Part shown: positions 1 through 64,000 of the stretch, one piece after another
Layout: every line of letters starts with the position of its first letter
Numbering within the stretch: the first letter of the stretch is position 1
From: Macrostomum lignano
Taxonomy: Eukaryota
Assembly (NCBI GenBank): GCA_002269645.1
Contig: NIVC01000874.1
Span: 124,001-188,000 of the forward strand
DNA: 64,000 bases
Reading direction: 5' to 3'
Translations under genes and position numbers: made by a program
The notes under the pieces: model-generated
The model's database searches: none
What the model was told of the DNA's origin: nothing
The model's input: only the letters and a program-made list of their open reading frames with translations

Positions 1-690
1 GCCAAACACTGGTAGTGTAGTGCCCGCGATGGAGAGATCTGCCATAGTGGCATATCACTATCACAGGACTGCCGAAGTCGGAATTACTCTCAGATCTTGG
101 TGAGTACCGTATTTGGGTGTTGATTTTTTCGGTGTTATAGTTTTCTGGAGTTCTGCTGAAGTAAATACTCGTAATTGCAAACTTGGCCGCTGACAGAATA
201 ATCTGCTCTTCAATCAAGCCTTCGCATCCTAATTGGCCGCACTGCGAAATGCGTGGTCACAGTCGCTCTTCCAAAAGATCGTAAAGGCTAATCGGAGCCC
301 TGCTGTACTCTGAGAGAGGAACGCAAAGAATTTGTTCACTGATTGTTCCTGTTGGAATCGAGGCTGCGCTGTAGCCACAACGTCGACAATTACGGAGCGC
401 CATCTGCAAGGGCGCCATTAGCAACCGAGAGAGTCGAAAGCAGGGCTTCCAAGAACTCCAGAAAGCAGTGCTGCTCACCAGCAGCAAATCTGCCGGGCAA
501 GATGCGCCTGATAATTCCTTGTACTTCTGCGGCGGAAGTATTTTTTAGAGCTAGCATTTGATGAAAAAGCAGCGGTAGAGATCTTTGCAAGTCGCTAGCT
601 ATGTCCCGTCTCATTAATGGGCCGTTCTGCTCCATCCAGTAAAGAAGCTGAATGGCAGAATTGGCATAGCAGTCTGCTCCGCTATTTCTT
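1..690 (-). pseudogene. Ubiquitin-specific protease (peptidase C19/USP) catalytic domain, disrupted, runs off the window edge
   Basis: Cys box GLRNSGADCYANSAIQLL and GEQHCFLEFL in ORF 390..1211. After a frameshift near 390-420 comes NCRRCG...LCVPL...SLYDLLEE (ORF 257..487). Reading through the TGA at 257-259 in the same frame gives ...KINTQIRY...VIVICHYGRSLHRGHYTTSVW (His box). No introns apparent. Confidence 0.8.
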
Positions 691-859
691 AGTCCACAGA
701 GAGGCTGCGGCTCTGAACTTCTTGATGATGTTTGTTTGGCATCCTTTGCTCCTGAACGATGCTCTTGACGAGGCTCTGTTCTAACATTTTCCTCAGCAGG
801 TAGAGATATGTAAAGATTAGCGTTGAGGCTTTTAGGAAGCTGTGTATCAACGAAGCGGC

Positions 860-1824
860 GCTCAGGATATCGTTGGCGAAAGGAATCTGGGTCGTAGGCA
901 TAATGACCTAGGACCAAAAGAACTGTCATTACATGGCAGTCACAGCCAGCTGTTCGGCTACCCACTTTGGACGAGGAGTAGTAGGCATGTAGCCTCCTTA
1001 GACCGGCATCGTGGAATCCAAAAGGGTTTCCATTCGGTAAATCGCTGAGGCGAAGAAGGACTCGATATGTTCGAGGTGTGTGCCTCGAAAACACAACGGA
1101 TATAAATATCCACGACGGTTGCCAGTTGCCGAATTCCTTTTTTCCAGTTCCTTGCCTGCTGTTCTTGCCGGAATTTCCAGCAGCGCATCGATTGAGGCAG
1201 CTGCGATGCAAGGTCTTAGAGCTCTAACAACGTATCACCGTCGAAATTCTCAAGCGTGTGTTGCACCTGGATGTTTTGGATATACCTTTCAGACTGCTGT
1301 ACATGAAATGGTCCCACACTTACTTCCTGAAGGTTTTCTATCTCAATTCGAGGAAAGCCTGTGGACTCAGGATCTAGCACATCAACTGGTGACCAGCGCC
1401 TCGACCCTTCGATAGGAGTTCGGGTCACGTCACACAGGTAGTTCACACCTTCAATCGGATCGAATTCGTTGCTGAGAAACATGCGCCTGGTAAAATTCTG
1501 ACCAAACGAAAAAAGTGAGCTGTCATTCCATGACTTTGGCAGCGTTTTATTCAGTGGGAATCCAATGTGCGATCGGTTGTATTTGGCAATACAGTTGCCG
1601 ATAATGACATCTAGCCGACTCGATGTACTGAATTCAGCTGGCTGCTGCCACTGGTATGGCTCATGCCGCTCAATAATACACCTGTTCTGCTTGATTGCGG
1701 CGAACGCGCACTCAACAAAAAAGCGGGAAAGCGTAGCCAGCCTACTGGTATTTGACTCAAAAACAGTCAGTTTTCCTTGAACGGGACGATCCTCAGCCGA
1801 GACTGGATTCTTTGAGCCATAAGT
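860..1824 (-). mobile_element. Possible decayed tyrosine-recombinase (Crypton-like) coding region upstream of the USP domain
   Basis: Frame open from ~1824 to 1216 contains STGFPRIEIENL (resembles TGxRxxExxxL). About 120 codons downstream is FHDAGLRRLHAYY...VLLVLGH...Y (resembles HxxR ... LGH ... Y). Motifs are imperfect and split across frames. Confidence 0.3.
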
Positions 1825-3133
1825 TCACATGAAATCCCCATTTTTCCCCATTTATCCCATTCAGGGAGCCCAAATGATAGAGAGATGCGGTTTTCGATGA
1901 TTCTTCTCTCATTGTCGGTCCAGTAGAGAGATCCGATAGAGAAACCGACTCAATCGGCCACCGCTTCCATTTCAGAGCCTTAAGTTCACATGAAATCCCC
2001 ATTTTCCTCATTTATCCCATTCAGGGAGCCCAAATGATAGAGAGATGCGGTTTTCGATGATTCTTCTCTCATTGTCGGTCCAGTAGAGAGATCCGATAGA
2101 GAAACCGGCTCAATCGGCCACCGCTTCCATTTCAGAGCCTTAAGTTCACATGAAATCCCCATTTTCCTCATTTATCCCATTCAGGGAGCCCAAATGATAG
2201 AGAGATGCGGTTTTCGACGATTCTTCTCTCATTGTCGGTCCAGTAGAGAGATCCGATAGAGAAACCGACTCAATCGGCCACCGCTTCCATTTCAGAGCCT
2301 TAAGTTCACATGAAATCCCCATTTTCCTCATTTATCCCATTCAGGGAGCCCAAATGATAGAGAGATGCGGTTTTCGACGATTCTTCTCTCATTGTCGGTC
2401 CAGTAGAGAGATCCGATAGAGAAACCGGCTCAATCGGCCACCGCTTCCATTTCAGAGCCTTAAGTTCACATGAAATCCCCATTTTCCTCATTTATCCCAT
2501 TCAGGGAGCCCAAATGATAGAGAGATGCGGTTTTCGACGATTCTTCTCTCATTGTCGGTCCAGTAGAGAGATCCGATAGAGAAACCGGCTCAATCGGCCA
2601 CCGCTTCCATTTCAGAGCCTTAAGTTTACATGAAATCCCCATTTTCCCCATTTATCCCATTCAGGGAGCCCAAATGATAGAGAGATGCGGTTTTCGACGA
2701 TTCTTCTCTCATTGTCGGTCCAGTAGAGAGATCCGATAGAGAAACCGGCTCAATCGGCCACCGCTTCCATTTCAGAGCCTTAAGTTCACATGAAATCCCC
2801 ATTTTCCTCATTTATCCCATTCAGGGAGCCCAAATGATAGAGAGATGCGGTTTTCGACGATTCTTCTCTCATTGTCGGTCCAGTAGAGAGATCCGATAGA
2901 GAAACCGGCTCAATCGGCCACCGCTTCCATTTCAGAGCCTTAAGTTCACATGAAATCCCCATTTTCCCCATTTATCCCATTCAGGGAGCCCAAATGATAG
3001 AGAGATGCGGTTTTCGACGATTCTTCTCTCATTGTCGGTCCAGTAGAGAGATCCGATAGAGAAACCGGCTCAATCGGCCACCGCTTCCATTTCAGAGCCT
3101 TAAGTTCACATGAAATCCCCATTTTCCCCATTT
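1820..3133. repeat. 160-bp tandem repeat, ~8.2 near-identical copies
   Basis: Unit TAAGTTCACATGAAATCCCC...CATTTCAGAGCCT starts at 1820, 1981, 2141, 2301, 2461, 2621, 2781, 2941 and 3101. Identical ORFs recur every 160 bp. Confidence 0.97.
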
Positions 3134-3262
3134 GTCCTATGCGGAAGCGGCCGGGGTGGAAGAACGATAAATTACGCTTTTCTTGTCTATTTTGGGTCTG
3201 AATAGTGAGAATTTCGCAGCGGTTTGGTTGCTGGACTCACGGCTTCCAAATCGCGCTTAAGT

Positions 3263-5119
3263 TCACATCCTCTTTCGACATGTCCAATTTCCAACTTTTT
3301 CAGAAGACAGCTTCTGAACAGCACCTTTGTAATAAGCGAAAATCAAATGGTCTATCCTAGCTTGAAATTCAGTGAGGATAATATATGAGCAAAACAAAAA
3401 GCTTAAGGCTTTTGAAAACAGGAACATACCATTTGGATTGTCTGAATCAATGTACTGTGCGCGACGCTCCGAACGAAACACGGACTTAAAGGACTGCAAA
3501 ACGGTGTCGACGACCTGGAAAGCCTTCTGCTGCTGCTCGTCGTCGCTGGAGTTGGTCGCATCCGCATAGCTCTCATTCAGCAGAACCACAAAGATGTTCA
3601 GCACTATGAACACGATCGTGAATGTGTAGGAGAAGAACAGGATCTTGTACAAGGCGCTGCGGCTGTCTTCAAAAGTGGCATTGAACTTTCCCAGCATCAC
3701 GGACAGCTGTGTGATCATCGTCTGCATCAGACTGCGGTACTCTGCGTCCACGGGTCCCAGAACCAGATTGGCGATGAAGGCGAAGGCCAAGAAGATTACG
3801 AGAAACACCCAGAAGAACGACCTCAGCTCCGACAGCGAGTTCCTCAGAGTGCCCGACAGGTGGGCCAGACTGCGGGAGTAGCGGACCAGGTTGAGAAAGC
3901 CGATCTGGACGAGGAACATGGCGATGCCGAGGCAGTAGTAGAACGACTCGTCGAAGAACATGACAGTTTCCAGATTGCCAGAGTTGGAGTTTTGCATGGA
4001 CTCCAGGGCTGCAACTGTGGCGAAGCTGCGCAGCAGAAGAAACACGAGGCCGGCAATCATGGTGAGGTTTGTGAGCAGGTGCGACACATTCCACGGATTG
4101 GAGAAGTGTTTTGAGAAGCCCTGAAGCCAACAAGACCGCAGTTGCAGCAGCAGCAGTACCAGAGTGATTGCAGCGGCCAGCAGCTCAGCACACAGTCGAA
4201 GGGCTCCGCTGGCGCCGATGTACCGGTAAAGGCTCGTTGATCGCAGACTGGCGGAGCTCAGGGCGCCGCCGAACGGAGGCAGCTCGGTCAGGATGGACAC
4301 GGATGTAAAGAAGTTGGTGTCAGGGTAGAACAAGCTGCATTCAAGCAGCACTGCTCGTGTGTAGTTATCAATCCAGTGGTAATGCGTGGCCTCTTGCAGG
4401 AGTGAGAGGGCTTTAGAGAAGTTGTTTGGCAGGTCAAGCACGTAGCCCCTTCCGCTGTATGAGTTGTACGTGCCCCATGTTGGCCACGGGGTGACCGTTC
4501 TGGCGTGGAATGCAGCGTCAAGGCCGCTCCCAGTGTGGTTGCAGGGCAGTTGGGTGCCCCAGCCGATGCCGTAGCAGCTGCGATCCTCAGTGCTTGCACT
4601 GTACTCGGCAGACACTGCCAGAGAGTCGCGCCACACGGGACGCACCCTGAGCTGTCTCAGCTTCACGCGACCCAACCGAAAGCCAACACCATCGGAGATG
4701 AACTTCTGCTCAGCTTCACTCAATGGTTGGCCATTCGCTGCGAAAGTCGGATAGAGATTCGGTAGAACCGTGTGGTTCAGCCAGGTGTGAATGTCCTCCC
4801 ACTTCTGCACCTGGAATTCGTGAGGGAAGCGCAAACATATGAAACAGGGAGCACAGCTTTTATCCCAATATTGCAAAAAGGGCCTTTTTGCAAACCTTGT
4901 CAAGGCTGAACTGAGGACTCGGCTGGTTGACGGTAAGCCGCATCTTCAAGCCGTTGTTCAGGTGAAACACGACCGGATCCATGGAGCCATAGCAGACGCA
5001 GTACAAAAGGAACAGATACGCAAGGTTCAGGCCGATGCTGATCGCTGTTGACTTTGCCTTCTTGCGGAGTGCGTCGTTCGACTGCGATGCGAGGACGTCT
5101 TGGAGAAGCATGAACTTCT
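3263..5119 (-). CDS. Polycystin cation-channel region (TOP domain, last TMs, pore) and C-terminal tail; exons ~4896-5119, ~3430-4810, 3263-3360
   Basis: WIDNYTRAVLLECSLFYPDTNFFTSVSILTELPPFGG (TOP domain); LSGTLRNSLSELRSFF...MLGKF...LNIFVVLLNESY (S5-pore-S6); GT/AG junctions read at 4896, 4810 and 3430/3360. Confidence 0.92.
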
Positions 5120-8100
5120 CTGAAATTTAAAGAATAATTAACACTGATATTTTGACAGCGTGACAGATCGCATTTCAATGCACTTCAAATCTCACCTCGA
5201 CCGTCATGAATCTCGCGAACTCGGACGCTGTGGGCATCCATGGAGTCGTAGTCCTTCCTCATCAGCAGAGCCAGCACCAACCCGACAGCCAACACTTTCA
5301 GCGGCTGGAGAAGCAACACCGTCTCGAAAAAGGAAAAGAAAAACGCAAGCAACCAGCCTTCCGACTTCTCCTTGCCCCAGTCCATTGCGTAGAAGACAAT
5401 GAACACGCCGGCAGTGAGCACACTCAAAACGAGAAGCACCCAACCAACGTACTGGCACCAGTGAGGCAGAGAGAATTTAGAGATCCAGGTCTTCTCTTCC
5501 TCCTCAGCCTCAGTCTCATCCTCGGTCGTCGCCGCATCGCTGTTGATGACGCGGCGACTTCGACTCGACTGAGGTCGGTACCGCTGCGCAGCTTCGGTAT
5601 GTTGCGGCTGTCGCTTGGACTTGAGAAACAGCAGGACAGTCGCCATGGACACGGGCAGCACTGTGAGCGCACCGAGTATTGAAGTGATGAGGGAGCCGTA
5701 GGAAACCTTCACCGGTCCGATTCGGAAGGCCTCCGACGAGCTGTCGGCGACTTCGTACCTGTATAATTCAGGGTAAATCAGGAGGTTGCTGTATTTCATT
5801 ATAAACTGGGATACGTTGAAGTTGGATAGTACACCAAGTTCGCTCATACCACATGGCATTAGCGATCATCGTCATGAAGAGTAGACTCCAGCACACTCCG
5901 AGACGCTGCAATCGACTGAAGTTTGTGTCCACTTTCCGTCGCAGCATTGAAAACCAGATGTGGTCATCCTGCATCCGTCTGCTCAGGTGGTTGCGGACGA
6001 GATTCTTTGAGAACTTGAGGTCGAGCGATGAGGCACAGTTGACAGCAGAGTCGATGCCCGGACTCAACCAGTCTTCAATCACAAAGATGTACTTGTTGTC
6101 ATTGGTGCAGTCTGTGACGATCAGGCGACTGACGTACCATCGGCCGGCACCGGACTCGGTCTTGTCAAATGTCAGACAGATGGATCGAATGTCACCCAGA
6201 TGCGCTTTAGTCGTCATCAGGAAGTTGTCAACACCTCCGCTTGCAAAGTTCTGTAAAGTTAGCATTAGTAACTAAGCAAAAAATCAGTATACCAGGAATC
6301 CAGAAATTCGAAAAATAAAGAAACAAGAAGTTCACCCATCTCTCTCCGTCATCCAGAGTTCTCAGTAGCTCGCTCGCATTCAGGCCTTTAACTGAGATGA
6401 AGACTCCAACAGGGACTTCATAGCCTCTTTTCGACCCGTTGAATACCTCGATTTTGTAGACGAAGCCCTTCTGCTCCCGCTCGTCTTTCAGGGGCAAAAA
6501 TTGAAACTGAAATGAGAGATGACTCACAGTGAGTCAAGTGGTTTACAAGACATAAAACACGACTCATCAGAGCTGGGCTGACTGCTCACCTTCTGTGCGT
6601 CCCGCAGGTCCATTCGTCTCAGTAACACTGCCAGAGGAATGAACAGAACCCACAGAACGATCACAACAGACAGCACTGCCCTGCTTTCGCTCAGCTTGCC
6701 CTGCCAGTTTTCGAACAGCTCGCCGAAGTCGATCGTGTTGGGCACGAATGAGATTCCAGCTCCAATGCTGCCGAATAGGTTCACCTTGAAAGCCGGCCTC
6801 GCCACCGCCGTCTGCTCGCTTGCCTGAAAGTTAGAGTGATCGATTTGCAAATCAGACTCGAATTCTAGCTCTAAAATTGTGAGCTCGACTGTCACTTAAG
6901 TCGTCTTACCTGGCACTTGGCGCTATCCAACAGGCGCCACTCGTCGACCCCGCTGTCCCATGCGTAGCACTGTTGAGTGGAGATTCCCAGATGATACAGC
7001 AAGGTGCAGTTGCTGCAAGTCAGTGAGCCAGACGAGTCCCTTGAGCAGCCCAGCTTTCTCACTCCTACGAACACCGTTTGGTTAATTGAGAACATATCAG
7101 CTGGAATGAAAATCAGCTCCTTTGTTGCGGTGTCATTCGTCGAGTTGAGTGACTGCGGCACTACTCGGTGGAGAGTGTAGTTAAGAGGATCTGGCGCGGT
7201 GCCTTCGTGCAGGAAAACTTCGAGCTGATGTCCAGCATCGGGTTGGATGACGAGCTGGACGACCTCTCCTGTTGCATTGAAGCTGTGATACATCATGAGC
7301 CACTTGTCAGTGGGAGTCTTAGCCACTCTGAGCAGCGGTACCTGAGCTCCGGCCAGCTGCATCTCATAGGTCGGAGAAGAGGAAGCTGACCGCCTTGATC
7401 TGCCATGGGATGGTGGAAAGTCGTAAAAGCTGCATCCTTGCGATCGTCCACGAAGGAAAGACGTTGTGACTTTGGACTCCGACTGGCTCCAGTGGTACGG
7501 ATCGGCTGCGCTCATCATGAACGTGATGTTGCATTTGCCGGACGGATCTGCCGCGCTAAACCTCGGCAGTGAGACGCTTCCCATATCTGTTTCCACCTTC
7601 GCTCCAGTGACATTTGCATCCTGAACGTCCTGCGTTATGCCCATTAGAGCGAACCCGGGTTCGACCTTCGTGAAGTTGCTGACAGACTCAAGCGCTAGAA
7701 GCCCGATAGAGTCAATGCAGTCGAGGGTCTTCAGCATGACACCTTTGACCATGCTGCGGTTACTGTAGTTGCCAGCCCAAAATCCAGAGGCATTCCAAAT
7801 GCTCAGCCCTGATTTGAGTAGATTGTCCTGAATTTCTTCGCTGGCTTTGTGCGACAGGTTCGCTCTTTCGATACGCGCTTGTTCGATGACTTTTCTCAAA
7901 GTTTTTGCTGCAAGTTCCTATAGGGATCGCGGAAAAAAATGCAAAAGTTCGAACTTTGCGTATTGTAGTTTAATTAAAAATTATTACCTGTCCAACGACA
8001 TCCAACTGGCTTGATGTATTCACCCCAAGTCGCAGCAGGCTTGTTGTCATTTGCAATGCATCCGAGGAGAAGTTAAACGGAAAGGCGTCAACAAACTTTA

Positions 8101-11100
8101 AATATTTCAGTCTCATCTGCAATATTTTACAGGATAGCCAAATTTTCTCTTTCAGTATTGACAATTTCACTGAACGGAAAATTATAATTTTTCATTGATT
8201 ACCGTCGCCATCTGCAGCTGGAATGCGGCCAGATCCTCTGGAGACAATGCTGCTCCTTGGGCATCTTCGTTCCAAGCATTCATGGCCAGCGCGATTGACT
8301 TCAAAGTGACTGCCGCGGCGCTGTAGTCACCGGAGGACAAGAACCTGCTGACTATCGAATTGGCAGGATCCAGTAGGCCTTCTAAATCAGAAAGCAACTC
8401 GCTTGATGTGCCCGTCAGAGCCGAAATCTAAAACATTGACAGCATTTCTTGTTCTAGTGGTTCTTTCTAGACCAAAAATTTGATTAAAGATTCAGTGAGC
8501 AAGGCTTTCAGACTGACTGAAATGTTGACGGTGAAGATCGCCTCTGCGTAAAAAGAATCCGTGATTTTAAACTCAATGCTGCCCAAGCCGTTGCTTGCTC
8601 CGACAGGCAGCAAAACAGTTGGAAAACTGGCGCTACTAGAGTCGAATCGAGTCGGCGACTCAGTCGGATCCCACCGGAAGAGTGTTGCCGAGTACGCCAG
8701 TGGAGCAATGAATGCTCCGAATTCCGTCCAGTTGGCGCAGGTCAGATGGGCCAGCGTCCTTATGTTAACCACTGAAGTAAATATAGATGAAATACATACA
8801 GGAGACCAGATCTGTTTCAGAGTTGAGTCACACAATGCTTGCGATCCAATAAAAATTGTCTTATGGGTCAGAAAATCTTAAGGAATGGTAAACTTTTCTC
8901 ATCTTTAATAAGACGCTGCACAAAATAAAAATAGATAGGTGCAAAGCAATCTGCAAAACTGGTATTAAATTGCTAGCACATACCTCCAGGAGGATCCACG
9001 CGACAGGTACCACCTACTGGAGGCCCATTCACGGTTATGTTGGCAACAAGGTATGAAGTCTCTTGACCCAGATTCCACAGCTGTCCCATCACTCTGTAGT
9101 AGGAGCTCTCCATCAGTGTGCCAGCCGAAATCGAGAGCTCCTGGCCATCGCTGCTTGACTGGCGAGTTCCCTCGATCTCGTCTCCGCTGACACCGAGCCG
9201 AACAATCGTCAAGTTGCTGCTCACGGTAAAGAACTTGTGGCCACAGTTCTGCTCGCACACAAGTCTGTAGACGAGCGGTCTCTTGGCGACAACTTTGGCT
9301 CCGCAGTTCTGCTCGCAATCAAGTCGGCCTACGGGCTTCGGTTGTGACTCAACAAACACAGTCTTTGATTGCCAAACCTCTCTGGTGTCTTTTGTAAGAC
9401 GGACTCGGAACACATAGCTTGCGTTCGGAACAAGATCGAATGAGTTCACAGTGAGGGATCCCGCAATGGATGCGTTTCCCGAGTATACGACACCGGGTCC
9501 GTTACCGAAGCAGCCTCTCAGCTCTGAGAGCGCTCTGGCTTCAGTCTGCGATGGGATGCTGATGGTGTTGGCTGAGTCTGACTCTTCAGGCCTAAAGCAG
9601 CTCCACTGAAACGTCATGCCGCTAAGATCTCCATCTTCCACGTCAAAGTCCGTGGCCGTCGCAGACGCATTTAGCACGAAGGTCTGATTGAATGAAACAT
9701 ATTCCGGACCAGTAATAGCTTCTAGACTCAATGGAGTCTTTGAGACGTTCAGCAATATCCACGCAGTCTCTGCCATAGCAGCATCCACAGTCAGCTCGGC
9801 AGTGAATGAGACATTGTACAGCCCGTATGGCAACATCCGACGCTGAACCAAGCACTGATCGGAGTTGTCAGTGCACAGAGGAAGCTGGGTAGATGATTGT
9901 TCAGCAATGATGGTCCAGTATGTGCTGATGTTGGTCAGCTTGGAGCAGTTGTATGGCGCCACGGCAGTGAGGTTGATTTGCTCGGACCTCCTGATTGTCT
10001 GCACTGATGACACTTGCAATGAAGATGAGTCCGAGTCGAACAGTCTCAGCCTTGGCTTGTAGCAAGGGATGTCAATCACGGTGGCAAATGTTTGCGCCGA
10101 GTCATTGCTCACATTGTTGTAGGCGAAAATCAAGACAGAATGGACGCCTACTTTTGATAGATCTCGCTTCCAGGTGATTCGCAAGTTAGAGGGACTGACC
10201 TGTGTATAGGCTGGACTGTTCGGTGTTGCGATGGAACGGCAGGAATTATGCGCACCGAAAATTTCATTAATTAGGCTGGTCTGATTGTAGTACATGTGAA
10301 TGCAGGTATCGTTTGGGAAACTTGTCATATCAAGCACGAATTCGACCGGCGTGCCAAGCCAAACCGTCCCGTTCGTGCTAAAGTTGGCTATTTTTACAGA
10401 GTCCTTGAGCACAACTATTGAAAAGTTCCGCTCGAGACCATCAATGCTCAATGGGTTCCAGCAGCTCATGCTCACACGCTGAGTTCCAATGGCTTCTACC
10501 GAATATTCGAATGTCACAACTGCGTTTGAGCTGTCCGTCAGGTTTTCGATGAAGATTCTTTTCGATCCGTATGTGGAGAACTCGAAATCGCAAACAACGA
10601 GACCAGCTTGCATATTGGGCTCATTGTTGATGACGAACTCAGCCCCCTCAAACGGCCACAGAACGCTTTGTCTGTAGGTGACGGATACGTTGACCAGTGG
10701 ATTCAGTACAACGATAGGACTGATCTGAGCTGTTTGCCAACTCACTGGGTTCGAGGCGTTGACTATAACAGTGTAGTTTCCTGCAGTTGAGTACGAGTGC
10801 GCCAGCACAGTCTCATTGCTCGAGGCGTACTTGCTCGGGTGAAAGGTAACGCTGTTTGGGCTGGAGTCACCAAATCTTGTTGTGAATTCGACTGAAGTTC
10901 CATTGGACACTCGTATGGTAATACTCAAGTTTTGACCAGGCTGGACAAACACGTGACTGGCATTGGCTGTAAGTCCTGACACTGGCTCATTGCACACCAC
11001 TGTTGAGTTTTTTGCGTACTGACTCACTAGATTCCAGCAGCGAACTGACAGAGTCATTTCCTCAGTAATGAGGTGCGGAGGACACTCAAGAGTCACAGTT

Positions 11101-14100
11101 TCAGTGGATTTTGATGCTGAAACGTATTGGAACTGATTCAGTAGACTGAACTGTGGTCCTGCAGCAAGGTTAACTTTGCAGCTCACATTTGTAGGTACTG
11201 CTCCGGTGTGGGTCACTGGAAAGTAAATGGTCGGTGTTGCGGTATGAAAATATGCCGACTGAGCCACTGCAGCGATAGGATTCTGCACAAGAATTCCTGA
11301 TACAGTTGAGCTCTCGTTGTTCATTGGGCTAGAAGCCAGAACGTGGATGTCATAAACTCCAGGAGCATTGAATGTGTGGGTGATGTTAATGGGCTGTGCA
11401 TAGGACACAGGCTCAGGATGCACAATCACTTGGCTTGTACCATCAGTCATGTTCACCGTGTAGGTGACATCAGTACCATTTTGAACAGTGAGCTGCAGTG
11501 GAAACTGCTCACTTGTGAGCAATACAGATTTATTGATTTTGATTTCAACGCCCTCGATTTCAAATGGTGTGTAGAGCCGAAGCTCAAAGTTTTTCGAGTA
11601 CGCACCACCTGGGTTTGTGCAGCGAACATTTGATGTAACAACCGATTTTCCAGGTTGATAGATGTAAGAAAAGCTAAGCGGAACTTCAAAGTAAAATTTG
11701 ATGTCCTGATAAGATTGTGCTGCGCCTGAATAAAAGGTAAAGGTACAGTTTAGTTTTAAGTATCCTTGAGCTGCAGTTAGCGTACCAAATACAAAGGTAA
11801 CATTGTTTGGTTCCGGCAAGCGCTCGTACGAAGTTGTGATGTTTAACAAGCTGGCTGGATTCGGACTGACCAGGATAAGTTTTGTTTCTTCAAATTGGCT
11901 TATTTCATTGCTGCAACTGTAGTTAACTAAGTATTCGCCATACGGCTGATTTAGCACGTGACTGACGGTAAATCTATATTTGCGGTAGCTGTCAATGCTT
12001 CCATTTCGCTTCCAATTCCATGTGGCGTTGTACCCGTCCTGGATGAATATGACGCAATCCATGTAGGTGCCGGAAATCCAATAGAGCTCAAAAGTAGCCG
12101 CGACGTTAGATAAAGTAAATTGCGGATTCTTTGCTTTTGGCCCAGTAATTTTAAGACCTGAAATTTTAATTTAATCTCTTTTTATAATTTAGTTCATAGA
12201 TTTTCTTACCCTGGGATATTACTAACAATGAGTTAAAGGAGGGGCACAGCAAACCTTACCTGCGCAATCAAAAACTTTTGATATTGTGATGTCCTTCCAG
12301 TTGTTTTCTAAATTTGTGTCCACGTAGCTCGGATTGTCGGAATTGATCATCCCAACACGCAAAGTCACCTGCTCCGTCGTGCACTGCTGGAAGGTTAATA
12401 GGAATGCAGCATCGCATATAACATTGGCAATCTGACCGACCAGCTGAATTCCTTGAGTTCGATCCTTTTCGATGCAGTTGATTCCTTCCATAACTAGCGG
12501 AGCAGTGGATGCATTTTGAAATAGGAATGAAATGTTGGGTTCGAAATTGATGCTGGGAGACAGCACGGGGTCGATCTTCGACCCGCTGAGCAGTCGAACT
12601 CCAAATGAGAAAGACGCGGTGTGGCGATACTCCGGAACCCACGGGTCGGTTGCATTGGGAAGCAGCGCTACAGTCTCCAGCGCAGCGTCCGAAACTGAAA
12701 TCAAATTTATTGCTTTCTGCAATTAGCTACTTACGGGATAGATTGAATAATTTTTCGACAATCTATAAAACAAAGAACTATATCAATAATCCAAATGCAT
12801 TCTAAGCAAAAGTCAAAAGTTCCATCCTCCCAAGATTGCGCGAGGCTGTTATGTATAAACGTATTTATAATCTTATTCTTTAAATACAATTTAATCCTTT
12901 GCGAGAACTTACTAATCGTGCAAAATGTCTCAACCGGATGGCATGCCAAGCTGTTGCTGATGTTGCTCTCCGAGTAGGACGAGTTCACTGAACTCGTTAG
13001 CAGGACACAGAAATGCGTCGTCTTGTTGCACTGATTTTGGCTTATTTCAAAAAGTGGAGCGTGGACGCTGACAGAAAAAGTGTCTCCGCTAGTGTACCCG
13101 CTCTTGAACACTGACTCGTTTGTGGTTTTCAACTCCACGTTAAATACAGAATTGGACAGGCAGAGTTTAGTTTGGCTTTCACTGCCTTCCAGATTCTGAC
13201 AGTCACTTGTTACCAGATACAACAGTGCCATAAAGTTGTTTTCATACTCTGAACTCATTATAGGGCTGTTGAGATTCTTAACGAGTACCGAGAGATGGTA
13301 CGACACGGAAACATTTTCATGTCTCACCAAAGGATTCGGACTCAAATGGAACAATGTAAAATTGGATATTTCCGTGTCTCCTATTGGCTGACACACCTTC
13401 ACGCTGTCAATGTCCATGCAGAAAGCGTTATTAGTCGGGTCGGAGTCGCGCACCGTTTCATTTTCCGACGCGCTGAAGCCGATGCACAGGTAGGACGCTG
13501 AGACGCACTGGCCTCCTTCCGGCATCGTGAAGTTGGCGGTTATGACGAACTCAAACTCCTCATAAAGCTTATATGAGCCTTGCAGGTTGCCTTCAATGAC
13601 AGTCACAGGGTTGTGTTGGAGGTAAAACTCCTGGTCAACTGGAGGATACACGCTTGACGACTTGTTCAGAAAGTAAGAGAAAAAATTCGCCAGAACTGTT
13701 GGCGGAGCAGCCTCTGGAATGTCGGCGCTGCCACTTGCGTGCTTCAGACGGATTGTTGCCGTGTACCGACTGGCGCAGCCGCGAACCGGCACTGGGTCGA
13801 AAGTAACGTTAAAAGCAACGATGCTCATGTCCACCGTGATGGTGCAGACTGGCTGGCCCTGGTCTTGAAGATTCGCGCAGCCGCACTGAGGCGTGAGCGC
13901 TGAGCCACGAGGAATGCACACGGTCATATTCTCACTTGAGCACTCGGCATCCATAGTGCACGCATCGCTCACCTGGCCTGATTCTGTTGCTGAATTCGAA
14001 TCGAGATAGGTAAAGGCAAATGAGTTGAGCAATAATTAATGAACCAGAGAGTCTAGCTATATAACGCAACTTTGAGTGTAAACAGTGTGTTTCTCACCCT

Positions 14101-17100
14101 TTGGGATCATCTTCGGCGCAAACAGCCGCATTCGAACCGACACACCGCTTGTCGGCAGGCAGGTCTGGCATCCATCGAGGAGCTCCATTCGAATCTGCTG
14201 CCAGCTTGACAAGATTTTTGCCATCGCACTGACTTTGCCACCACGGTGAGAGCGGCTGGGCACAAGACAGGTTTGAGAACAGGCCGAACTGAGCGTTGTT
14301 CAGCTCAACAAAGGTGTACTCGTCCAGAGTTCCCGTCCGGCAGTCTTTCGCGTGCATCGGGTAGCCGCCCGCTCGAGACCCGACCCACCACTCTTTGCAC
14401 TCGACATACTTGCCGAGTCCCTGCGAGTTCGTGGCCTCCAGCCTCAGTGTCAGCGGCCACTGACTCGCAAAGTATGTCGGCAGCAGCTCGAGGAAGTCGA
14501 GTCCGGTCCAGAAGCTCATCTGGTCAGCTTGCGTGAAGTTGAAGTCCATGGCGGGTCGGCCCAGAGCGAATCCAGTGCGATAGTCGACTGGGGTTCGTCC
14601 GGTCTCCAGGTTCGGGGACAGTTTTTGGTACACGACCAGGGAGTTTCGGAAGCAAGGCAGGGTGGCGGATCCGAGGTAGGGGTGCTCGAGCGTTACTGAT
14701 TGAGTGCCATTGCAGATTGCCTGATTAATCTCTGCAAAGCGTATTGCCAAACAGTAAATGATCAGAATTATTATGAATTTATGTTGCTGGTAATAATGGA
14801 AGCAATTACAAGCTTTGGCATCTTGCCTGTTAGGTTTTTCGCTCGGACGAAAAGATCCATTTTGATTCCTAAGCTGCGATCCCATGTTGTCGTCAACCGC
14901 AGTTTGTCCGTGTAGGCCAGGTTAACGATGAGGTAGTACACCGGGTGAAAATTGTCGACTTCGGTATCTTTACTGGAGCCTGGAACAGAGTTTCAGGACA
15001 TGCGATTAAAGCCAACTCTCTGCTCTCTGTTGAAGTCACTTTTTAGTCAATGAAGAATAAATTAATAATATTCCTAATATTCTTAATAATAATAATATTT
15101 TTGGTACTGAAGCCAATTTTCATTGGTTTTATTTAAACTGAAGGTCGATTCACTAACAGCATAGCTTGCTTGCGATAACGTCATGACGCGTCTGTGGAAG
15201 GAGAGATCAGCAAAGAGGTTGCAGGTACAAAAGCTGGTCGCACGAGGGTATCGATGAAAATTACGGCCCCATCGACCATCGAAGCACAATAATATGGAGT
15301 GCGCGTATCCATGCTTCATGAATGAAGTGCAACCAAAAAACGGACTGACGGCCTTCACTGTCATAGACTAGACTTTTGCGGACTGACCACGATAAATTTC
15401 GTTAAATTAATAATCGGGTGGTAGCCAGCACCATCGACTATAACAACTATATAGCTATTCATTCTAAACTCGGGTAATAAATATTTTTTGCTAAATTGTG
15501 ATTTTCATGTTTTATTTTATGAATTTAAAGGAATGCCATTAACAGTAGAAAGACTACGCTTTTTTTCCCCATGGGGAAAGACCATGGGGGTGTATAACAA
15601 ATACACACAACCAATTTCACCATAGCTCGCAAACCGAATAACCGATTTTCGTAAAAGTCCACCATTTGGGTCAAAATTTCCCCCCTTTCCAACGAATTAA
15701 CTTTCAAAGTCATCCGACGTCAGCATCGTCGAGATATTCAACGATTCTTGTCGAAGACACTGGTGGCAAGGACAACCAACACTACACTGTATAAACCTTT
15801 ATAGTGAATCCATATTGGCTCAATAATCTGGATCCATCTGTCGGAGAGGCCTTTCTTCTCAGCATCCAGGAACTAGGGTCCCTTCATCACCGTCTGGAGC
15901 ATCGGCGGCGACCGTCGGACCTTCAACAAAAGCACCCGATCGGCATCGCAGAGACGGCTGCGTTCCCAAAACTGAAATGGAAGAATCCTCTTCTGCATGC
16001 AGCATTCAGTCAGTAGACATAATCGGTGAATGAGATGGATGACGGCGACCCTCTAGGTTGACCTGTAGACATACAAGCGACCTTCGGGACCTTCAACGGA
16101 GTGCCACCACGCGGCCCCGACGAACTGGCACCCCCAACATCGTGAATTTTCTGTCAAGGCACCAAACCAGGCATGTCTGCATATTATACAATGGTCCTGC
16201 ACCATGTTCAGCATTCAGCTCTGTCTGGACGACCTTCGGGACCTTCAACGGAGTGCCACCACGCGCCCCGACTAGCTGGCACCCCCAACATCGTGATTTT
16301 TCTATCAAGGCACCAAACCAGGCATGTCTGCATATTATACTATGCTTTTGCACCGTGTTAAATTGGAGAGTTGCAGATTTAACTGGCCCAAAGCGGGCCG
16401 AAACGTGATGTTGCTGTCCACCATGCATCACGACAGACAATTGCTTCCCAATGGCAAGCCTGTAGCAATAGGCTCGTACTACAATTCTACCAAGAGTGGC
16501 ACGGACACCTGCAACAGGATATTCCGCACATCCGACTGCAAGCGAAAGTCCGACTCATGTGAGAAGGCAATCTTCTCCGGCGGCATACTCAACATAGCAG
16601 CTGTGAATGCCGCTGCTATCTGGAGACTGGCGCACCCGGAGCTCTGCGCCTCGCCGAACTATCGCAACGAGTTCCAGCGCAATGCGGCTGCGCAACTTCT
16701 GCAACCTCTGATCGAGGAGCGCTCGCAATCGGCCGCTGTTCTTCAAAATCTGTCCAATCATCACAGGCTGATGTTCCAGCTCGCAGGTTGTCGAATCAAC
16801 GACGAGCAAATGAAGGAACAGGCACGCAAAGCGTGGCTGTGGTGTCAGTTGGTGCCAGAAAGCACTGTGCAACATGCGCGAGACAAAAGTCAAAGGATGA
16901 GAAGCGTGCCTTGAGTGCGACAACAAGGAAGTGTTGCATGTGTGACGAAGGAATTTGCCGAAGACACTGCCATGGAAGAGACAGTGATCGTCACCATTAC
17001 TGCCCACGTTGTGCACCAAATTAAATAGTGACAATTGACTCAGCCTTTGTGTCTATGTGTCAGTGTTCAGATCCTTCTGCTTTGAATTTGCTGTAATATC

Positions 17101-20100
17101 ATTTTTGACCTGCTGTAATATCATTTTTGACAAATTTAATATCATTTTTGACAAATTAAAAATATTTTATATTATTCAGTCGCCAGTTAAATCTGCAACT
17201 CTCCAATTTAACACGGTGCAAAAGCATAGTATAATATGCAGACATGCCTGGTTTGGTGCCTTGATAGAAAAATCACGATGTTGGGGGTGCCAGCTAGTCG
17301 GGGCCGCGTGGTGCACTCCGTTGAAGGTCCCGAAGGTCGTCCAGACAGAGCTGAATACTGAACATGGTGCAGGACCATTGTATAATATGCAGACATGCCT
17401 GGTTTGGTGCCTTGACAGAAAATTCACGATGTTGGGGGTGCCAGTTCGTCGGGGCCGCGTGGTGGCACTCCGTTGAAGGTCCCGAAGGTCGCTTGTATGT
17501 CTACAGGTCAACCTAGAGGGTCGCCGTCGTCCATTTCATTCACCGATTATGTCTACTGACTGAATGCTGCATGCAGAAGAGGATTCTTCCATTTCAGTTT
17601 TGGGAACGCAGCCGTCTCTGCGATGCCGATCGGGTGCTTTTGTTGAAGGTCCCGACGGTCGCCGCCGATGCTCCAGACGGTGATGAAGGGGACCCTAGTT
17701 CCTGGGATGCTGAGAACAAAGGCCTTTACGACTGATATGCATAGTTTCCTGAGCCGACGTGGTTTCATGATGAGATTTTGTGAACAGAAAAAATTTGCCA
17801 ATGTTGGTGGTTTTTGCCACCGGACACCCCGAGGAGAATCGTTGGATATCTCGACGATGCCGATTTTTCGTGATTTTCGGAGTTGCTTCATCGAATAGAG
17901 CGGGAAATTTTAGCCCGTGTTCTGGATTTTGATGGCAATTGGTTGAATCTTTTCGGAGATCCAGACAAAAGAAAAATGTGTGTATTTGAAATACACCCCA
18001 TGGTCTTTCTACTGTTAAAAAACTTTGAGGTTACATTCTGTAACGCTTTTGTCCATGGCAGAGGAGATTGGTTTCGTAGAATACCCGCAAGTGAAACAAA
18101 GGGAAATATATAGACTTGGCGAGTGTACACAGTGTGGGATGCAACTTGCCATCATCATTAAGCTCCCGCTAATTTCCCGCGAAATCACGTGGCGACAGCA
18201 AGCAGGCCAGAATCTATGAGACCGCTAACGTAGATCTGCTGCCTCAAGAAACTAAGGGCGATCATCTTTTTCCGAGGCTGTTGGCTACTAGCGACGGAAA
18301 CGTTACGTTAACCGTGAAACAAAACCGCGGTGATAACTACCTGCAGCGATTTATACTTAATCTTAGCGATAAAGTCGGGCTGTCGAAAGCGTATACGAAC
18401 ACTTATTAGATCATAAGTCTTAGATCAGTATTATGTTTTATTTAGTTACTATAAACTGCGTTATTATTAAGGTAATTCATGAATAAAATATCTATTCGTA
18501 AGGCCACCAGGATCTGTGAATTGGAAGCTGCTGGCCATAATCTGGCCGACATAAATGTCTGTTACCGGACAGACCTCAGAAAGAACAGCACGACTATATC
18601 TGGCGAAGCATCGTGACCGCTCACTGCAGAACAGCGCAGCTGTTTCCGAGGCTCTTCAGTTGCGTACTGGTGGAGAAGCGCCAATCTCTATTTCATATCT
18701 TGGTTCGACTGTCATTGATGAAGAAGAGTCTGTCGCCATCCCTGCTCCTGATTCGGCTGCAACAAACTCAGTCATATCAGGCCTGAGCTTCACTGGCATC
18801 AGAATTCACGACCACCCTGTTTCTAAGTTTTGTTTCTACGGGTGCACGTTTAGTGATTGGAAGTTTAATTGATTTTGGAAGCCATTTAGTAAATGACACT
18901 CTGAGAGACGCTTTGACGACATTGTTTTGTCAAATATTTTAAACGTACGTTAAAATGGTGCTAAAAGTACATATAATGACCCGTCATCTGAATGCCAAGT
19001 CTTCATGTCAAGCCTTCTCTGAAGCCTAACTACAAGAAATTGTTTATTAGCGAAATAAATCCGGTTTTAACCTTTGACAAACTTCTGTCAAATTTAAGAA
19101 ACCTACATTATATAGCCTTTGGTGTTTTTCAATGAGCACTGGAATGCTAAGAAGGCTTAGAAGCTTGTATTTAAGTGCGGAATTTGAGTAATTTTAAGAA
19201 TTAAAAAGAAGTGAAGGACACATGAAGTATTAGCAAAATCCTTGGCAGCAAACTTTAAAACTTTCTGGCAAGCAGATTTCCTGCTAGCAAATCTTGTACT
19301 TCCGCAGTACTCCCGAATACAATGCATTTAATTTCTAGGCTTGTGCTATATAATATAATGTAATATAATATAATATAATATCTAATATCTAACCTGGTTC
19401 GATTCCGTACGCTACCACAGTTATTTGGTGGTCGTGTTTGAAAATTTCCTGGGGCTCTCGTGCATTCACACCCCTGAGGGTCAAACCCCAAAGCTCAGAG
19501 AGTGCATATGCCTGAAGATTAGAAAGTCAGGGCATGTACACTAGCACAGAATTGCCTCAGCCATGGTGGCCACCACCATTAAAAACAACATTTAACAGGG
19601 CCAAAAGCTGACTCATCTCTTACTCATCTCATATTTCCCACTGCCTGTTCAATACTGGACTCCGGCAGAGAGCCCTCGCTTCGATAAGCCGCTTTTATTT
19701 TCGGACTGAGCTGACATCCCCTTTTAAAATCAAAATAAAAAACTCACCGGGTTTCCAGTTTTCAAATCATTTGAAGTCATGTCCCATTTTTTGGTATCGT
19801 AGTTGTAAAACTCCAGATTAAAGTTAAGATCTTCAGCAGCAAAAAGCATGTTCGGGATGTAATTAAGCATCAAAATGCTATGCAGTATGCTCTTCATGGT
19901 CAGTGTCATCTAAAAAGATTGCAAGCATTGCTATTAACTATTATTAAATGTCCTTGTTTAAACCCAGACTGCCAGTTGCCCCTGTCCTCACCGTCAGCCG
20001 GGCGCCGGTCCAGAAGCCATCGGCCTGCAAGGGCAACCCAGCTGTGCTCACGACGGGATTCGATACTTTGGTGATTGATTCGAAGCTCTCAAAGGCGTTC

Positions 20101-23100
20101 TCATTTTCAGATGCTGAAATTCAGAGTTACGTGTATGAGAGTTGTTGCAAAGGAGCTGAAAGTTTAGCCCCAACTCCTTGCACATCTGCTCTATTAAATG
20201 GTAAAACTGCAAAACTTCAAAACTTGCTGATTGAATAGCATAGTGAACATGGGGAGAAGTCAATCGAATGCTGTGCAGGTGAGGCACAGACCAACTTGCA
20301 TTTTGAAGCTGTTGATTTTTCAGTCACACAAACGAAGCAGAGCATCGACCAGAAAATCCTTCGGACTATGGGATCAGCGCCAACGACATTTCATTCTGGC
20401 ATGTCAACGGCAGGGAAAACGGCAGCCGTGACAATGACGAAGTATATGTTTCGAATGGCACCTTTTGGCATCAGCTCTATCTCTGAATATTACAACAGGA
20501 GACTGGACAGTGTTCTGCATGGTTTTAAAGATACTCGTGGACGACTGCATAGTTGCAAGCGCCGACTACGACAGCCACGTCCAAGCTGTTCGTGAATTTC
20601 TTAATCGATGTGACGAGAGCGAAATCGCATTAAATAAGAAGTTTGTCTTCGCCAAAAAAATGTCAAGGTTGCTGGATTTTTGCTTTCACAGAACAGCTAT
20701 CAGGTGGACCCAGACATGACAGCAGCCATTGCTCAATTTCCAGAGCCACCTAATATTACAGAATTACGTGCATTCATGGGCTTAGTGAATCGGATAGGAC
20801 CATTCACAGACTCGATCGCGGAATCTACCTCAACGCTAAGACCTCTTCTAAGCACAAAAAAATCATCCATCTGGAATGAGGAGCACCAAAAGGCCTTCGA
20901 TAAGGCACGAATCCACCTGTCCAAAATTCTATCTTTGGCATACTACGATCACATAAAGCATTGCACACAGATGCTTCAAGATTGAAAGGACTCTGATTCG
21001 TGGCACATGGCGAATGGTACAAGCTGGATCTCGATTTCTAACTGATGCAGAAACGCGACATGCTATGATTGAGCTCGAATTGCTAATAATTGTATGGGCT
21101 GCACAAAAGTGTCATCTATTTTTAGAAGGATTGTTGGCGTCATTTGAAACCGTGACGGATCACAAACCACTTATTCCGATCCTAAATAGCTATCAACTGG
21201 ACCAAATTGAGAACCCACGGTTACAGCGCCTTCGCGCCAAGCTTAATCGTTATAACTATGATGCTAGATGGGTTCGAGGTAAAGACAACGAAGACGCCGA
21301 TGCACTATCAAGGTTCCCCATTGCAAATGCGACTGAGGAAGACCAGATTGACGAGAGTCAAGCGGTAAGCAGCGTGAATTTACTTATGATGGCAATAGAA
21401 GATACGGAAATTGATGTTAAGATGAAAAAACTACAAGAACAAGTGAAGAATGATGCAGAAATGCAAGACCTTATCCGAGTTATCGAGAATGGAAATGGAT
21501 TTCCAAACGACAAAGCTAATCTGCCAGTTAATCTAAGACCATATTGGCACGCCAGACATAAGCTCGTTGTCGAAGATGGGATCATTCTCAATGGATGTCG
21601 ATGCATAATTCCTAAAGACATACAACGAGAAGTTTTGAGAACTCTGCACGCGAGTCATCAAGGTGCTACTAAAACCAAAGCAAGAGCAAGGATGACAGTC
21701 TATTGGCCCGGCATGGAACGTCAAATAGATGACACAATAAAACAATGCAAGGCATGCCAAGAAAAAACCGGCCAAGTCAAACCAGAGAGTCGATGATGTA
21801 GAGAAATCCACCAGGAAGGTGTTTCCAGGAAGTTCACGCGGACTTTTGTGAATTTCGTGGCAGGCAATTGCTAGTGATAGTGGATTGCTACTCAGGCTGG
21901 ATCAACGTCTGGAGTTTCGGACAAAACGCTCCGGTTTACAAGCTTATCAATGCATGCCGTGAGCTATTTCGTCAGACAGCCGTACCGGAATCCTTCTGGT
22001 CAGACTCAGGCTCTCACTTCAAAGCCAACGTCTTTGTAAATTTTCTGAAGAGATGGGGAGTTGAGTCCAGATTCTCATCGCTTTACCATCACCAAAGCAA
22101 TGGAAAGGCTGAATCCGCAGTTAAGTCTGCCAAGAAGATTATCAGAGGATCTTGGGACTATCGAAACAACGACATAGACAAGGGCAAGATGGCACAAGGC
22201 ATTCTGTAGAAGAGTCTTGGCCGAATCAGAATTGGCTCGACTGTGGTTCTACAAGACCCGACAACCAAGCTGTGGCAACGGAGGGGCGTGGTGGTGGAGG
22301 TAGGCAAACACCGCGACTACCTGATCAAGCTAGCTAATGACCGAATACTACGGAGAAATCGTATCTTCGTCCGGCCAACACTACCATGGAACGCCGATTA
22401 TCTGCAACAGGCGACTAACAAGCTAGTGAATCAAGAACATACCAAACGGACAATCAGAGACTTGGGGATCAGAGGCCACCGGAGAGACCTCGCGTTAGTG
22501 CCAGGTCGACAAAACATCCCGCCAGTTCGGTTTCAGTACAGCCGACTGGGGCAGCCGAAAGTTCAGTTTCTTGAGTAAATAAGGAACAATGACTTGAAAG
22601 GGGAGTTGGTGTAGATGATAATACCGTAAGTATATGGCCCTGACCTAAAGCCTACGTGCTAAGAGACAGGGCGAGAAAATATATAGAATCAACTTGGCTC
22701 GCCATCAGAGCAAGCCCAACATTGAAATAGATATAACAAACAGCAGCCACAGATGCCAGAGGCAACCTTACAATTTTGCGCACGTCTGCCGCATCTGTGA
22801 GGCTCCGCACCCGGTAGTGTTGTAGAAATTGAACAAGTCAGGCACACAACTAACACTAACACTCCCCCTAATGATGCTTCATCATTACAACAGACTTGAT
22901 AACTAAAAATGAAACGCACCATCACCAGAATACTAAGTTATCAAAAAAGCAGAAACACAAAAGGCGCAAAGCGCAAAAATGTAAACACCGTCACCAGCGT
23001 ACTGTAAATTAGAGAAAACCAAATGTTGCGTTGAGAAGTGTGCTCACAGAGCACGAGAACGATAAGCTAGGATAAGAACTTGAAGATTGAAACTAAGGAG

Positions 23101-26100
23101 AGATAAAGACTGAGAACTCAGATGTCAATAATCACTGTCAGTTTTAGAAAAGTTAAGAACAGTTCATTCAGTCACGGCTTCTAGCAAAATCAGGTTCTCA
23201 ACCGGTCGGCGAGTCAAGCATCTCCTGGGTCCGCGGCCTGGCTTTTGCGCGACTCGAACTGTTGCCGATCTCACTGCTCCGTCTCGTCCCGGATGCACCG
23301 CCTCGATAATGCCAGTACACCAGGTAAGCCTCCGTTGGCCAGCTTCGCCTTTCACCAGGACGATGTCACCGACCGTCGCCTCTCGGATCACGCCATGCTT
23401 GGGATTGAGCCGATGTTCACGCAGGCTGGTCAGATATTGCCGCTCCCAGCAGTCCCAGAAGGCGTGAAGTCTGGCGCGCATTCGCTTAAGCAGTTTTGGC
23501 AACGGTAGCAGAAGATCTGGTGCGCAACTAGAAGTAGGCTCCGCCGCCAGCCGCTGCAACACCAGGAAGTGTGCCGGTGTCAGAACTTCTCTTTCGGGTT
23601 CGGCATCCACGTAGAGCAGAGGGCGGCTGTTGAGCACCGCCTCTACTCTACTTCCATGAGCACAGTCAGCAGTTCATCCAGTGTGAGACTGGAATTTAGG
23701 AGGGTCTTGCGCAGTGCCAGTTTTATATCCTTCATCAGTCTCTCCTTGAAGCCTCCTTGCCAAGGAGCGCGTTCGGTGATGAACTGCCAGGTGATCTTTC
23801 GTGTGGCGCAGAACTCTTGGACCTTTTGACTCTCTGATGCTTGCAATATCCGCGCGGCTTTGGCGAATGTCTTAGCGTTATCGCTGATGAGACTAGGGAT
23901 ACCTCTCCCGCATAGAATCTCCTTAGGGCTCTTAAGAAGGTTTCAGTTGTTAGATCATTCACCAGTTCTTGATGAAGCGCTCGCGTTGCTGCGCAGGTGA
24001 ACACCAAGATGTAGCCCTTCTCGACAGCAGTGTCCTCTCTCAGCTTGACCGGACCACAGTAGTCGAGCCCGCTCCACTCAAACGCTCTCATTGCTTTCAC
24101 GCGAGATTCTGGCAACGCAGGAACTTGCTTCACAGCAAACGGGAGCCCCTGAAGACGCCTGCAGACGACGCATTTTCCAGGAATTGCCAGTAGTAGGAAA
24201 ATGGTACGGTCTGGCCCACGTCGCTGATTGGCTGGCCAATCAGCGAGGGGGAGCCAATCAGCGATGAGGAGGCCCCGGAGGCGGGGCGGGACAGGCCGGA
24301 GGTGGGAGTGGAGCAAGCCCAGTAGTGGGGTCGGGCAGGCCGGATTAGGGGGTCGAGCAAGCCTAGGAGTGGGGTCGAGAGCAGGCCCAGGGGTGGGGTC
24401 GAGCAGGCCAAGGTGGGGTCGGGCAGGTGGGATGAGGGGTCGAGCAAGCCAAGGGGTGGGGTCGAGCAGGCCCAGAGGTGGGGAGCAGGCCAGATGAGGG
24501 GTTGGGTAGCTGAGTGTCTGGCTGAGTGTCCAAGGGTAAGTTGACTGAGTGTCCAAGGTGGGTATCGAGATGTGAATGAGTGTCCACTGGGGAGTGTCCT
24601 CTACCGCGTGTGGTGACATGCAAGACAGAGTTTCAATGTGATCGGTCAACGGGTAGAGGGTCCGATTGCGAATTTCCAAGTAGAGAGGGGTAGAGATTCT
24701 ATTGGTCGAGAAAGCATTTGAAGTGATTTCCCCGGAATTTCCGAGTATAATTTGGGGAAGGGATTCTATTGGTTCTAGAGGTCCCTGGTGCACAATTTGA
24801 TTGGTCAACACACCCCGCGAGAGAAGGGGTCCAGTACCCTTTATAAGCAAAGCATCTTGCGCTCGCTAAGCTTCATGCAATTTTTAAAACGATTTCTGAT
24901 GGCGTTCAAAGAGCTACTACATGGTTATTGCATCAGCCTGGTGCCGGACACACGGACCATCAGTATTAGAAAGTGGTTCAAGTCTGGCGAGGATCATCGG
25001 CCAGGTCTGCCCGGCATGGAGCTCACCATTCATCAATTCCGATACCTGGCCAGCTTGAAAGAGCGCTTGGAAGAATTCTCTGACAGGAAACTCGATGCGC
25101 AATGCCTTCTGGGTGGCAACAGACAAGTGGTGGTCAAAGATAGTGCAATCTCACTCTGGCGCCTTCCAACAGTGCTCGGCTCCGTGCTGCACTTGAGACA
25201 TGCCCTGCCGCTACCAACTGAGCAATGGCGACAGCTGTGGCAACACAGGCTATGGATATTGGAAGAACTCGAAAGACCCGCCAACCCGTGGTGGCTCGGA
25301 AACTACCCCTCGGAGCCCGAAGAGTGCGCGGAGTGGGCGTCGAAACTCTCGATGGACCAGCTGGCGACGTGGCCAGAGACGCAGCCAGCAGAGTGGGATG
25401 ACCATTGGGAGGCATGGCAGGCAGTCCAGACCGAGTTCCACAAACGCTATGTGCCATCAGCGGAGCCCAGCCAGCAGGACCCGCGGGAAAGGTCGTCATA
25501 GAGGTGATAGTCTTGATGCGAATCTTGGGCAGACTGGTCAATCGCAAGAAGCATTTTTATTGGTCAGCAGACCCGAGTCAGATATTTTGAGAATCTTGAC
25601 TTTTGTCCAGATGGTCCGATTTTCGAGTGAGTGGGTTTCTATTGGTTAGAAAACTTTGGTGTCGGTGCAATGAGGCCCAAAATCTATATAATCAAGGCGC
25701 CTGGGCTATTTGAGGCTCAGTTAGTGTACCTTTATGACTATACAAAATTTAAGCTGTTAATTTACCATGGCTCACCAATATCAGATAAATCAGATAAAGA
25801 AAATTATTCAATGCGGTATTTGCCTGAACGAATGTTCGGATCCACGGGCACTACCTTGCCTGCACACCTTCTGTGCTCACTGCATTCATGGCTTGCCGCG
25901 AACTCAGCAGATAATGATTAACTGTCCAATGTGTAGGAGGCTTTGCGAACTGTCTGATCCGGCAGCTTTGCCAAAAAGCTTTTACTTTGAACAGCTTAAG
26001 ACAGTTGTCGCAACTTTTAACTTACAACCATCGACGTTGCCAGCAAGGGAACATGCTGGTTTTGGTCAATCACCAAAATATATAGTGGAGATATTAGGGT

Positions 26101-29100
26101 GATGGAGATTATCTCCCCTAATCACTTCTACTGCATCCTACCAGAAACTCCGCCAACACAGTTTCTACCTACGGAACTTTCGGGTCTGCTCAGTCTAGCA
26201 GAATCCGACGACGTTGGGGTAAACGAGATGTATGTTGGCCGCTTTTCCCGTGCGCTATGTCACAACGTCGACCGGTATTACCGCATGCGGATTCTAAGCA
26301 TAAATGTGAGCACTAACACTGCCACGGTGCTGCTAGTCGACTATGGTCAGATCGATCACTCGAAACCCATGTCTGAGATCTACCGGCTAAAAGTCCTCGA
26401 TCCTATCACGGCAATGCTAATGAAGCACCGGAACGCGCGATACGCTGCCACCTTCGCAGCATTAGCGCCTGCCCGCCGTAGGCAACTAATGACGCGGCCT
26501 GCTCTGGACCACTCCTAGGATTGATCGACCCCCTAATCCGGCCTGCCCGACCCCACTACTGGGCTTGCCCCACCCCTACCTCCGGCCTGCCCCGCCCCGC
26601 CTCCGGGGCCTCCTCATCGCTGATTGGCTCCCCCTCGCTGATTGGCCAGCCAATCAGCGACGTGGGCCTGACCGTACCATTTTCCTACTACTATTGCCTT
26701 CACTCGTTGCCTACCACGGATAAGCCAAAACTTCTCACGCAGTTTGCAAAGGGTGCTTGGAACTCCCCCGTGCAGAACTTTGCTGTGTGCGTCTCGGATG
26801 AGGAGAACTTCTAGATGAGTCTTGTTCGGGATAAGGATGGGGCAATCAGCAGCTGCACCAACGTTTGACTCTCTCAATCGACCCCAACTTCGGAGCAGAC
26901 CTTTGTTGTCGAGGAAGAGATTCAGCTGCTTTGCGAGATCCATAGATGCTGTCGAACTTTCAAAGTGAGCAATCTCAGCATGGAAACTCCTTCGTTGTAC
27001 CTCTTTCAGCCAACGCTCCTCTGCTTCTGACACTTCTGCAGCTGTCAGAGTTCCTGCTCGCTCCTCCCCCGCTGCGGAAGTTCGAACTTGCAGGCTCTTG
27101 ACAAATCAAAAGACGTAAGCCGTCACCCTAATGAGCTTGGTCCAGGAGGAGAAATCCGAATCTGGTATAACTCGATGCAGTCCCAAGTCCGGAACAACAT
27201 CAGTGAGTAGGACGATTGATTTGTCTGCGGATGACTTCTGCTCCTCGTCTGCCGTTGCTGAGGTTAAATTGAGAAAGGATTGGTTAGGCCAGCTTTCTGG
27301 ACTGCTTGTTCCGCGGCGGCTCGAACTGAAGCGCACACCTCCGCGTACTCGGCACCTCCATGCTTGCCGCTCAGCGCAGTGATGAAAGCGCTAGCAAAGC
27401 GGCTGTGCTTGTTGGCGTCACTGAGCGCGTGGTAGTAGCGCCGCGGTGGCCGCTTCGGCGAACGGTAGAGCGGATCACGAAGACGAAGGTCGCAGACGAG
27501 GAGTCGATAATCGGACCGCAGAGCCAGAGGCGTGCGTGATGGCGCGGCAATTGATGACGCGGCGGCGCTCGCGGAAGCGCACCAGCACATGATCGAGCTG
27601 TGCCTGCCTCCGTGTTGCGTTCCGGCCTCACGCATTCCGCCGCCTGCGCTTGTAGCCCACAAAAGTTGCGAGCTTGCCCAGCGGCTTGCGGAAACAGGTG
27701 TTGGTCGACACCATGTCCTGCCTCTCTAGGAAGTCCTCCAGCGCTCCGGTTTTGTCGCTCTCACGCAGTGTGACGAACAGTGACCGCTCGGACCTACGCA
27801 AAACCACGTTAAGGTCACAAAGGATTATCACTGGGTCACGCTGCGCCGTTGCCTCCTCCACCTGTACCGAAAGCTGCTCGAAGAAGTCTTGAGCCTCATC
27901 AGGACGGGTGGAAGGGGGCGCATACGCGCAGAACAGGCGAGCGTTCCGGCCTCGAAGCCGGACGTCGACCCAAAGCAGCTGAGGGGACAGAGAGACGCAG
28001 CGACAGCTCTGCTACAGCCTCGGTCCGACCAGCGCTCCAACTCCTCCACGACCTCGTTGGTCCGCCAATGTGTAGTAGAGGGTCCATCCGGCGCCCAGAT
28101 CCTCACAGTGAAGCCCGGATCAGCCTTGATAGACACCTTCTGCAGTGCGATGACGTCACAGCTTAGGTCGAGCGCCAGCTTTGCCAGAGCCCCTCTCCAC
28201 CAGGCAGCCTTGAGCGTGCGGTAGTTCAGCGTCCCAACCCAAAGCGTGCCCTGTGGTACGGCTGGGGCTCGATGTAGATAAGCCTCTCGGTCCCAGGCCC
28301 CAGAAGATCCGTATGGGCCAGCGCGGCAGCAGCTCGACGGGCATCACCATGTCGCCAACCGCGCCGATTTCGCTCACGCCGATGCTCAACACGCTGACGC
28401 TCGCTCCGCTGCCCTCGCTTCGTCCTGCCGCTGTTGGCTGTCGCAACATTTAAGCGCGGCTCATCGCCTTGACGACTCGGAGGTCGCGGCATTTACTTGC
28501 ACCAAGGTGCAAATAAATTAGGACGTGCAAATAAATAAAGACATATTTGGTGGCCATCTTCATGTTCAAGGAGCGGCTCGAGAACAACCGATCACCCTAA
28601 ATCTGGAAAACAGCGCGGCGGTGGTAACGCAGCCATCATGACCCTGCTGCAAACTTGCAAACTGCCACTCTTGCTGCACTCAAGGACAACATCAGCTTCT
28701 GTGAGTTTTACATGCAGGGTGCCTGGCAGCTGCTCAGTGACCCGCTCTCACGGGCGCTCACCCACCTTCGGCATTTTCTACTCTTTCTGGTGCAATTCTA
28801 CGGCACCCAGCCTTGGTCTGTGGAGGACAAGACTCCTGCTGCCTTAGCTACCGCGTCGCTGATCAATTGGATGTGCAACTTTGGCAGTGCGTTAACAGTA
28901 TTTTTTTCTGCCTTTTTATTTTTTAGGTTTAGGGTTGCTACCGTCCCCTTTCGTGCCAATGCTGCTCTTGTACTCGTATTTTAGGTTTAAAATGTAAAGC
29001 AATTATCTACCGTGATATGAACGACCCAAAGGTGACCTACGAGAGCATTCTCGGATGATGGCAAATCGCGGGACTAAAAACTTAAGTTGAATTTACTTTT

Positions 29101-32100
29101 CAATCCATTCTGGATCCCCAACCCTCTGAGCCAAGATGGCTTATAAAATAATATAATAAAATAATATAGGTAAAGTGCGGGTCTCACGCCGGCAGAAGAC
29201 AAGAACTCCAACGGAGCTGTTCAGAACCTCGTTGCTGAAGGCATGGAAGTCTCTCTCGGGCTTCTTGGTCAGGACGAACTGCTGCCCGCTCTGCCGGACA
29301 TAGTTGCAGCCGGCCACGAAAGAGCCGTCAAGGCACCTCTTCACCGCTTCGAACAAGGAGACGTTCTCTGGCGTGGAGCCGGCCACCTCGTGCGAGCTAG
29401 TGGGGTAGTAGCGGTCCAGTGTGGGCAGGAAGTACGGCTCATCGCAGCTGCGGTTCCACCTTCGGGCTGAGGAAAGTAGAGTGGCGGGTGTTTTAGCTCG
29501 TGAAAATTACCAGTAGAAGACGTTCTCGGTGATCTGAGAGATTCCGAGATGCACTAATAACGCGTATCGCGTGTTTCAGGCCTCACCGGCAGTGACCTCG
29601 CAAATGACGTGGGCGGAAATGGTCGAGTTGGCGGAGCCCCACCAGCTCATGCGGCTCAGGTTGGCCAGCGCCAAGGTGTGCTCCGGCTGGCTCTGGAACG
29701 GCTCCCAGAAGCTCCACTTTATTTTTGCGGAGGGGCTGCCCTCGATCGCCCAGCCGCTGCCGTCCCTGACCAGGCCCAGGTGGACCATGAACTCGCTGGT
29801 CAGGGACCCAGCGAACTGCAAGGCCGCCATGGAGACGATGATGTTGTCCTCGAAGGAGCGCGGCAGGAATAGGCGGCCTCTGTCCATCCAGCGGATTCCG
29901 GCGCAAAGCTGCTGGCCCAGGACGCGGTGCTGCGGCGGCTGCTTGGCGGCGAAGTAGCATTGGCCGTTGAAGTAGAAGGACGAGGCGGGGCATTCTGTGG
30001 GGTGGTTGGGACCAGCACATAATTTTAATCAGCCGGCAGCTTTGAGAAAGAACAAGGCAGACAGGCCAGAGGCAGAATGCGCTGGATTTTGCCTTGACTT
30101 TCATCGAAGATTCTGGAGAACCCATAGCCGCTGAAAACTGTCCTCTCAGCTAACGCTGACTGCATCAGTTCAAGGTTTTTGAGTAGCCTTGCAGCTCCCT
30201 TTACATTTTTCCACCAAATTTTTCTGTTGCATTGTCGCTTCTTAGCCTCAGGCTTGAGAAGAGTCTTGGCATCGTCCCCTCGCCTCCGGCCCCCTCGTCG
30301 ATCGGTTCAGACCGGTGGGACTTCTGGGGGGGGACCACTCACGAAATGGGAGAAATAATGAAAGAAAAGGAAGAGGGGTTGGGAGCGCAATGATGCGTGA
30401 AGCGAAAGAAGACAATTGAGCTGGAAGATGGGCCCTCCTCTCCTCTAGGCAGGGCCTTTCATTCAGACCAATTCAGTGCTTCTGCAGCACAGGCAAGCAG
30501 GCCACTAATTGCCATAAGGCGTGTGACTGTCAGCGACTGCCAGCTCCAGCTTCCCAGTGCCTAAGAGACGGTGCTGTGCATCCATCAAAACAACTTTGCT
30601 ATGAGCTGCCGCGCCGTGCGGCAACGCAGCGCCACGGTTGGATGACGTGCGCTTGCAAGAATAGCTTACTTCAGAATGTCGCTCTGTTTCAGTAGGAAAA
30701 CTTCTAGAATTTTCCATAAGCTTTTCTCTCCAGTCCGTGAATCTAAAAATAGACTGTCGGTAGCTCACATCAATTAGCCAGTTCGGGAGAGAAACCCCGC
30801 TCTGCTGAAGCACCGATGTTTAGTTAAATCAGAGACTTTTCAAAAAAGCAAGAAAACACGAAATGGAGTGGTTATTTTTCCCATGATGTTTCCATTAAAT
30901 ACCCCTGTTTTGCCAGCAAGTGCTCTTCCACTAATTAATTACTTCTAGCATGGTGGTAGAAGCGAGTTTTCGTAGTTTCGGCTGCAATCCGCAATAAATG
31001 TAGTGGCACAGTGGCGCACATCATAAGGCTCAGACTGGCAGAAGCTTGCGATGGAGAGAAAATCTTAGGAGCGCTACACAAGGTAAGCTGGGCTGACGCC
31101 CCCGACTGCTGGCAATCCGCGCGGCTATCCCCTGTCCTTCCCCCGCCCTCAGCAGGGCTTGGACTCAACCGCATGTCCTTCTCTAGCCATGGCTGTTTTG
31201 CCAGGCATCGCAACCTCCAGGAAGCAATCCGTAGTGAAGAATGCCCATTCTGCCTCTCCCGAGTTGAGAATGCGGAGCACTTCATCTGTGAATGTCTCAG
31301 GACAGGCTCACAAACCCGGACCTCTCCGACGTTTTCAGAAATGAGAGCCTCTGAAAGCTCATCGGCTCCCTAAGGGCTACCGGACGAGCGACCATCCAAC
31401 TCTTGGAGGACCGCGCTGCAGACACCGCTCCACCGGATCTGCCCGTAGTCGCCAGGGGTCAGCGGAATGAGCGGGAAGGCCCCCCGCCGCTGCATCCGGA
31501 TGCCCGGAACCCCCTGTACGCTCAAAAGTTTATCAAGCTAAATTTTCATCAAATGCTTTCGGAGACCAAGCAAAGAGCAAGCAAAGTTCTAGACAAATTC
31601 TGTTGTTCCTATCGGCTTTGCGTATTTTTAGATGGACAGAATCAATGAAGGTATGATAGGTTGCTAGATTAAACACATGAGATGAAAAGACCCCGAATGT
31701 CAAAGATTGCTCAAATCAATGTACAGTTTGTTCAAACCATTTTAAAATTGATCCCGCAAATTTTTGACCCGTGGAATTGCTGCTGGTAACGGAAACCAGA
31801 TTGGTAACTATTGAAAAACGGGATTTTACACAAATAGGAAATTTCGCAGTTCGGCCGTGCAACCTACCGTCTGCCAGGCAGCCATGAAGTTTGAAGGTCA
31901 CATTTTCGCAGTCTCTGTTTTGAAAGTAGACTCTGAATCTCGCCGCGTTGATAGTACCGTTCAAGGCGTACATTGTGCCGGCCTCGTCCTCTGGGTCGAT
32001 TGTTAAGATCTGTCAATTTGAAATGGCGCGCATAAGGCGTGAAAAAGTAATTGCCATCATTTTGAATTGCTCGCATTGAGAACAGAGCAACTCACCAGGT

Positions 32101-34112
32101 TGTTGTGCACAACATTGCTGGCGCCATCGAGGAAAGTGACGGTCATCGTCTGCGGCTGCGTGCAGTTGGCTCCCGTCAGAGTCAAGTTGGTCAGGTGGTA
32201 CAGTTCCATTAGGAACACGGTCTGGAAAGAGTGTGCAGTGCTGAGCGCCACGGATGTTGAGTTGATTTGCACCGGGATCGGCTCAACCAGTCTGTATCTC
32301 TCAATCGGCGGGCACTCTGAAAGTGGCGTTAATGTGAGACTTGACTGTGATCTGAAATTACTATTGGCTGGATGATATGGCAGTTTAGCTAAATTACATA
32401 TACGCAAATTTGCTTATTTTACTTCTCATGCATATGCATGAGTGAGACAGGATTTTACCATTTCTGTCCTGAACTTTCACTGTACACTCAAAGTCATGTC
32501 TTCCCGCTTCATGACGACAATTCTGTTTTACACTGCAAAAGTGCATTTTCCTCACCAGCGGGCAGACCGATGAACTCGATCTTGATCGACTTGTTGCCAA
32601 CGAAATCCACCGGCGTGAGCTTCAGCACCCTGGCCTGGATGCTGCCGTGTGGCAGCGAGTAGGTCTGGTTGATCATGTCGCTGCTGTTGATGCCCGGCAG
32701 CAGAGCCGGTGCGCTGGCCCCGTAGGTCTGCAGCGACTCCAGCAAGCTGCCGTAGGCCAGGTGAAACGTCTTCACGTAGATTTCCGGCGAGTCCTGGCCG
32801 ATCACGTAGCCCCAGATGAGGTTGGCGAGGTCGAACTCGAACAGCAGGTAGTCGGAAGCGGCGAAGCCGTTGTTGCAGGACTGGTTGGCCAGGCTGGGCT
32901 CGCCGTCCGTCGACCAGCTGAGCTTCACGGCGACCGGCGGAAACTCGGCGTACGAGGCGCCCACTGCGCTGACCTGGTGCGGCCCGTAGGTCACGAGTGG
33001 CTGATCATCGCCTGCAGGTGATTGGGACTCGCTGCAGGTGATTGGGACTCGCTGCAGGTGATTGGGACTCGCTGCATGTGATTGGGACTCGCTGCAGGTG
33101 ATTGGGACTCTCTTGCAGGTGATTGGGACTCGCTGCAGGTGATTGGGACTCGCTGCATGTGATTGGGACTCGCTGCAGGTGATTGGGACTCTCTGCAGGT
33201 GATTGGGACTCGCTTGCAGGTAATTGGGACTCGCTGCAGGTGATTGGGACTCGCTTGCAGGTGATTGGGACTCGCTGCATGTGATTGGGACTCGCTTGCA
33301 GGTGATTGGGACTCACTGCAGGTGATTGGGACTCGCTGCAGGTGATTGGGACTCGCTGCATGTGATTGGGACTCGCTGCAGGTGATTGGGACTCTCTTGC
33401 AGGTGATTGGGACTCGCTGCAGGTGATTGGGACTCTCTTGCAGGTGATTGGGACTCGCTGCAGGTGATTGGGACTCGCTGCATGTGATTGGGACTCGCTG
33501 CAGGTGATTGGGACTCTCTTGCAGGTGATTGGGACTCGCTGCAGGTGATTGGGACTCGCTGCATGTGATTGGGACTCGCTGCAGGTGATTGAGATTCACC
33601 TGATTGGGATTCATCTTTAGGAATGGGTTTGTGAAGAGCCTTGACTCTTCTCGGACTCTCCGCCGAGAGAACTTTATTTGAAGTAAGCATTGAAAAATTT
33701 GCGCATGTCAAAGCTGTCAAGCATCGGGCTTTTCAATATTGAAATCGACAACCTAAAATACAAAAATTCCATGGTCTCTACATGTAAAATTGACCATCTT
33801 GGAGGTTGTGGAAGGTACCTTAAACCACCTCCTACATCTAGTGGGAAACTCAACTAAATGACTTACTTGGTAGGGGATAAAAATCCGAACGATCTGACGA
33901 AAAAACTAACCTAAATGCAATTGATTCTACTCGTAATAATCAGCCTTCAACTACGAGTTGCGTCCTTGATGGAAGCCCCCACAACCGGTGGCGCCCCCTT
34001 GCCTCAAACTCAAAAGCCGCTTACCGAGCACGGCTGGCAACAGAAGCGCGGCAAGGCAGCAGGCCAGGAAGGCCAGCCGAGCTGATCCGGGGCTGTTGCT
34101 GCTGGATGGCAT
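3263..34112 (-). CDS. Polycystin-1-like (PKD1L/REJ family) receptor-channel, ~24 exons; full gene model including the distal 5' exons
   Basis: Ordered minus-strand domain exons: signal peptide (34025-34112), F5/8C (32556-33011; 32096-32367; 31868-32009), C-type lectin (29587-29994), 29189-29466, then ~15358 down to 3263 (PKD/REJ/GPS/PLAT/channel). Splice phases are compatible wherever checked. The join across the 15.4-29.2 kb intron is the least certain step. Confidence 0.6.
5197..6830 (-). CDS. Polycystin-1-like GPS end, TM1, PLAT/LH2 domain and TM2-5 exons
   Basis: FVPNTIDF followed by a TM; YKIEVFNGSKRG; FASGGVDNFLMTTKAHLGDIRSICLTFD...WYVSRLIVTD...WLS (PLAT); DDHIWFSMLRRKVDTNFSRLQRLGVCWSLLFMTMIANAMW, a typical PKD1-family motif. 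Confidence 0.92.
6910..8835 (-). CDS. Polycystin-1-like REJ C-terminal part and GAIN/GPS exons
   Basis: VLLPVGASNGLGSIEFKITDSFYAE (REJ end); CYAWDSGVDEWRLLDSAKCQ (GPS first half) ending at a CAG|GTAAGA donor near 6910. Confidence 0.85.
8985..12160 (-). CDS. Large exon with PKD (Ig-like) repeats and REJ module
   Basis: ORF 8973..12062: HTFNAPGVYDIHVLASS, HSYSTAGNYTVIVNASNPVS (PKD repeats); LNASATATDFDVEDGDLSGMTFQWSC, NGPPVGGTCRVDPP (REJ). Confidence 0.9.
12258..15358 (-). CDS. Polycystin-1-like extracellular exons (Cys-rich / Ig-like repeats with DxDxxNN-type motifs, lectin-like segment)
   Basis: ORFs 12222..12722, 12731..14032 and 14094..14885 lie on the same strand, separated by short AT-rich introns. 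Repeated motifs DSDPTNNAFC / ESNISNSLAC / DTNLENNW. Exons near 14826-14985 and 15140-15358 are tentative. Confidence 0.7.
15543..18014 (+). mobile_element. Non-autonomous piggyBac derivative with TTAA target-site duplication and long internal inverted repeat
   Basis: TTAA at 15539-15542 and 18015-18018. Terminal IR CAGTAGAAAGAC, plus the AAAGACCATGGGG(G)TGTAT motif near both ends and subterminal GCATCGTCGAGATAT(T/C)CAACGATTCT at both ends. Internal transposase C-terminus at 16390-17024. Confidence 0.9.
16390..17024 (+). pseudogene. piggyBac transposase C-terminal fragment with cysteine-rich domain
   Basis: VMLLSTMH...KPVAIGSYYNSTKSGTD...RKS...IF..ILNIAAVNA..W...RNEF (PGBD-type). The second frame gives RKCCMCDEGICRRHC...YCPRC (C-terminal Cys-rich domain). 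Confidence 0.88.
20380..22609 (+). mobile_element. Decayed Ty3/Gypsy LTR retrotransposon pol (RT, RNase H, integrase) ending in a polypurine tract
   Basis: FRMAPFGISS...VDDC (RT); SRFLTDAETRHAMIELELL...TDHKPL...NEDADALSR (RNase H); LHASHQG...YWPGM...CKACQ (integrase Zn finger); VDCYSGW...SDSGSHF...HHQSNGKAESAVK (core). Multiple frameshifts and stops. PPT GAAAGGGGAG at 22596-22605, then TG at 22610. Confidence 0.93.
22610..22861. repeat. LTR-like TG...CA segment between the convergent Gypsy and BEL/Pao bodies
   Basis: Begins TGTAGA right after the plus-strand PPT. Ends CTAACA immediately before CTCCCCCT, which is the minus-strand PPT AGGGGGAG followed by TGTTAG. Confidence 0.55.
24875..25501 (+). 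CDS. Intronless cargo ORF, PC4/Sub1-like ssDNA-binding fold (possibly two tandem copies)
   Basis: ISIRKWFKSGEDHRPGLPGMELTIHQFRYL aligns by eye with the PC4 motif IDIREY...G.MKPG.KGISL..EQW..L. A second LPLPTEQWRQL segment follows. TATA-like TTATAA at 24841, ~30 nt before the ATG at 24875. Confidence 0.55.
   Translation: MQFLKRFLMAFKELLHGYCISLVPDTRTISIRKWFKSGEDHRPGLPGMELTIHQFRYLASLKERLEEFSDRKLDAQCLLGGNRQVVVKDSAISLWRLPTVLGSVLHLRHALPLPTEQWRQLWQHRLWILEELERPANPWWLGNYPSEPEECAEWASKLSMDQLATWPETQPAEWDDHWEAWQAVQTEFHKRYVPSAEPSQQDPRERSS
25767..26480 (+). CDS. RING-HC finger + extended Tudor cargo gene (RNF17/Qin-like architecture in miniature), with two apparent -1 frameshifts
   Basis: CGICLNECSDPRALPCLHTFCAHCI...CPMCR (TRIM-type RING). 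The overlapping frame, open from 26021, gives DIRVMEIISPNHFYC...RYYRMRILS...VLLVDYGQ (Tudor). A further shift near 26424 gives APERAIRCHLRSI, the conserved extended-Tudor P..AI.C.L motif. TATATAA at ~25685. Confidence 0.8.
27306..28260 (-). mobile_element. Decayed non-LTR retrotransposon AP-endonuclease region (RTE-like), 3' truncated
   Basis: LWVGTLNYRTL...CDVIALQ; xAP motif; IILCDLN...DFL...NTCFRK...TF; QLDHVLVR, across frameshifted minus-strand frames. Confidence 0.8.
29189..29994 (-). CDS. C-type lectin domain exon (29587-29994) and following Cys-containing exon (29189-29466)
   Basis: CPASSFYFNGQCYF...LCAG...GRLFLP...HLGLVRDGSGW...WSFW...VICE. Phase-1 AG/GT junctions match the flanking exons. 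Confidence 0.8.
30990..31330 (+). mobile_element. Fragment of a non-LTR retrotransposon C-terminal zinc-knuckle region
   Basis: SHGCFARHRNL...ECPFCLSRVENAEHFICEC matches the GH...C..C...E...H....C motif found at LINE ORF2 C-termini. Confidence 0.6.
31868..33011 (-). CDS. Discoidin (F5/8 type C)-like domain exons: 32556-33011, 32096-32367, 31868-32009
   Basis: YLLFEFDLANLIWGYVIGQD...YVKTFHLAYG...PGINS...IQARVLKLTPVDFVGNKSIKIEFIG. A second partial copy ends NAARFRVY...FKLHGC. Splice phases are consistent (1, 0, 1). Confidence 0.78.
33012..33597. repeat. 20-22 bp intronic minisatellite (GCAGGTGATTGGGACTCGCT)
   Basis: Direct tandem array; it generates spurious RVPITC/ESQSP ORFs. Confidence 0.97.
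34025..34112 (-). CDS. First coding exon with signal peptide
   Basis: MPSSSNSPGSARLAFLACCLAALLLPAVL followed by a G|GTAAGC donor. Confidence 0.7.
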
Positions 34113-34837
34113 GGCCCGAGTTGCGGACTGGTCCCGCACTGTTTCAGTTGCTTTATCGCTGCGCAGAAAATTTTAAAACGCGTTTATCTCCTCTCTGCAG
34201 TCGGCGCGCTCCGCTCAGCCCGCAGGCCAGCTGGCGTTCCATCTTATTGCCTTCTGCCTAGGGATCGTTTGTCTTGACAACAGCCACAACAGCCCGACAA
34301 GCCCAGCTCCCCAGAGTCCCCTTAGAAGTTAGCTAGTTGTAGTTGAGTTGGAGGGGAAGAAAACTTGAAAAGCTTCCAAAACGACGCGCAGGTTAATTCA
34401 AATCAGCATAGCAACAAGCGATCAGGGCGGAGAGAGCGAGTGCAGAAAAGCACCTGACTGCACGGCAACCTGCCTGCTGTTTGGATGCAGAAACATTTCT
34501 GCCAAGAGTTTCCAAAATGATACGAGAATGTCAGCCTGCGTTCCGCATCCGTGGCTCACAGCCCAACTCTAACCTATCACTCCTGCATGGTTTGGAAGAC
34601 GGCCTAGCATTGAAATTTCATCTCACCAGGGTGTCCATCATGCTGTCAGGAAAATCATAGTTTGAAACCAAGATGTCTAATCGAATGCGTTTTGCCAACT
34701 GCTGTAGCCTTAGAAGCCTGCATCCTCATTTTGCCGCACTACGAGCTATTGCATGTACTGTGTATGGCACTCCTGTGTTTAATGACACTTCTGTATATGG
34801 TAGCTCGTACCTTAGCATTCATAATCATAACTGTGCC

Positions 34838-35130
34838 TAATGGAACTCTATATCGTGCATAATGCCACTCCACATTGTCTAATGGAACTCTATATCGTGT
34901 ATAATGGCACTCCACATTGTCTAATCGAACTATATATCGTGTCTAATGGCACTCCACATTGTCTAATGGAAGTCTATATCGTGCATAATGCCACTCCACA
35001 TTGTCTAATGGAACTCTATATCGTGTATAATGGCACTCCACATTGTCTAATGGAACTCTATATCGTGTCTAATGGCACTCCACATTGTCTAATGGAACTC
35101 TATATCGTGCATAATGCCACTCCACATTGT
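34838..35130. repeat. 42-bp minisatellite, ~7 copies
   Basis: Unit CTAATGGAACTCTATATCGTGCATAATGCCACTCCACATTGT; a spurious 14-aa periodic ORF results. Confidence 0.95.
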
Positions 35131-35391
35131 GTACAATGGGCACTCCGTGTTATTTCCAATGGCACCGAGATGGTAATTTTTATTAAAGGCGCAACATGAA
35201 GGCAACAGCTGCAAATTTTTTTGCTTCCAAAACTCTGGCCAGCTGCAAGGCCACCGGCAATCAGAAAAACTGCAGCCTTCGCTTACAAACTTCGAGTATA
35301 TTTCATTTCTCAGGCATCAAGCAAATTTATTCGAAATCAGCAAACAGAGCCACCGCCTTCACTCAAATCGGTTATTCAGCACCGCGGCTGC

Positions 35392-36804
35392 TCAGGCCAC
35401 CAGCACGCAGGAGCCGCCAACTGACTTGATCTTCTCCTCGGCCTTCTTGCTGAAGAATTTCGCCTTCACGATCACCGGCACCTTCGGCATGTTGCCCTTG
35501 CCCAGCACCTTGAAGAAGCCCTGCGAGCGCGATGACGGTTGGAGCGGGTTTAATAACACCCCGTGTTTACCACCTGACAGTCTGACACCCCGTGTTTACC
35601 ACCTGACAGTCTGACACCCCATGTTTACCACCTGACAGTCTGACAACCCCGTGTTTACTACCTGACAGTCTGACACCCCGTGCTTACCACCTGTCAAACT
35701 GATATTTAGCACACCTGACACCTGATATTTAGCACACCTGACACCTGATATTTAGCACACCTGACATCTGATATTTAGCACACCTGACACCTGATATTTA
35801 GCACACCTGACACCTGATATTTAGCACACGTGACACCTGATATCTGATATTTAGCACACCTGACACCTGATATTTAGCACACGTGACACCTGATATCTGA
35901 TATTTAGCACACCTGACACCTGATATTTAGCACACCTGACATCTGATATTTATCACAACTGACGTCTGATATTTAGCACAACTGACGTCTGATATTTAGC
36001 ACAACTGACACCTGATATTTAGCACACCTGACACCTGATATTTAGCACACTTGACACCTATTTAGCACACCTGACACCTGACATTTAGCACACTTGACAC
36101 CTATTTAGCACACCTGACACCTGATATTTAGCACACTTGACACCTATTTAGCACACCTGACACCTGATATTTAGCACACTTGACACCTATTTAGCACACC
36201 TGACATCTGATATTTAGCACACTTGACACCTATTTAGCACACCTGACACCTGATATTTAGCACACCTAATATCTGATATTTAGCACACCTGACATCTGAT
36301 ATTTAGCACACCTGACACCTGATATTTAGCACACCTGACACCTGATATTTAGCACACCTGACATCTGATATTTAGCACACTTGACACCTATTTAGCACAC
36401 CTGATGACACCTCAAATCCAGCACCATCTACACCCAGTAAAAAATTTAATCACAATTTAGAAACCTCAAACTCGACTTACCGCCTGCAAGCAGTCAATAA
36501 CGGGCACTTTGCCCTCCTTGTTTCCATCCTTATACTTGTCGTAGGTCTGCTGAGAGACCAGAGACCAGAGCTTGTCAGTGTTGACAGCCGGGCAGTAGTA
36601 GGGATTCCGCCTGAGATGGAAGTGGCGCATGCCAACCTTGCCGAAGTAACCGGGGTGGTACTTGTCAAAGTTGGTGCGGTGGTGGTGGGCGCCGCCGGCG
36701 TTACCGCGGCCGCTGGGGTGCTTGCGGTGCTTGCCGATCCGGCCGTGGCCGTGCGACACGTGGCCGCGCAGCTTGCGGGTCTTTGTGGGCTTCAGCTTGG
36801 ACAT
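35392..36804 (-). CDS. RPL27A: 60S ribosomal protein L27a (uL15); exons 36481-36804 and 35392-35520
   Basis: [56 protein letters not shown]...; exon 2 [42 protein letters not shown]; GCG|GTAAGT donor and CGCAG|G acceptor; 150 aa. Confidence 0.98.
35557..36408. repeat. Intronic minisatellites (29-bp unit grading into 23-bp CTGATATTTAGCACACCTGACAC) in the RPL27A intron
   Basis: Direct tandem arrays filling most of the intron. Confidence 0.95.
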
Positions 36805-37144
36805 GGCGGCTGGGGCTGAAGCCGGGCGATCGGAGCGATTTTCATTGCGTGTATACTGATTATGTTTAACAGAAAGAATACCACAACTATATCATGCCAA
36901 AAATAATTTACATACTTCTATGGCATGCCTCACATGTCTCAAAAAACATCCATGGGGATGCAGCCTAATGGTCTAGCACTCTTATGTTCCTATGGGCAAG
37001 GCTCAATTCCATGTGCAGTCACATTAATCTGTGGCTAAATTAGAATCTCAGCTTGGTTATAGTTGTGCAGTTAATTCCTTTGTTTCCTAGCCCCCAAGGA
37101 ACAGTGAAGTGTACATGCTTAATAGTTAGGGCTGCTGCTAAACA

Positions 37145-38276
37145 CAGTGGTGCAACCAGGAGGGGCGGGGCGGTTGCCTCACCCCCTTAGGTGGAGACCA
37201 GAAAAAAATCAAAGGGGGGGCCAAGCCAATTTTCGATAAAATACAGAGCCGCACCCCCTCCGCCCCCTTGGGTCTTTACCCTCCAGAATCCGCCTCCTTG
37301 GGTCCTTACCCTCCAGAATCTGCCCCTTGTGTCCTTACCCTCCAGAATCCGCCCCCCTTGGGTCCTTACCCTCCAGAATCCGCCCCCCTTGGGTCCTTAC
37401 CCTCCAGAATCCGCCCCCCTTGGGTCCTTACCCTCCAAAATCCGCCTCCTTGGGTCCTTACCCTCCAGAATCCGCCCCCCCTTGGGTCCTTACCCTCCAG
37501 AATCCGCCCCCCCCTTGGGTCCTTACCCTCCAGAATCCGCCCCCCCCTTGGGTCCTTACCCTCCAGAATCCGCCCCCCCCTTGGGTCCTTACCCTCCAGA
37601 ATCCGCCCCCCTTGGGTCCTTACCCTCCAAAATCCGCCCCCCCTTGGGTCCTTGACCTCCAGAATCCGCCCCTTGGGTCTTTACCCTCCAGAATCTGCCC
37701 CCTTGGGTCTTTACCCTCCAGAATCTGCCCCCTTGGGTCTTTACCCTCCAGAATCTGCCCCCTTGGGTCTTTACCCTCCAGAATCTGCCCCCTTGGGTCT
37801 TTACCCTCCAGAATCTGCCCCCTTGGGTCTTTACCCTCCAGAATCTGCCCCCTTGGGTCTTTACCCTCCAGAATCTGCCCCCTTGGGTCTTTACCCTCCA
37901 GAATCCGCCCCCCTTGGGTCCTTACCCTCCAAAATCCGCCCCCCCTTGGGTCCTTGACCTCCAGAATCCGCCCCTTGGGTCTTTACCCTCCAGAATCTGC
38001 CCCCTTGGGTCTTTACCCTCCAGAATCTGCCCCCTTGGGTCTTTACCCTCCAGAATCCGCCCCCCAAGGTCCTTACCCTCCAGAATCTGCCCCTTGTGTC
38101 CTTACCCTCCAGAATCCGCCCCCCTTGGGTCCTTACCCTCCAGAATCCGCCCCCCCCTTGGGTCCTTACCCTCCAGAATCCGCACCCTTGGGTCTTTACC
38201 CTCCAGAATCCGCCCCCCTTGGGTCCTTACCCTCCAGAATCTACCTCCCCTAAACAAATTTCTGGTTGTGCTACTG
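37145..38276 (+). mobile_element. hAT-like MITE with an internal ~30-bp minisatellite expansion
   Basis: Imperfect TIRs CAGTGGTGCAACCAG / CTGGTTGTGCTACTG; flanking 8-mers GCTAAACA and GCTATACA (7/8 match, TSD-like). Internal array of TTGGGTC(C/T)TTACCCTCCAGAATCCGCCCCC at ~37268-38250. Confidence 0.7.
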
Positions 38277-38949
38277 GCTATACACTCCAGTGTGAATGTG
38301 CCTATGGGAACAACTAGCATGCATATCTTCATATTTATATGCCTACTTAGAGGAGCCAATGTACTGAGTAATAATGTCTCTTGCCAGCTATATGGCAATC
38401 TAATGTTGCCTAAAATTAAAAACAGGTTACATATAGCCCTATATACATAATAGTTACATACAGCCTCAGATATAATATAAAATATTTTATACTAATATAG
38501 AAAAAATTAGAGACATTGGCTATAGAAAAAAGCAATATTAATAGCATTTATAGCCTTTATATATTATATTAAACTTACATTGACTTTGCTGATCTTGCTA
38601 CAATTTGCGGGCTATTTTTGCTATATTAGATTAAAGTGATAAAGCATTATATATAACATAGACAAGCTGTTGAAACCCGCGGATTTTGAACCCGGGGAAT
38701 TCCAATCCCCGGAACTATTTTTGCATGTATTCTAAAATCTAAAGTCATACTCAAACAAAAATTTGTTAATAGTTAGTAGGATAGAAGGTAAACATAAAAT
38801 GGAGCACATTCATGTAAAATTAGAATTTGAGGCAAACATTGATCTTGTTGGCTGGCGTGCTGCGCAGAATGTCAAGCAATGTCTGCCTGACTCTAAAACA
38901 TGTATTGGCAAACTCTGGCCTCTGCCTCACCCTACCTCCCTTGGATCCT

Positions 38950-40160
38950 TTGAAACATCTATCTTCTCTTCTGTTTCCTCTTTTCTCTCTCGTCCCTCCT
39001 CTCTTCTCTCTCTCCTCTCATCTCTTCTCTTTCATCTCACTTATCTCACATATTCTCTCTCTTCTCTCTCTCTACTCTTTTCTCTCTCCTATCTCCCCCT
39101 CTTCTCTCGTCTCTTCCTTCTCCTCTCTATTCTTTCCTCTCTCCTCTCTTCTCTCTCGTCTGCTCTCTCATCTCTCATTTCTCCTCTTTTATCTTTTCTC
39201 ATTTTTCACTGCTCTCTACTCTCTCTTCTCTCTTCACTCTTCTCATTCCTCACTCTCCCCTCTCTTAACACTTCCCTCTTCTCTCCTCTCTTCTCTCTAC
39301 TTTCTTATCTCTCTTTTCTACTCTTTCCTCTCTCTCTCTCTCCTCTTCTTTCCTCTTTCCTCTCTCCCTCTTCTCTCGTCTCTTCCCTCACCTCTCTACT
39401 CTCTCGTCTTTGCTCTCTCATCTCTTCTCATTCCTCTCTGCTCTCCTCTCTCTCTCTCCCTCTCTTCCTTTCTCTCTTATCTCTCCTCTTCCATCTCTCT
39501 TCTCCTCTACTCTTTCCCCTCTCCATTCTCCTCTTTCCTCTCCTCTCTCCTCACTCACTTCTCTCTCTCCCTTTGTCTCTCCTCTCTCCTCTTGTAATCT
39601 CTCCTCTGTTCTCTCTACTCTCCCATCTCTCGTCTGTTCACTCTCGTCTCTGCTCTCTCACCCTTCCTCTTTCATTTGTCATCTTTACTGTATCATATTT
39701 TCTCTCACCTCTCTCCTCTGTACTCTTTTGTTTTCCCTCTTTCGACTCCTCACTTTCCTTTCTCTCCTTTCTTCTCTCTCTTCTCTTCCTTCTTCTATAC
39801 TCTCTTCCTCTCTTGTCTCTCCTCCTTTATCTCTCATTTCTCATCTCTCCTTACACCTCTCTCATCTCTACAACCTTATCTCTTCTCTCTTCCCTTTAAT
39901 CTCTTATCTCTCCTTTCACCTCTCTACTCTCTGCTCTCCTCTCATCTGCAGCTCTTTGCCATCTCATCTCTACTACCTTCTCTCTCCTCTTATCTCTCTC
40001 ATGTCGCTTCTCTTTTCCCCTCTTCTCCCCCCTCTCTCTCTCTCATCGTCCTCAACCCCTCATCCCTCCTATTATCTTCTATCTTTTTTCTTATCTCCTC
40101 TCTCGCCTCTCCTCTCTTTTCGGATCGTCCATTTCTTCTTTTTTCCACTCTCATCTGCCC
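38950..40160. repeat. Degenerate CT-rich (polypyrimidine) low-complexity tract, ~1.2 kb
   Basis: Almost exclusively C/T on the plus strand; the Leu/Ser-rich ORFs are compositional artefacts. Confidence 0.93.
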
Positions 40161-42829
40161 CTCAGCCATGAGCTGGATTCTTTATCTGGCCTTTAAGTTA
40201 AAATTCTGCCCATCCATGCTTGGAAAGCCAGTTTGTGGGACGTAGTAATCTCATGGTTGCTCTCATGCTTTGATCATGTCATCTTTCTTGCCAATTTGCA
40301 GCCCTGAAAGGAAATTGTGTATCTTTAGCTCCACTGCAGTCTGCATCAGTCTAACAACCAAGGAAATATGCATTTCTTAGGAGGCCACTTAAATTTTAAA
40401 GTACTTTTAACAGAAACTTAAAATTTCCATAGTGTGATTAATTTAGTAGGGTTGTATTGGATTGCAATGCCTTTTCATAAATCTTTCGCTTTCATAAACC
40501 ATGCTGGATTCCCTTGATTTGCCAATTGCCAATTGACAGAGAATAAGTCAATGAAAAAAATGTGTCAAGTTTAAAGTCAATTGCTTTATGGGGAGCAAAA
40601 TTTTGGCAGCTGAAAGTTAGTCAATTTTGAAACCCCCTTTTATATACATCTGGACCTAGATAAGGAAAGAGAAGCAGATAGGTGGAAGTTGGGATGGCTA
40701 TCTTGCTGACAAAAAATAGCCTAATTTTAAAAGTGCACAGTGTTGTTCAGGATTAACTTTGAGACTCTAAATTTTATATGATTATGTCAAATTAGTTGAA
40801 GATTGTCTGTCAAATTTGAAAATAATCAGTAGAAGTGGAGTGGCCCTATGGAAGATACTCTCTTTCTACTATTAATATTAATTAGCAACTTAATAGCTAT
40901 TATTAATAATATACTAATTATTTTTAACCAATCATATTCATAAACACTGATATAATAATAGATTTGAAACTAATTACTTATAATAAAAAACTTTAATCTT
41001 TTTCAATGTTTATACCAATTTATTCCTTATCATTATATCTATTAAATCTATTAATATCATTATCTATTTATCAAAAAAGCATTGCTAGGCCCCTATAAAA
41101 TTTTATCAAGAAAGCATTGCTTAAATATGCTATTAATAATTCTATATAAAAAATGGGATAAAGATGCAAATGGGTATTTAATCTTTTGTGCTAGGCTACT
41201 TGATTTATTAATTAGATTATTATTTAAAGGTCAGGCTATGCTGTACAATAAAAGTTGAAACCATAAAAAGAATGCTTTTAAAATAGGCCCCCTAATATAA
41301 TTCTATTATATAATATTGGCACATGACTAAGACTGCAACATACCAAGACTGCCATAGCTATTACTGAATAGGCCTACTAGTATTGAGGGGGAGCTAAAAC
41401 TAATCTTCTAGCATTGCTATTCCTCACATAGGTTTATCTCTCACAGCCTTGTCTTACTGGCTTTCCTATCTACTTATCTCTTCTTTAGCACCATCCAATA
41501 ACACATTGTTGAGCCAAATTCCTCCCCCAGCTCCTCAAGTGTGGCAGTCTTAGTATGTGGCAGTCTTGGTCCTATACCATAATATCTATTTCCCCAAGAC
41601 TTGAAGATCTATATCTATGCCTAATACAAACTATTACCAATAAGAAATGAGTGAAATATATAGACCTAGGCTACATTTATTATCATTTATTTGATTCTAT
41701 TTAGATATTTAAAGCTATGGCCATCTTGGTTATGCACTAGCTAGGCTAGACTCTAGACTAGAGTAGAGTCCTTTCTATAGGCCTAGTGTTAGGGCCTAAT
41801 TATTAAAAACAAATAACATTATTAGAGGCATAAAAATAGCTTTTTAAAAATGATTTAGTAAGCATTCTCAGTTCTCAATAAATCTGCAATGTAATTTAGG
41901 CTTAGCCAAAGCCATATAGGCCTACCTAACCAATTTAGCAATCAGCATCCTGCTAGATTTAATAATATACCATTATACCAATTAGTATAGCAAGTATGAT
42001 AACTAAAAATAGACCCCTTTGACAATGTTCGATTTAGCAAAAAATCATTTATTGACTTTGGTGACAAAACAATACACTCTAGTTCCTAGACCTAGTCTAG
42101 TCGATACGGTACATGTAGGCGGTAGTGTACTTTCGGCGACTTTGTAGTGATTTGATAATATAGTTTTGTGCGCTAATGCTCGGATAATTGTTGTTTGTTT
42201 TTGCAGTGCATTGTGAGCACATGTACATGTATTTCACTGTTTAATAAACTTTATTTAAATTAGTGATCGATCGAGCGCATTTCTGAGTGCTACATGAACG
42301 ATCAGGCACCAAGGACCACCATAAGTAGAAGCCTACGGGGTTCGTAAAAGAGAAAATTTTGAGCCAGTGCGTTCTTGAAAGACGTTTAAAATACGTTTCT
42401 AGTAAAACGAATGTCGCAAGATCTTTTATTTATTGGCGCAATATATACCAAGACCTATACTATTTTCAACATTATCTATTGTTTAATAATTATCCCTTGA
42501 AATAAATGTCTATCACTAATACTAGTTTGTTGTTTTCTTACTTTTTAACAGCGAAAGAAAATAGCGTGCGATTGAATTAGTAGTGTATTGAGGCTAAATT
42601 GAGCATATTTTTTTTCTATTAAAAAGTACTCTTTATCCTTTGGAGTTAGTCTAATTAAAACCAGTGCCTGGCAACTACACCTCAGAGTCAGAGTTGTCAA
42701 TTTTTAATTCCTATTAGATTTGAATGCAGTGAAATAAAAGAATCTTATAGACTTTGCTTTAAATAAGCCAATAGACAATAGTCGCCAAAATACTAGATTT
42801 TTTCATTTTGATAGCCACTCAAAATACCC

Positions 42830-42965
42830 CCCGCCTAATTAAGGCAGAAACCTTAAAAAATCAAAGAGAATTTTCGCCAGAATACAGAGCCACTCTTCTG
42901 CCCCCTTCCCTTGGGTCTTTACCCCCTCCAGAATCTATCCCCCTTAACAGAAATTTCTGGTTGCA
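42830..42965 (+). mobile_element. Diverged short relative of the 37.1 kb MITE with a single repeat unit
   Basis: AAAAAATCAAAG...TTTTCG..A.AATACAGAGCC...CCCTTGGGTCTTTACCC..CTCCAGAATCTA.CCCC.TAAC..AAATTTCTGGTTG matches 37200-37290 and 38240-38270. Confidence 0.7.
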
Positions 42966-43419
42966 GGAATAAGATTACAAGGCACTATCATCATAATTTA
43001 TTTTATTACATTCTTATACTTATAAATGAAATATATATTCTTTTTTCCATTTTAGTTTAGCATAGCTCATTTTCATTCTAATAGTTAAATATATTATACC
43101 AAATAGACTTAATCTTAGATTTGTCATTAGGATATTATACTTTCAAGAGTATATAAAATGTTTATCTGCATTTGTGGTGAATCTAGGATTTTAACATAGA
43201 CAAGTACATAGGCCCAACTTTTTAGGTTGGCCCCAAAATTAAACATGATCCCATTTACCCCTTTTATATGCAAGTCTAGCCATGAAAATAGTTGGAGCAA
43301 AAAACTGGTTTATATATATATATATATATATCTGCATATGTATATCTAAGTGTTAATATATTAAATATAACTATCTATTTCAATAATAATTGTATATAAA
43401 TCTGTACACAGTCTAATCT

Positions 43420-45081
43420 TACTAGCATCTGGTATACCTATCTCATTAGCACATCAATCTGGTATCATATATCTTACTAGTATATTAATCTAGTATACCA
43501 TCTCAATAGTACCCCAATCCGGTACACCCATCTCCCTAGCATACCAATCTAGTATACCCATCTCACTAGTACACTAATCTTATATACCCATTTCACTAGC
43601 AGACCAATCTAATGCATCCATTTCACTAATACACCAATTTGATATACCCATTTCACTAGCATACCAATCTTATATACCCATCTCACTAGTACACCAATCT
43701 AATACACCTATCTCACTAGCATACCAATCTGATACACCCATTTCACCAGCACACTAATCTGATACATCCATTTTATCAGTACACCAATCTGATACATCCA
43801 TTTCATTAGTACACCAATCTGGTACACCCATCTCACCAGTACACCAATCTGGTACACCCATCTCACTAGTACACTAATCTTATATACCCATTTCACCAGT
43901 ACACCAATCTGATACATCCATTTCACTAGTACACCAATCTGGTACATTCATCTTACCAGTACACCGATCTGGTACACCCATCTCACTAGTACACCAATCT
44001 GGATGCCCATCTCACTAGTACACCAATCTGGTACACTCATCTCACTAGTACACCAATCTGGTACACTCATCTCACTAGTACACCAATCTGGTACACTCAT
44101 CTCACTAGTACACCAATCTGGTACACTCATCTCACTAGTACACCAATTTGGTACACTCATCTCACTAGTACACCAATCTGGTACACTCATCTCACTAGTA
44201 CACAAATCTGGTACACTCATCTCACTAGTACACCAATCTGGTACACTCATCTCACTAGTACACCAATTTGGTACACTCATCTCACTAGTACACCAATCTG
44301 GTACACTCATCTCACTAGTACACAAATCTGGTACACTCATCTCACTAGTACACCAATCTGGTACACTCATCTCACTAGTACACCAATTTGGTACACTCAT
44401 CTCACTAGTACACCAATCTGGTACACTCATCTCACTAGTACACCAATTTGGTACACTCATCTCACTAGTACACCAATTTGGTACACTCATCTCACTAGTA
44501 CACCAATCTGGTACACTCATCTCACTAGTACACCAATCTGGTACACTCATCTCACTAGTACACAAATCTGGTACACTCATCTCACTAGTACACAAATCTG
44601 GTACACTCATCTCACTAGTACACCAATTTGGTACACTCATCTCACTAGTACACCAATCTGGTACACTCATCTCACTAGTACACCAATTTGGTACACTCAT
44701 CTCACTAGTACACCAATCTGGTACACTCATCTCACTAGTACACCAATTTGGTACACTCATCTCACTAGTACACCAATTTGGTACACTCATCTCACTAGTA
44801 CACCAATCTGGTACACTCATCTCACTAGTACACCAATCTGGTACACTCATCTCACTAGTACACAAATCTGGTACACTCATCTCACTAGTACACCAATCTG
44901 GTACACTCATCTCACTAGTACACCAATTTGGTACACTCATCTCACTAGTACACCAATTTGGTACACTCATCTCACTAGTACACCAATCTGGTACACTCAT
45001 CTCACTAGTACACCAATTTGGTACACTCATCTCACTAGTACACCAATCTGGTACACTCATCTCACTAGTACACCAATTTGG
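43420..45081. repeat. 30-bp minisatellite (CTCACTAGTACACCAATCTGGTACACTCAT) immediately upstream of SLC38A9
   Basis: Homogeneous from ~44000 to 45081 and increasingly diverged toward 43420; ends ~95 bp before the ATG. Confidence 0.97.
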
Positions 45082-45175
45082 TCATGTTCCAGCCAGGTTT
45101 CTGACTCGCCCAGCCTTTCGAGGCCGACTACCTTTTAAAAAAGGAAACACTGGGACAGACGAGCTCTAGAAGTCC

Positions 45176-48100
45176 ATGTCGCAGCCGTCCTCCGAGCGGC
45201 AGCAGCTGCTGATTGCCGGCAAGCAGCGATCATCCGGCCGCTCTGGTGCCGACGCGCCACTCTTGTCGCCTTCGTCATCGTCTCTGGCCAGCGCCGGCCG
45301 CGCCGGATCCTTCGCGCGCACCTACGAGACGGAGCGGGGCACCGCGGTGCGCCTGCCCATCGGCTACGGCTCCGTCAATGCGCCGGCCTCCAGCTACCTG
45401 CCCGACCAGCCCGGCGCCTCCGGCTCCCCCGCCGAGGCCATCGTCCCCGACGGCCAGCAGTCGAGGAGCCGCGCCCGCTCGGAGCCGCCATCGGCGGAGC
45501 CCGGCCCATCCTCGGCGTCGCCAGCGGTGTCGGAGGCGACCTCCGCCATGCTGAGCAGGTACAAGTACTACAGCAGGATCGCGCCTGGTGCCGACAGCCA
45601 GTTGCTTATGCCGCATCACGTGGTGCCGCCGCAGTTCCTACTGATCCTGCCGTTCAAGCAGATCTCAAAGCAGAGCAGCATCATCACCATGTGAGCTGGG
45701 AGTTCTTCATCCTGTCCGTTGCGTTGGTCTTTAGAACTGAGTACTTTTAGGGGAGAAACTGATTACCATCGCTGCGGACCCAGTGATCCAACCCATGACC
45801 CAGTGACCCAATCCAATGACCTCGTGACCCAAACCAATGACCTCGTGACCCAAACCAATGACTTCGTGACCCAAACCAATGACCTCGTGACCCAAACCCA
45901 TGACCCAGTGACCCAATCCAATGACCCAGTGACCCAAACCATGACATCGTGACGCTGCCCATGATTCAATGATTCCACCCATAACCCAGTAACCCAACCT
46001 ATGACCCATTGATCCTACCCATGACCTTGGGACATAACCCGTGACCTTGGGACACAACTCATGACCTCGTGATGCAAACACACGACCCAGTGACCCAGCC
46101 CATGATTCAATGATCCCGCCCATAACCGAGTGACCCAACCCATGACCCAGTGACCCAATCCATAACCCAGGGACCCAAACCCATGACCCAGTGACCCAGC
46201 TGTGTCAAACAAGCACCCGCCAATGCCTCCGCCCCACCCGACCGCAGCTTCAGCATCTGGAACACGATGATGGGCACCTCGCTGCTGAGCATGCCCTGGG
46301 CGGTGAAGGAGGCCGGCTTCGCCACCAGCCTGGTGGTGCTGCTGATCATGACTGGCATCACATTCTACACTGCTTACCTGGTGCTCAGGAGCTACTCAAA
46401 CTTGGGTAAGTGGTGGCTTAGTTATAGGCAGGGGCCTGTGCGCACCCTGGCGCACCTGAGGCCACATTGTCACACAACCAGCGAGAGGCATTACTGCCTA
46501 TTCCGCTGACTCCCCTGAGCAGGCACACAAGCGTACGCAGTCATACGCACAGGCACACACCCACACAGGAGTGTACAGCGGCCATAACTTTATTGATGGC
46601 TAGGCATGTACACTTCACTGTGCCTTGGGGGTTGGCCTTCAAGGCCGCTAATTGCACGAGCAGAGCCAAGCCGAGATTCCAATTTAGCCCCAAATAAATG
46701 CGACTGCACTTGGAATCGAGCCTGGGCCGCTGGCACGTAAGGGCGCCGCACCAGACCACTGGGCTACGGCCTCCATAAGCGATCTCTCAAAATTTATTGT
46801 TTTACTAAAATCCTATATAACTCACTACTAGATATTAATTATTAATTTTTACCTCAGGCCGCAGCGGAGTTCGAGTGTCCGAGTTCTCTGACGTGTGCAA
46901 ATTTTACCTGGGCCGCTACGGCGAGCTCGTCTCTGTGCTGTTCTCCGCCGTGGCCCTACTGGGCGCCATCATCGTCTACTGGGTGCTGCTGTCCAACTTC
47001 CTTTACCAGGTTGTTATTGCGCCTGTGTGGGCTCGGGAGCAGACCGGCTCTTCTCTTCTGGCCTTCTTCTGCCTAAAATGCCCTAAAAATCCATGGGTTT
47101 TATGCCTAATAAAATGAGAAACTCCCTGTCTCAATAGCGTTTGTTTTGGCATGAAGCCGGCCTTCAAATAATTTTCTAAGAAACGGAAGTGGTTGGCAGC
47201 CCCCCGGTCCCTCAGGGCGGCTGCTTCATCCACAGCCAGCTGCACAATGTCACCGAGATTGACGGCTCCCCTCCCCGGTCCCTCAGGGCGGCTGCTTCAT
47301 TCACAGCCAGCTGCACAATGTCACCGAGATTGACGGCACCCCTCCCCTCCCCGGTCCCTCAGGGCGGCTGCTTCATCCACAGCCAGCTGTACAATGTCAC
47401 CGAGATTGACGGCACCCCGAACGAATTCCGGGTTGGCAACCGCACATTTCACGTGCTGTGCCCGAACTACCCGCCGCTGCCCGTGCAGCCCACCGGCCTG
47501 CCCAACGTCACCACGCCGCCTCCCGCCACCGTCGCCCCGCCGGACTTCAGAAACGGCACCGAGCCTCTGTTCCAGCGGCTGTGGAGCAAAACCGAGACCG
47601 TGCCGTTCTATCTGGTCCTCCTGCTGTTCCCGCTTGTCTGCATCAAGTCTCCGGGCTTCTTCTCCAAGTTCAACGCTCTCGGCACCGTGGCCGTGGTCTT
47701 TGTGCTGGTCTTTGTTGCCGTGAAAGCCGCCCAGTGGGGCTTCCATCTGGACTTCAGCGCCACTGATGCTGCCAATGTCATCCGGCGTGAGTCTGGCAGC
47801 CTCGCATCCTTTTGAATGGCCTCAGTGCAGCCTCGCCTCCCCGTTTGTTCACCTCTCAGCTTCTGCTTTCACTCTTCATCTGTCTCTCCACCTATTTCTT
47901 TCACTCTCTTCAACTGTCACTCCATTTCTTTCACTCTCTCCAACTGTCACTCCGTTTCTTTCACTCTCTCCATCTGTCACTCTATTTCTTTCACTCTCTC
48001 CAACTGTGACTCCATTTCTTTCACTCTCTCCAACTGTGACTCCGTTTCTTTCACTCTCTCCAACTGTCACTCCATTTCTTTCACTCTCTCCAACTGTGAC

Positions 48101-51100
48101 TCCGTTTGTTTCACTCTCTCCAACTGTCACTCCGTTTGTTTCACTCTCTCCAACTGTCACTCCGTTTGTTTCACTCTCTCCAACTGTCACTCCGTTTCTT
48201 TCACTCTCTCCATCTGTCACTCCATTTTTTTCACTCTCTCCAACTGTCACTCCATTTCTTTCACTCTCTCCAACTGTCACTCCATTTCTTTCACTCTCTC
48301 CAACTGTGACTCCATTTCTTTCACTCTCTCTGGTTATCTTTTTAATTAGCCAAAATTCACATGTTTGCGAAGTCTTTTGGCCTTTGGCGGATGCTGTCTT
48401 GTCCGTCTTCAGTCTACAAGTATACAATTTTGGTTATATTAACATTTTCAAGCTAATAAGGCATTGCAGCCCACGTGTTTACTGGCAATGTTATGCAGGC
48501 AGCTTATGTAGCTGCGAATATCGCTTTTACAGCTGCAGCGCTGGTGACTGGAAGTCGCTTTGCCAGAACTTCATTTGCTTAGTGCGTAACGCGAATTTAC
48601 TTAACCAGCGCAAATTTATGCTTTTGAGTAAATAGCCTCCGTGTTTTCAGGTGTCTGACGTGGTTAGAAACTTTATTATAGTCTTAATGCTCAGCTGCGA
48701 TTGTGAATTGCAGTCAGTCAGTCAGTCCGTCAGTCAGTCAGGCAGTCAGTCAGTCAGGCAGTCAGTCAGTCAGGCAGTCAGTCAGGCAGTCAGTCAGTCA
48801 GGCAGTCAGTCAGGCAGTCAGTCAGTCAGGCAGTCAGGCAGTCAGTCAGGCAGTCAGTCAGTCAGGCAGTCAGTCAGGCAGTCAGGCAGGCAGTCAGTCA
48901 GGCAGTCAGGCAGTCAGTCAGGCAGTCAGGCAGTCAGGCAGGCAGTCAGTCAGTCAGGCAGTCAGTCAGTCAGTCAGGCAGTCAGTCAGGCAGGCAGTCA
49001 GTCAGGCAGTCAGTCAGGCAGTCAGTCAGTCAGGCAGTCAGTCAGGCAGTCAGTCAGTCAGGCAGTCAGGCAGTCAGTCAGTCAGGCAGTCAGTCAGGCA
49101 GTCAGGCAGGCAGTCAGTCAGGCAGTCAGGCAGTCAGTCAGGCAGTCAGGCAGTCAGGCAGGCAGTCAGTCAGTCAGGCAGTCAGTCAGTCAGTCAGGCA
49201 GTCAGTCAGGCAGGCAGTCAGTCAGGCAGTCAGTCAGGCAGTCAGTCAGTCAGTCAGTCAGGCAGTCAGTCAGGCAGTCAGTCAGGCAGTCAGTCAGTCA
49301 GGCAGTCAGTCAGTCAGTCAGGCAGTCAGTCAGGCAGTCAGGCAGTCAGTCAGGCAGTCAGTCAGTCAGTCAGTCAGTCAGTCAGTCAGTCAGGCAGTCA
49401 GTCAGTCAGCCGCTGCCGCAACCCTGCAGAGCTGAGGCCGAGCTTCGCCCTCATGACCGGTGTGCTGTCCCTGGCGCTGTTCTGCCACAATGCGGTGATC
49501 ACGCTGACGCGGAACCAGCTGCGGCCAGAGAATAATGTAAATCTTTTGATGCTGGGCCGGTGCAAATGTGTTTTTTTTCATTTCTCACCCCGGCTTTGCA
49601 GCTCACCGCATTTACTTAGCAATCTTGCATGCATGTTTGTCACTTGTTCAGTGTGAACCGACACAGGTCGTGAATTTGTTTGTTACCCGCCCGCTTTCAG
49701 AGTTCTCGCCCAGCTTTGTGTCCATGGCTGGCGTGTTGTCCCTGGCCCTGTTTAGCCACTGCTTCATTGTCTCCCTGATGCGGGAGCAGAGGCAGCCGCA
49801 GAATAATGTAATTTCGGCTCAGGGAACGCCTGGACTGGGGCTTGACTGGCTTTTATTAGCTCAAGCTTTCAACTGCGATTATCATTTTTTTAATTTCAAA
49901 GAATGCTGCTTGAGCGAAAGAATTAATATTTCACAAATTTATGCTTAAATTTTATATTGCTCGGGTTTTTTTAAGTGGAATATCTGGAGTATCATTTTTA
50001 ATCAAGTCCCAACGCTAGGATACAAAATATTAGTTTCTAAGGTGGAGCTCCGTTGCTAGGGTAAACCTTGTCCCTAAGGTGTGGATCCTGTTGCTAAGGT
50101 GTCAGATCCTGTTGCTAAGGTAATCCCTTTGCTAAGGGGTTAACTCTTGCTAAGGTTTAAACCCTGTTGCTAACGTGTAAACCCTGTTGCTAAGATGTGG
50201 ATCCTGTTGCTAAGGTGTGGATCCTGTTGCTAAGGTGTAAACCCTGTTGCTAAGGTGTAAACCCTGTTGCTAAGGTGTAAACCCTGTTGCTAAGGTGTAA
50301 ACCCTGTTGCTAAGGTGTAGATCCTGTTGCTAGAGTGTAAACCCTGTTGCTAAGATGTAACCCTGTTGCTAAGGTGTAAACCCTGTTGCTAAAGTGTAAA
50401 CCCTGTTGCTAAAGTGTAAACCCTGTTGCTAAGGTGTAAACCCTGTTGCTAAGGTGTAAACCCTGTTGCTAAAGTGTAAACCCTGTTGCCAAGATGTAAC
50501 CCTGTTGCTAAGGTGTAAACCCTGTTGCTAAGGTGTAAACCCTGTTGCTAAGGTGTAAACCCTGTTGCTAAGGTGTAAACCCTGTTGCTAAGGTGTAAAC
50601 CCTGTTGCTAAAGTGTAAACCCTGTTGCTAAGGTGTAAACCCTGTTGCTAAGGTGTAAACCCTGTTGCTAAAGTGTAAACCCTGTTGCCAAGATGTAACC
50701 CTGTTGCTAAGGTGTAAACCCTGTTGCTAAGGTGTAGATCCTGTTGCTAAAGTGTAAACCCTGTTGCCAAGATGTAACCCTGTTGCTAAGGTGTGGATAC
50801 TGTTGCTAAGGTGTAAACCCTGTTGCTAAGGTTTAGATCCTGTTGCTAAGGTGTAAACCCTGTTGCCAAGGTTTAACCCTGTTGCTAAGGTGTGGATCCT
50901 GTTGCTAAGGTTTAACCCTGTTGCTAAGGTTTGGATCCTGTTGCTAAAGTGTAGATCCTGTTGCTAAGGGGTTAAGTCTTTTGCTATGGTGTAATCCCAT
51001 ATTGCTCAGAGGTACACTCTTTTTCCATTGCTTAGGTAACTCGAAAATATTAAGTTGGAATTTAGTATATGGAATTTAATTCGTTCAAGTCCGAATTTAT

Positions 51101-54100
51101 TGCGGCTTAAGTTTTATGACTATGAGTTTCTGTGATTTGCAAGCTCTGATTGCCAAAGAATTCCGCGCTGCTTACCTGTACTCAAAATGACTTTCATTTC
51201 AACTCTTGCCAGATATCAGTGCGGCTTTTGCAAATTCACGTTCAAAATTCTGGAGTTAAGATACTGATATCCTACTTGCAGTAGGCGAAATGCAAAATGC
51301 AGTAAATTTTCTGTCTATTTTTAGACTCGAGACCTGCTAATTGCCTACGTGTGCGTCTCGATCACCTACATTATTGTGGGCCTCGTGTTCTATGCGGTCT
51401 ACCCGCTGGCTAAGGACTGCATTGAGCAGGTGAGCTGGGCAGGTGATAAATACTCTGACTACTATATTTAAACGCAGTTTGTATCAGTTAAACACACTGA
51501 CTGCACCAGTTAAACACACTGACTGCACCAGTTAAACACACTGACTGCACCAGTTAGACACACTGACTACACCAGTTAAACACACTGACTACACCAGTTA
51601 AACACACTGACTGCACCAGTTAAACACACTGACTGCACCAGTTAAACACACTGACTGCACCAGTTAAACACACTGACTACACCAGTTAAACACACTGACT
51701 GCACCAGTTAAACACACTGACTACACCAGTTAAACACACTGACTGCACCAGTTAAACACACTGACTGACTGCACCAGTTAAACACACTGACTGCACCAGT
51801 TAAACACACTGACTGCACCAGTTAAACACACTGACTGCACCAGTTAAACACACTGACTGCACCAGTTAAACACACTGACTGCACCAGTTAAACACACTGA
51901 CTACACCAGTTAAACACACTGACTGCACCAGTTAAACACACTGACTGACTGCACCAGTTAAACACACTGACTGCACCAGTTAAACACACTGACTGCACCA
52001 GTTAAACACACAGACTGCACCAGTTAAACACACTGACTACACCAGTTAAACACACTGACTGCACCAGTTAAACACACTGACTACACCAGTTAAACACACT
52101 GACTACACCAGTTAAACACACTGACTGCACCAGTTAAACACACTGACTGCACCAGTTAAACACACTGACTACACCAGTTAAACACACTGACTGCACCAGT
52201 TAAACACACTGACTGCACCAGTTAAACACACTGACTGCACCAGTTAAACACACTGACTGCACCAGTTAAACACACTGACTGACTGCACCAGTTAAACACA
52301 CTGACTGCACCAGTTAAACACACTGACTGCACCAGTTAAACACACTGACTGCACCAGTTAAACACACTGACTGCACCAGTTAAACACACTGACTGCACCA
52401 GTTAAACACACTGACTGCACCAGTTAAACACACTGACTGACTGCACCAGTTAAACACACTGACTGCACCAGTTAAACACACTGACTGCACCAGTTAAACA
52501 CACTGACTGCACCAGTTAAACACACTGACTACACCAGTTAAACACACTGACTGCACCAGTTAAACACACTGACTGCACCAGTTAAACACACTGACTGCAC
52601 CAGTTAAACACACTGACTGACTGCACCAGTTAAACACACTGACTGCACCAGTTAAACACACTGACTGCACCAGTTAAACACACTGACTGCACCAGTTAAA
52701 CACACTGACTGCACCAGTTAAACACACTGACTGCACCAGTTAAACACACTGACTGCACCAGTTAAACACACTGACTGACTGCACCAGTTAAACACACTGA
52801 CTGCACCAGTTAAACACACTGACTGCACCAGTTAAACACACTGACTGCACCAGTTAAACACACTGACTGCACCAGTTAAACACACTGACTGCACCAGTTA
52901 AACACACTGACTACACCAGTTAAACACACTGACTGCACCAGTTAAACACACTGACTGCACCAGTTAAACACACTGACTGCACCAGTTAAACACACTGACT
53001 ACACCAGTTAGACACACTGACTACACCAGTTAGACACACTGACTACACCAGTTAAACACACTGACTGCACCAGTTAAACACACTGACTGCACCAGTTAGA
53101 CACACTGACTACACCAGTTAAACACACTGACTACACCAGTTAAACACACTGACTGCACCAGTTAAACACACTGACTGCACCAGTTAAACACACTGACTGC
53201 ACCAGTTAAACACACTGACTGCACCAGTTAAACACACTGACTGCACCAGTTAAACACACTGACTGCACCAGTTAAACACACTGACTGACTGCACCAGTTA
53301 AACACACTGACTGCACCAGTTAAACACACTGACTGCACCAGTTAAACACACTGACTGCACCAGTTAAACACACTGACTGCACCAGTTAAACACACTGACT
53401 GCACCAGTTAAACACACTGACTGACTGCACCAGTTAAACACACTGACTGCACCAGTTAAACACACTGACTGCACCAGTTAAACACACTGACTACACCAGT
53501 TAAACACACTGACTGCACCAGTTAAACACACTGACTGCACCAGTTAGACACACTGACTGCACCAGTTAAACACACTGACTACACCAGTTAAACACACTGA
53601 CTGCACCAGTTAAACACACTGACTGACTGCACCAGTTAAACACACTGACTACACCAGTTAAACACACTGACTGCACCAGTTAAACACTGACTACACCAGT
53701 TAAACACACTGACTACACCAGTTAAACACACTGACTGCACCAGTTAAACACACTGACTGCACCAGTTAAACACACTGACTGCACCAGTTAAACACACTGA
53801 CTACACCAGTTAAACACACTGACTGCACCAGTTAAACACACTGACTGCACCAGTTAAACACACTGACTGCACCAGTTAAACACACTGACTACACCAGTTA
53901 AACACACTGACTGCACCAGTTGAACACACTGACTGCACCAGTTAAACACACTGACTGCACCAGTTAAACACACTGACTGCACCAGTTAAACACACTGACT
54001 GCACCAGTTAAACACACTGACTGCACCAGTTAGACACACTGACTACACCAGTTAAACACACTGACTGCACCAGTTAAACACACTGACTGCACCAGTTAAA

Positions 54101-55854
54101 CACACTGACTGCACCAGTTAAACACACTGACTGCACCAGTTAAACACACAGACTGCACCAGTTAACACACTGACTACACCAGTTAAACACACTGACTGCA
54201 CCAGTTAAACACACTGACTACACCAGTTAAACACACTGACTACACCAGTTAAACACACTGACTGCACCAGTTAAACACACTGACTGCACCAGTTAAACAC
54301 ACTGACTGCACCAGTTAAACACACTGACTACACCAGTTAGACACACTGACTGCACCAGTTAAACACACTGACTGCACCAGTTAAACACACTGACTGCACC
54401 AGTTAAACACACTGACTGCACCAGTTAAACACACTGACTGACTGCACCAGTTAAACACACTGACTGCACCAGTTAAACACACTGACTGCACCAGTTAAAC
54501 ACACTGACTGCACCAGTTAAACACACTGACTACACCAGTTAAACACACTGACTACACCAGTTAAACACACTGACTGCACCAGTTAAACACACTGACTGCA
54601 CCAGTTAAACACACTGACTACACCAGTTAAACACTGACTGCACCAGTTAAACACACTGACTACACCAGTTAAACACTGACTGCACCAGTTAAACACATGA
54701 ACTGCCACCCGAACCCCGCAGAACCTGCTGGACAATATCCCCAGCGCGGATGTGCTGGCCTTCACCGCCCGAATCTTTCTGTTCGTCCAGATGGTGACGG
54801 TGTTCCCGCTGCTGATGTACATTCTGCGGGCCCAGCTGATGCACTACCTGTTCCACAGCGTCTACCCCAGCTGGGTGCACGTCAGCGTGCTGCACGTGTC
54901 CGTCATGGGGGTGGCCATTGTTGTGGCCGTGTTCTACCCCAATATTGGCAACATTCTCAGGTGATTGGAGGGAGCCAGTTGAAGTATTAGTAACGTAACA
55001 GTAAGGTTATTCCTTATAGTTACCCTTCCATAATACGATTTATTGTTTCCAAGGCGGAAATACCATGTTGCTATGCTGAAAATTCCCGTTTGCTATGCTA
55101 AAAATACCCGGTTGCTATGCTAAAAATACCTGGTTGCTATGCTGGAATTATTCCGGTTGCTATGCTGGAATTCACCCGGTTGCTAAGCTAGAAATACCCG
55201 GTTGCTATGCTAGAAATAAGTACTCTGTTACTATGCTGGAATTAACCCGGTTGCTATGCTGGAATTATCCCGGTTGCTATGCTGGAATTAAACCGGTTGC
55301 TATGCTGGAATTATCCCGGTTGCTATGCTGGAATTCACCCGTTTGCTATGCTGGAATTAAACCGGTTGCTATTCTGGAATTAAACCGGTTGCTATGCTGG
55401 AATTATCCCGGTTGCTATGCTAGAAATAAATACTCTATTGCTATACTGGAATTAACCCGGTCGCTATGCTAGAAATACCTGGTTGCTATGCTAGGAATAC
55501 CCGGTTGCTATGCTAGAAATACCCGGTTGCTATGCTAGAAATACCCGGTTGCTATGCTGGAAATACCCGGTTGTTACGCTGGAATTAACTCGGTTGCTAT
55601 GCTAGAAATACATTGTTGCTTAACTAGAAATACCCTGTTACTATGAGTGCACCTCACCCCCCCCGACCGGACCGGACAGGTTCTCCGGGGCTCTGTGTGG
55701 GTTGGCTTACATCTTCACGCTGCCGCCGCTGATCACCCTGCTGGAGGCCCGCATGAACGGCACCCTGACGGTGGGCCGCCTGGTGCCTCACTGCTGCATC
55801 ATCCTGATCGGCCTGGCCAACTTTGCCAGTCAGTTTTTCTTCCTGAACAAGTAG
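45176..55854 (+). CDS. SLC38A9: Lysosomal amino-acid transporter / arginine sensor SLC38A9. Exons 45176-45690, 46248-46405, 46858-47009, 47363-47786, [49430-49536 or 49701-49807], 51325-51429, 54722-54960, 55680-55854
   Basis: RYKYYSRI...HVVP...[69 protein letters not shown]...DCIEQNLLDN; RFSGALCGLAYIFTLP...GLANFASQF. All match SLC38A9 motifs, and the splice phases chain correctly to TAG at 55852-55854. Confidence 0.95.
45780..46200. repeat. ~21-bp diverged minisatellite (GACCCAGTGACCCAAACCAAT-like) in SLC38A9 intron 1
   Basis: Tandem GACCC/TGACC units. Confidence 0.85.
46469..46771 (-). mobile_element. tRNA-derived SINE copy 1
   Basis: Minus strand begins GGCCGTAGCCCAGTGG (A box)...GGCTCGATTCCAAGTGCAGTC (B box); the body is shared with 58979-59310. 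Confidence 0.75.
47880..48332. repeat. 30-bp minisatellite (TTCTTTCACTCTCTCCAACTGTCACTCCAT)
   Basis: About 15 tandem copies in an SLC38A9 intron. Confidence 0.95.
48711..49409. repeat. (CAGT)n/(CAGG)n compound microsatellite
   Basis: Tetranucleotide array ending ~20 nt before the exon at 49430. Confidence 0.97.
50050..50990. repeat. 20-bp minisatellite (CCTGTTGCTAAGGTGTAAAC)
   Basis: Tandem intronic array. Confidence 0.96.
51485..54697. repeat. 22-bp minisatellite (CCAGTTAAACACACTGACTGCA), ~3.2 kb
   Basis: Fills almost the whole intron 51430-54721; G/A variant units and occasional extra CTGA. Confidence 0.98.
55060..55645. repeat. ~23-bp minisatellite (CCCGGTTGCTATGCTGGAATTAT-like)
   Basis: Tandem array in the last SLC38A9 intron. 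Confidence 0.92.
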
Positions 55855-56334
55855 AGGTGAAGTACTAGCCTACTTATAGTAGGACAAGCGCGCATGTTTC
55901 TCCGCGATGAACAGAAATATTTTAACTTTTAAAACTGGAATATGGGTTATTAGCTGACTTAATTGTTAAACAGTGTTATGAAATCTTTCAGTGCAGTAGA
56001 ATCACGCAGTTTTCACATCTAATTTGATAGCGTCATTACTAAACTAATTGAATTTTTATCTTTGTCATTTTTTGTGAATATTCTCTATTAGCTTTGTTCC
56101 CCTCACTCTAACATTCTCGTTGCGGAGCAAATTCTGCTATTCATACTACTCCCCCTTGTCAGTATTCAGTACTGCACGTATCCATTTTTTACTTTGATTG
56201 TGGTTCCGAGCTGTCTCCTCCTGCCTGCCAAATACAAAATAAATTTTTGGATGGAAATTCTTCCTCAGCCAATCAAATGTCAATCAACTGCTGTTTCGGA
56301 TTGTCAGTTTCTAGATCGCATATTGGGGTGCACA

Positions 56335-58700
56335 GGGGCCCTGACTTTCTAATCATCAGGCATGTACACTCTGTGCCTCGGGGGGGGGGGCTGACTTTCT
56401 AATCATCAGGCATGTACACTCTGTGCCTCGGGGGGGCCTGACTTTCTAATCATCAGGCATGTACACTCTGTGCCTCGGGGGGGCCTGACTTTCTAATCAT
56501 CAGGCATGTACACTCTGTGCCTCGGGGGGGGGGCCTGACTTTCTAATCATCAGGCATGTACACTCTGTGCCTCGGGGGGGGGCCTGACTTTCTAATCATC
56601 AGGCATGTACACTCTGTGCCTCGGGGGGGGGCTGACTTTCTAATCATCAGGCATGTACACTCTGTGCCTCGGGGGGGGGGCCTGACTTTCTAATCATCAG
56701 GCATGTACACTCTGTGCCTCGGGGGGGGGCTGACTTTCTAATCATCAGGCATGTACACTCTGTGCCTCGGGGGGGGGCTGACTTTCTAATCATCAGGCAT
56801 GTACACTCTGTGCCTCGGGGGGGGCCTGACTTTCTAATCATCAGGCATGTACACTCTGTGCCTCGGGGGGGGGCCTGACTTTCTAATCATCAGGCATGTA
56901 CACTCTGTGCCTCGGGGGGGGCTGACTTTCTAATCATCAGGCATGTACACTCTGTGCCTCGGGGGGCCCTGACTTTCTAATCATCAGGCATGTACACTCT
57001 GTGCCTCGGGGGGGGCCTGACTTTCTAATCATCAGGCATGTACACTCTGTGCCTCGGGGGGCCCTGACTTTCTAATCATCAGGCATGTACACTCTGTGCC
57101 TCGGGGGGGGGCTGACTTTCTAATCATCAGGCATGTACACTCTGTGCCTCGGGGGGCCCTGACTTTCTAATCATCAGGCATGTACACTCTGTGCCTCGGG
57201 GGGGCCTGACTTTCTAATCATCAGGCATGTACACTCTGTGCCTCGGGGGGGGCCCTGACTTTCTAATCATCAGGCATGTACACTCTGTGCCTCGGGGGGC
57301 CCTGACTTTCTAATCATCAGGCATGTACACTCTGTGCCTCGGGGGGGGGCCTGACTTTCTAATCATCAGCATGTACACTCTGTGCCTCGGGGGGGGCCCT
57401 GACTTTCTAATCATCAGCATGTACACTCTGTGCCTCGGGGGGGGGCCCTGACTTTCTAATCATCAGGCATGTACACTCTGTGCCTCGGGGGGCCCTGACT
57501 TTCTAATCATCAGGCATGTACACTCTGTGCCTCGGGGGGGCCCTGACTTTCTAATCATCAGGCATGTACACTCTGTGCCTCCCGGGGGGGGGCCCTGACT
57601 TTCTAATCATCAGGCATGTACACTCTGTGCCTCGGGGGGGGCCCTGACTTTCTAATCATCAGGCATGTACACTCTGTGCCTCGGGGGGGGGGGCTCTGAC
57701 TTTCTAATCATCAGGCATGTACACTCTGTGCCTCGGGGGGCCCTGACTTTCTAATCATCAGGCATGTACACTCTGTGCCTCGGGGGGGGCCTGACTTTCT
57801 AATCATCAGGCATGTACACTCTGTGCCTCGGGGGGGGGGCTCTGACTTTCTAATCATCAGGCATGTACACTCTGTGCCTCGGGGGGCCCTGACTTTCTAA
57901 TCATCAGGCATGTACACTCTGTGCCTCGGGGGGGCCTGACTTTCTAATCATCAGGCATGTACACTCTGTGCCTCGGGGGGGGCTGACTTTCTAATCATCA
58001 GGCATGTACACTCTGTGCCTCGGGGGGCCCTGACTTTCTAATCATCAGGCATGTACACTCTGTGCCTCGGGGGGGCCTGACTTTCTAATCATCAGGCATG
58101 TACACTCTGTGCCTCGGGGGGGCCCTGACTTTCTAATCATCAGGCATGTACACTCTGTGCCTCGGGGGGCCCTGACTTTCTAATCATCAGGCATGTACAC
58201 TCTGTGCCTCGGGGGGGCCTGACTTTCTAATCATCAGCATGTACACTCTGTGCCTCGGGGGGGGGGCCCTGACTTTCTAATCATCAGCATGTACACTCTG
58301 TGCCTCGGGGGGGGGCCTGACTTTCTAATCATCAGGCATGTACACTCTGTGCCTCGGGGGGGCCCTGACTTTCTAATCATCAGGCATGTACACTCTGTGC
58401 CTCGGGGGGCCCTGACTTTCTAATCATCAGGCATGTACACTCTGTGCCTCGGGGGGGGGGCCTGACTTTCTAATCATCAGCATGTACACTCTGTGCCTCG
58501 GGGGGGGCCCTGACTTTCTAATCATCAGCATGTACACTCTGTGCCTCGGGGGGGGGCCTGACTTTCTAATCATCAGGCATGTACACTCTGTGCCTCGGGG
58601 GGGCCCTGACTTTCTAATCATCAGGCATGTACACTCTGTGATTCGGGGGGGGCCCTAACTTTCTAATCATCAGGCATGTACACTCTGTGCCTCGGGGGGT
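56335..58700. repeat. ~47-51 bp minisatellite (CTGACTTTCTAATCATCAGGCATGTACACTCTGTGCCTC + G6-11 run)
   Basis: About 48 tandem units differing mainly in poly-G length. Confidence 0.97.
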
Positions 58701-58978
58701 GGGGGGTGGACCGTCATGAGTGTGAATTGCACCACAAATGAATGTGTTTTCAACTTGCCGGTGGCTTTCGCAGACTGGGCCGGTGAGGCCGCTGCCGCCT
58801 CCCCTCCCCCCTAATGATCGACCCAAAAAATTGCGCATTTCCAAAGACTAAATGAAACGGCAAGCAGGTATATGCAAACCAAGCTCGGATGACAGGAGCT
58901 CAACTTTAACCACCTCTGGGACGTACACGTAGGAGACAAATGCATCCACCTTTTTAATGTTGAGGCAGGGGGCTGGGT

Positions 58979-59310
58979 TGTCACACAACCGGCGAGAGGC
59001 ATTACTCTCCATTCCACCGACTCCCCTGAGCAGGCACACAAGCGCGCGGATACGTACGCATTCATATGCACCGGCACACTCGCACAGGAGTGTACCGGCC
59101 CTAACTTATTGCAAGGACCACTAGTAGATAGTACTTAAGTAGTCCGTGACTTATTGTTTGGCATGTACGCTCGTACAAAGGGTGTTAATTGTTAAAGGAG
59201 AGCCAAGCCGAGAATTCGATCTAGTCCAAAAAATGAATTTGACTGCACTTGGAATCGAGCCTGGGCCGCTGGCACATCAGAGCGCCGCGCTTGACCACTG
59301 AGCTACGGCC
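58979..59310 (-). mobile_element. tRNA-derived SINE copy 2
   Basis: GGCCGTAGCTCAGTGG...GGCTCGATTCCAAGTGCAGTC head on the minus strand; shares GACTCCCCTGAGCAGGCACACAAGCG and GAGAGGCATTAC with copy 1. Confidence 0.75.
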
Positions 59311-61035
59311 GCACAACCCCAGTAGCGGCTCTGCAAGTCACGTGTGCAGAGTGCACATGCGCTGCAAAGCTTGCCTGCATGCATGCCGTTTGGTACAGGC
59401 TGGTGGTGAGTTTGAACAGACGATCGAGTCTCTGATGCGGCTTCTAACGTATCGTGTAGTTGCAAATTCATGCACGAGCTACTGTACACGTGTACATGTA
59501 TTTCTGACCCCTGAGCATGCACTCAAGGGTTTCTGACCCCATTATAATGTACATCCCATCGTCTGGCCGTCGTCTGCACCAGCGCGCCAGCACTAAAGGG
59601 GGGCGTCAGCATCAAAGGGATTAATAACGAATAGTCTAAGGTACATATATTCATTTAAAAAAATTTCTTTTGTGTTAATTTACATTACTATATACGAGTT
59701 CTTATGACTATAATAGTGCAGAGAGAGATTAGCTAAGAATTTAGAGAATATGACTCAGGTAAGCTCCATAATGTGCTTGCTTTGACAGTCACATGATCAG
59801 AGTGACCTTTAATTTATTTGATTGTCACATGGGTGACCGCTTGTTTGCTTGTCACATTGATCACACGGTAGTGATCGTTTATTTGACTCTCACATTTATT
59901 GTAGATTTGCTTTATTTAGAGACAACAAAGGCTTGGCCACCGGGCGGCCTTGAGCGCCAATATATATTTAGTAATCGATATTGCGTAGGTTGGAGTTGGG
60001 CCTGATAAACAAGAAGCCTGCAAACTGATTGGCTGCAGGGTGACGGGAAAGGCAGTGTACAACTGAGTGTCAGAGAGCTGAGCGGTGTACGACCAAAAAT
60101 AACTGGTCACACGACGATACGAGTGACCGTTTAGTTGACGGTCACATTGCATGGAGGGCCACACGAGTGACCGTTTATTGATGGGGTGGAGGGTCACACG
60201 TGTTGTTTTTTGATGATCAGAAAACAGTCAAACTGTGACCGTTACAATTTCACACGGGTACATGCATGGTGCGATTGCTCGCATAGTGCGAGAGCCATTC
60301 CTGCAGAACTGCTACAAGACTCAAACTTCTGCTCAAAACCCAGTCTCTTTAGCATGATGGGTGGAGATCCAGCTCACCCAGTACAGAAGCTTCACAGAGC
60401 ACAGCTGTTGGAACTTCAATGCTGCACAGATTAAAAGAAATAATCGAGTTTGTTGAAAACCAATTTTGCTGGCGCTAATAAACTTCGAGCGGCTATCAAC
60501 AATTAATATTCACGCATTTATTATCAATAAATTTAATTGGCATGCAGAGAAATTGTTTCAGCAGGCAGGAACAGAACGCATTGCTGGATACACGGGCGGC
60601 AGGGGGGCATGCTGCAATGGTTTTGAACAACTATCAAATAAAATAAAATTTGAAAAACGGGCAAAACAAAACCGGATTCAGCGAGCAGAAATACAGTACA
60701 GTATGCAGCGAGTCTGCTTCTTCTAGAAGAGGCAAAGAAGCAAGAGAAATAAAAACAAAATCGGTGGAAGCCAGGTTAATAATTCAGAAGAGAATATTAA
60801 AAAACAGCATCCAGTCCGACGCGATAAACAGATTCCCAAAACTGAAATCGGATAAAAAAGGAGGAAGCCGTGACAAGCCAAATTAAACCAGGCAAAACAG
60901 ATTCTCTTGGAGGCAATGAAAACAATTGTATAAAAATAGAGATAAAACGCTAGACATGCTACTCATGCGTGTAACAGCGACAATTTTTAATTTTGTTGTC
61001 CAAAACTTATACGAACTAAGAAATTCGGTTTGGTT

Positions 61036-63416
61036 TCAGCACCTTGTTTCGTAGAAGCCGCTCTTGCCGATGTACCGAACCCACTTGATGACGTCATGAT
61101 CCGAGTAGTTCAGCTTGGACTCGAACACCTTCAGGTAGCGGACTTTGAAGCCGGATGGAGCGAAGGGCACCTGCGGGAATTTCAGTGTGAGATTCCGATG
61201 CAAGTTTGGGATTCACATGCAGCTAATGTACATGGGATTCTAATGTACAGTGTGAGATTCCAGTGCAGCTGATGTAGTGTGGGATTCACATGCAGCTAAT
61301 GTACATGGGATTCTAATGTACAGTGTGAGATTCCAGTGCAGCTGATGTAGTGTGGGATTCCAGTGCAGCCAATGTACAGTGTGGGATTACAGTGCAGCCA
61401 ATGTACAGTGTGGGATTCCAATGTAGCTAATGTACAATGTGGAATTCCAATGTAGATAATGTACAGTGTGAATTCCAGTGTAGCTAATGTACAGTGTGGA
61501 ATTCCAATGTAGCTAATGTACAGTGTGGAATTCCAATGTAGCTAATGTACAGTGTGGAATTCCAATGTAGCTAATGTACAGTGTGAATTCCAGTGTAGCT
61601 AATGTACAGTGTGGAATTCCAATGTAGCTAATGTACAGTGTGGAATTCCAATGTAGCTAATGTACAGTGTGGGATTCCAGTGTAGCTAATGTACAGTGAG
61701 GGATTCCAGTGTAGTTAATGTACAGTGAGGGATTCCAGTGTAGCTAATGTACAGTGAGGGATTCCAGTGTAGTTAATGTACAGTGAGGGATTCCAGTGTA
61801 GCTAATGTACAGTGAGGGATTCCAGTGTAGCTAATGTACAGTGAGGGATTCCAGTGTTGCTAATGTACAGTGTGGGATTCCAGCAAGCAGTGATCCGACA
61901 TAGCCACCTCAAAGTTCATGGAGATGGGCGGTCGGGTCCACTTCTTGGCTTTGTCGGTGGAGCTGAGCATGTCGATCTCGGCGCTCAGCTGCAGCTCCTT
62001 CATGCCGCCCATCCGCTTGATCTTCCACACGATGGCGTTGTCAGAGGCCTTGTACCTGGCCCGGCCCTTCATGCACACCACCTGCACTCCGCTGGTGTTC
62101 AGCGGGGTGGGGATTCGAACCTCGACCTTCTGGGCCAGCAGGGACGGCTTGAAGTTGCTCTTCACCACCACCTTGACCTCCATGCCGGACCGGCCGGTCT
62201 CGCGCACCAACGGGATGACCCGGAACGGCAGGCTGATGTCCTTGGTGGTCCGGTAGGTCATGAGTTCGAACTCGCCGTCCGGCGGGATGAACGAGATGGA
62301 GTGCTCGGTGTCGAACTTGCTGAGCTTCACGCACTGGTGGAACTGGCAGTCGTCGATGGCGATGTGGCCGGACTTGCCCCCGCCGCCTCCCGAGGCTTCG
62401 CCGGCGCCGCCGCCGCGCCTGCTGTCCACCACGACCTTGTCGTTGATGCCGAACTTGCACTCGGGCATGCCGGACAGGTAGGACTTCATTCGGACACGGC
62501 CGGACACGTGGGCGGACAGCACCTGGCCCTGGGGCGACATCAGCAGGTTGACGGACTCGATCACGTCAAGGAACAGCTCGTTGCGCCGGTACTTGATGCC
62601 CTCCCGGCGCCAGGCGATCTGTCCCGTGACCTGCGGGATATTTAATGGTATACGGATGCTTGGGCGGTTGAAATTAATAGACAAAATAGAAGGCTGTCTA
62701 CGCAACGGAACGCTCACTACGTCAATTAAGGTTAGTTGAAGGTTCAAACATTAATATTAATAATCTCTGTGCAATACGTTAGTGAAGGCTCTCTACGTCA
62801 TTTAGGAATCTCAACGTTAGATAAGGATCCCTACGTTAACGAAGGTTCCCAAACTTAACTAAGAATGCCTACGTTAAAGACGGCTCACTTCGCTACGATA
62901 TCCTACGAGTACAATAAATAGTCGAGGCTCTCTACGTAAATGAAGTCTCCCCCACCCCACCTGATTGGTAATTCTCGTGGTCTCCTCCTTGGTCTGCGCC
63001 CTGACGCCCTGCTGGGTGATGTAGGTCTTCAGCACGCCCGTGTCGGTGTTCTGCGGGTAGCCATAGTCCAGCAGCTCGTCAAGCAGCTCGTAGATGAGCA
63101 CAAAGTTATTCTTGATGTTCTCCTCGTTGATCTTGCCGAAGTAGGACACCATGACTTCGATCATCTTGTAGAGAAACTGGAACACCAGCGATGCGCTGAC
63201 GTTCTTCTTGGCCACCGCGCACAGCCAGATGTTCGACCGCTTCACGTGGAAAAAGCTGGTGCGGCCGATGCTGCTGACTGGCGACCGCACCTGCTGCCTG
63301 GCGTGAATGACGTTCACCCTGAAGGCGTCCACCGCCTCGCGACCGATGTCGTCTCGGTAGACCCGCGAGATTAGCACCTCGCCTTTGTGGTTGTAGATGA
63401 ATAGGCCGCCTATCAT
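61036..63416 (-). CDS. AP2M1: AP-2 clathrin adaptor mu subunit; exons 62961-63416, 61908-62630, 61036-61170
   Basis: [25 protein letters not shown]...; [23 protein letters not shown]...[11 protein letters not shown]; [44 protein letters not shown]. Phase-0 GT/AG junctions. Confidence 0.98.
61190..61880. repeat. 29-bp minisatellite (AATGTACAGTGTGGAATTCCAATGTAGCT) in AP2M1 intron 2
   Basis: Tandem array filling most of the intron. Confidence 0.95.
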
Positions 63417-63661
63417 GGCTGAGCTGTGTGACACTGCCCTGCTCAGCTGGCAATTAACTAGTGCATGAATGCAACGGTACTAAATAAATAAATTTTTGTT
63501 AACATCCATAACAAAGGACAGAATAGCTAAGGGGTTGATATGCTCATATATACAATATGAGCATAGGGAATAAAATAGGGAATAGCCCAAATAGAGCACT
63601 AAGGATATATATATATTTAACAGGGTGCAGTAGCTTTGGGGTTAACAAGAATCATGCTTGG

Positions 63662-63812
63662 GCGCAACCTTAGGATTCACTCGGCCGTTTCTATTGGCAA
63701 CACACACATGTATGTCGCTATTGGACAGAATAGTAGTCACTGCTTTCAGCCAATAGCGACTTACATGTGTGTGTTGCCAATAGAAATGGCCGGGTGATTC
63801 CCAAGGTTGCGC
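63662..63812. repeat. Hairpin/MITE-like inverted repeat (~63-bp arms, ~25-bp spacer) upstream of AP2M1
   Basis: GCGCAACCTTAGGATTCACTCGGCCGTTTCTATTGGCAACACACACATGTATGTCGCTATTGG pairs with CCAATAGCGACTTACATGTGTGTGTTGCCAATAGAAATGGCCGGGTGATTCCCAAGGTTGCGC. Confidence 0.85.
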
Positions 63813-64000
63813 ATGTATGATGTCAAGAATGCAAACAAATTTTATACAAAACTATAGAATCAATAGACCTACCTATCCAAGGTTTGATATTATATATTTA
63901 TTGATTTGCTTGACAATTTATATTGAAATATATTATAACAATCTGGCTATTAAGCATTATTGAAGATTATAAGCATAAAGACATAACAAGACAGGTACTG

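Follow-up and report, generated by a model that had tools for sequence, protein, structure and literature searches.

A 2.5-kb Polinton remnant in Macrostomum lignano with a PC4-like gene and a broken RING-extended-Tudor gene

The element and its insertion site

The window analysed here, a 64,000-nucleotide stretch of Macrostomum lignano DNA, contains at 24189-26692 a 2.5-kb element with terminal inverted repeats (TIRs) of 184 nt, close to the ~190 bp given in the earlier note. The left arm starts with AGTAGT (24189-24372, + strand) and the right arm ends with ACTACT (26509-26692, - strand); the two are 96% complementary, with 7 mismatches. GC-rich 44-bp subterminal repeats extend from 24283 to 24483 (+). 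The element is flanked by an exact 6-bp target-site duplication (TSD), ATTGCC, at 24183-24188 and again at 26693-26698 (both +), as had been reported. The interrupted element is presumably of BEL/Pao type, a label that follows the earlier note and the motifs of the region. Its integrase region lies downstream of the insertion (23164-24188, -) and its pol region, with the start of the integrase H2C2 motif, upstream (26693-27725, -; Pfam Integrase_H2C2, E=9.7e-5). Six of the eight other BEL/Pao copies compared have an empty site, where both flanks adjoin a single ATTGCC, and in four of these six the integrase HHCC frame is open across it, in agreement with the proposal that excision of the element restores that frame. 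As judged by TIRs, termini and TSD, the ends of the element are real. The description of vertebrate Mavericks in PMC8097293 gives an (AGT)2//(ACT)2 end motif, TIRs and 6-bp TSDs, all of which are found here.

The two main units within the element are each preceded by a TATA-like motif and TTCTATTGG-type boxes, as the earlier note described. Ahead of the first is a family-type promoter (24697-24847, +), with boxes at 24697 and 24764 and the TATA-like motif at 24840, in the same layout as upstream of a terminal gene in L083. The promoter of the second unit, the cargo (25637-25692, +), has one box at 25637 and the TATA-like motif at 25683, and the same motifs stand ahead of the cargo in L077/L078; these family promoter motifs are common to both lineages of the cargo. 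There are five TTCTATTGG boxes in the window against 0.58 expected, and none of 100 shuffles had as many.

Relation to the Polintons of this genome

The first unit is a PC4-like ORF of 200 aa (24899-25501, +), open as reported earlier, though its natural C-terminus has been lost to a deletion at 25477/25478. This deletion, of 376 bp relative to the copy L031 at the same insertion site, where the full C-terminus is present, is followed by the remnant of a TBP-like gene (25478-25551, -), which shares 93-96% identity with its counterpart in L101, L104 and L105, where Pfam TBP recognises the gene. Both the remnant and the deletion were overlooked when the element was described as holding only two intronless units. 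With Pfam the PC4-like ORF reaches E=0.0097 and 15.8 bits, under the cut-off of 25, while another family member (L080) scores above it at 26.7 bits. A structure model (pLDDT 71.5) matches MoSub1 and human PC4 with probabilities of 0.99-1.00 and TM scores of 0.64-0.81 over the target, with weak Foldseek E-values (0.015-0.15) and with Plk4 polo boxes ranking alongside. The model thus has the fold of the PC4/Sub1 ssDNA-binding proteins but, from its secondary structure, the element's protein seems to comprise two PC4-like units in one chain.

Full-length members of this family normally carry the PC4-like gene. The genome (G000) has 119 pPolB matches, and autonomous-type relatives of the kind that the earlier note anticipated are present. 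L101-L102 is a 14.3-kb Polinton with a 6-bp TSD and genes for PC4-like, TBP-like, ATPase, protease-like, integrase and pPolB proteins, and closer relatives at ~82% DNA identity (L035/L090 and L046/L034) carry PC4-like, TBP-like and broken pPolB genes. Over its left half the element has ~82% DNA identity with L035/L034, where pPolB or integrase is present in broken form. Together with the termini and the 6-bp TSD, this sequence in common with pPolB- and integrase-encoding elements supports the assignment to non-autonomous Polinton/Maverick derivatives. The earlier note had named other TSD lengths as a counter-test; among the relatives, a 6-bp TSD is seen at 10 of 12 paired ends examined, corresponding to 9 of 11 distinct sites. 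Unlike its full-length relatives, the element has no core gene: 24189-26692 contains no pPolB, integrase, ATPase, protease or capsid gene, and what remains is the PC4-like gene, the TBP-like scrap and a broken RING-Tudor gene. In 20 stretches at 11 exact-terminus matches to the element, the Polinton proteins tried gave no match.

The same layout was found only in L031, and thus at a single insertion site, among 107 matches, these counts being lower bounds. The element, with two deletion junctions that, like its ends and the family origin of its PC4-like and TBP-like pieces, are established, is an internal-deletion remnant of this genome's Polintons and no purpose-built satellite. For its integration a full-length relative would have supplied the integrase in trans, unless the insertion predates the deletions.

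The RING-extended-Tudor cargo

The second unit encodes a RING and an extended Tudor domain, and both profiles were recovered, as the earlier note described, though not in one ORF. The RING (C3HC4) part is an ORF of 111 aa whose frame is lost in the linker (25767-26102, +; Pfam zf-RING_UBOX, E=3e-7). The Tudor part (26066-26490, +; Pfam TUDOR, E=1.8e-6) lies in a different frame, open from 26021 to 26518, with a second frameshift near 26420 and a truncation at the right TIR. Similarity to an intact relative, P0003, extends only to about residue 222 of its 293, the rest of the extended Tudor being missing at the right TIR. All five copies found, at three sites, are broken, and the cargo adjoins Polinton sequence at each of these sites. 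The break points in the linker differ between the two element lineages, and the window's linker frameshift is shared by contigs (X1, X5) from the runs of two studies. Judged by its reading frames, the window copy is a fossil that cannot produce a fused RING-Tudor protein. By the earlier note's own terms the counter-defence idea fails if the consensus is always disrupted; with five of five copies broken, it fails for the window copy. No unbroken copy was found in G000, by searches whose counts are lower bounds, and the gene is absent from every full-size Polinton member compared. An intron in the linker was considered and rejected, as by eye no shared GT-AG pair restores both lineages and no joint across the linker was present in four runs. 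Three runs presumed to be RNA cover parts of the element with low-depth contigs, and these count neither for nor against expression. Relative to the family map the cargo is in opposite orientations in L077 and in the window/L036; in L077/L078 the distance from pPolB to the cargo is ~1 kb and the stretch examined contains no TIRs.

The earlier note proposed an active satellite, mobilised in trans and expressing a PIWI decoy or ligase in place of replication machinery. Both TIRs and the TSD are indeed intact, open frames persist for the PC4-like protein and for the 111-aa RING part, and the RING protein is identical over 98 residues in the window and L031. However, there is only the one insertion site (again a lower bound), the TIR arms differ at 7 positions, frameshifts and truncation have disrupted the cargo, whose linker frameshift recurs in X1 and X5, and the + strand of the element has neither AATAAA nor ATTAAA. 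Because the PC4-like gene is native to full-length members, the element is a deletion remnant known from one site and the cargo is broken in every copy, the satellite reading is unsupported; for the window copy it is already largely refuted, and we regard it as very improbable.

P0003, from a 1,014-nt contig of a public run, is an unbroken protein of 293 aa and the only member found with RING and Tudor in a single frame. Like Qin/Kumo and RNF17/TDRD4 it has an N-terminal RING followed by an extended Tudor, but P0003 and the window have one Tudor each, not five, with a RING nearest to a TRIM-type gene, a Tudor nearest to a separate two-Tudor gene, and an incomplete aromatic cage. The best host match of the element RING is an exon of RING-B-box-coiled-coil (TRIM) type, 54-58% identical, and that of the Tudor is the last Tudor of a host two-Tudor gene (P0004), on a different contig. 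In Tudor trees, which contained no named RNF17/Qin sequences, the last Tudor of P0004 falls into one branch (100/100) with P0003 and the element copies. These comparisons suggest that the two domains come from two different host-type genes rather than from an RNF17/Qin gene. Given these separate nearest genes for RING and Tudor, the Qin/RNF17-like layout is likely to be convergent. A candidate host RNF17 gene, made up of a RING and Tudors on C1476, was rejected, as by eye the RING exon there is followed by NHL-like repeats and the Tudor by a motif resembling helicases. With the window Tudor as query, word-based protein searches drew a blank among 118 and 1433 candidates, whereas a HMMER search of a protein library gave 77 matches. 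Against 1176 candidates P0003 had three other matches, all RING-only; it had none in viral or metagenome contigs, and a sequence search of solved structures gave nothing significant. The model of P0003 is poor (pLDDT 43), its top matches, the Tudors of PAPI, TDRD2 and Qin, being weak (E>=0.026). An Atlas feature search of P0003 returned RNF17 clusters first (0.81), which is a lead only.

Past selection and possible function

Between the two cargo lineages dN/dS is about 0.1-0.2 (RING 0.09, Tudor 0.18-0.23), comparable to 0.11 for PC4 between sister subfamilies, and the codon-position bias persists on plain DNA alignments (p=5e-4 to 5e-8). Since insertion, the Tudor parts of the window and L031 have accumulated seven amino-acid-changing and no silent differences. 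The low dN/dS, the promoter motifs in both lineages and the intact P0003 together argue that the gene once worked; on this evidence the cargo was once functional and subject to purifying selection. This part of the earlier note's reading survives, on stronger grounds than the sequence alone could give.

Alternatively, the RING-Tudor gene could be a host fusion gene, lost or unassembled here, that was selected in the host, was acquired by Polintons once or twice and was of no use to them. Consistent with this, P0003 is intact and groups, weakly, with the host Tudor (87/82; a single clade of element copies and P0003 is not rejected, with p-AU of 0.52 and 0.33), no full-size Polinton compared carries the gene, and decay within lineages appears neutral (RING dN/dS 0.90 between L036 and L077, from 8 differences). 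Against it, identity between the two element lineages (58-70% aa) exceeds that of either to any host gene found (48-58%), both have the family promoter motifs and no introns, all three sites are Polinton-linked, and GC3 is 0.39-0.54 in the cargo Tudor compared with 0.71 in the host Tudor exon. We consider such a passenger possible, though unlikely.

We favour, with a probability of about 0.55, a decayed internal-deletion Polinton remnant that retains both ends, the PC4-like gene and a broken RING-extended-Tudor gene, the latter likely a former accessory gene predicted to encode a small Tudor-aimed ubiquitin ligase acting against a germline RNA-silencing protein. On this account the final Tudor domain of a host two-Tudor gene would have been joined to a TRIM-type RING, selection would have acted while the gene resided in Polintons, and the protein would have had E3 activity. 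As its target one would expect a partner that the donor Tudor protein binds independently of methylation, most probably one located in germ granules. In all family members the third cage aromatic is Leu and the Asn is replaced, while 16 of 16 other Tudors keep both, the cage positions being assigned in part from the literature. The four-aromatic cage with Asn of a methyl-arginine-reading extended Tudor is therefore incomplete, and the protein is not expected to bind methylated PIWI tails.

The incomplete cage also bears on a putative accessory gene with a job unrelated to piRNA: its product might have served the element's own transcription or its virus-like cycle as an E3 ligase or RNA-binding factor, or have acted against a TRIM-type antiviral defence. 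The Polintons here encode PC4-like and TBP-like proteins themselves, and a second Polinton family in the genome (L098, L100) has a short frame with a RING alone close to one end. Cage-less Qin Tudors are reported to have other activities (10.1101/2021.10.25.465661). However, a captured extended Tudor points to germ-granule partners, and a cage-less Tdrd2 Tudor is reported to bind unmethylated peptides. We think another job of this kind rather improbable.

Returning to the favoured ligase, extended Tudor proteins are, according to PMC12147562, closely linked to the piRNA pathway, and an anti-piRNA role of the putative cargo protein is possible. In a stronger form, which we find doubtful, flatworm Polintons would have made a miniature Qin look-alike from a TRIM-type RING and a captured germline Tudor and kept it under selection across diverged lineages as a putative ligase or decoy against a piRNA-pathway protein, with P0003 as a surviving intact member. 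As a gene that purifying selection would have maintained in Polinton lineages, RING-Tudor is a candidate anti-piRNA factor, and P0003, as a natural intact relative, makes it testable without touching the element. If true, this would be an animal transposon-encoded counter-defence against piRNA silencing; were the role to fail, the locus would still hold a chimeric E3-type gene from two host-type genes and point to Polintons with PC4-like and TBP-like genes.

The cargo combination is as unusual as the earlier note held. We found no literature report of RING-Tudor cargo in Polintons, and nothing relevant on PC4 in Polintons, on Polintons in this species, on Tudor-linked transposon suppressors of the piRNA pathway or on Tudor-RING proteins encoded by viruses, though Polinton gene tables or Repbase, in sources outside that search, may list PC4, TBP or RING genes. 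According to a 2019 review (PMC6719617), no TE-encoded anti-silencing factor against the piRNA pathway was on record by then. From the same source, VANC of VANDAL transposons is likewise a transposon-borne accessory gene proposed to act against host silencing; it acts on DNA methylation in plants, as shown by experiment, whereas the role considered here is a proposal. Nematode Mavericks, as described in 10.1101/2022.07.12.499685, likewise carry host-type modular genes (wasp proteases, krma kinases), whereas the cargo here is a RING with an extended Tudor, intronless and broken in every copy found.

The boundaries and contents of the mini-Polinton

The mini-Polinton (24189-26692), which lies inside a BEL/Pao element, has TIRs of 184 nt with 7 mismatches between the arms (predicted at ~190 bp), AGTAGT/ACTACT ends and ATTGCC duplicated at either side, as the earlier note had read them. 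This end motif and a 6-bp TSD are among the features of Mavericks in the available text of PMC8097293. Natural copies bear out the claim that excision restores the BEL/Pao integrase frame: a lone ATTGCC with contiguous flanks is found in 6 of 8 other BEL/Pao copies fetched, the integrase zinc-finger frame being open across the empty site in four of these, while in the remaining two of the eight the left-hand match stops short of the insertion site. Beside the BEL/Pao element are what we take, from motifs, to be a Gypsy-like pol remnant (20400-22600, plus strand) and a LINE endonuclease-like fragment (27628-28343, minus strand). Long minus-strand frames at 3263-14921 and 32509-33312 presumably represent polycystin/PKD1-like exons, judged by motifs, and an intron of this gene may hold the transposon cluster that includes the mini-Polinton. 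Minus-strand motifs at 61860-63479 are presumably exons of an AP-2 mu-like adaptor-complex mu subunit.

From left to right the element consists of a TIR, a promoter, the PC4-like gene, a TBP-like scrap (25478-25551), a junction, the cargo promoter, the RING-Tudor cargo, a junction and a TIR; the scrap is additional to the two units thought to be its only contents. The structure model of the PC4-like protein (pLDDT 71.5) matches PC4/Sub1 at probability 0.99-1.00, with weak E-values. Among at least 107 matches to the element's DNA in the searched genome, the layout was found again only in contig C759 (copy L031), which is the same insertion because the left flank is common to both. In place of the expected multi-copy satellite, a single insertion site was found. 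Relative to the window, L031 has 376 extra bases at 25477/25478, which supply the C-terminal end of the PC4-like gene and extend the convergent TBP-like gene (94% to the sister family); its PC4 is interrupted by a stop and its outer right end is lost.

Polinton relatives in the genome

The source of the host Tudor proteins that match loci of this genome labels them Macrostomum lignano, which assigns it to that free-living flatworm or to a very close relative. Polintons are numerous in the genome, with 119 matches to pPolB and 151 to the PC4-like protein. An autonomous-type relative was found in a 14.3-kb member (L101-L102, TSD CCTACT), whose opening 12 bases are identical to those of the window element and whose genes are, in order, PC4-like, TBP-like, two unnamed, ATPase, protease-like, two likely capsid (called by size and position, without a Pfam match), integrase-chromo, pPolB and one unnamed. 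The PC4-like gene is normal in full-length members and therefore no substitute for replication machinery; its fold stands, and that reading of it does not. Non-autonomous Polintons are already known. It is highly improbable that the mini-Polinton, a remnant, is an active satellite. Its nearer relatives share ~82% identity across the left half and are decayed; L035/L090 and L046/L034 represent one insertion site (TSD CGTACG) with PC4-like, TBP-like and broken pPolB genes. The TSD length also held in other copies: of the 12 paired ends inspected, 10 have a 6-bp TSD, corresponding to 9 of 11 distinct sites. Of the two exceptions, one had no TSD and the other an inverted flank (L103/L104).

TBP-like (Pfam TBP, best E=1.6e-21) and PC4-like genes occur together, as a small transcription kit, in at least two subfamilies (L079-L086, L101-L106); the adintovirus paper (PMC8502044) mentions TBP-like genes in the legend to a figure. 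L081-L082 and L085-L086 carry an inverted duplicate of the PC4-like end at both termini, with pPolB absent from the fetched stretch, which suggests fold-back or template-switch products. An other-subfamily Polinton with its own 6-bp TSD is nested within a member of the mini-Polinton's family (L091:5440 to L092:3392). Exact 21-base terminus matches at L051-L070 run into long tandem arrays, possibly TIR-derived satellites or non-coding derivatives; these 20 stretches gave no Polinton protein matches.

Decay and past selection of the RING-Tudor cargo

Both cargo domains are recovered by Pfam (RING E=3e-7, Tudor E=1.8e-6), as proposed, but not as a single intact ORF. In the window they are out of frame with each other, with a further shift near 26420, and the gene is cut off at the TIR. 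The linker frameshift is not an assembly error, since contigs from two runs, each of a separate study, carry it too (X1 record 8, with no differences, and X5 record 32). Genome searches found five cargo copies at three sites, all broken: window/L031, the same insertion; L036, which is joined to a left TIR and a gene of the PC4-like type; and L077/L078, where remnants of pPolB precede the cargo by ~1 kb. The linker break points differ between the two cargo lineages, which fits decay of a once continuous gene. An HMMER library search yielded an unbroken 293-aa RING and extended Tudor protein, P0003, encoded on a public-run contig of 1,014 nt; its identity to the element copies is about 40-55%, and it matches the L077/L078 ends at its C-terminus.

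Codon comparisons show that the cargo was evidently under selection in the past. Comparison of the two lineages gives a dN/dS of 0.09 over 57 RING codons (in two further pairs the synonymous sites were saturated) and of 0.18-0.23 over 105-110 Tudor codons, comparable to 0.11 for PC4 between sister subfamilies. A third-position excess is seen in 4/4 plain DNA alignments (p=5e-4 to 5e-8), although these comparisons are not independent. Within a lineage, change looks neutral or worse: RING dN/dS is 0.90, resting on 8 differences, and the window and L031 Tudors differ by 7 replacement and 0 silent changes. The family's TTCTATTGG and TATA layout lies upstream in both lineages; the same 9-mer is also found outside Polintons.

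Origin and predicted role of the two domains

Among host RINGs the closest, at 54-58% identity, is encoded by the first exon of a TRIM-type gene with a RING-B-box-coiled-coil build (L087; Atlas lead 0.89), and the RING tree did not resolve the donor. For the Tudor, the nearest host sequence is the second and last domain of a two-Tudor gene (P0004; 48-49% identical). In a tree of 22 rows, which omitted L031 and L078 as near-copies, included 16 of 75 other hits and had no named Qin or RNF17, the element copies, P0003 and this last Tudor form one branch (100/100); a single clade of element copies and P0003 was neither supported nor rejected (p-AU 0.52 and 0.33). The RING-then-Tudor layout is indeed shared with Qin/RNF17; the closest domains belong to two separate host genes. 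Since these lie on different contigs, the resemblance is likely convergent. That the cargo is simply a passenger host gene is possible but unlikely.

Extended Tudors are linked with the piRNA pathway in the available text of PMC12147562. According to parts of 10.1101/2021.10.25.465661, Qin Tudors without the cage do not bind methylated ligands, and Tdrd2 binds unmethylated peptides. Every cargo-family Tudor has other residues in place of the third cage aromatic and the Asn, both of which are kept in 16/16 other Tudors and in the first Tudor of the host; the cage positions are in part presumed. Together with the cage-less Qin Tudors, these replacements would make a methyl-PIWI decoy unlikely, leaving a methylation-independent partner, which the cargo Tudor is predicted to engage. 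Small E3 ligases usually consist of a RING joined to a single protein-binding domain, and the cargo would be such a ligase, with the Tudor as its protein-binding part. We favour, at a probability of about 0.55, a formerly functional accessory ligase. A demonstrated anti-piRNA role is doubtful, and an accessory gene with another function slightly more so.

Cargo genes on Mavericks are already reported in parts of 10.1101/2022.07.12.499685 and PMC6431247; no report of Tudor or RING-Tudor genes in Polintons was found in the literature searched (main texts, few subscription papers), the available text of PMC12859917 being unrelated. The copy in the window is a fossil; the RING-Tudor gene family is a lead worth following. 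A separate, unrelated family of Polintons carries, close to one of its ends, a short frame that encodes a RING alone (L098:5176-5418, L100:6092-6334; also L097, L099), and many such frames of 105-108 aa are listed in the genome's RING search. In contigs C263, C266 and C4554, very long open frames (1211-2287 aa) encode many Tudor domains in tandem, with a period of 630 bp.

What the first reader, a model, noticed from the sequence alone, without database searches (positions are those of the whole stretch)
49430..49807. Two homologous 107-nt, apparently mutually exclusive exons encode alternative TM6 helices of SLC38A9
Seen: exon A 49430-49536 (LRPSFALMTGVLSLALFCHNAVITLTRNQLRPENN) and exon B 49701-49807 (FSPSFVSMAGVLSLALFSHCFIVSLMREQRQPQNN). 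Both are 107 nt, have AG/GT ends and identical phases (1 to 0), and lie 164 nt apart; including both would shift the frame. Established: this segment corresponds to vertebrate SLC38A9 GVLTLAFFIHNCII (TM6), and TM1 plus TM6 form the substrate site and gate in LeuT-fold transporters. SLC38A9 is the lysosomal arginine sensor upstream of mTORC1. Inference: a splicing switch (xHN vs xHC) could retune substrate specificity or sensing. I am not aware of such exons being reported for this gene.
Basis: partly seen in the sequence, partly recalled or inferred. Interest (0 to 1): 0.72.

Follow-up and report, generated by a model that had tools for sequence, protein, structure and literature searches.

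The report
Alternative TM6 exon pair in flatworm SLC38A9
The flatworm Macrostomum lignano's copy of the lysosomal arginine-sensor gene SLC38A9 carries two tandem, interchangeable 107-base exons for its sixth membrane helix; the second is unannotated, and the same exon is already annotated as an either/or choice in sea urchins, starfish, acorn worms, amphioxus and clams, so it is a new example of a known splicing device, not a new kind of thing.

Summary
Exon A (49430-49536) and exon B (49701-49807) are both 107 nt, AG/GT-bounded, in the same phase, 66% identical in DNA and 19/35 in protein. Each alone gives a complete 624-aa SLC38A9-type protein; both together or neither shifts the frame.

The window is Macrostomum lignano contig NIVC01000874.1, gene Mlig026656. 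Every deposited model uses exon A, and I found no transcript or protein containing exon B, so its use is inferred.

Evidence that B is a real coding exon:
- It keeps 9 of 13 family-conserved positions, against about 4 expected after neutral decay.
- Its flanks no longer resemble those of A.
- It groups with the only TM6 exon of a Macrostomum-specific paralogue, which shares the unusual H-C-F motif.

RefSeq already holds equal-length isoform pairs differing only in this exon for echinoderms, hemichordates, amphioxus and two bivalves. No paper describing this was found.

The variable residues correspond to zebrafish 362/363, and Cys363 contacts the regulatory N-terminal plug. Any retuning of sensing or transport is plausible but untested.

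Verdict: new, unannotated member of a known kind, of moderate interest.

The parts
45176..45690 (+). Exon 1 (start codon; N-terminal regulatory region with YKYYSR and HHVVPP motifs)
   Evidence: Splice model. It matches the deposited protein PAA47819.1/PAA75573.1 (P0121), which differs by one residue from P0002 and carries the window's residue there. It aligns with zebrafish 7KGV from residue 45.
46248..46405 (+). Exon 2 (TM1 with the IWNTMMGTS motif, and TM2)
46858..47009 (+). Exon 3 (TM3)
   Evidence: The donor GTTGTT is weak, but the junction matches the deposited protein.
47363..47786 (+). Exon 4 (glycosylated luminal loop, TM4-TM5). The donor at 47786 serves either alternative exon.
   Evidence: The acceptor is duplicated at 47216 within a 76-nt tandem repeat. 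The 47363 acceptor is the one used in the deposited protein.
49430..49536 (+). Exon A: the canonical TM6 exon (H-N-A), used in all deposited models
   Evidence: Its best matches are the single TM6 exons of Lineus (22/35) and Schistosoma (21/35).
49537..49700 (+). 164-nt intron between the two alternative exons
   Evidence: There is a GTAAAT donor and a TTTCAG acceptor, with a possible branch site TGTTAC about 17-18 nt upstream of the acceptor, read from the sequence. At this length a steric-hindrance mechanism is unlikely unless a distal branch point is used (inference).
49701..49807 (+). Exon B: unannotated alternative TM6 exon (H-C-F)
   Evidence: It keeps family-conserved residues far beyond the neutral expectation. 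It groups with the paralogue's exon. An isoform with B scores 118.7 bits against Pfam Aa_trans, versus 111.9 for A.
51325..51429 (+). Exon 6 (TM7 start; the acceptor serves either alternative exon)
54722..54960 (+). Exon 7
55680..55854 (+). Exon 8 with the stop codon

Best explanation
Exons A and B are an old tandem duplicate of the TM6-coding exon of the Macrostomum lignano SLC38A9 orthologue. Both are kept as coding exons.

The exon is 107 nt, which is not a multiple of three. Only mRNAs with exactly one of the two can encode the transporter. Double inclusion puts a stop codon in exon B and skipping both shifts the frame; I infer that such mRNAs are removed by nonsense-mediated decay.

The result would be two proteins, identical except for 16 of 35 residues. 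These residues span the luminal end of TM6, the start of TM6b lining the cytosolic vestibule, and the loop after it. The central GVLSLALF segment is unchanged.

Exon A is the canonical form (H-N-A). Exon B replaces the nearly invariant Asn with Cys and the next residue with Phe (H-C-F), as does the sole TM6 exon of a Macrostomum-specific paralogue.

Shown: the anatomy, the homology, the frame logic, selection on B as coding sequence, and annotated either/or isoforms at the same exon in other phyla.

Inferred: that B is actually spliced in, that its use is regulated, and that the two forms differ in gating, N-plug docking or transport.
For: - Anatomy and frame logic.
- Gene identity: 100%-coverage hit to M. 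lignano PAA77180.1 and orthologues named SLC38A9 or neutral amino acid transporter 9. E 2.5e-125 to zebrafish SLC38A9 structure 7KGV. Pfam Aa_trans.
- B behaves as selected coding sequence. After 36 random substitutions on exon A, 53% of simulated sequences stay stop-free, and these keep 4.1 of 13 family-conserved positions, against 9 in B (joint P about 0.0009). The family-profile score is +47 for B against -56 +/- 19, with 0 of 20,000 simulations reaching it. dN/dS between A and B is 0.36/0.88. Intron flanks of A and B no longer align.
- B is old. It groups with the paralogue's only TM6 exon (86% bootstrap; 63% nt identity and shared H-C-F). The paralogue arose within the Macrostomum lineage (100% bootstrap). 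B shares no flank similarity with the paralogue, which argues against a recent copy.
- Both exons are intact in all three genomic copies.
- Comparative support: equal-length isoform pairs differing only in this exon exist in Branchiostoma, Ptychodera, Saccoglossus, Asterias (2 species), Patiria, Acanthaster, Strongylocentrotus, Lytechinus (2 species), Antedon, Mya and Ruditapes, the last with 3 variants. In four loci the two exons are tandem, 107 nt and AG-bounded, with a GT donor wherever it could be read.
- Asteroids also lost Asn362 (to Met) in the downstream exon only, which parallels exon B.
Against: - No transcript, EST-derived or predicted protein containing exon B was found. All four M. 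lignano models (P0001, P0002, P0121, P0122) use exon A. A search with an isoform-B segment returned nothing, although that search was barely sensitive, scoring only 2 candidates.
- The three M. lignano gene copies are 98-99% identical in introns and exons alike, so they carry no information on selection.
- Exon B lacks Asn362, which is 97% conserved among 115 orthologues.
- Schistosoma bovis has a single TM6 exon and the one planarian protein examined for each of two species carries a single variant, so B is not supported by another flatworm.
- No splicing-regulatory RNA structure was found. The only exon A/intron complementarity (10 nt) is at chance level and is not preserved in the other copies.
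Confidence: 0.7

Rival explanations
1. Exon B is a silent relic of a tandem exon duplication, or of an old transfer from the paralogue. It is no longer spliced into productive mRNA, and the gene makes only the exon-A protein.
For: - Every deposited model uses exon A only.
- No B-containing protein is in the databases searched.
- B has lost the near-invariant Asn362.
- The other flatworm examined at genome level has one exon.
Against: - A relic with about 34% nucleotide divergence should have lost its frame, exact length, splice sites and family-conserved residues. B keeps all of these (P about 0.0009 or less). Meanwhile its flanks have diverged beyond alignment.
- The same H-C-F TM6 is the only TM6 of the paralogue, which is kept in three genomic copies. 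That sequence can therefore probably serve as a working TM6.
- Pfam Aa_trans scores isoform B slightly higher than isoform A.
Confidence: 0.2
2. Exon B acts as a 'poison' exon. It is included together with exon A to create a premature stop and lower SLC38A9 output through nonsense-mediated decay, and it is not used to make a second protein.
For: A+B inclusion gives a stop codon inside exon B. The intron between the two exons is long enough to be spliced.
Against: A poison exon does not need to keep a TM6-like reading frame, yet B's peptide is strongly family-like in the frame it would have when it replaces A. In the frame it would have after A it is meaningless. In other phyla the homologous pairs are annotated as substitution isoforms of equal length.
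Confidence: 0.07
3. The pair is an assembly or collapse artefact that mixes the gene with its paralogue.
For: Exon B resembles the paralogue's exon, and the M. lignano genome is highly duplicated.
Against: - The A-intron-B arrangement occurs in three separate contigs, with one synonymous difference in B.
- B is only 63% identical in DNA to the paralogue's exon and shares no flanks with it.
- The paralogue's locus is separately assembled with a single exon.
Confidence: 0.02

Closest known systems
RefSeq-annotated alternative TM6 exons of SLC38A9 orthologues in echinoderms, hemichordates, cephalochordates and bivalves (for example S. purpuratus XP_030851454.1/XP_030851456.1, B. lanceolatum XP_066298611.1/XP_066298612.1, P. 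flava XP_070563040.1/XP_070563041.1, M. arenaria XP_052775192.1/XP_052775193.1)
   Same: - It is the same exon, with the same 107-nt length, phase and boundaries, in tandem arrangement.
- The isoforms differ only in the 35 residues aligned with zebrafish 343-377.
- The variable hot spot includes residue 363, and in starfish residue 362 as well, as in exon B.
   Different: - Those pairs are annotated isoforms, whereas the M. lignano exon B is unannotated and unproven in RNA.
- The deuterostome pairs are H-N-A/G upstream and H-N/M-C downstream. M. lignano has H-N-A then H-C-F.
- Exon trees place the Macrostomum exons with flatworm exons and the bivalve exons together, and the order in Mya differs. 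The duplications may therefore be independent.
Tandem-duplicated, mutually exclusive exons in general (human catalogues: PMC5740500, PMC8373072, PMC9741552)
   Same: Adjacent homologous exons of equal length and phase substitute for one another. When the length is not a multiple of three, the reading frame enforces exclusivity.
   Different: SLC38A9 does not occur in the main text of those three catalogue papers in the full-text search (their supplementary tables were not searched). Frog orthologues show one variant in the data seen here. The mechanism that would choose between A and B here is unknown.
SLC7A2 CAT-2A/CAT-2B (from my own knowledge, not verified in a paper read here)
   Same: An arginine-transporting solute carrier in which two mutually exclusive exons swap a roughly 40-residue segment and change the apparent substrate affinity.
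   Different: It belongs to a different transporter family, the segment lies elsewhere in the protein, and it acts at the plasma membrane. Its functional difference has been measured, whereas none has been measured for SLC38A9.

Membership tests
SLC38A9 orthologue (SLC38 / Aa_trans family) | Aa_trans (PF01490) transporter domain | tested here: met
   Pfam scores are 111.9 bits (isoform A) and 118.7 bits (isoform B), against a cut-off of 25.6.
SLC38A9 orthologue (SLC38 / Aa_trans family) | Closest relatives are SLC38A9 proteins, and the protein aligns end to end with solved SLC38A9 | tested here: met
   Hits are named SLC38A9 or neutral amino acid transporter 9 across Metazoa. Zebrafish 7KGV matches at E 2.5e-125 over residues 117-620. 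An NJ tree places it with flatworm orthologues.
SLC38A9 orthologue (SLC38 / Aa_trans family) | TM1 WNTMM/GTS motif and the N-terminal regulatory region (YYSR motif, N-plug HV(I/V)P) | tested here: met
   IWNTMMGTS, YKYYSR and PHHVVPP are present and align with the zebrafish motifs. The motif roles are taken from 10.1101/288233 and PMC9994763.
SLC38A9 orthologue (SLC38 / Aa_trans family) | Lysosomal localisation, arginine-dependent Rag-Ragulator signalling | not testable with these tools
   This needs cell biology.
Mutually exclusive exon pair from tandem exon duplication | Adjacent exons between the same flanking exons, with equal length, equal phase and canonical splice sites | tested here: met
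Mutually exclusive exon pair from tandem exon duplication | Significant sequence homology between the two exons | tested here: met
   Identity is 71/107 nt and 19/35 aa, with blastn E 8e-10.
Mutually exclusive exon pair from tandem exon duplication | Only single inclusion preserves the reading frame | tested here: met
Mutually exclusive exon pair from tandem exon duplication | Both exons under purifying selection as coding sequence | tested here: met
   Neutral-decay simulation and family-profile score, dN/dS 0.40, and diverged flanks. The within-species copies are uninformative.
Mutually exclusive exon pair from tandem exon duplication | Each exon seen in transcripts, never (or only in NMD targets) together | not testable with these tools
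   No RNA-seq access. The databases hold only exon-A models for M. lignano.
Mutually exclusive exon pair from tandem exon duplication | Conservation of the second exon in related species | tested here: inconclusive
   No other Macrostomum sequence is in the collections. Schistosoma bovis has one copy. Homologous pairs exist in distant phyla, but they may be independent.

The most novel reading that the evidence does not exclude
The TM6 exon of SLC38A9 is a deep or repeatedly re-invented either/or switch across invertebrate bilaterians. It toggles the vestibule residues at positions 362/363, and residue 363 contacts the inhibitory N-terminal plug in the zebrafish structure. This would give each animal two versions of its lysosomal arginine sensor, with different coupling between transport and mTORC1 signalling. 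Vertebrates, ecdysozoans and parasitic flatworms would have kept only one version. Macrostomum exon B (H-C-F) and the starfish H-M-C exon would be parallel Asn362-less forms.
Probability: 0.25. Interest if true: 0.7.

Novelty: new member of a known kind. Interest (0 to 1): 0.5.

Why it matters
SLC38A9 links lysosomal arginine to mTORC1. Its TM1/TM6 pair and its N-terminal plug are the moving parts of that switch.

Natural isoform pairs that differ only in TM6, recurring in several phyla and differing at the residue that binds the plug, would be ready-made structure-function variants. They could help separate transport from signalling.

For M. lignano, a regeneration and stem-cell model, the gene model is incomplete, because exon B is missing from the annotation.

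For splicing evolution, this is a further case of the same exon being duplicated and used alternatively in distant lineages. It is annotated in databases but, as far as I could find, not described in a paper.

Tried and rejected
- **Transcript evidence for exon B.** A 90-aa isoform-B query gave only 2 word-sharing candidates and no hit, so the index is not sensitive for short queries. The 90% cluster of the gene holds 3 members, all with exon A. No sequencing-run-derived (Logan) contigs of this gene exist in the collection, so the absence is uninformative.\n- **Selection from the other M. lignano copies.** Exons and introns are equally 98-99% identical. The 4 synonymous changes in A and the 1 in B carry no weight.\n- **RNA structure that could choose between the exons.** The only candidate is a 10-nt exon-A/intron complement. 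About 0.25 such pairs are expected by chance, and it is weakened in L002 and L004. Rejected.\n- **Recent gene conversion from the paralogue.** No flank similarity, and 63% exon identity. Rejected as recent; an old transfer is not excluded.\n- **One ancient bilaterian origin with a fixed exon order.** The order (small residue upstream, Cys downstream) holds in four deuterostome loci and loosely in Macrostomum. Mya has three copies in another order, and exon trees group by lineage. I did not try another route.\n- **Locus look-ups.** Three failed as 'not on record'.\n- **A citation for CAT-2A/2B as mutually exclusive exons.** Not found in the paper I opened, so that comparison is marked as my own knowledge.
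Full report
**1. The observation**

- Exon A (49430-49536) and exon B (49701-49807) are each 107 nt.
- Each follows an AG and precedes a GT. They lie 164 nt apart.
- Each is open in one frame only.
- They share 71/107 bases and 19/35 residues.
- blastn aligns only the exon bodies (E 8e-10). The intron flanks have no detectable similarity.
- No third copy is present in the window.

**2. The gene**

I rebuilt the gene on the + strand from open segments and splice signals.

| Exon | Coordinates |
|---|---|
| 1 | 45176-45690 |
| 2 | 46248-46405 |
| 3 | 46858-47009 |
| 4 | 47363-47786 |
| A or B | 49430-49536 or 49701-49807 |
| 6 | 51325-51429 |
| 7 | 54722-54960 |
| 8 | 55680-55854 |

With A alone or B alone the product is 624 aa. 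With both, a stop falls inside exon B. With neither, the frame shifts.

The A form differs by one residue from Macrostomum lignano PAA77180.1 (P0002) and carries the P0121 residue at that position (PAA47819.1/PAA75573.1, BOX15_Mlig026656g1/g3). The window is contig NIVC01000874.1.

The protein carries Pfam Aa_trans. It aligns over residues 117-620 with zebrafish SLC38A9 structure 7KGV at E 2.5e-125. It has the TM1 WNTMM/GTS motif and the N-terminal YYSR and HV(V)P motifs. It is an SLC38A9 orthologue.

**3. What the exon encodes**

In zebrafish numbering the exon covers F343 to N377. This span includes:
- R344 of the luminal gate and P348 at the start of TM6a;
- A357, whose carbonyl is part of the predicted Na1 site;
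- TM6b, which borders the cytosolic vestibule where arginine was seen (10.1101/288233).

In the plug-bound structure the carbonyl of Ile84 of the N-terminal plug is bonded to Cys363 on TM6 (PMC9994763).

How A and B compare:
- They are identical in the central GVLSLALF.
- They differ at 16 positions.
- At the R344 position, A has R and B has S. This position is poorly conserved in the family.
- At 362, A has N and B has C. N is found in 97% of 115 orthologues.
- At 363, A has A and B has F. The family splits 51% C and 37% A.

**4. Is exon B a real coding exon?**

Direct evidence is missing.
- All four deposited M. lignano models use A.
- The 90% cluster of the gene holds nothing else.
- A search with a B-specific segment found nothing, but that search was barely sensitive.
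- The collection holds no RNA-derived contigs of this gene at all, so the absence says little.

Indirect evidence is good. I simulated neutral decay by putting 36 random substitutions on exon A.

| Measure | Simulated | Exon B |
|---|---|---|
| Stop-free | 53% | yes |
| Family-conserved positions kept (of 13) | 4.1 on average, among the stop-free | 9 (joint P about 0.0009) |
| Family-profile score | -56 +/- 19 | +47 (reached by 0 of 20,000) |

Further points:
- dN/dS between A and B is 0.36/0.88.
- The flanks have diverged completely while the exon has not.
- Isoform B scores slightly better than A against Aa_trans.
- Both exons are intact in the two other genomic copies. Those copies are 98-99% identical throughout, so they add no power.

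**5. Origin within Macrostomum**

M. lignano has a second SLC38A9-like gene (P0003, 54% identical). An NJ tree places it as a lineage-specific duplicate (100% bootstrap).

Its locus has a single TM6 exon, and the neighbouring introns are too short to hide another. That exon reads ...LFCHCFLIL..., sharing the otherwise unique H-C-F with exon B.

Nucleotide identities:

| Pair | Identity |
|---|---|
| B vs paralogue | 63% |
| A vs paralogue | 53% |
| A vs B | 66% |

In an exon tree B groups with the paralogue's exon (86% bootstrap), and exon A joins that pair without meaningful support. No flank similarity links B to the paralogue.

The simplest reading is that the A/B duplication is at least as old as the gene duplication and that the paralogue kept only the B type. 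An old transfer from the paralogue is not excluded. Either way B has stayed intact over a synonymous distance near 0.9.

**6. The same exon elsewhere**

The hit list contained many 'isoform X1/X2' entries. Reading cluster members and comparing equal-length pairs showed isoforms that differ only in this exon in:
- cephalochordates: Branchiostoma lanceolatum and two B. floridae hybrids;
- hemichordates: Ptychodera flava, and Saccoglossus kowalevskii across two annotation releases;
- starfish: Asterias rubens, A. amurensis, Patiria miniata and Acanthaster planci;
- sea urchins: Strongylocentrotus purpuratus, Lytechinus variegatus and L. pictus;
- a crinoid: Antedon mediterranea;
- bivalves: Mya arenaria, and Ruditapes philippinarum with three variants.

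In the four deuterostome loci I could fetch, the two exons are tandem, each 107 nt, in the same phase and preceded by AG. A GT donor follows each one that could be read; the downstream B. floridae exon runs into an assembly gap. They are separated by 358-1957 nt. The upstream exon reads H-N-A/G and the downstream one H-N-C, or H-M-C in starfish.

Only one variant was seen in clusters from a coral, horseshoe crabs, ticks, Daphnia, Bemisia, Caenorhabditis, Biomphalaria, schistosomes and frogs. The Schistosoma bovis locus has a single copy.

Mya has three tandem copies in the order Q-N-S, Q-N-C, H-N-A.

Exon trees group bivalve exons together and echinoderm exons together, while hemichordate and amphioxus exons group by type. 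With 35 residues I cannot decide between one old duplication with later turnover or co-evolution and several independent duplications.

**7. Mechanism**

Established from the sequence: only single inclusion is productive.

Inferred:
- Double inclusion and skipping are cleared by nonsense-mediated decay.
- A choice mechanism exists. I found no convincing competing RNA structure.
- The 164-nt intron, with a possible branch site near the acceptor, argues against steric exclusion.

Functional consequences are inference. The swapped residues sit at the luminal end of TM6 and at the start of TM6b. They include the position that contacts the N-plug in zebrafish and the neighbouring near-invariant Asn. 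A change in gating, plug docking or arginine release is more specific, and in my view more likely, than a change of substrate identity.

Starfish independently replaced the same Asn (with Met) in their downstream exon only. This suggests that an Asn362-less alternative is tolerated and perhaps useful.

**8. Novelty**

Six full-text searches found no paper describing alternative TM6 exons of SLC38A9 or mentioning the M. lignano gene. The human catalogues of tandem-duplicated exons do not mention the gene in their main text (supplementary tables were not searched).

The isoforms are nevertheless present in RefSeq for many invertebrates. The phenomenon is therefore annotated but undescribed. The M. 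lignano case is a new, unannotated member of a well-known kind of event.

**9. Verdict**

- Confidence is about 0.7 that exon B is a used, mutually exclusive coding exon, and about 0.2 that it is a silent relic.
- Interest is 0.5.

Noticed in passing
window 47202-47418: A 76-nt tandem repeat (2.9 copies) duplicates the acceptor and first codons of exon 4 (acceptors at 47216 and 47363). Using the upstream acceptor would stay in frame and add 49 residues to the luminal loop. An older gene model (P0001) reads part of such a copy.
   Followed up: partly
window 48711-49409: A roughly 700-nt (CAGT)n microsatellite ends only 20 nt before the acceptor of exon A. Its length differs between the genomic copies. 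Whether it affects the use of exon A is unknown.
   Followed up: no
window 51485-54705; also 47894-48330, 50052-50998 and 55056-55611: The introns of the gene are largely made of tandem arrays: 22-nt x 145 copies, 30-nt x 15, 20-nt x 48 and 23-nt x 24.
   Followed up: no
L009 51654-51758 (Mya arenaria): There is a third tandem TM6 exon copy (VKTTLPALTGVASLAYFVQNSLLATIRAQKHPENT) upstream of the two annotated alternatives. It is not found in any of the three Mya isoforms read here, and it resembles Ruditapes variant X1.
   Followed up: partly
L007 about 21196 onward (Branchiostoma floridae): The downstream alternative exon runs into a run of N in this assembly. This probably explains why that annotation lists only the upstream variant.
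   Followed up: no
L005 1-203 and L006 3390-9714: A phosphoglucomutase (PGM1-like) gene lies on the opposite strand next to, or inside, the 5' part of SLC38A9 in both Ptychodera and Antedon. This is conserved microsynteny.
   Followed up: no
P0155 (Acanthaster X3, 567 aa) and P0138 (Tubulanus X3, 539 aa): No TM6-exon motif was found in either annotated isoform. The Acanthaster one is 35 residues shorter than the full isoforms (602 aa), although skipping a 107-nt exon should shift the frame. I did not examine how these models are built.
   Followed up: no
window 3263-14032 (- strand): Large ORFs with PKD, REJ, Polycystin_dom and PKD_channel domains indicate a polycystin-1-like gene.
   Followed up: partly
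window 61860-63434 (- strand): ORFs with the adaptor-complex medium-subunit domain and a clathrin-adaptor small-chain-like N-terminal domain indicate an AP complex mu-subunit gene.
   Followed up: partly
window 21014-21796 (+ strand): A retrotransposon fragment with RNase H and integrase zinc-binding domains.
   Followed up: no
window 37100-40250 and 43500-45170: Long, strongly strand-skewed tandem or low-complexity arrays lie just upstream of the SLC38A9 start codon. GC skew drops to -0.58.
   Followed up: no
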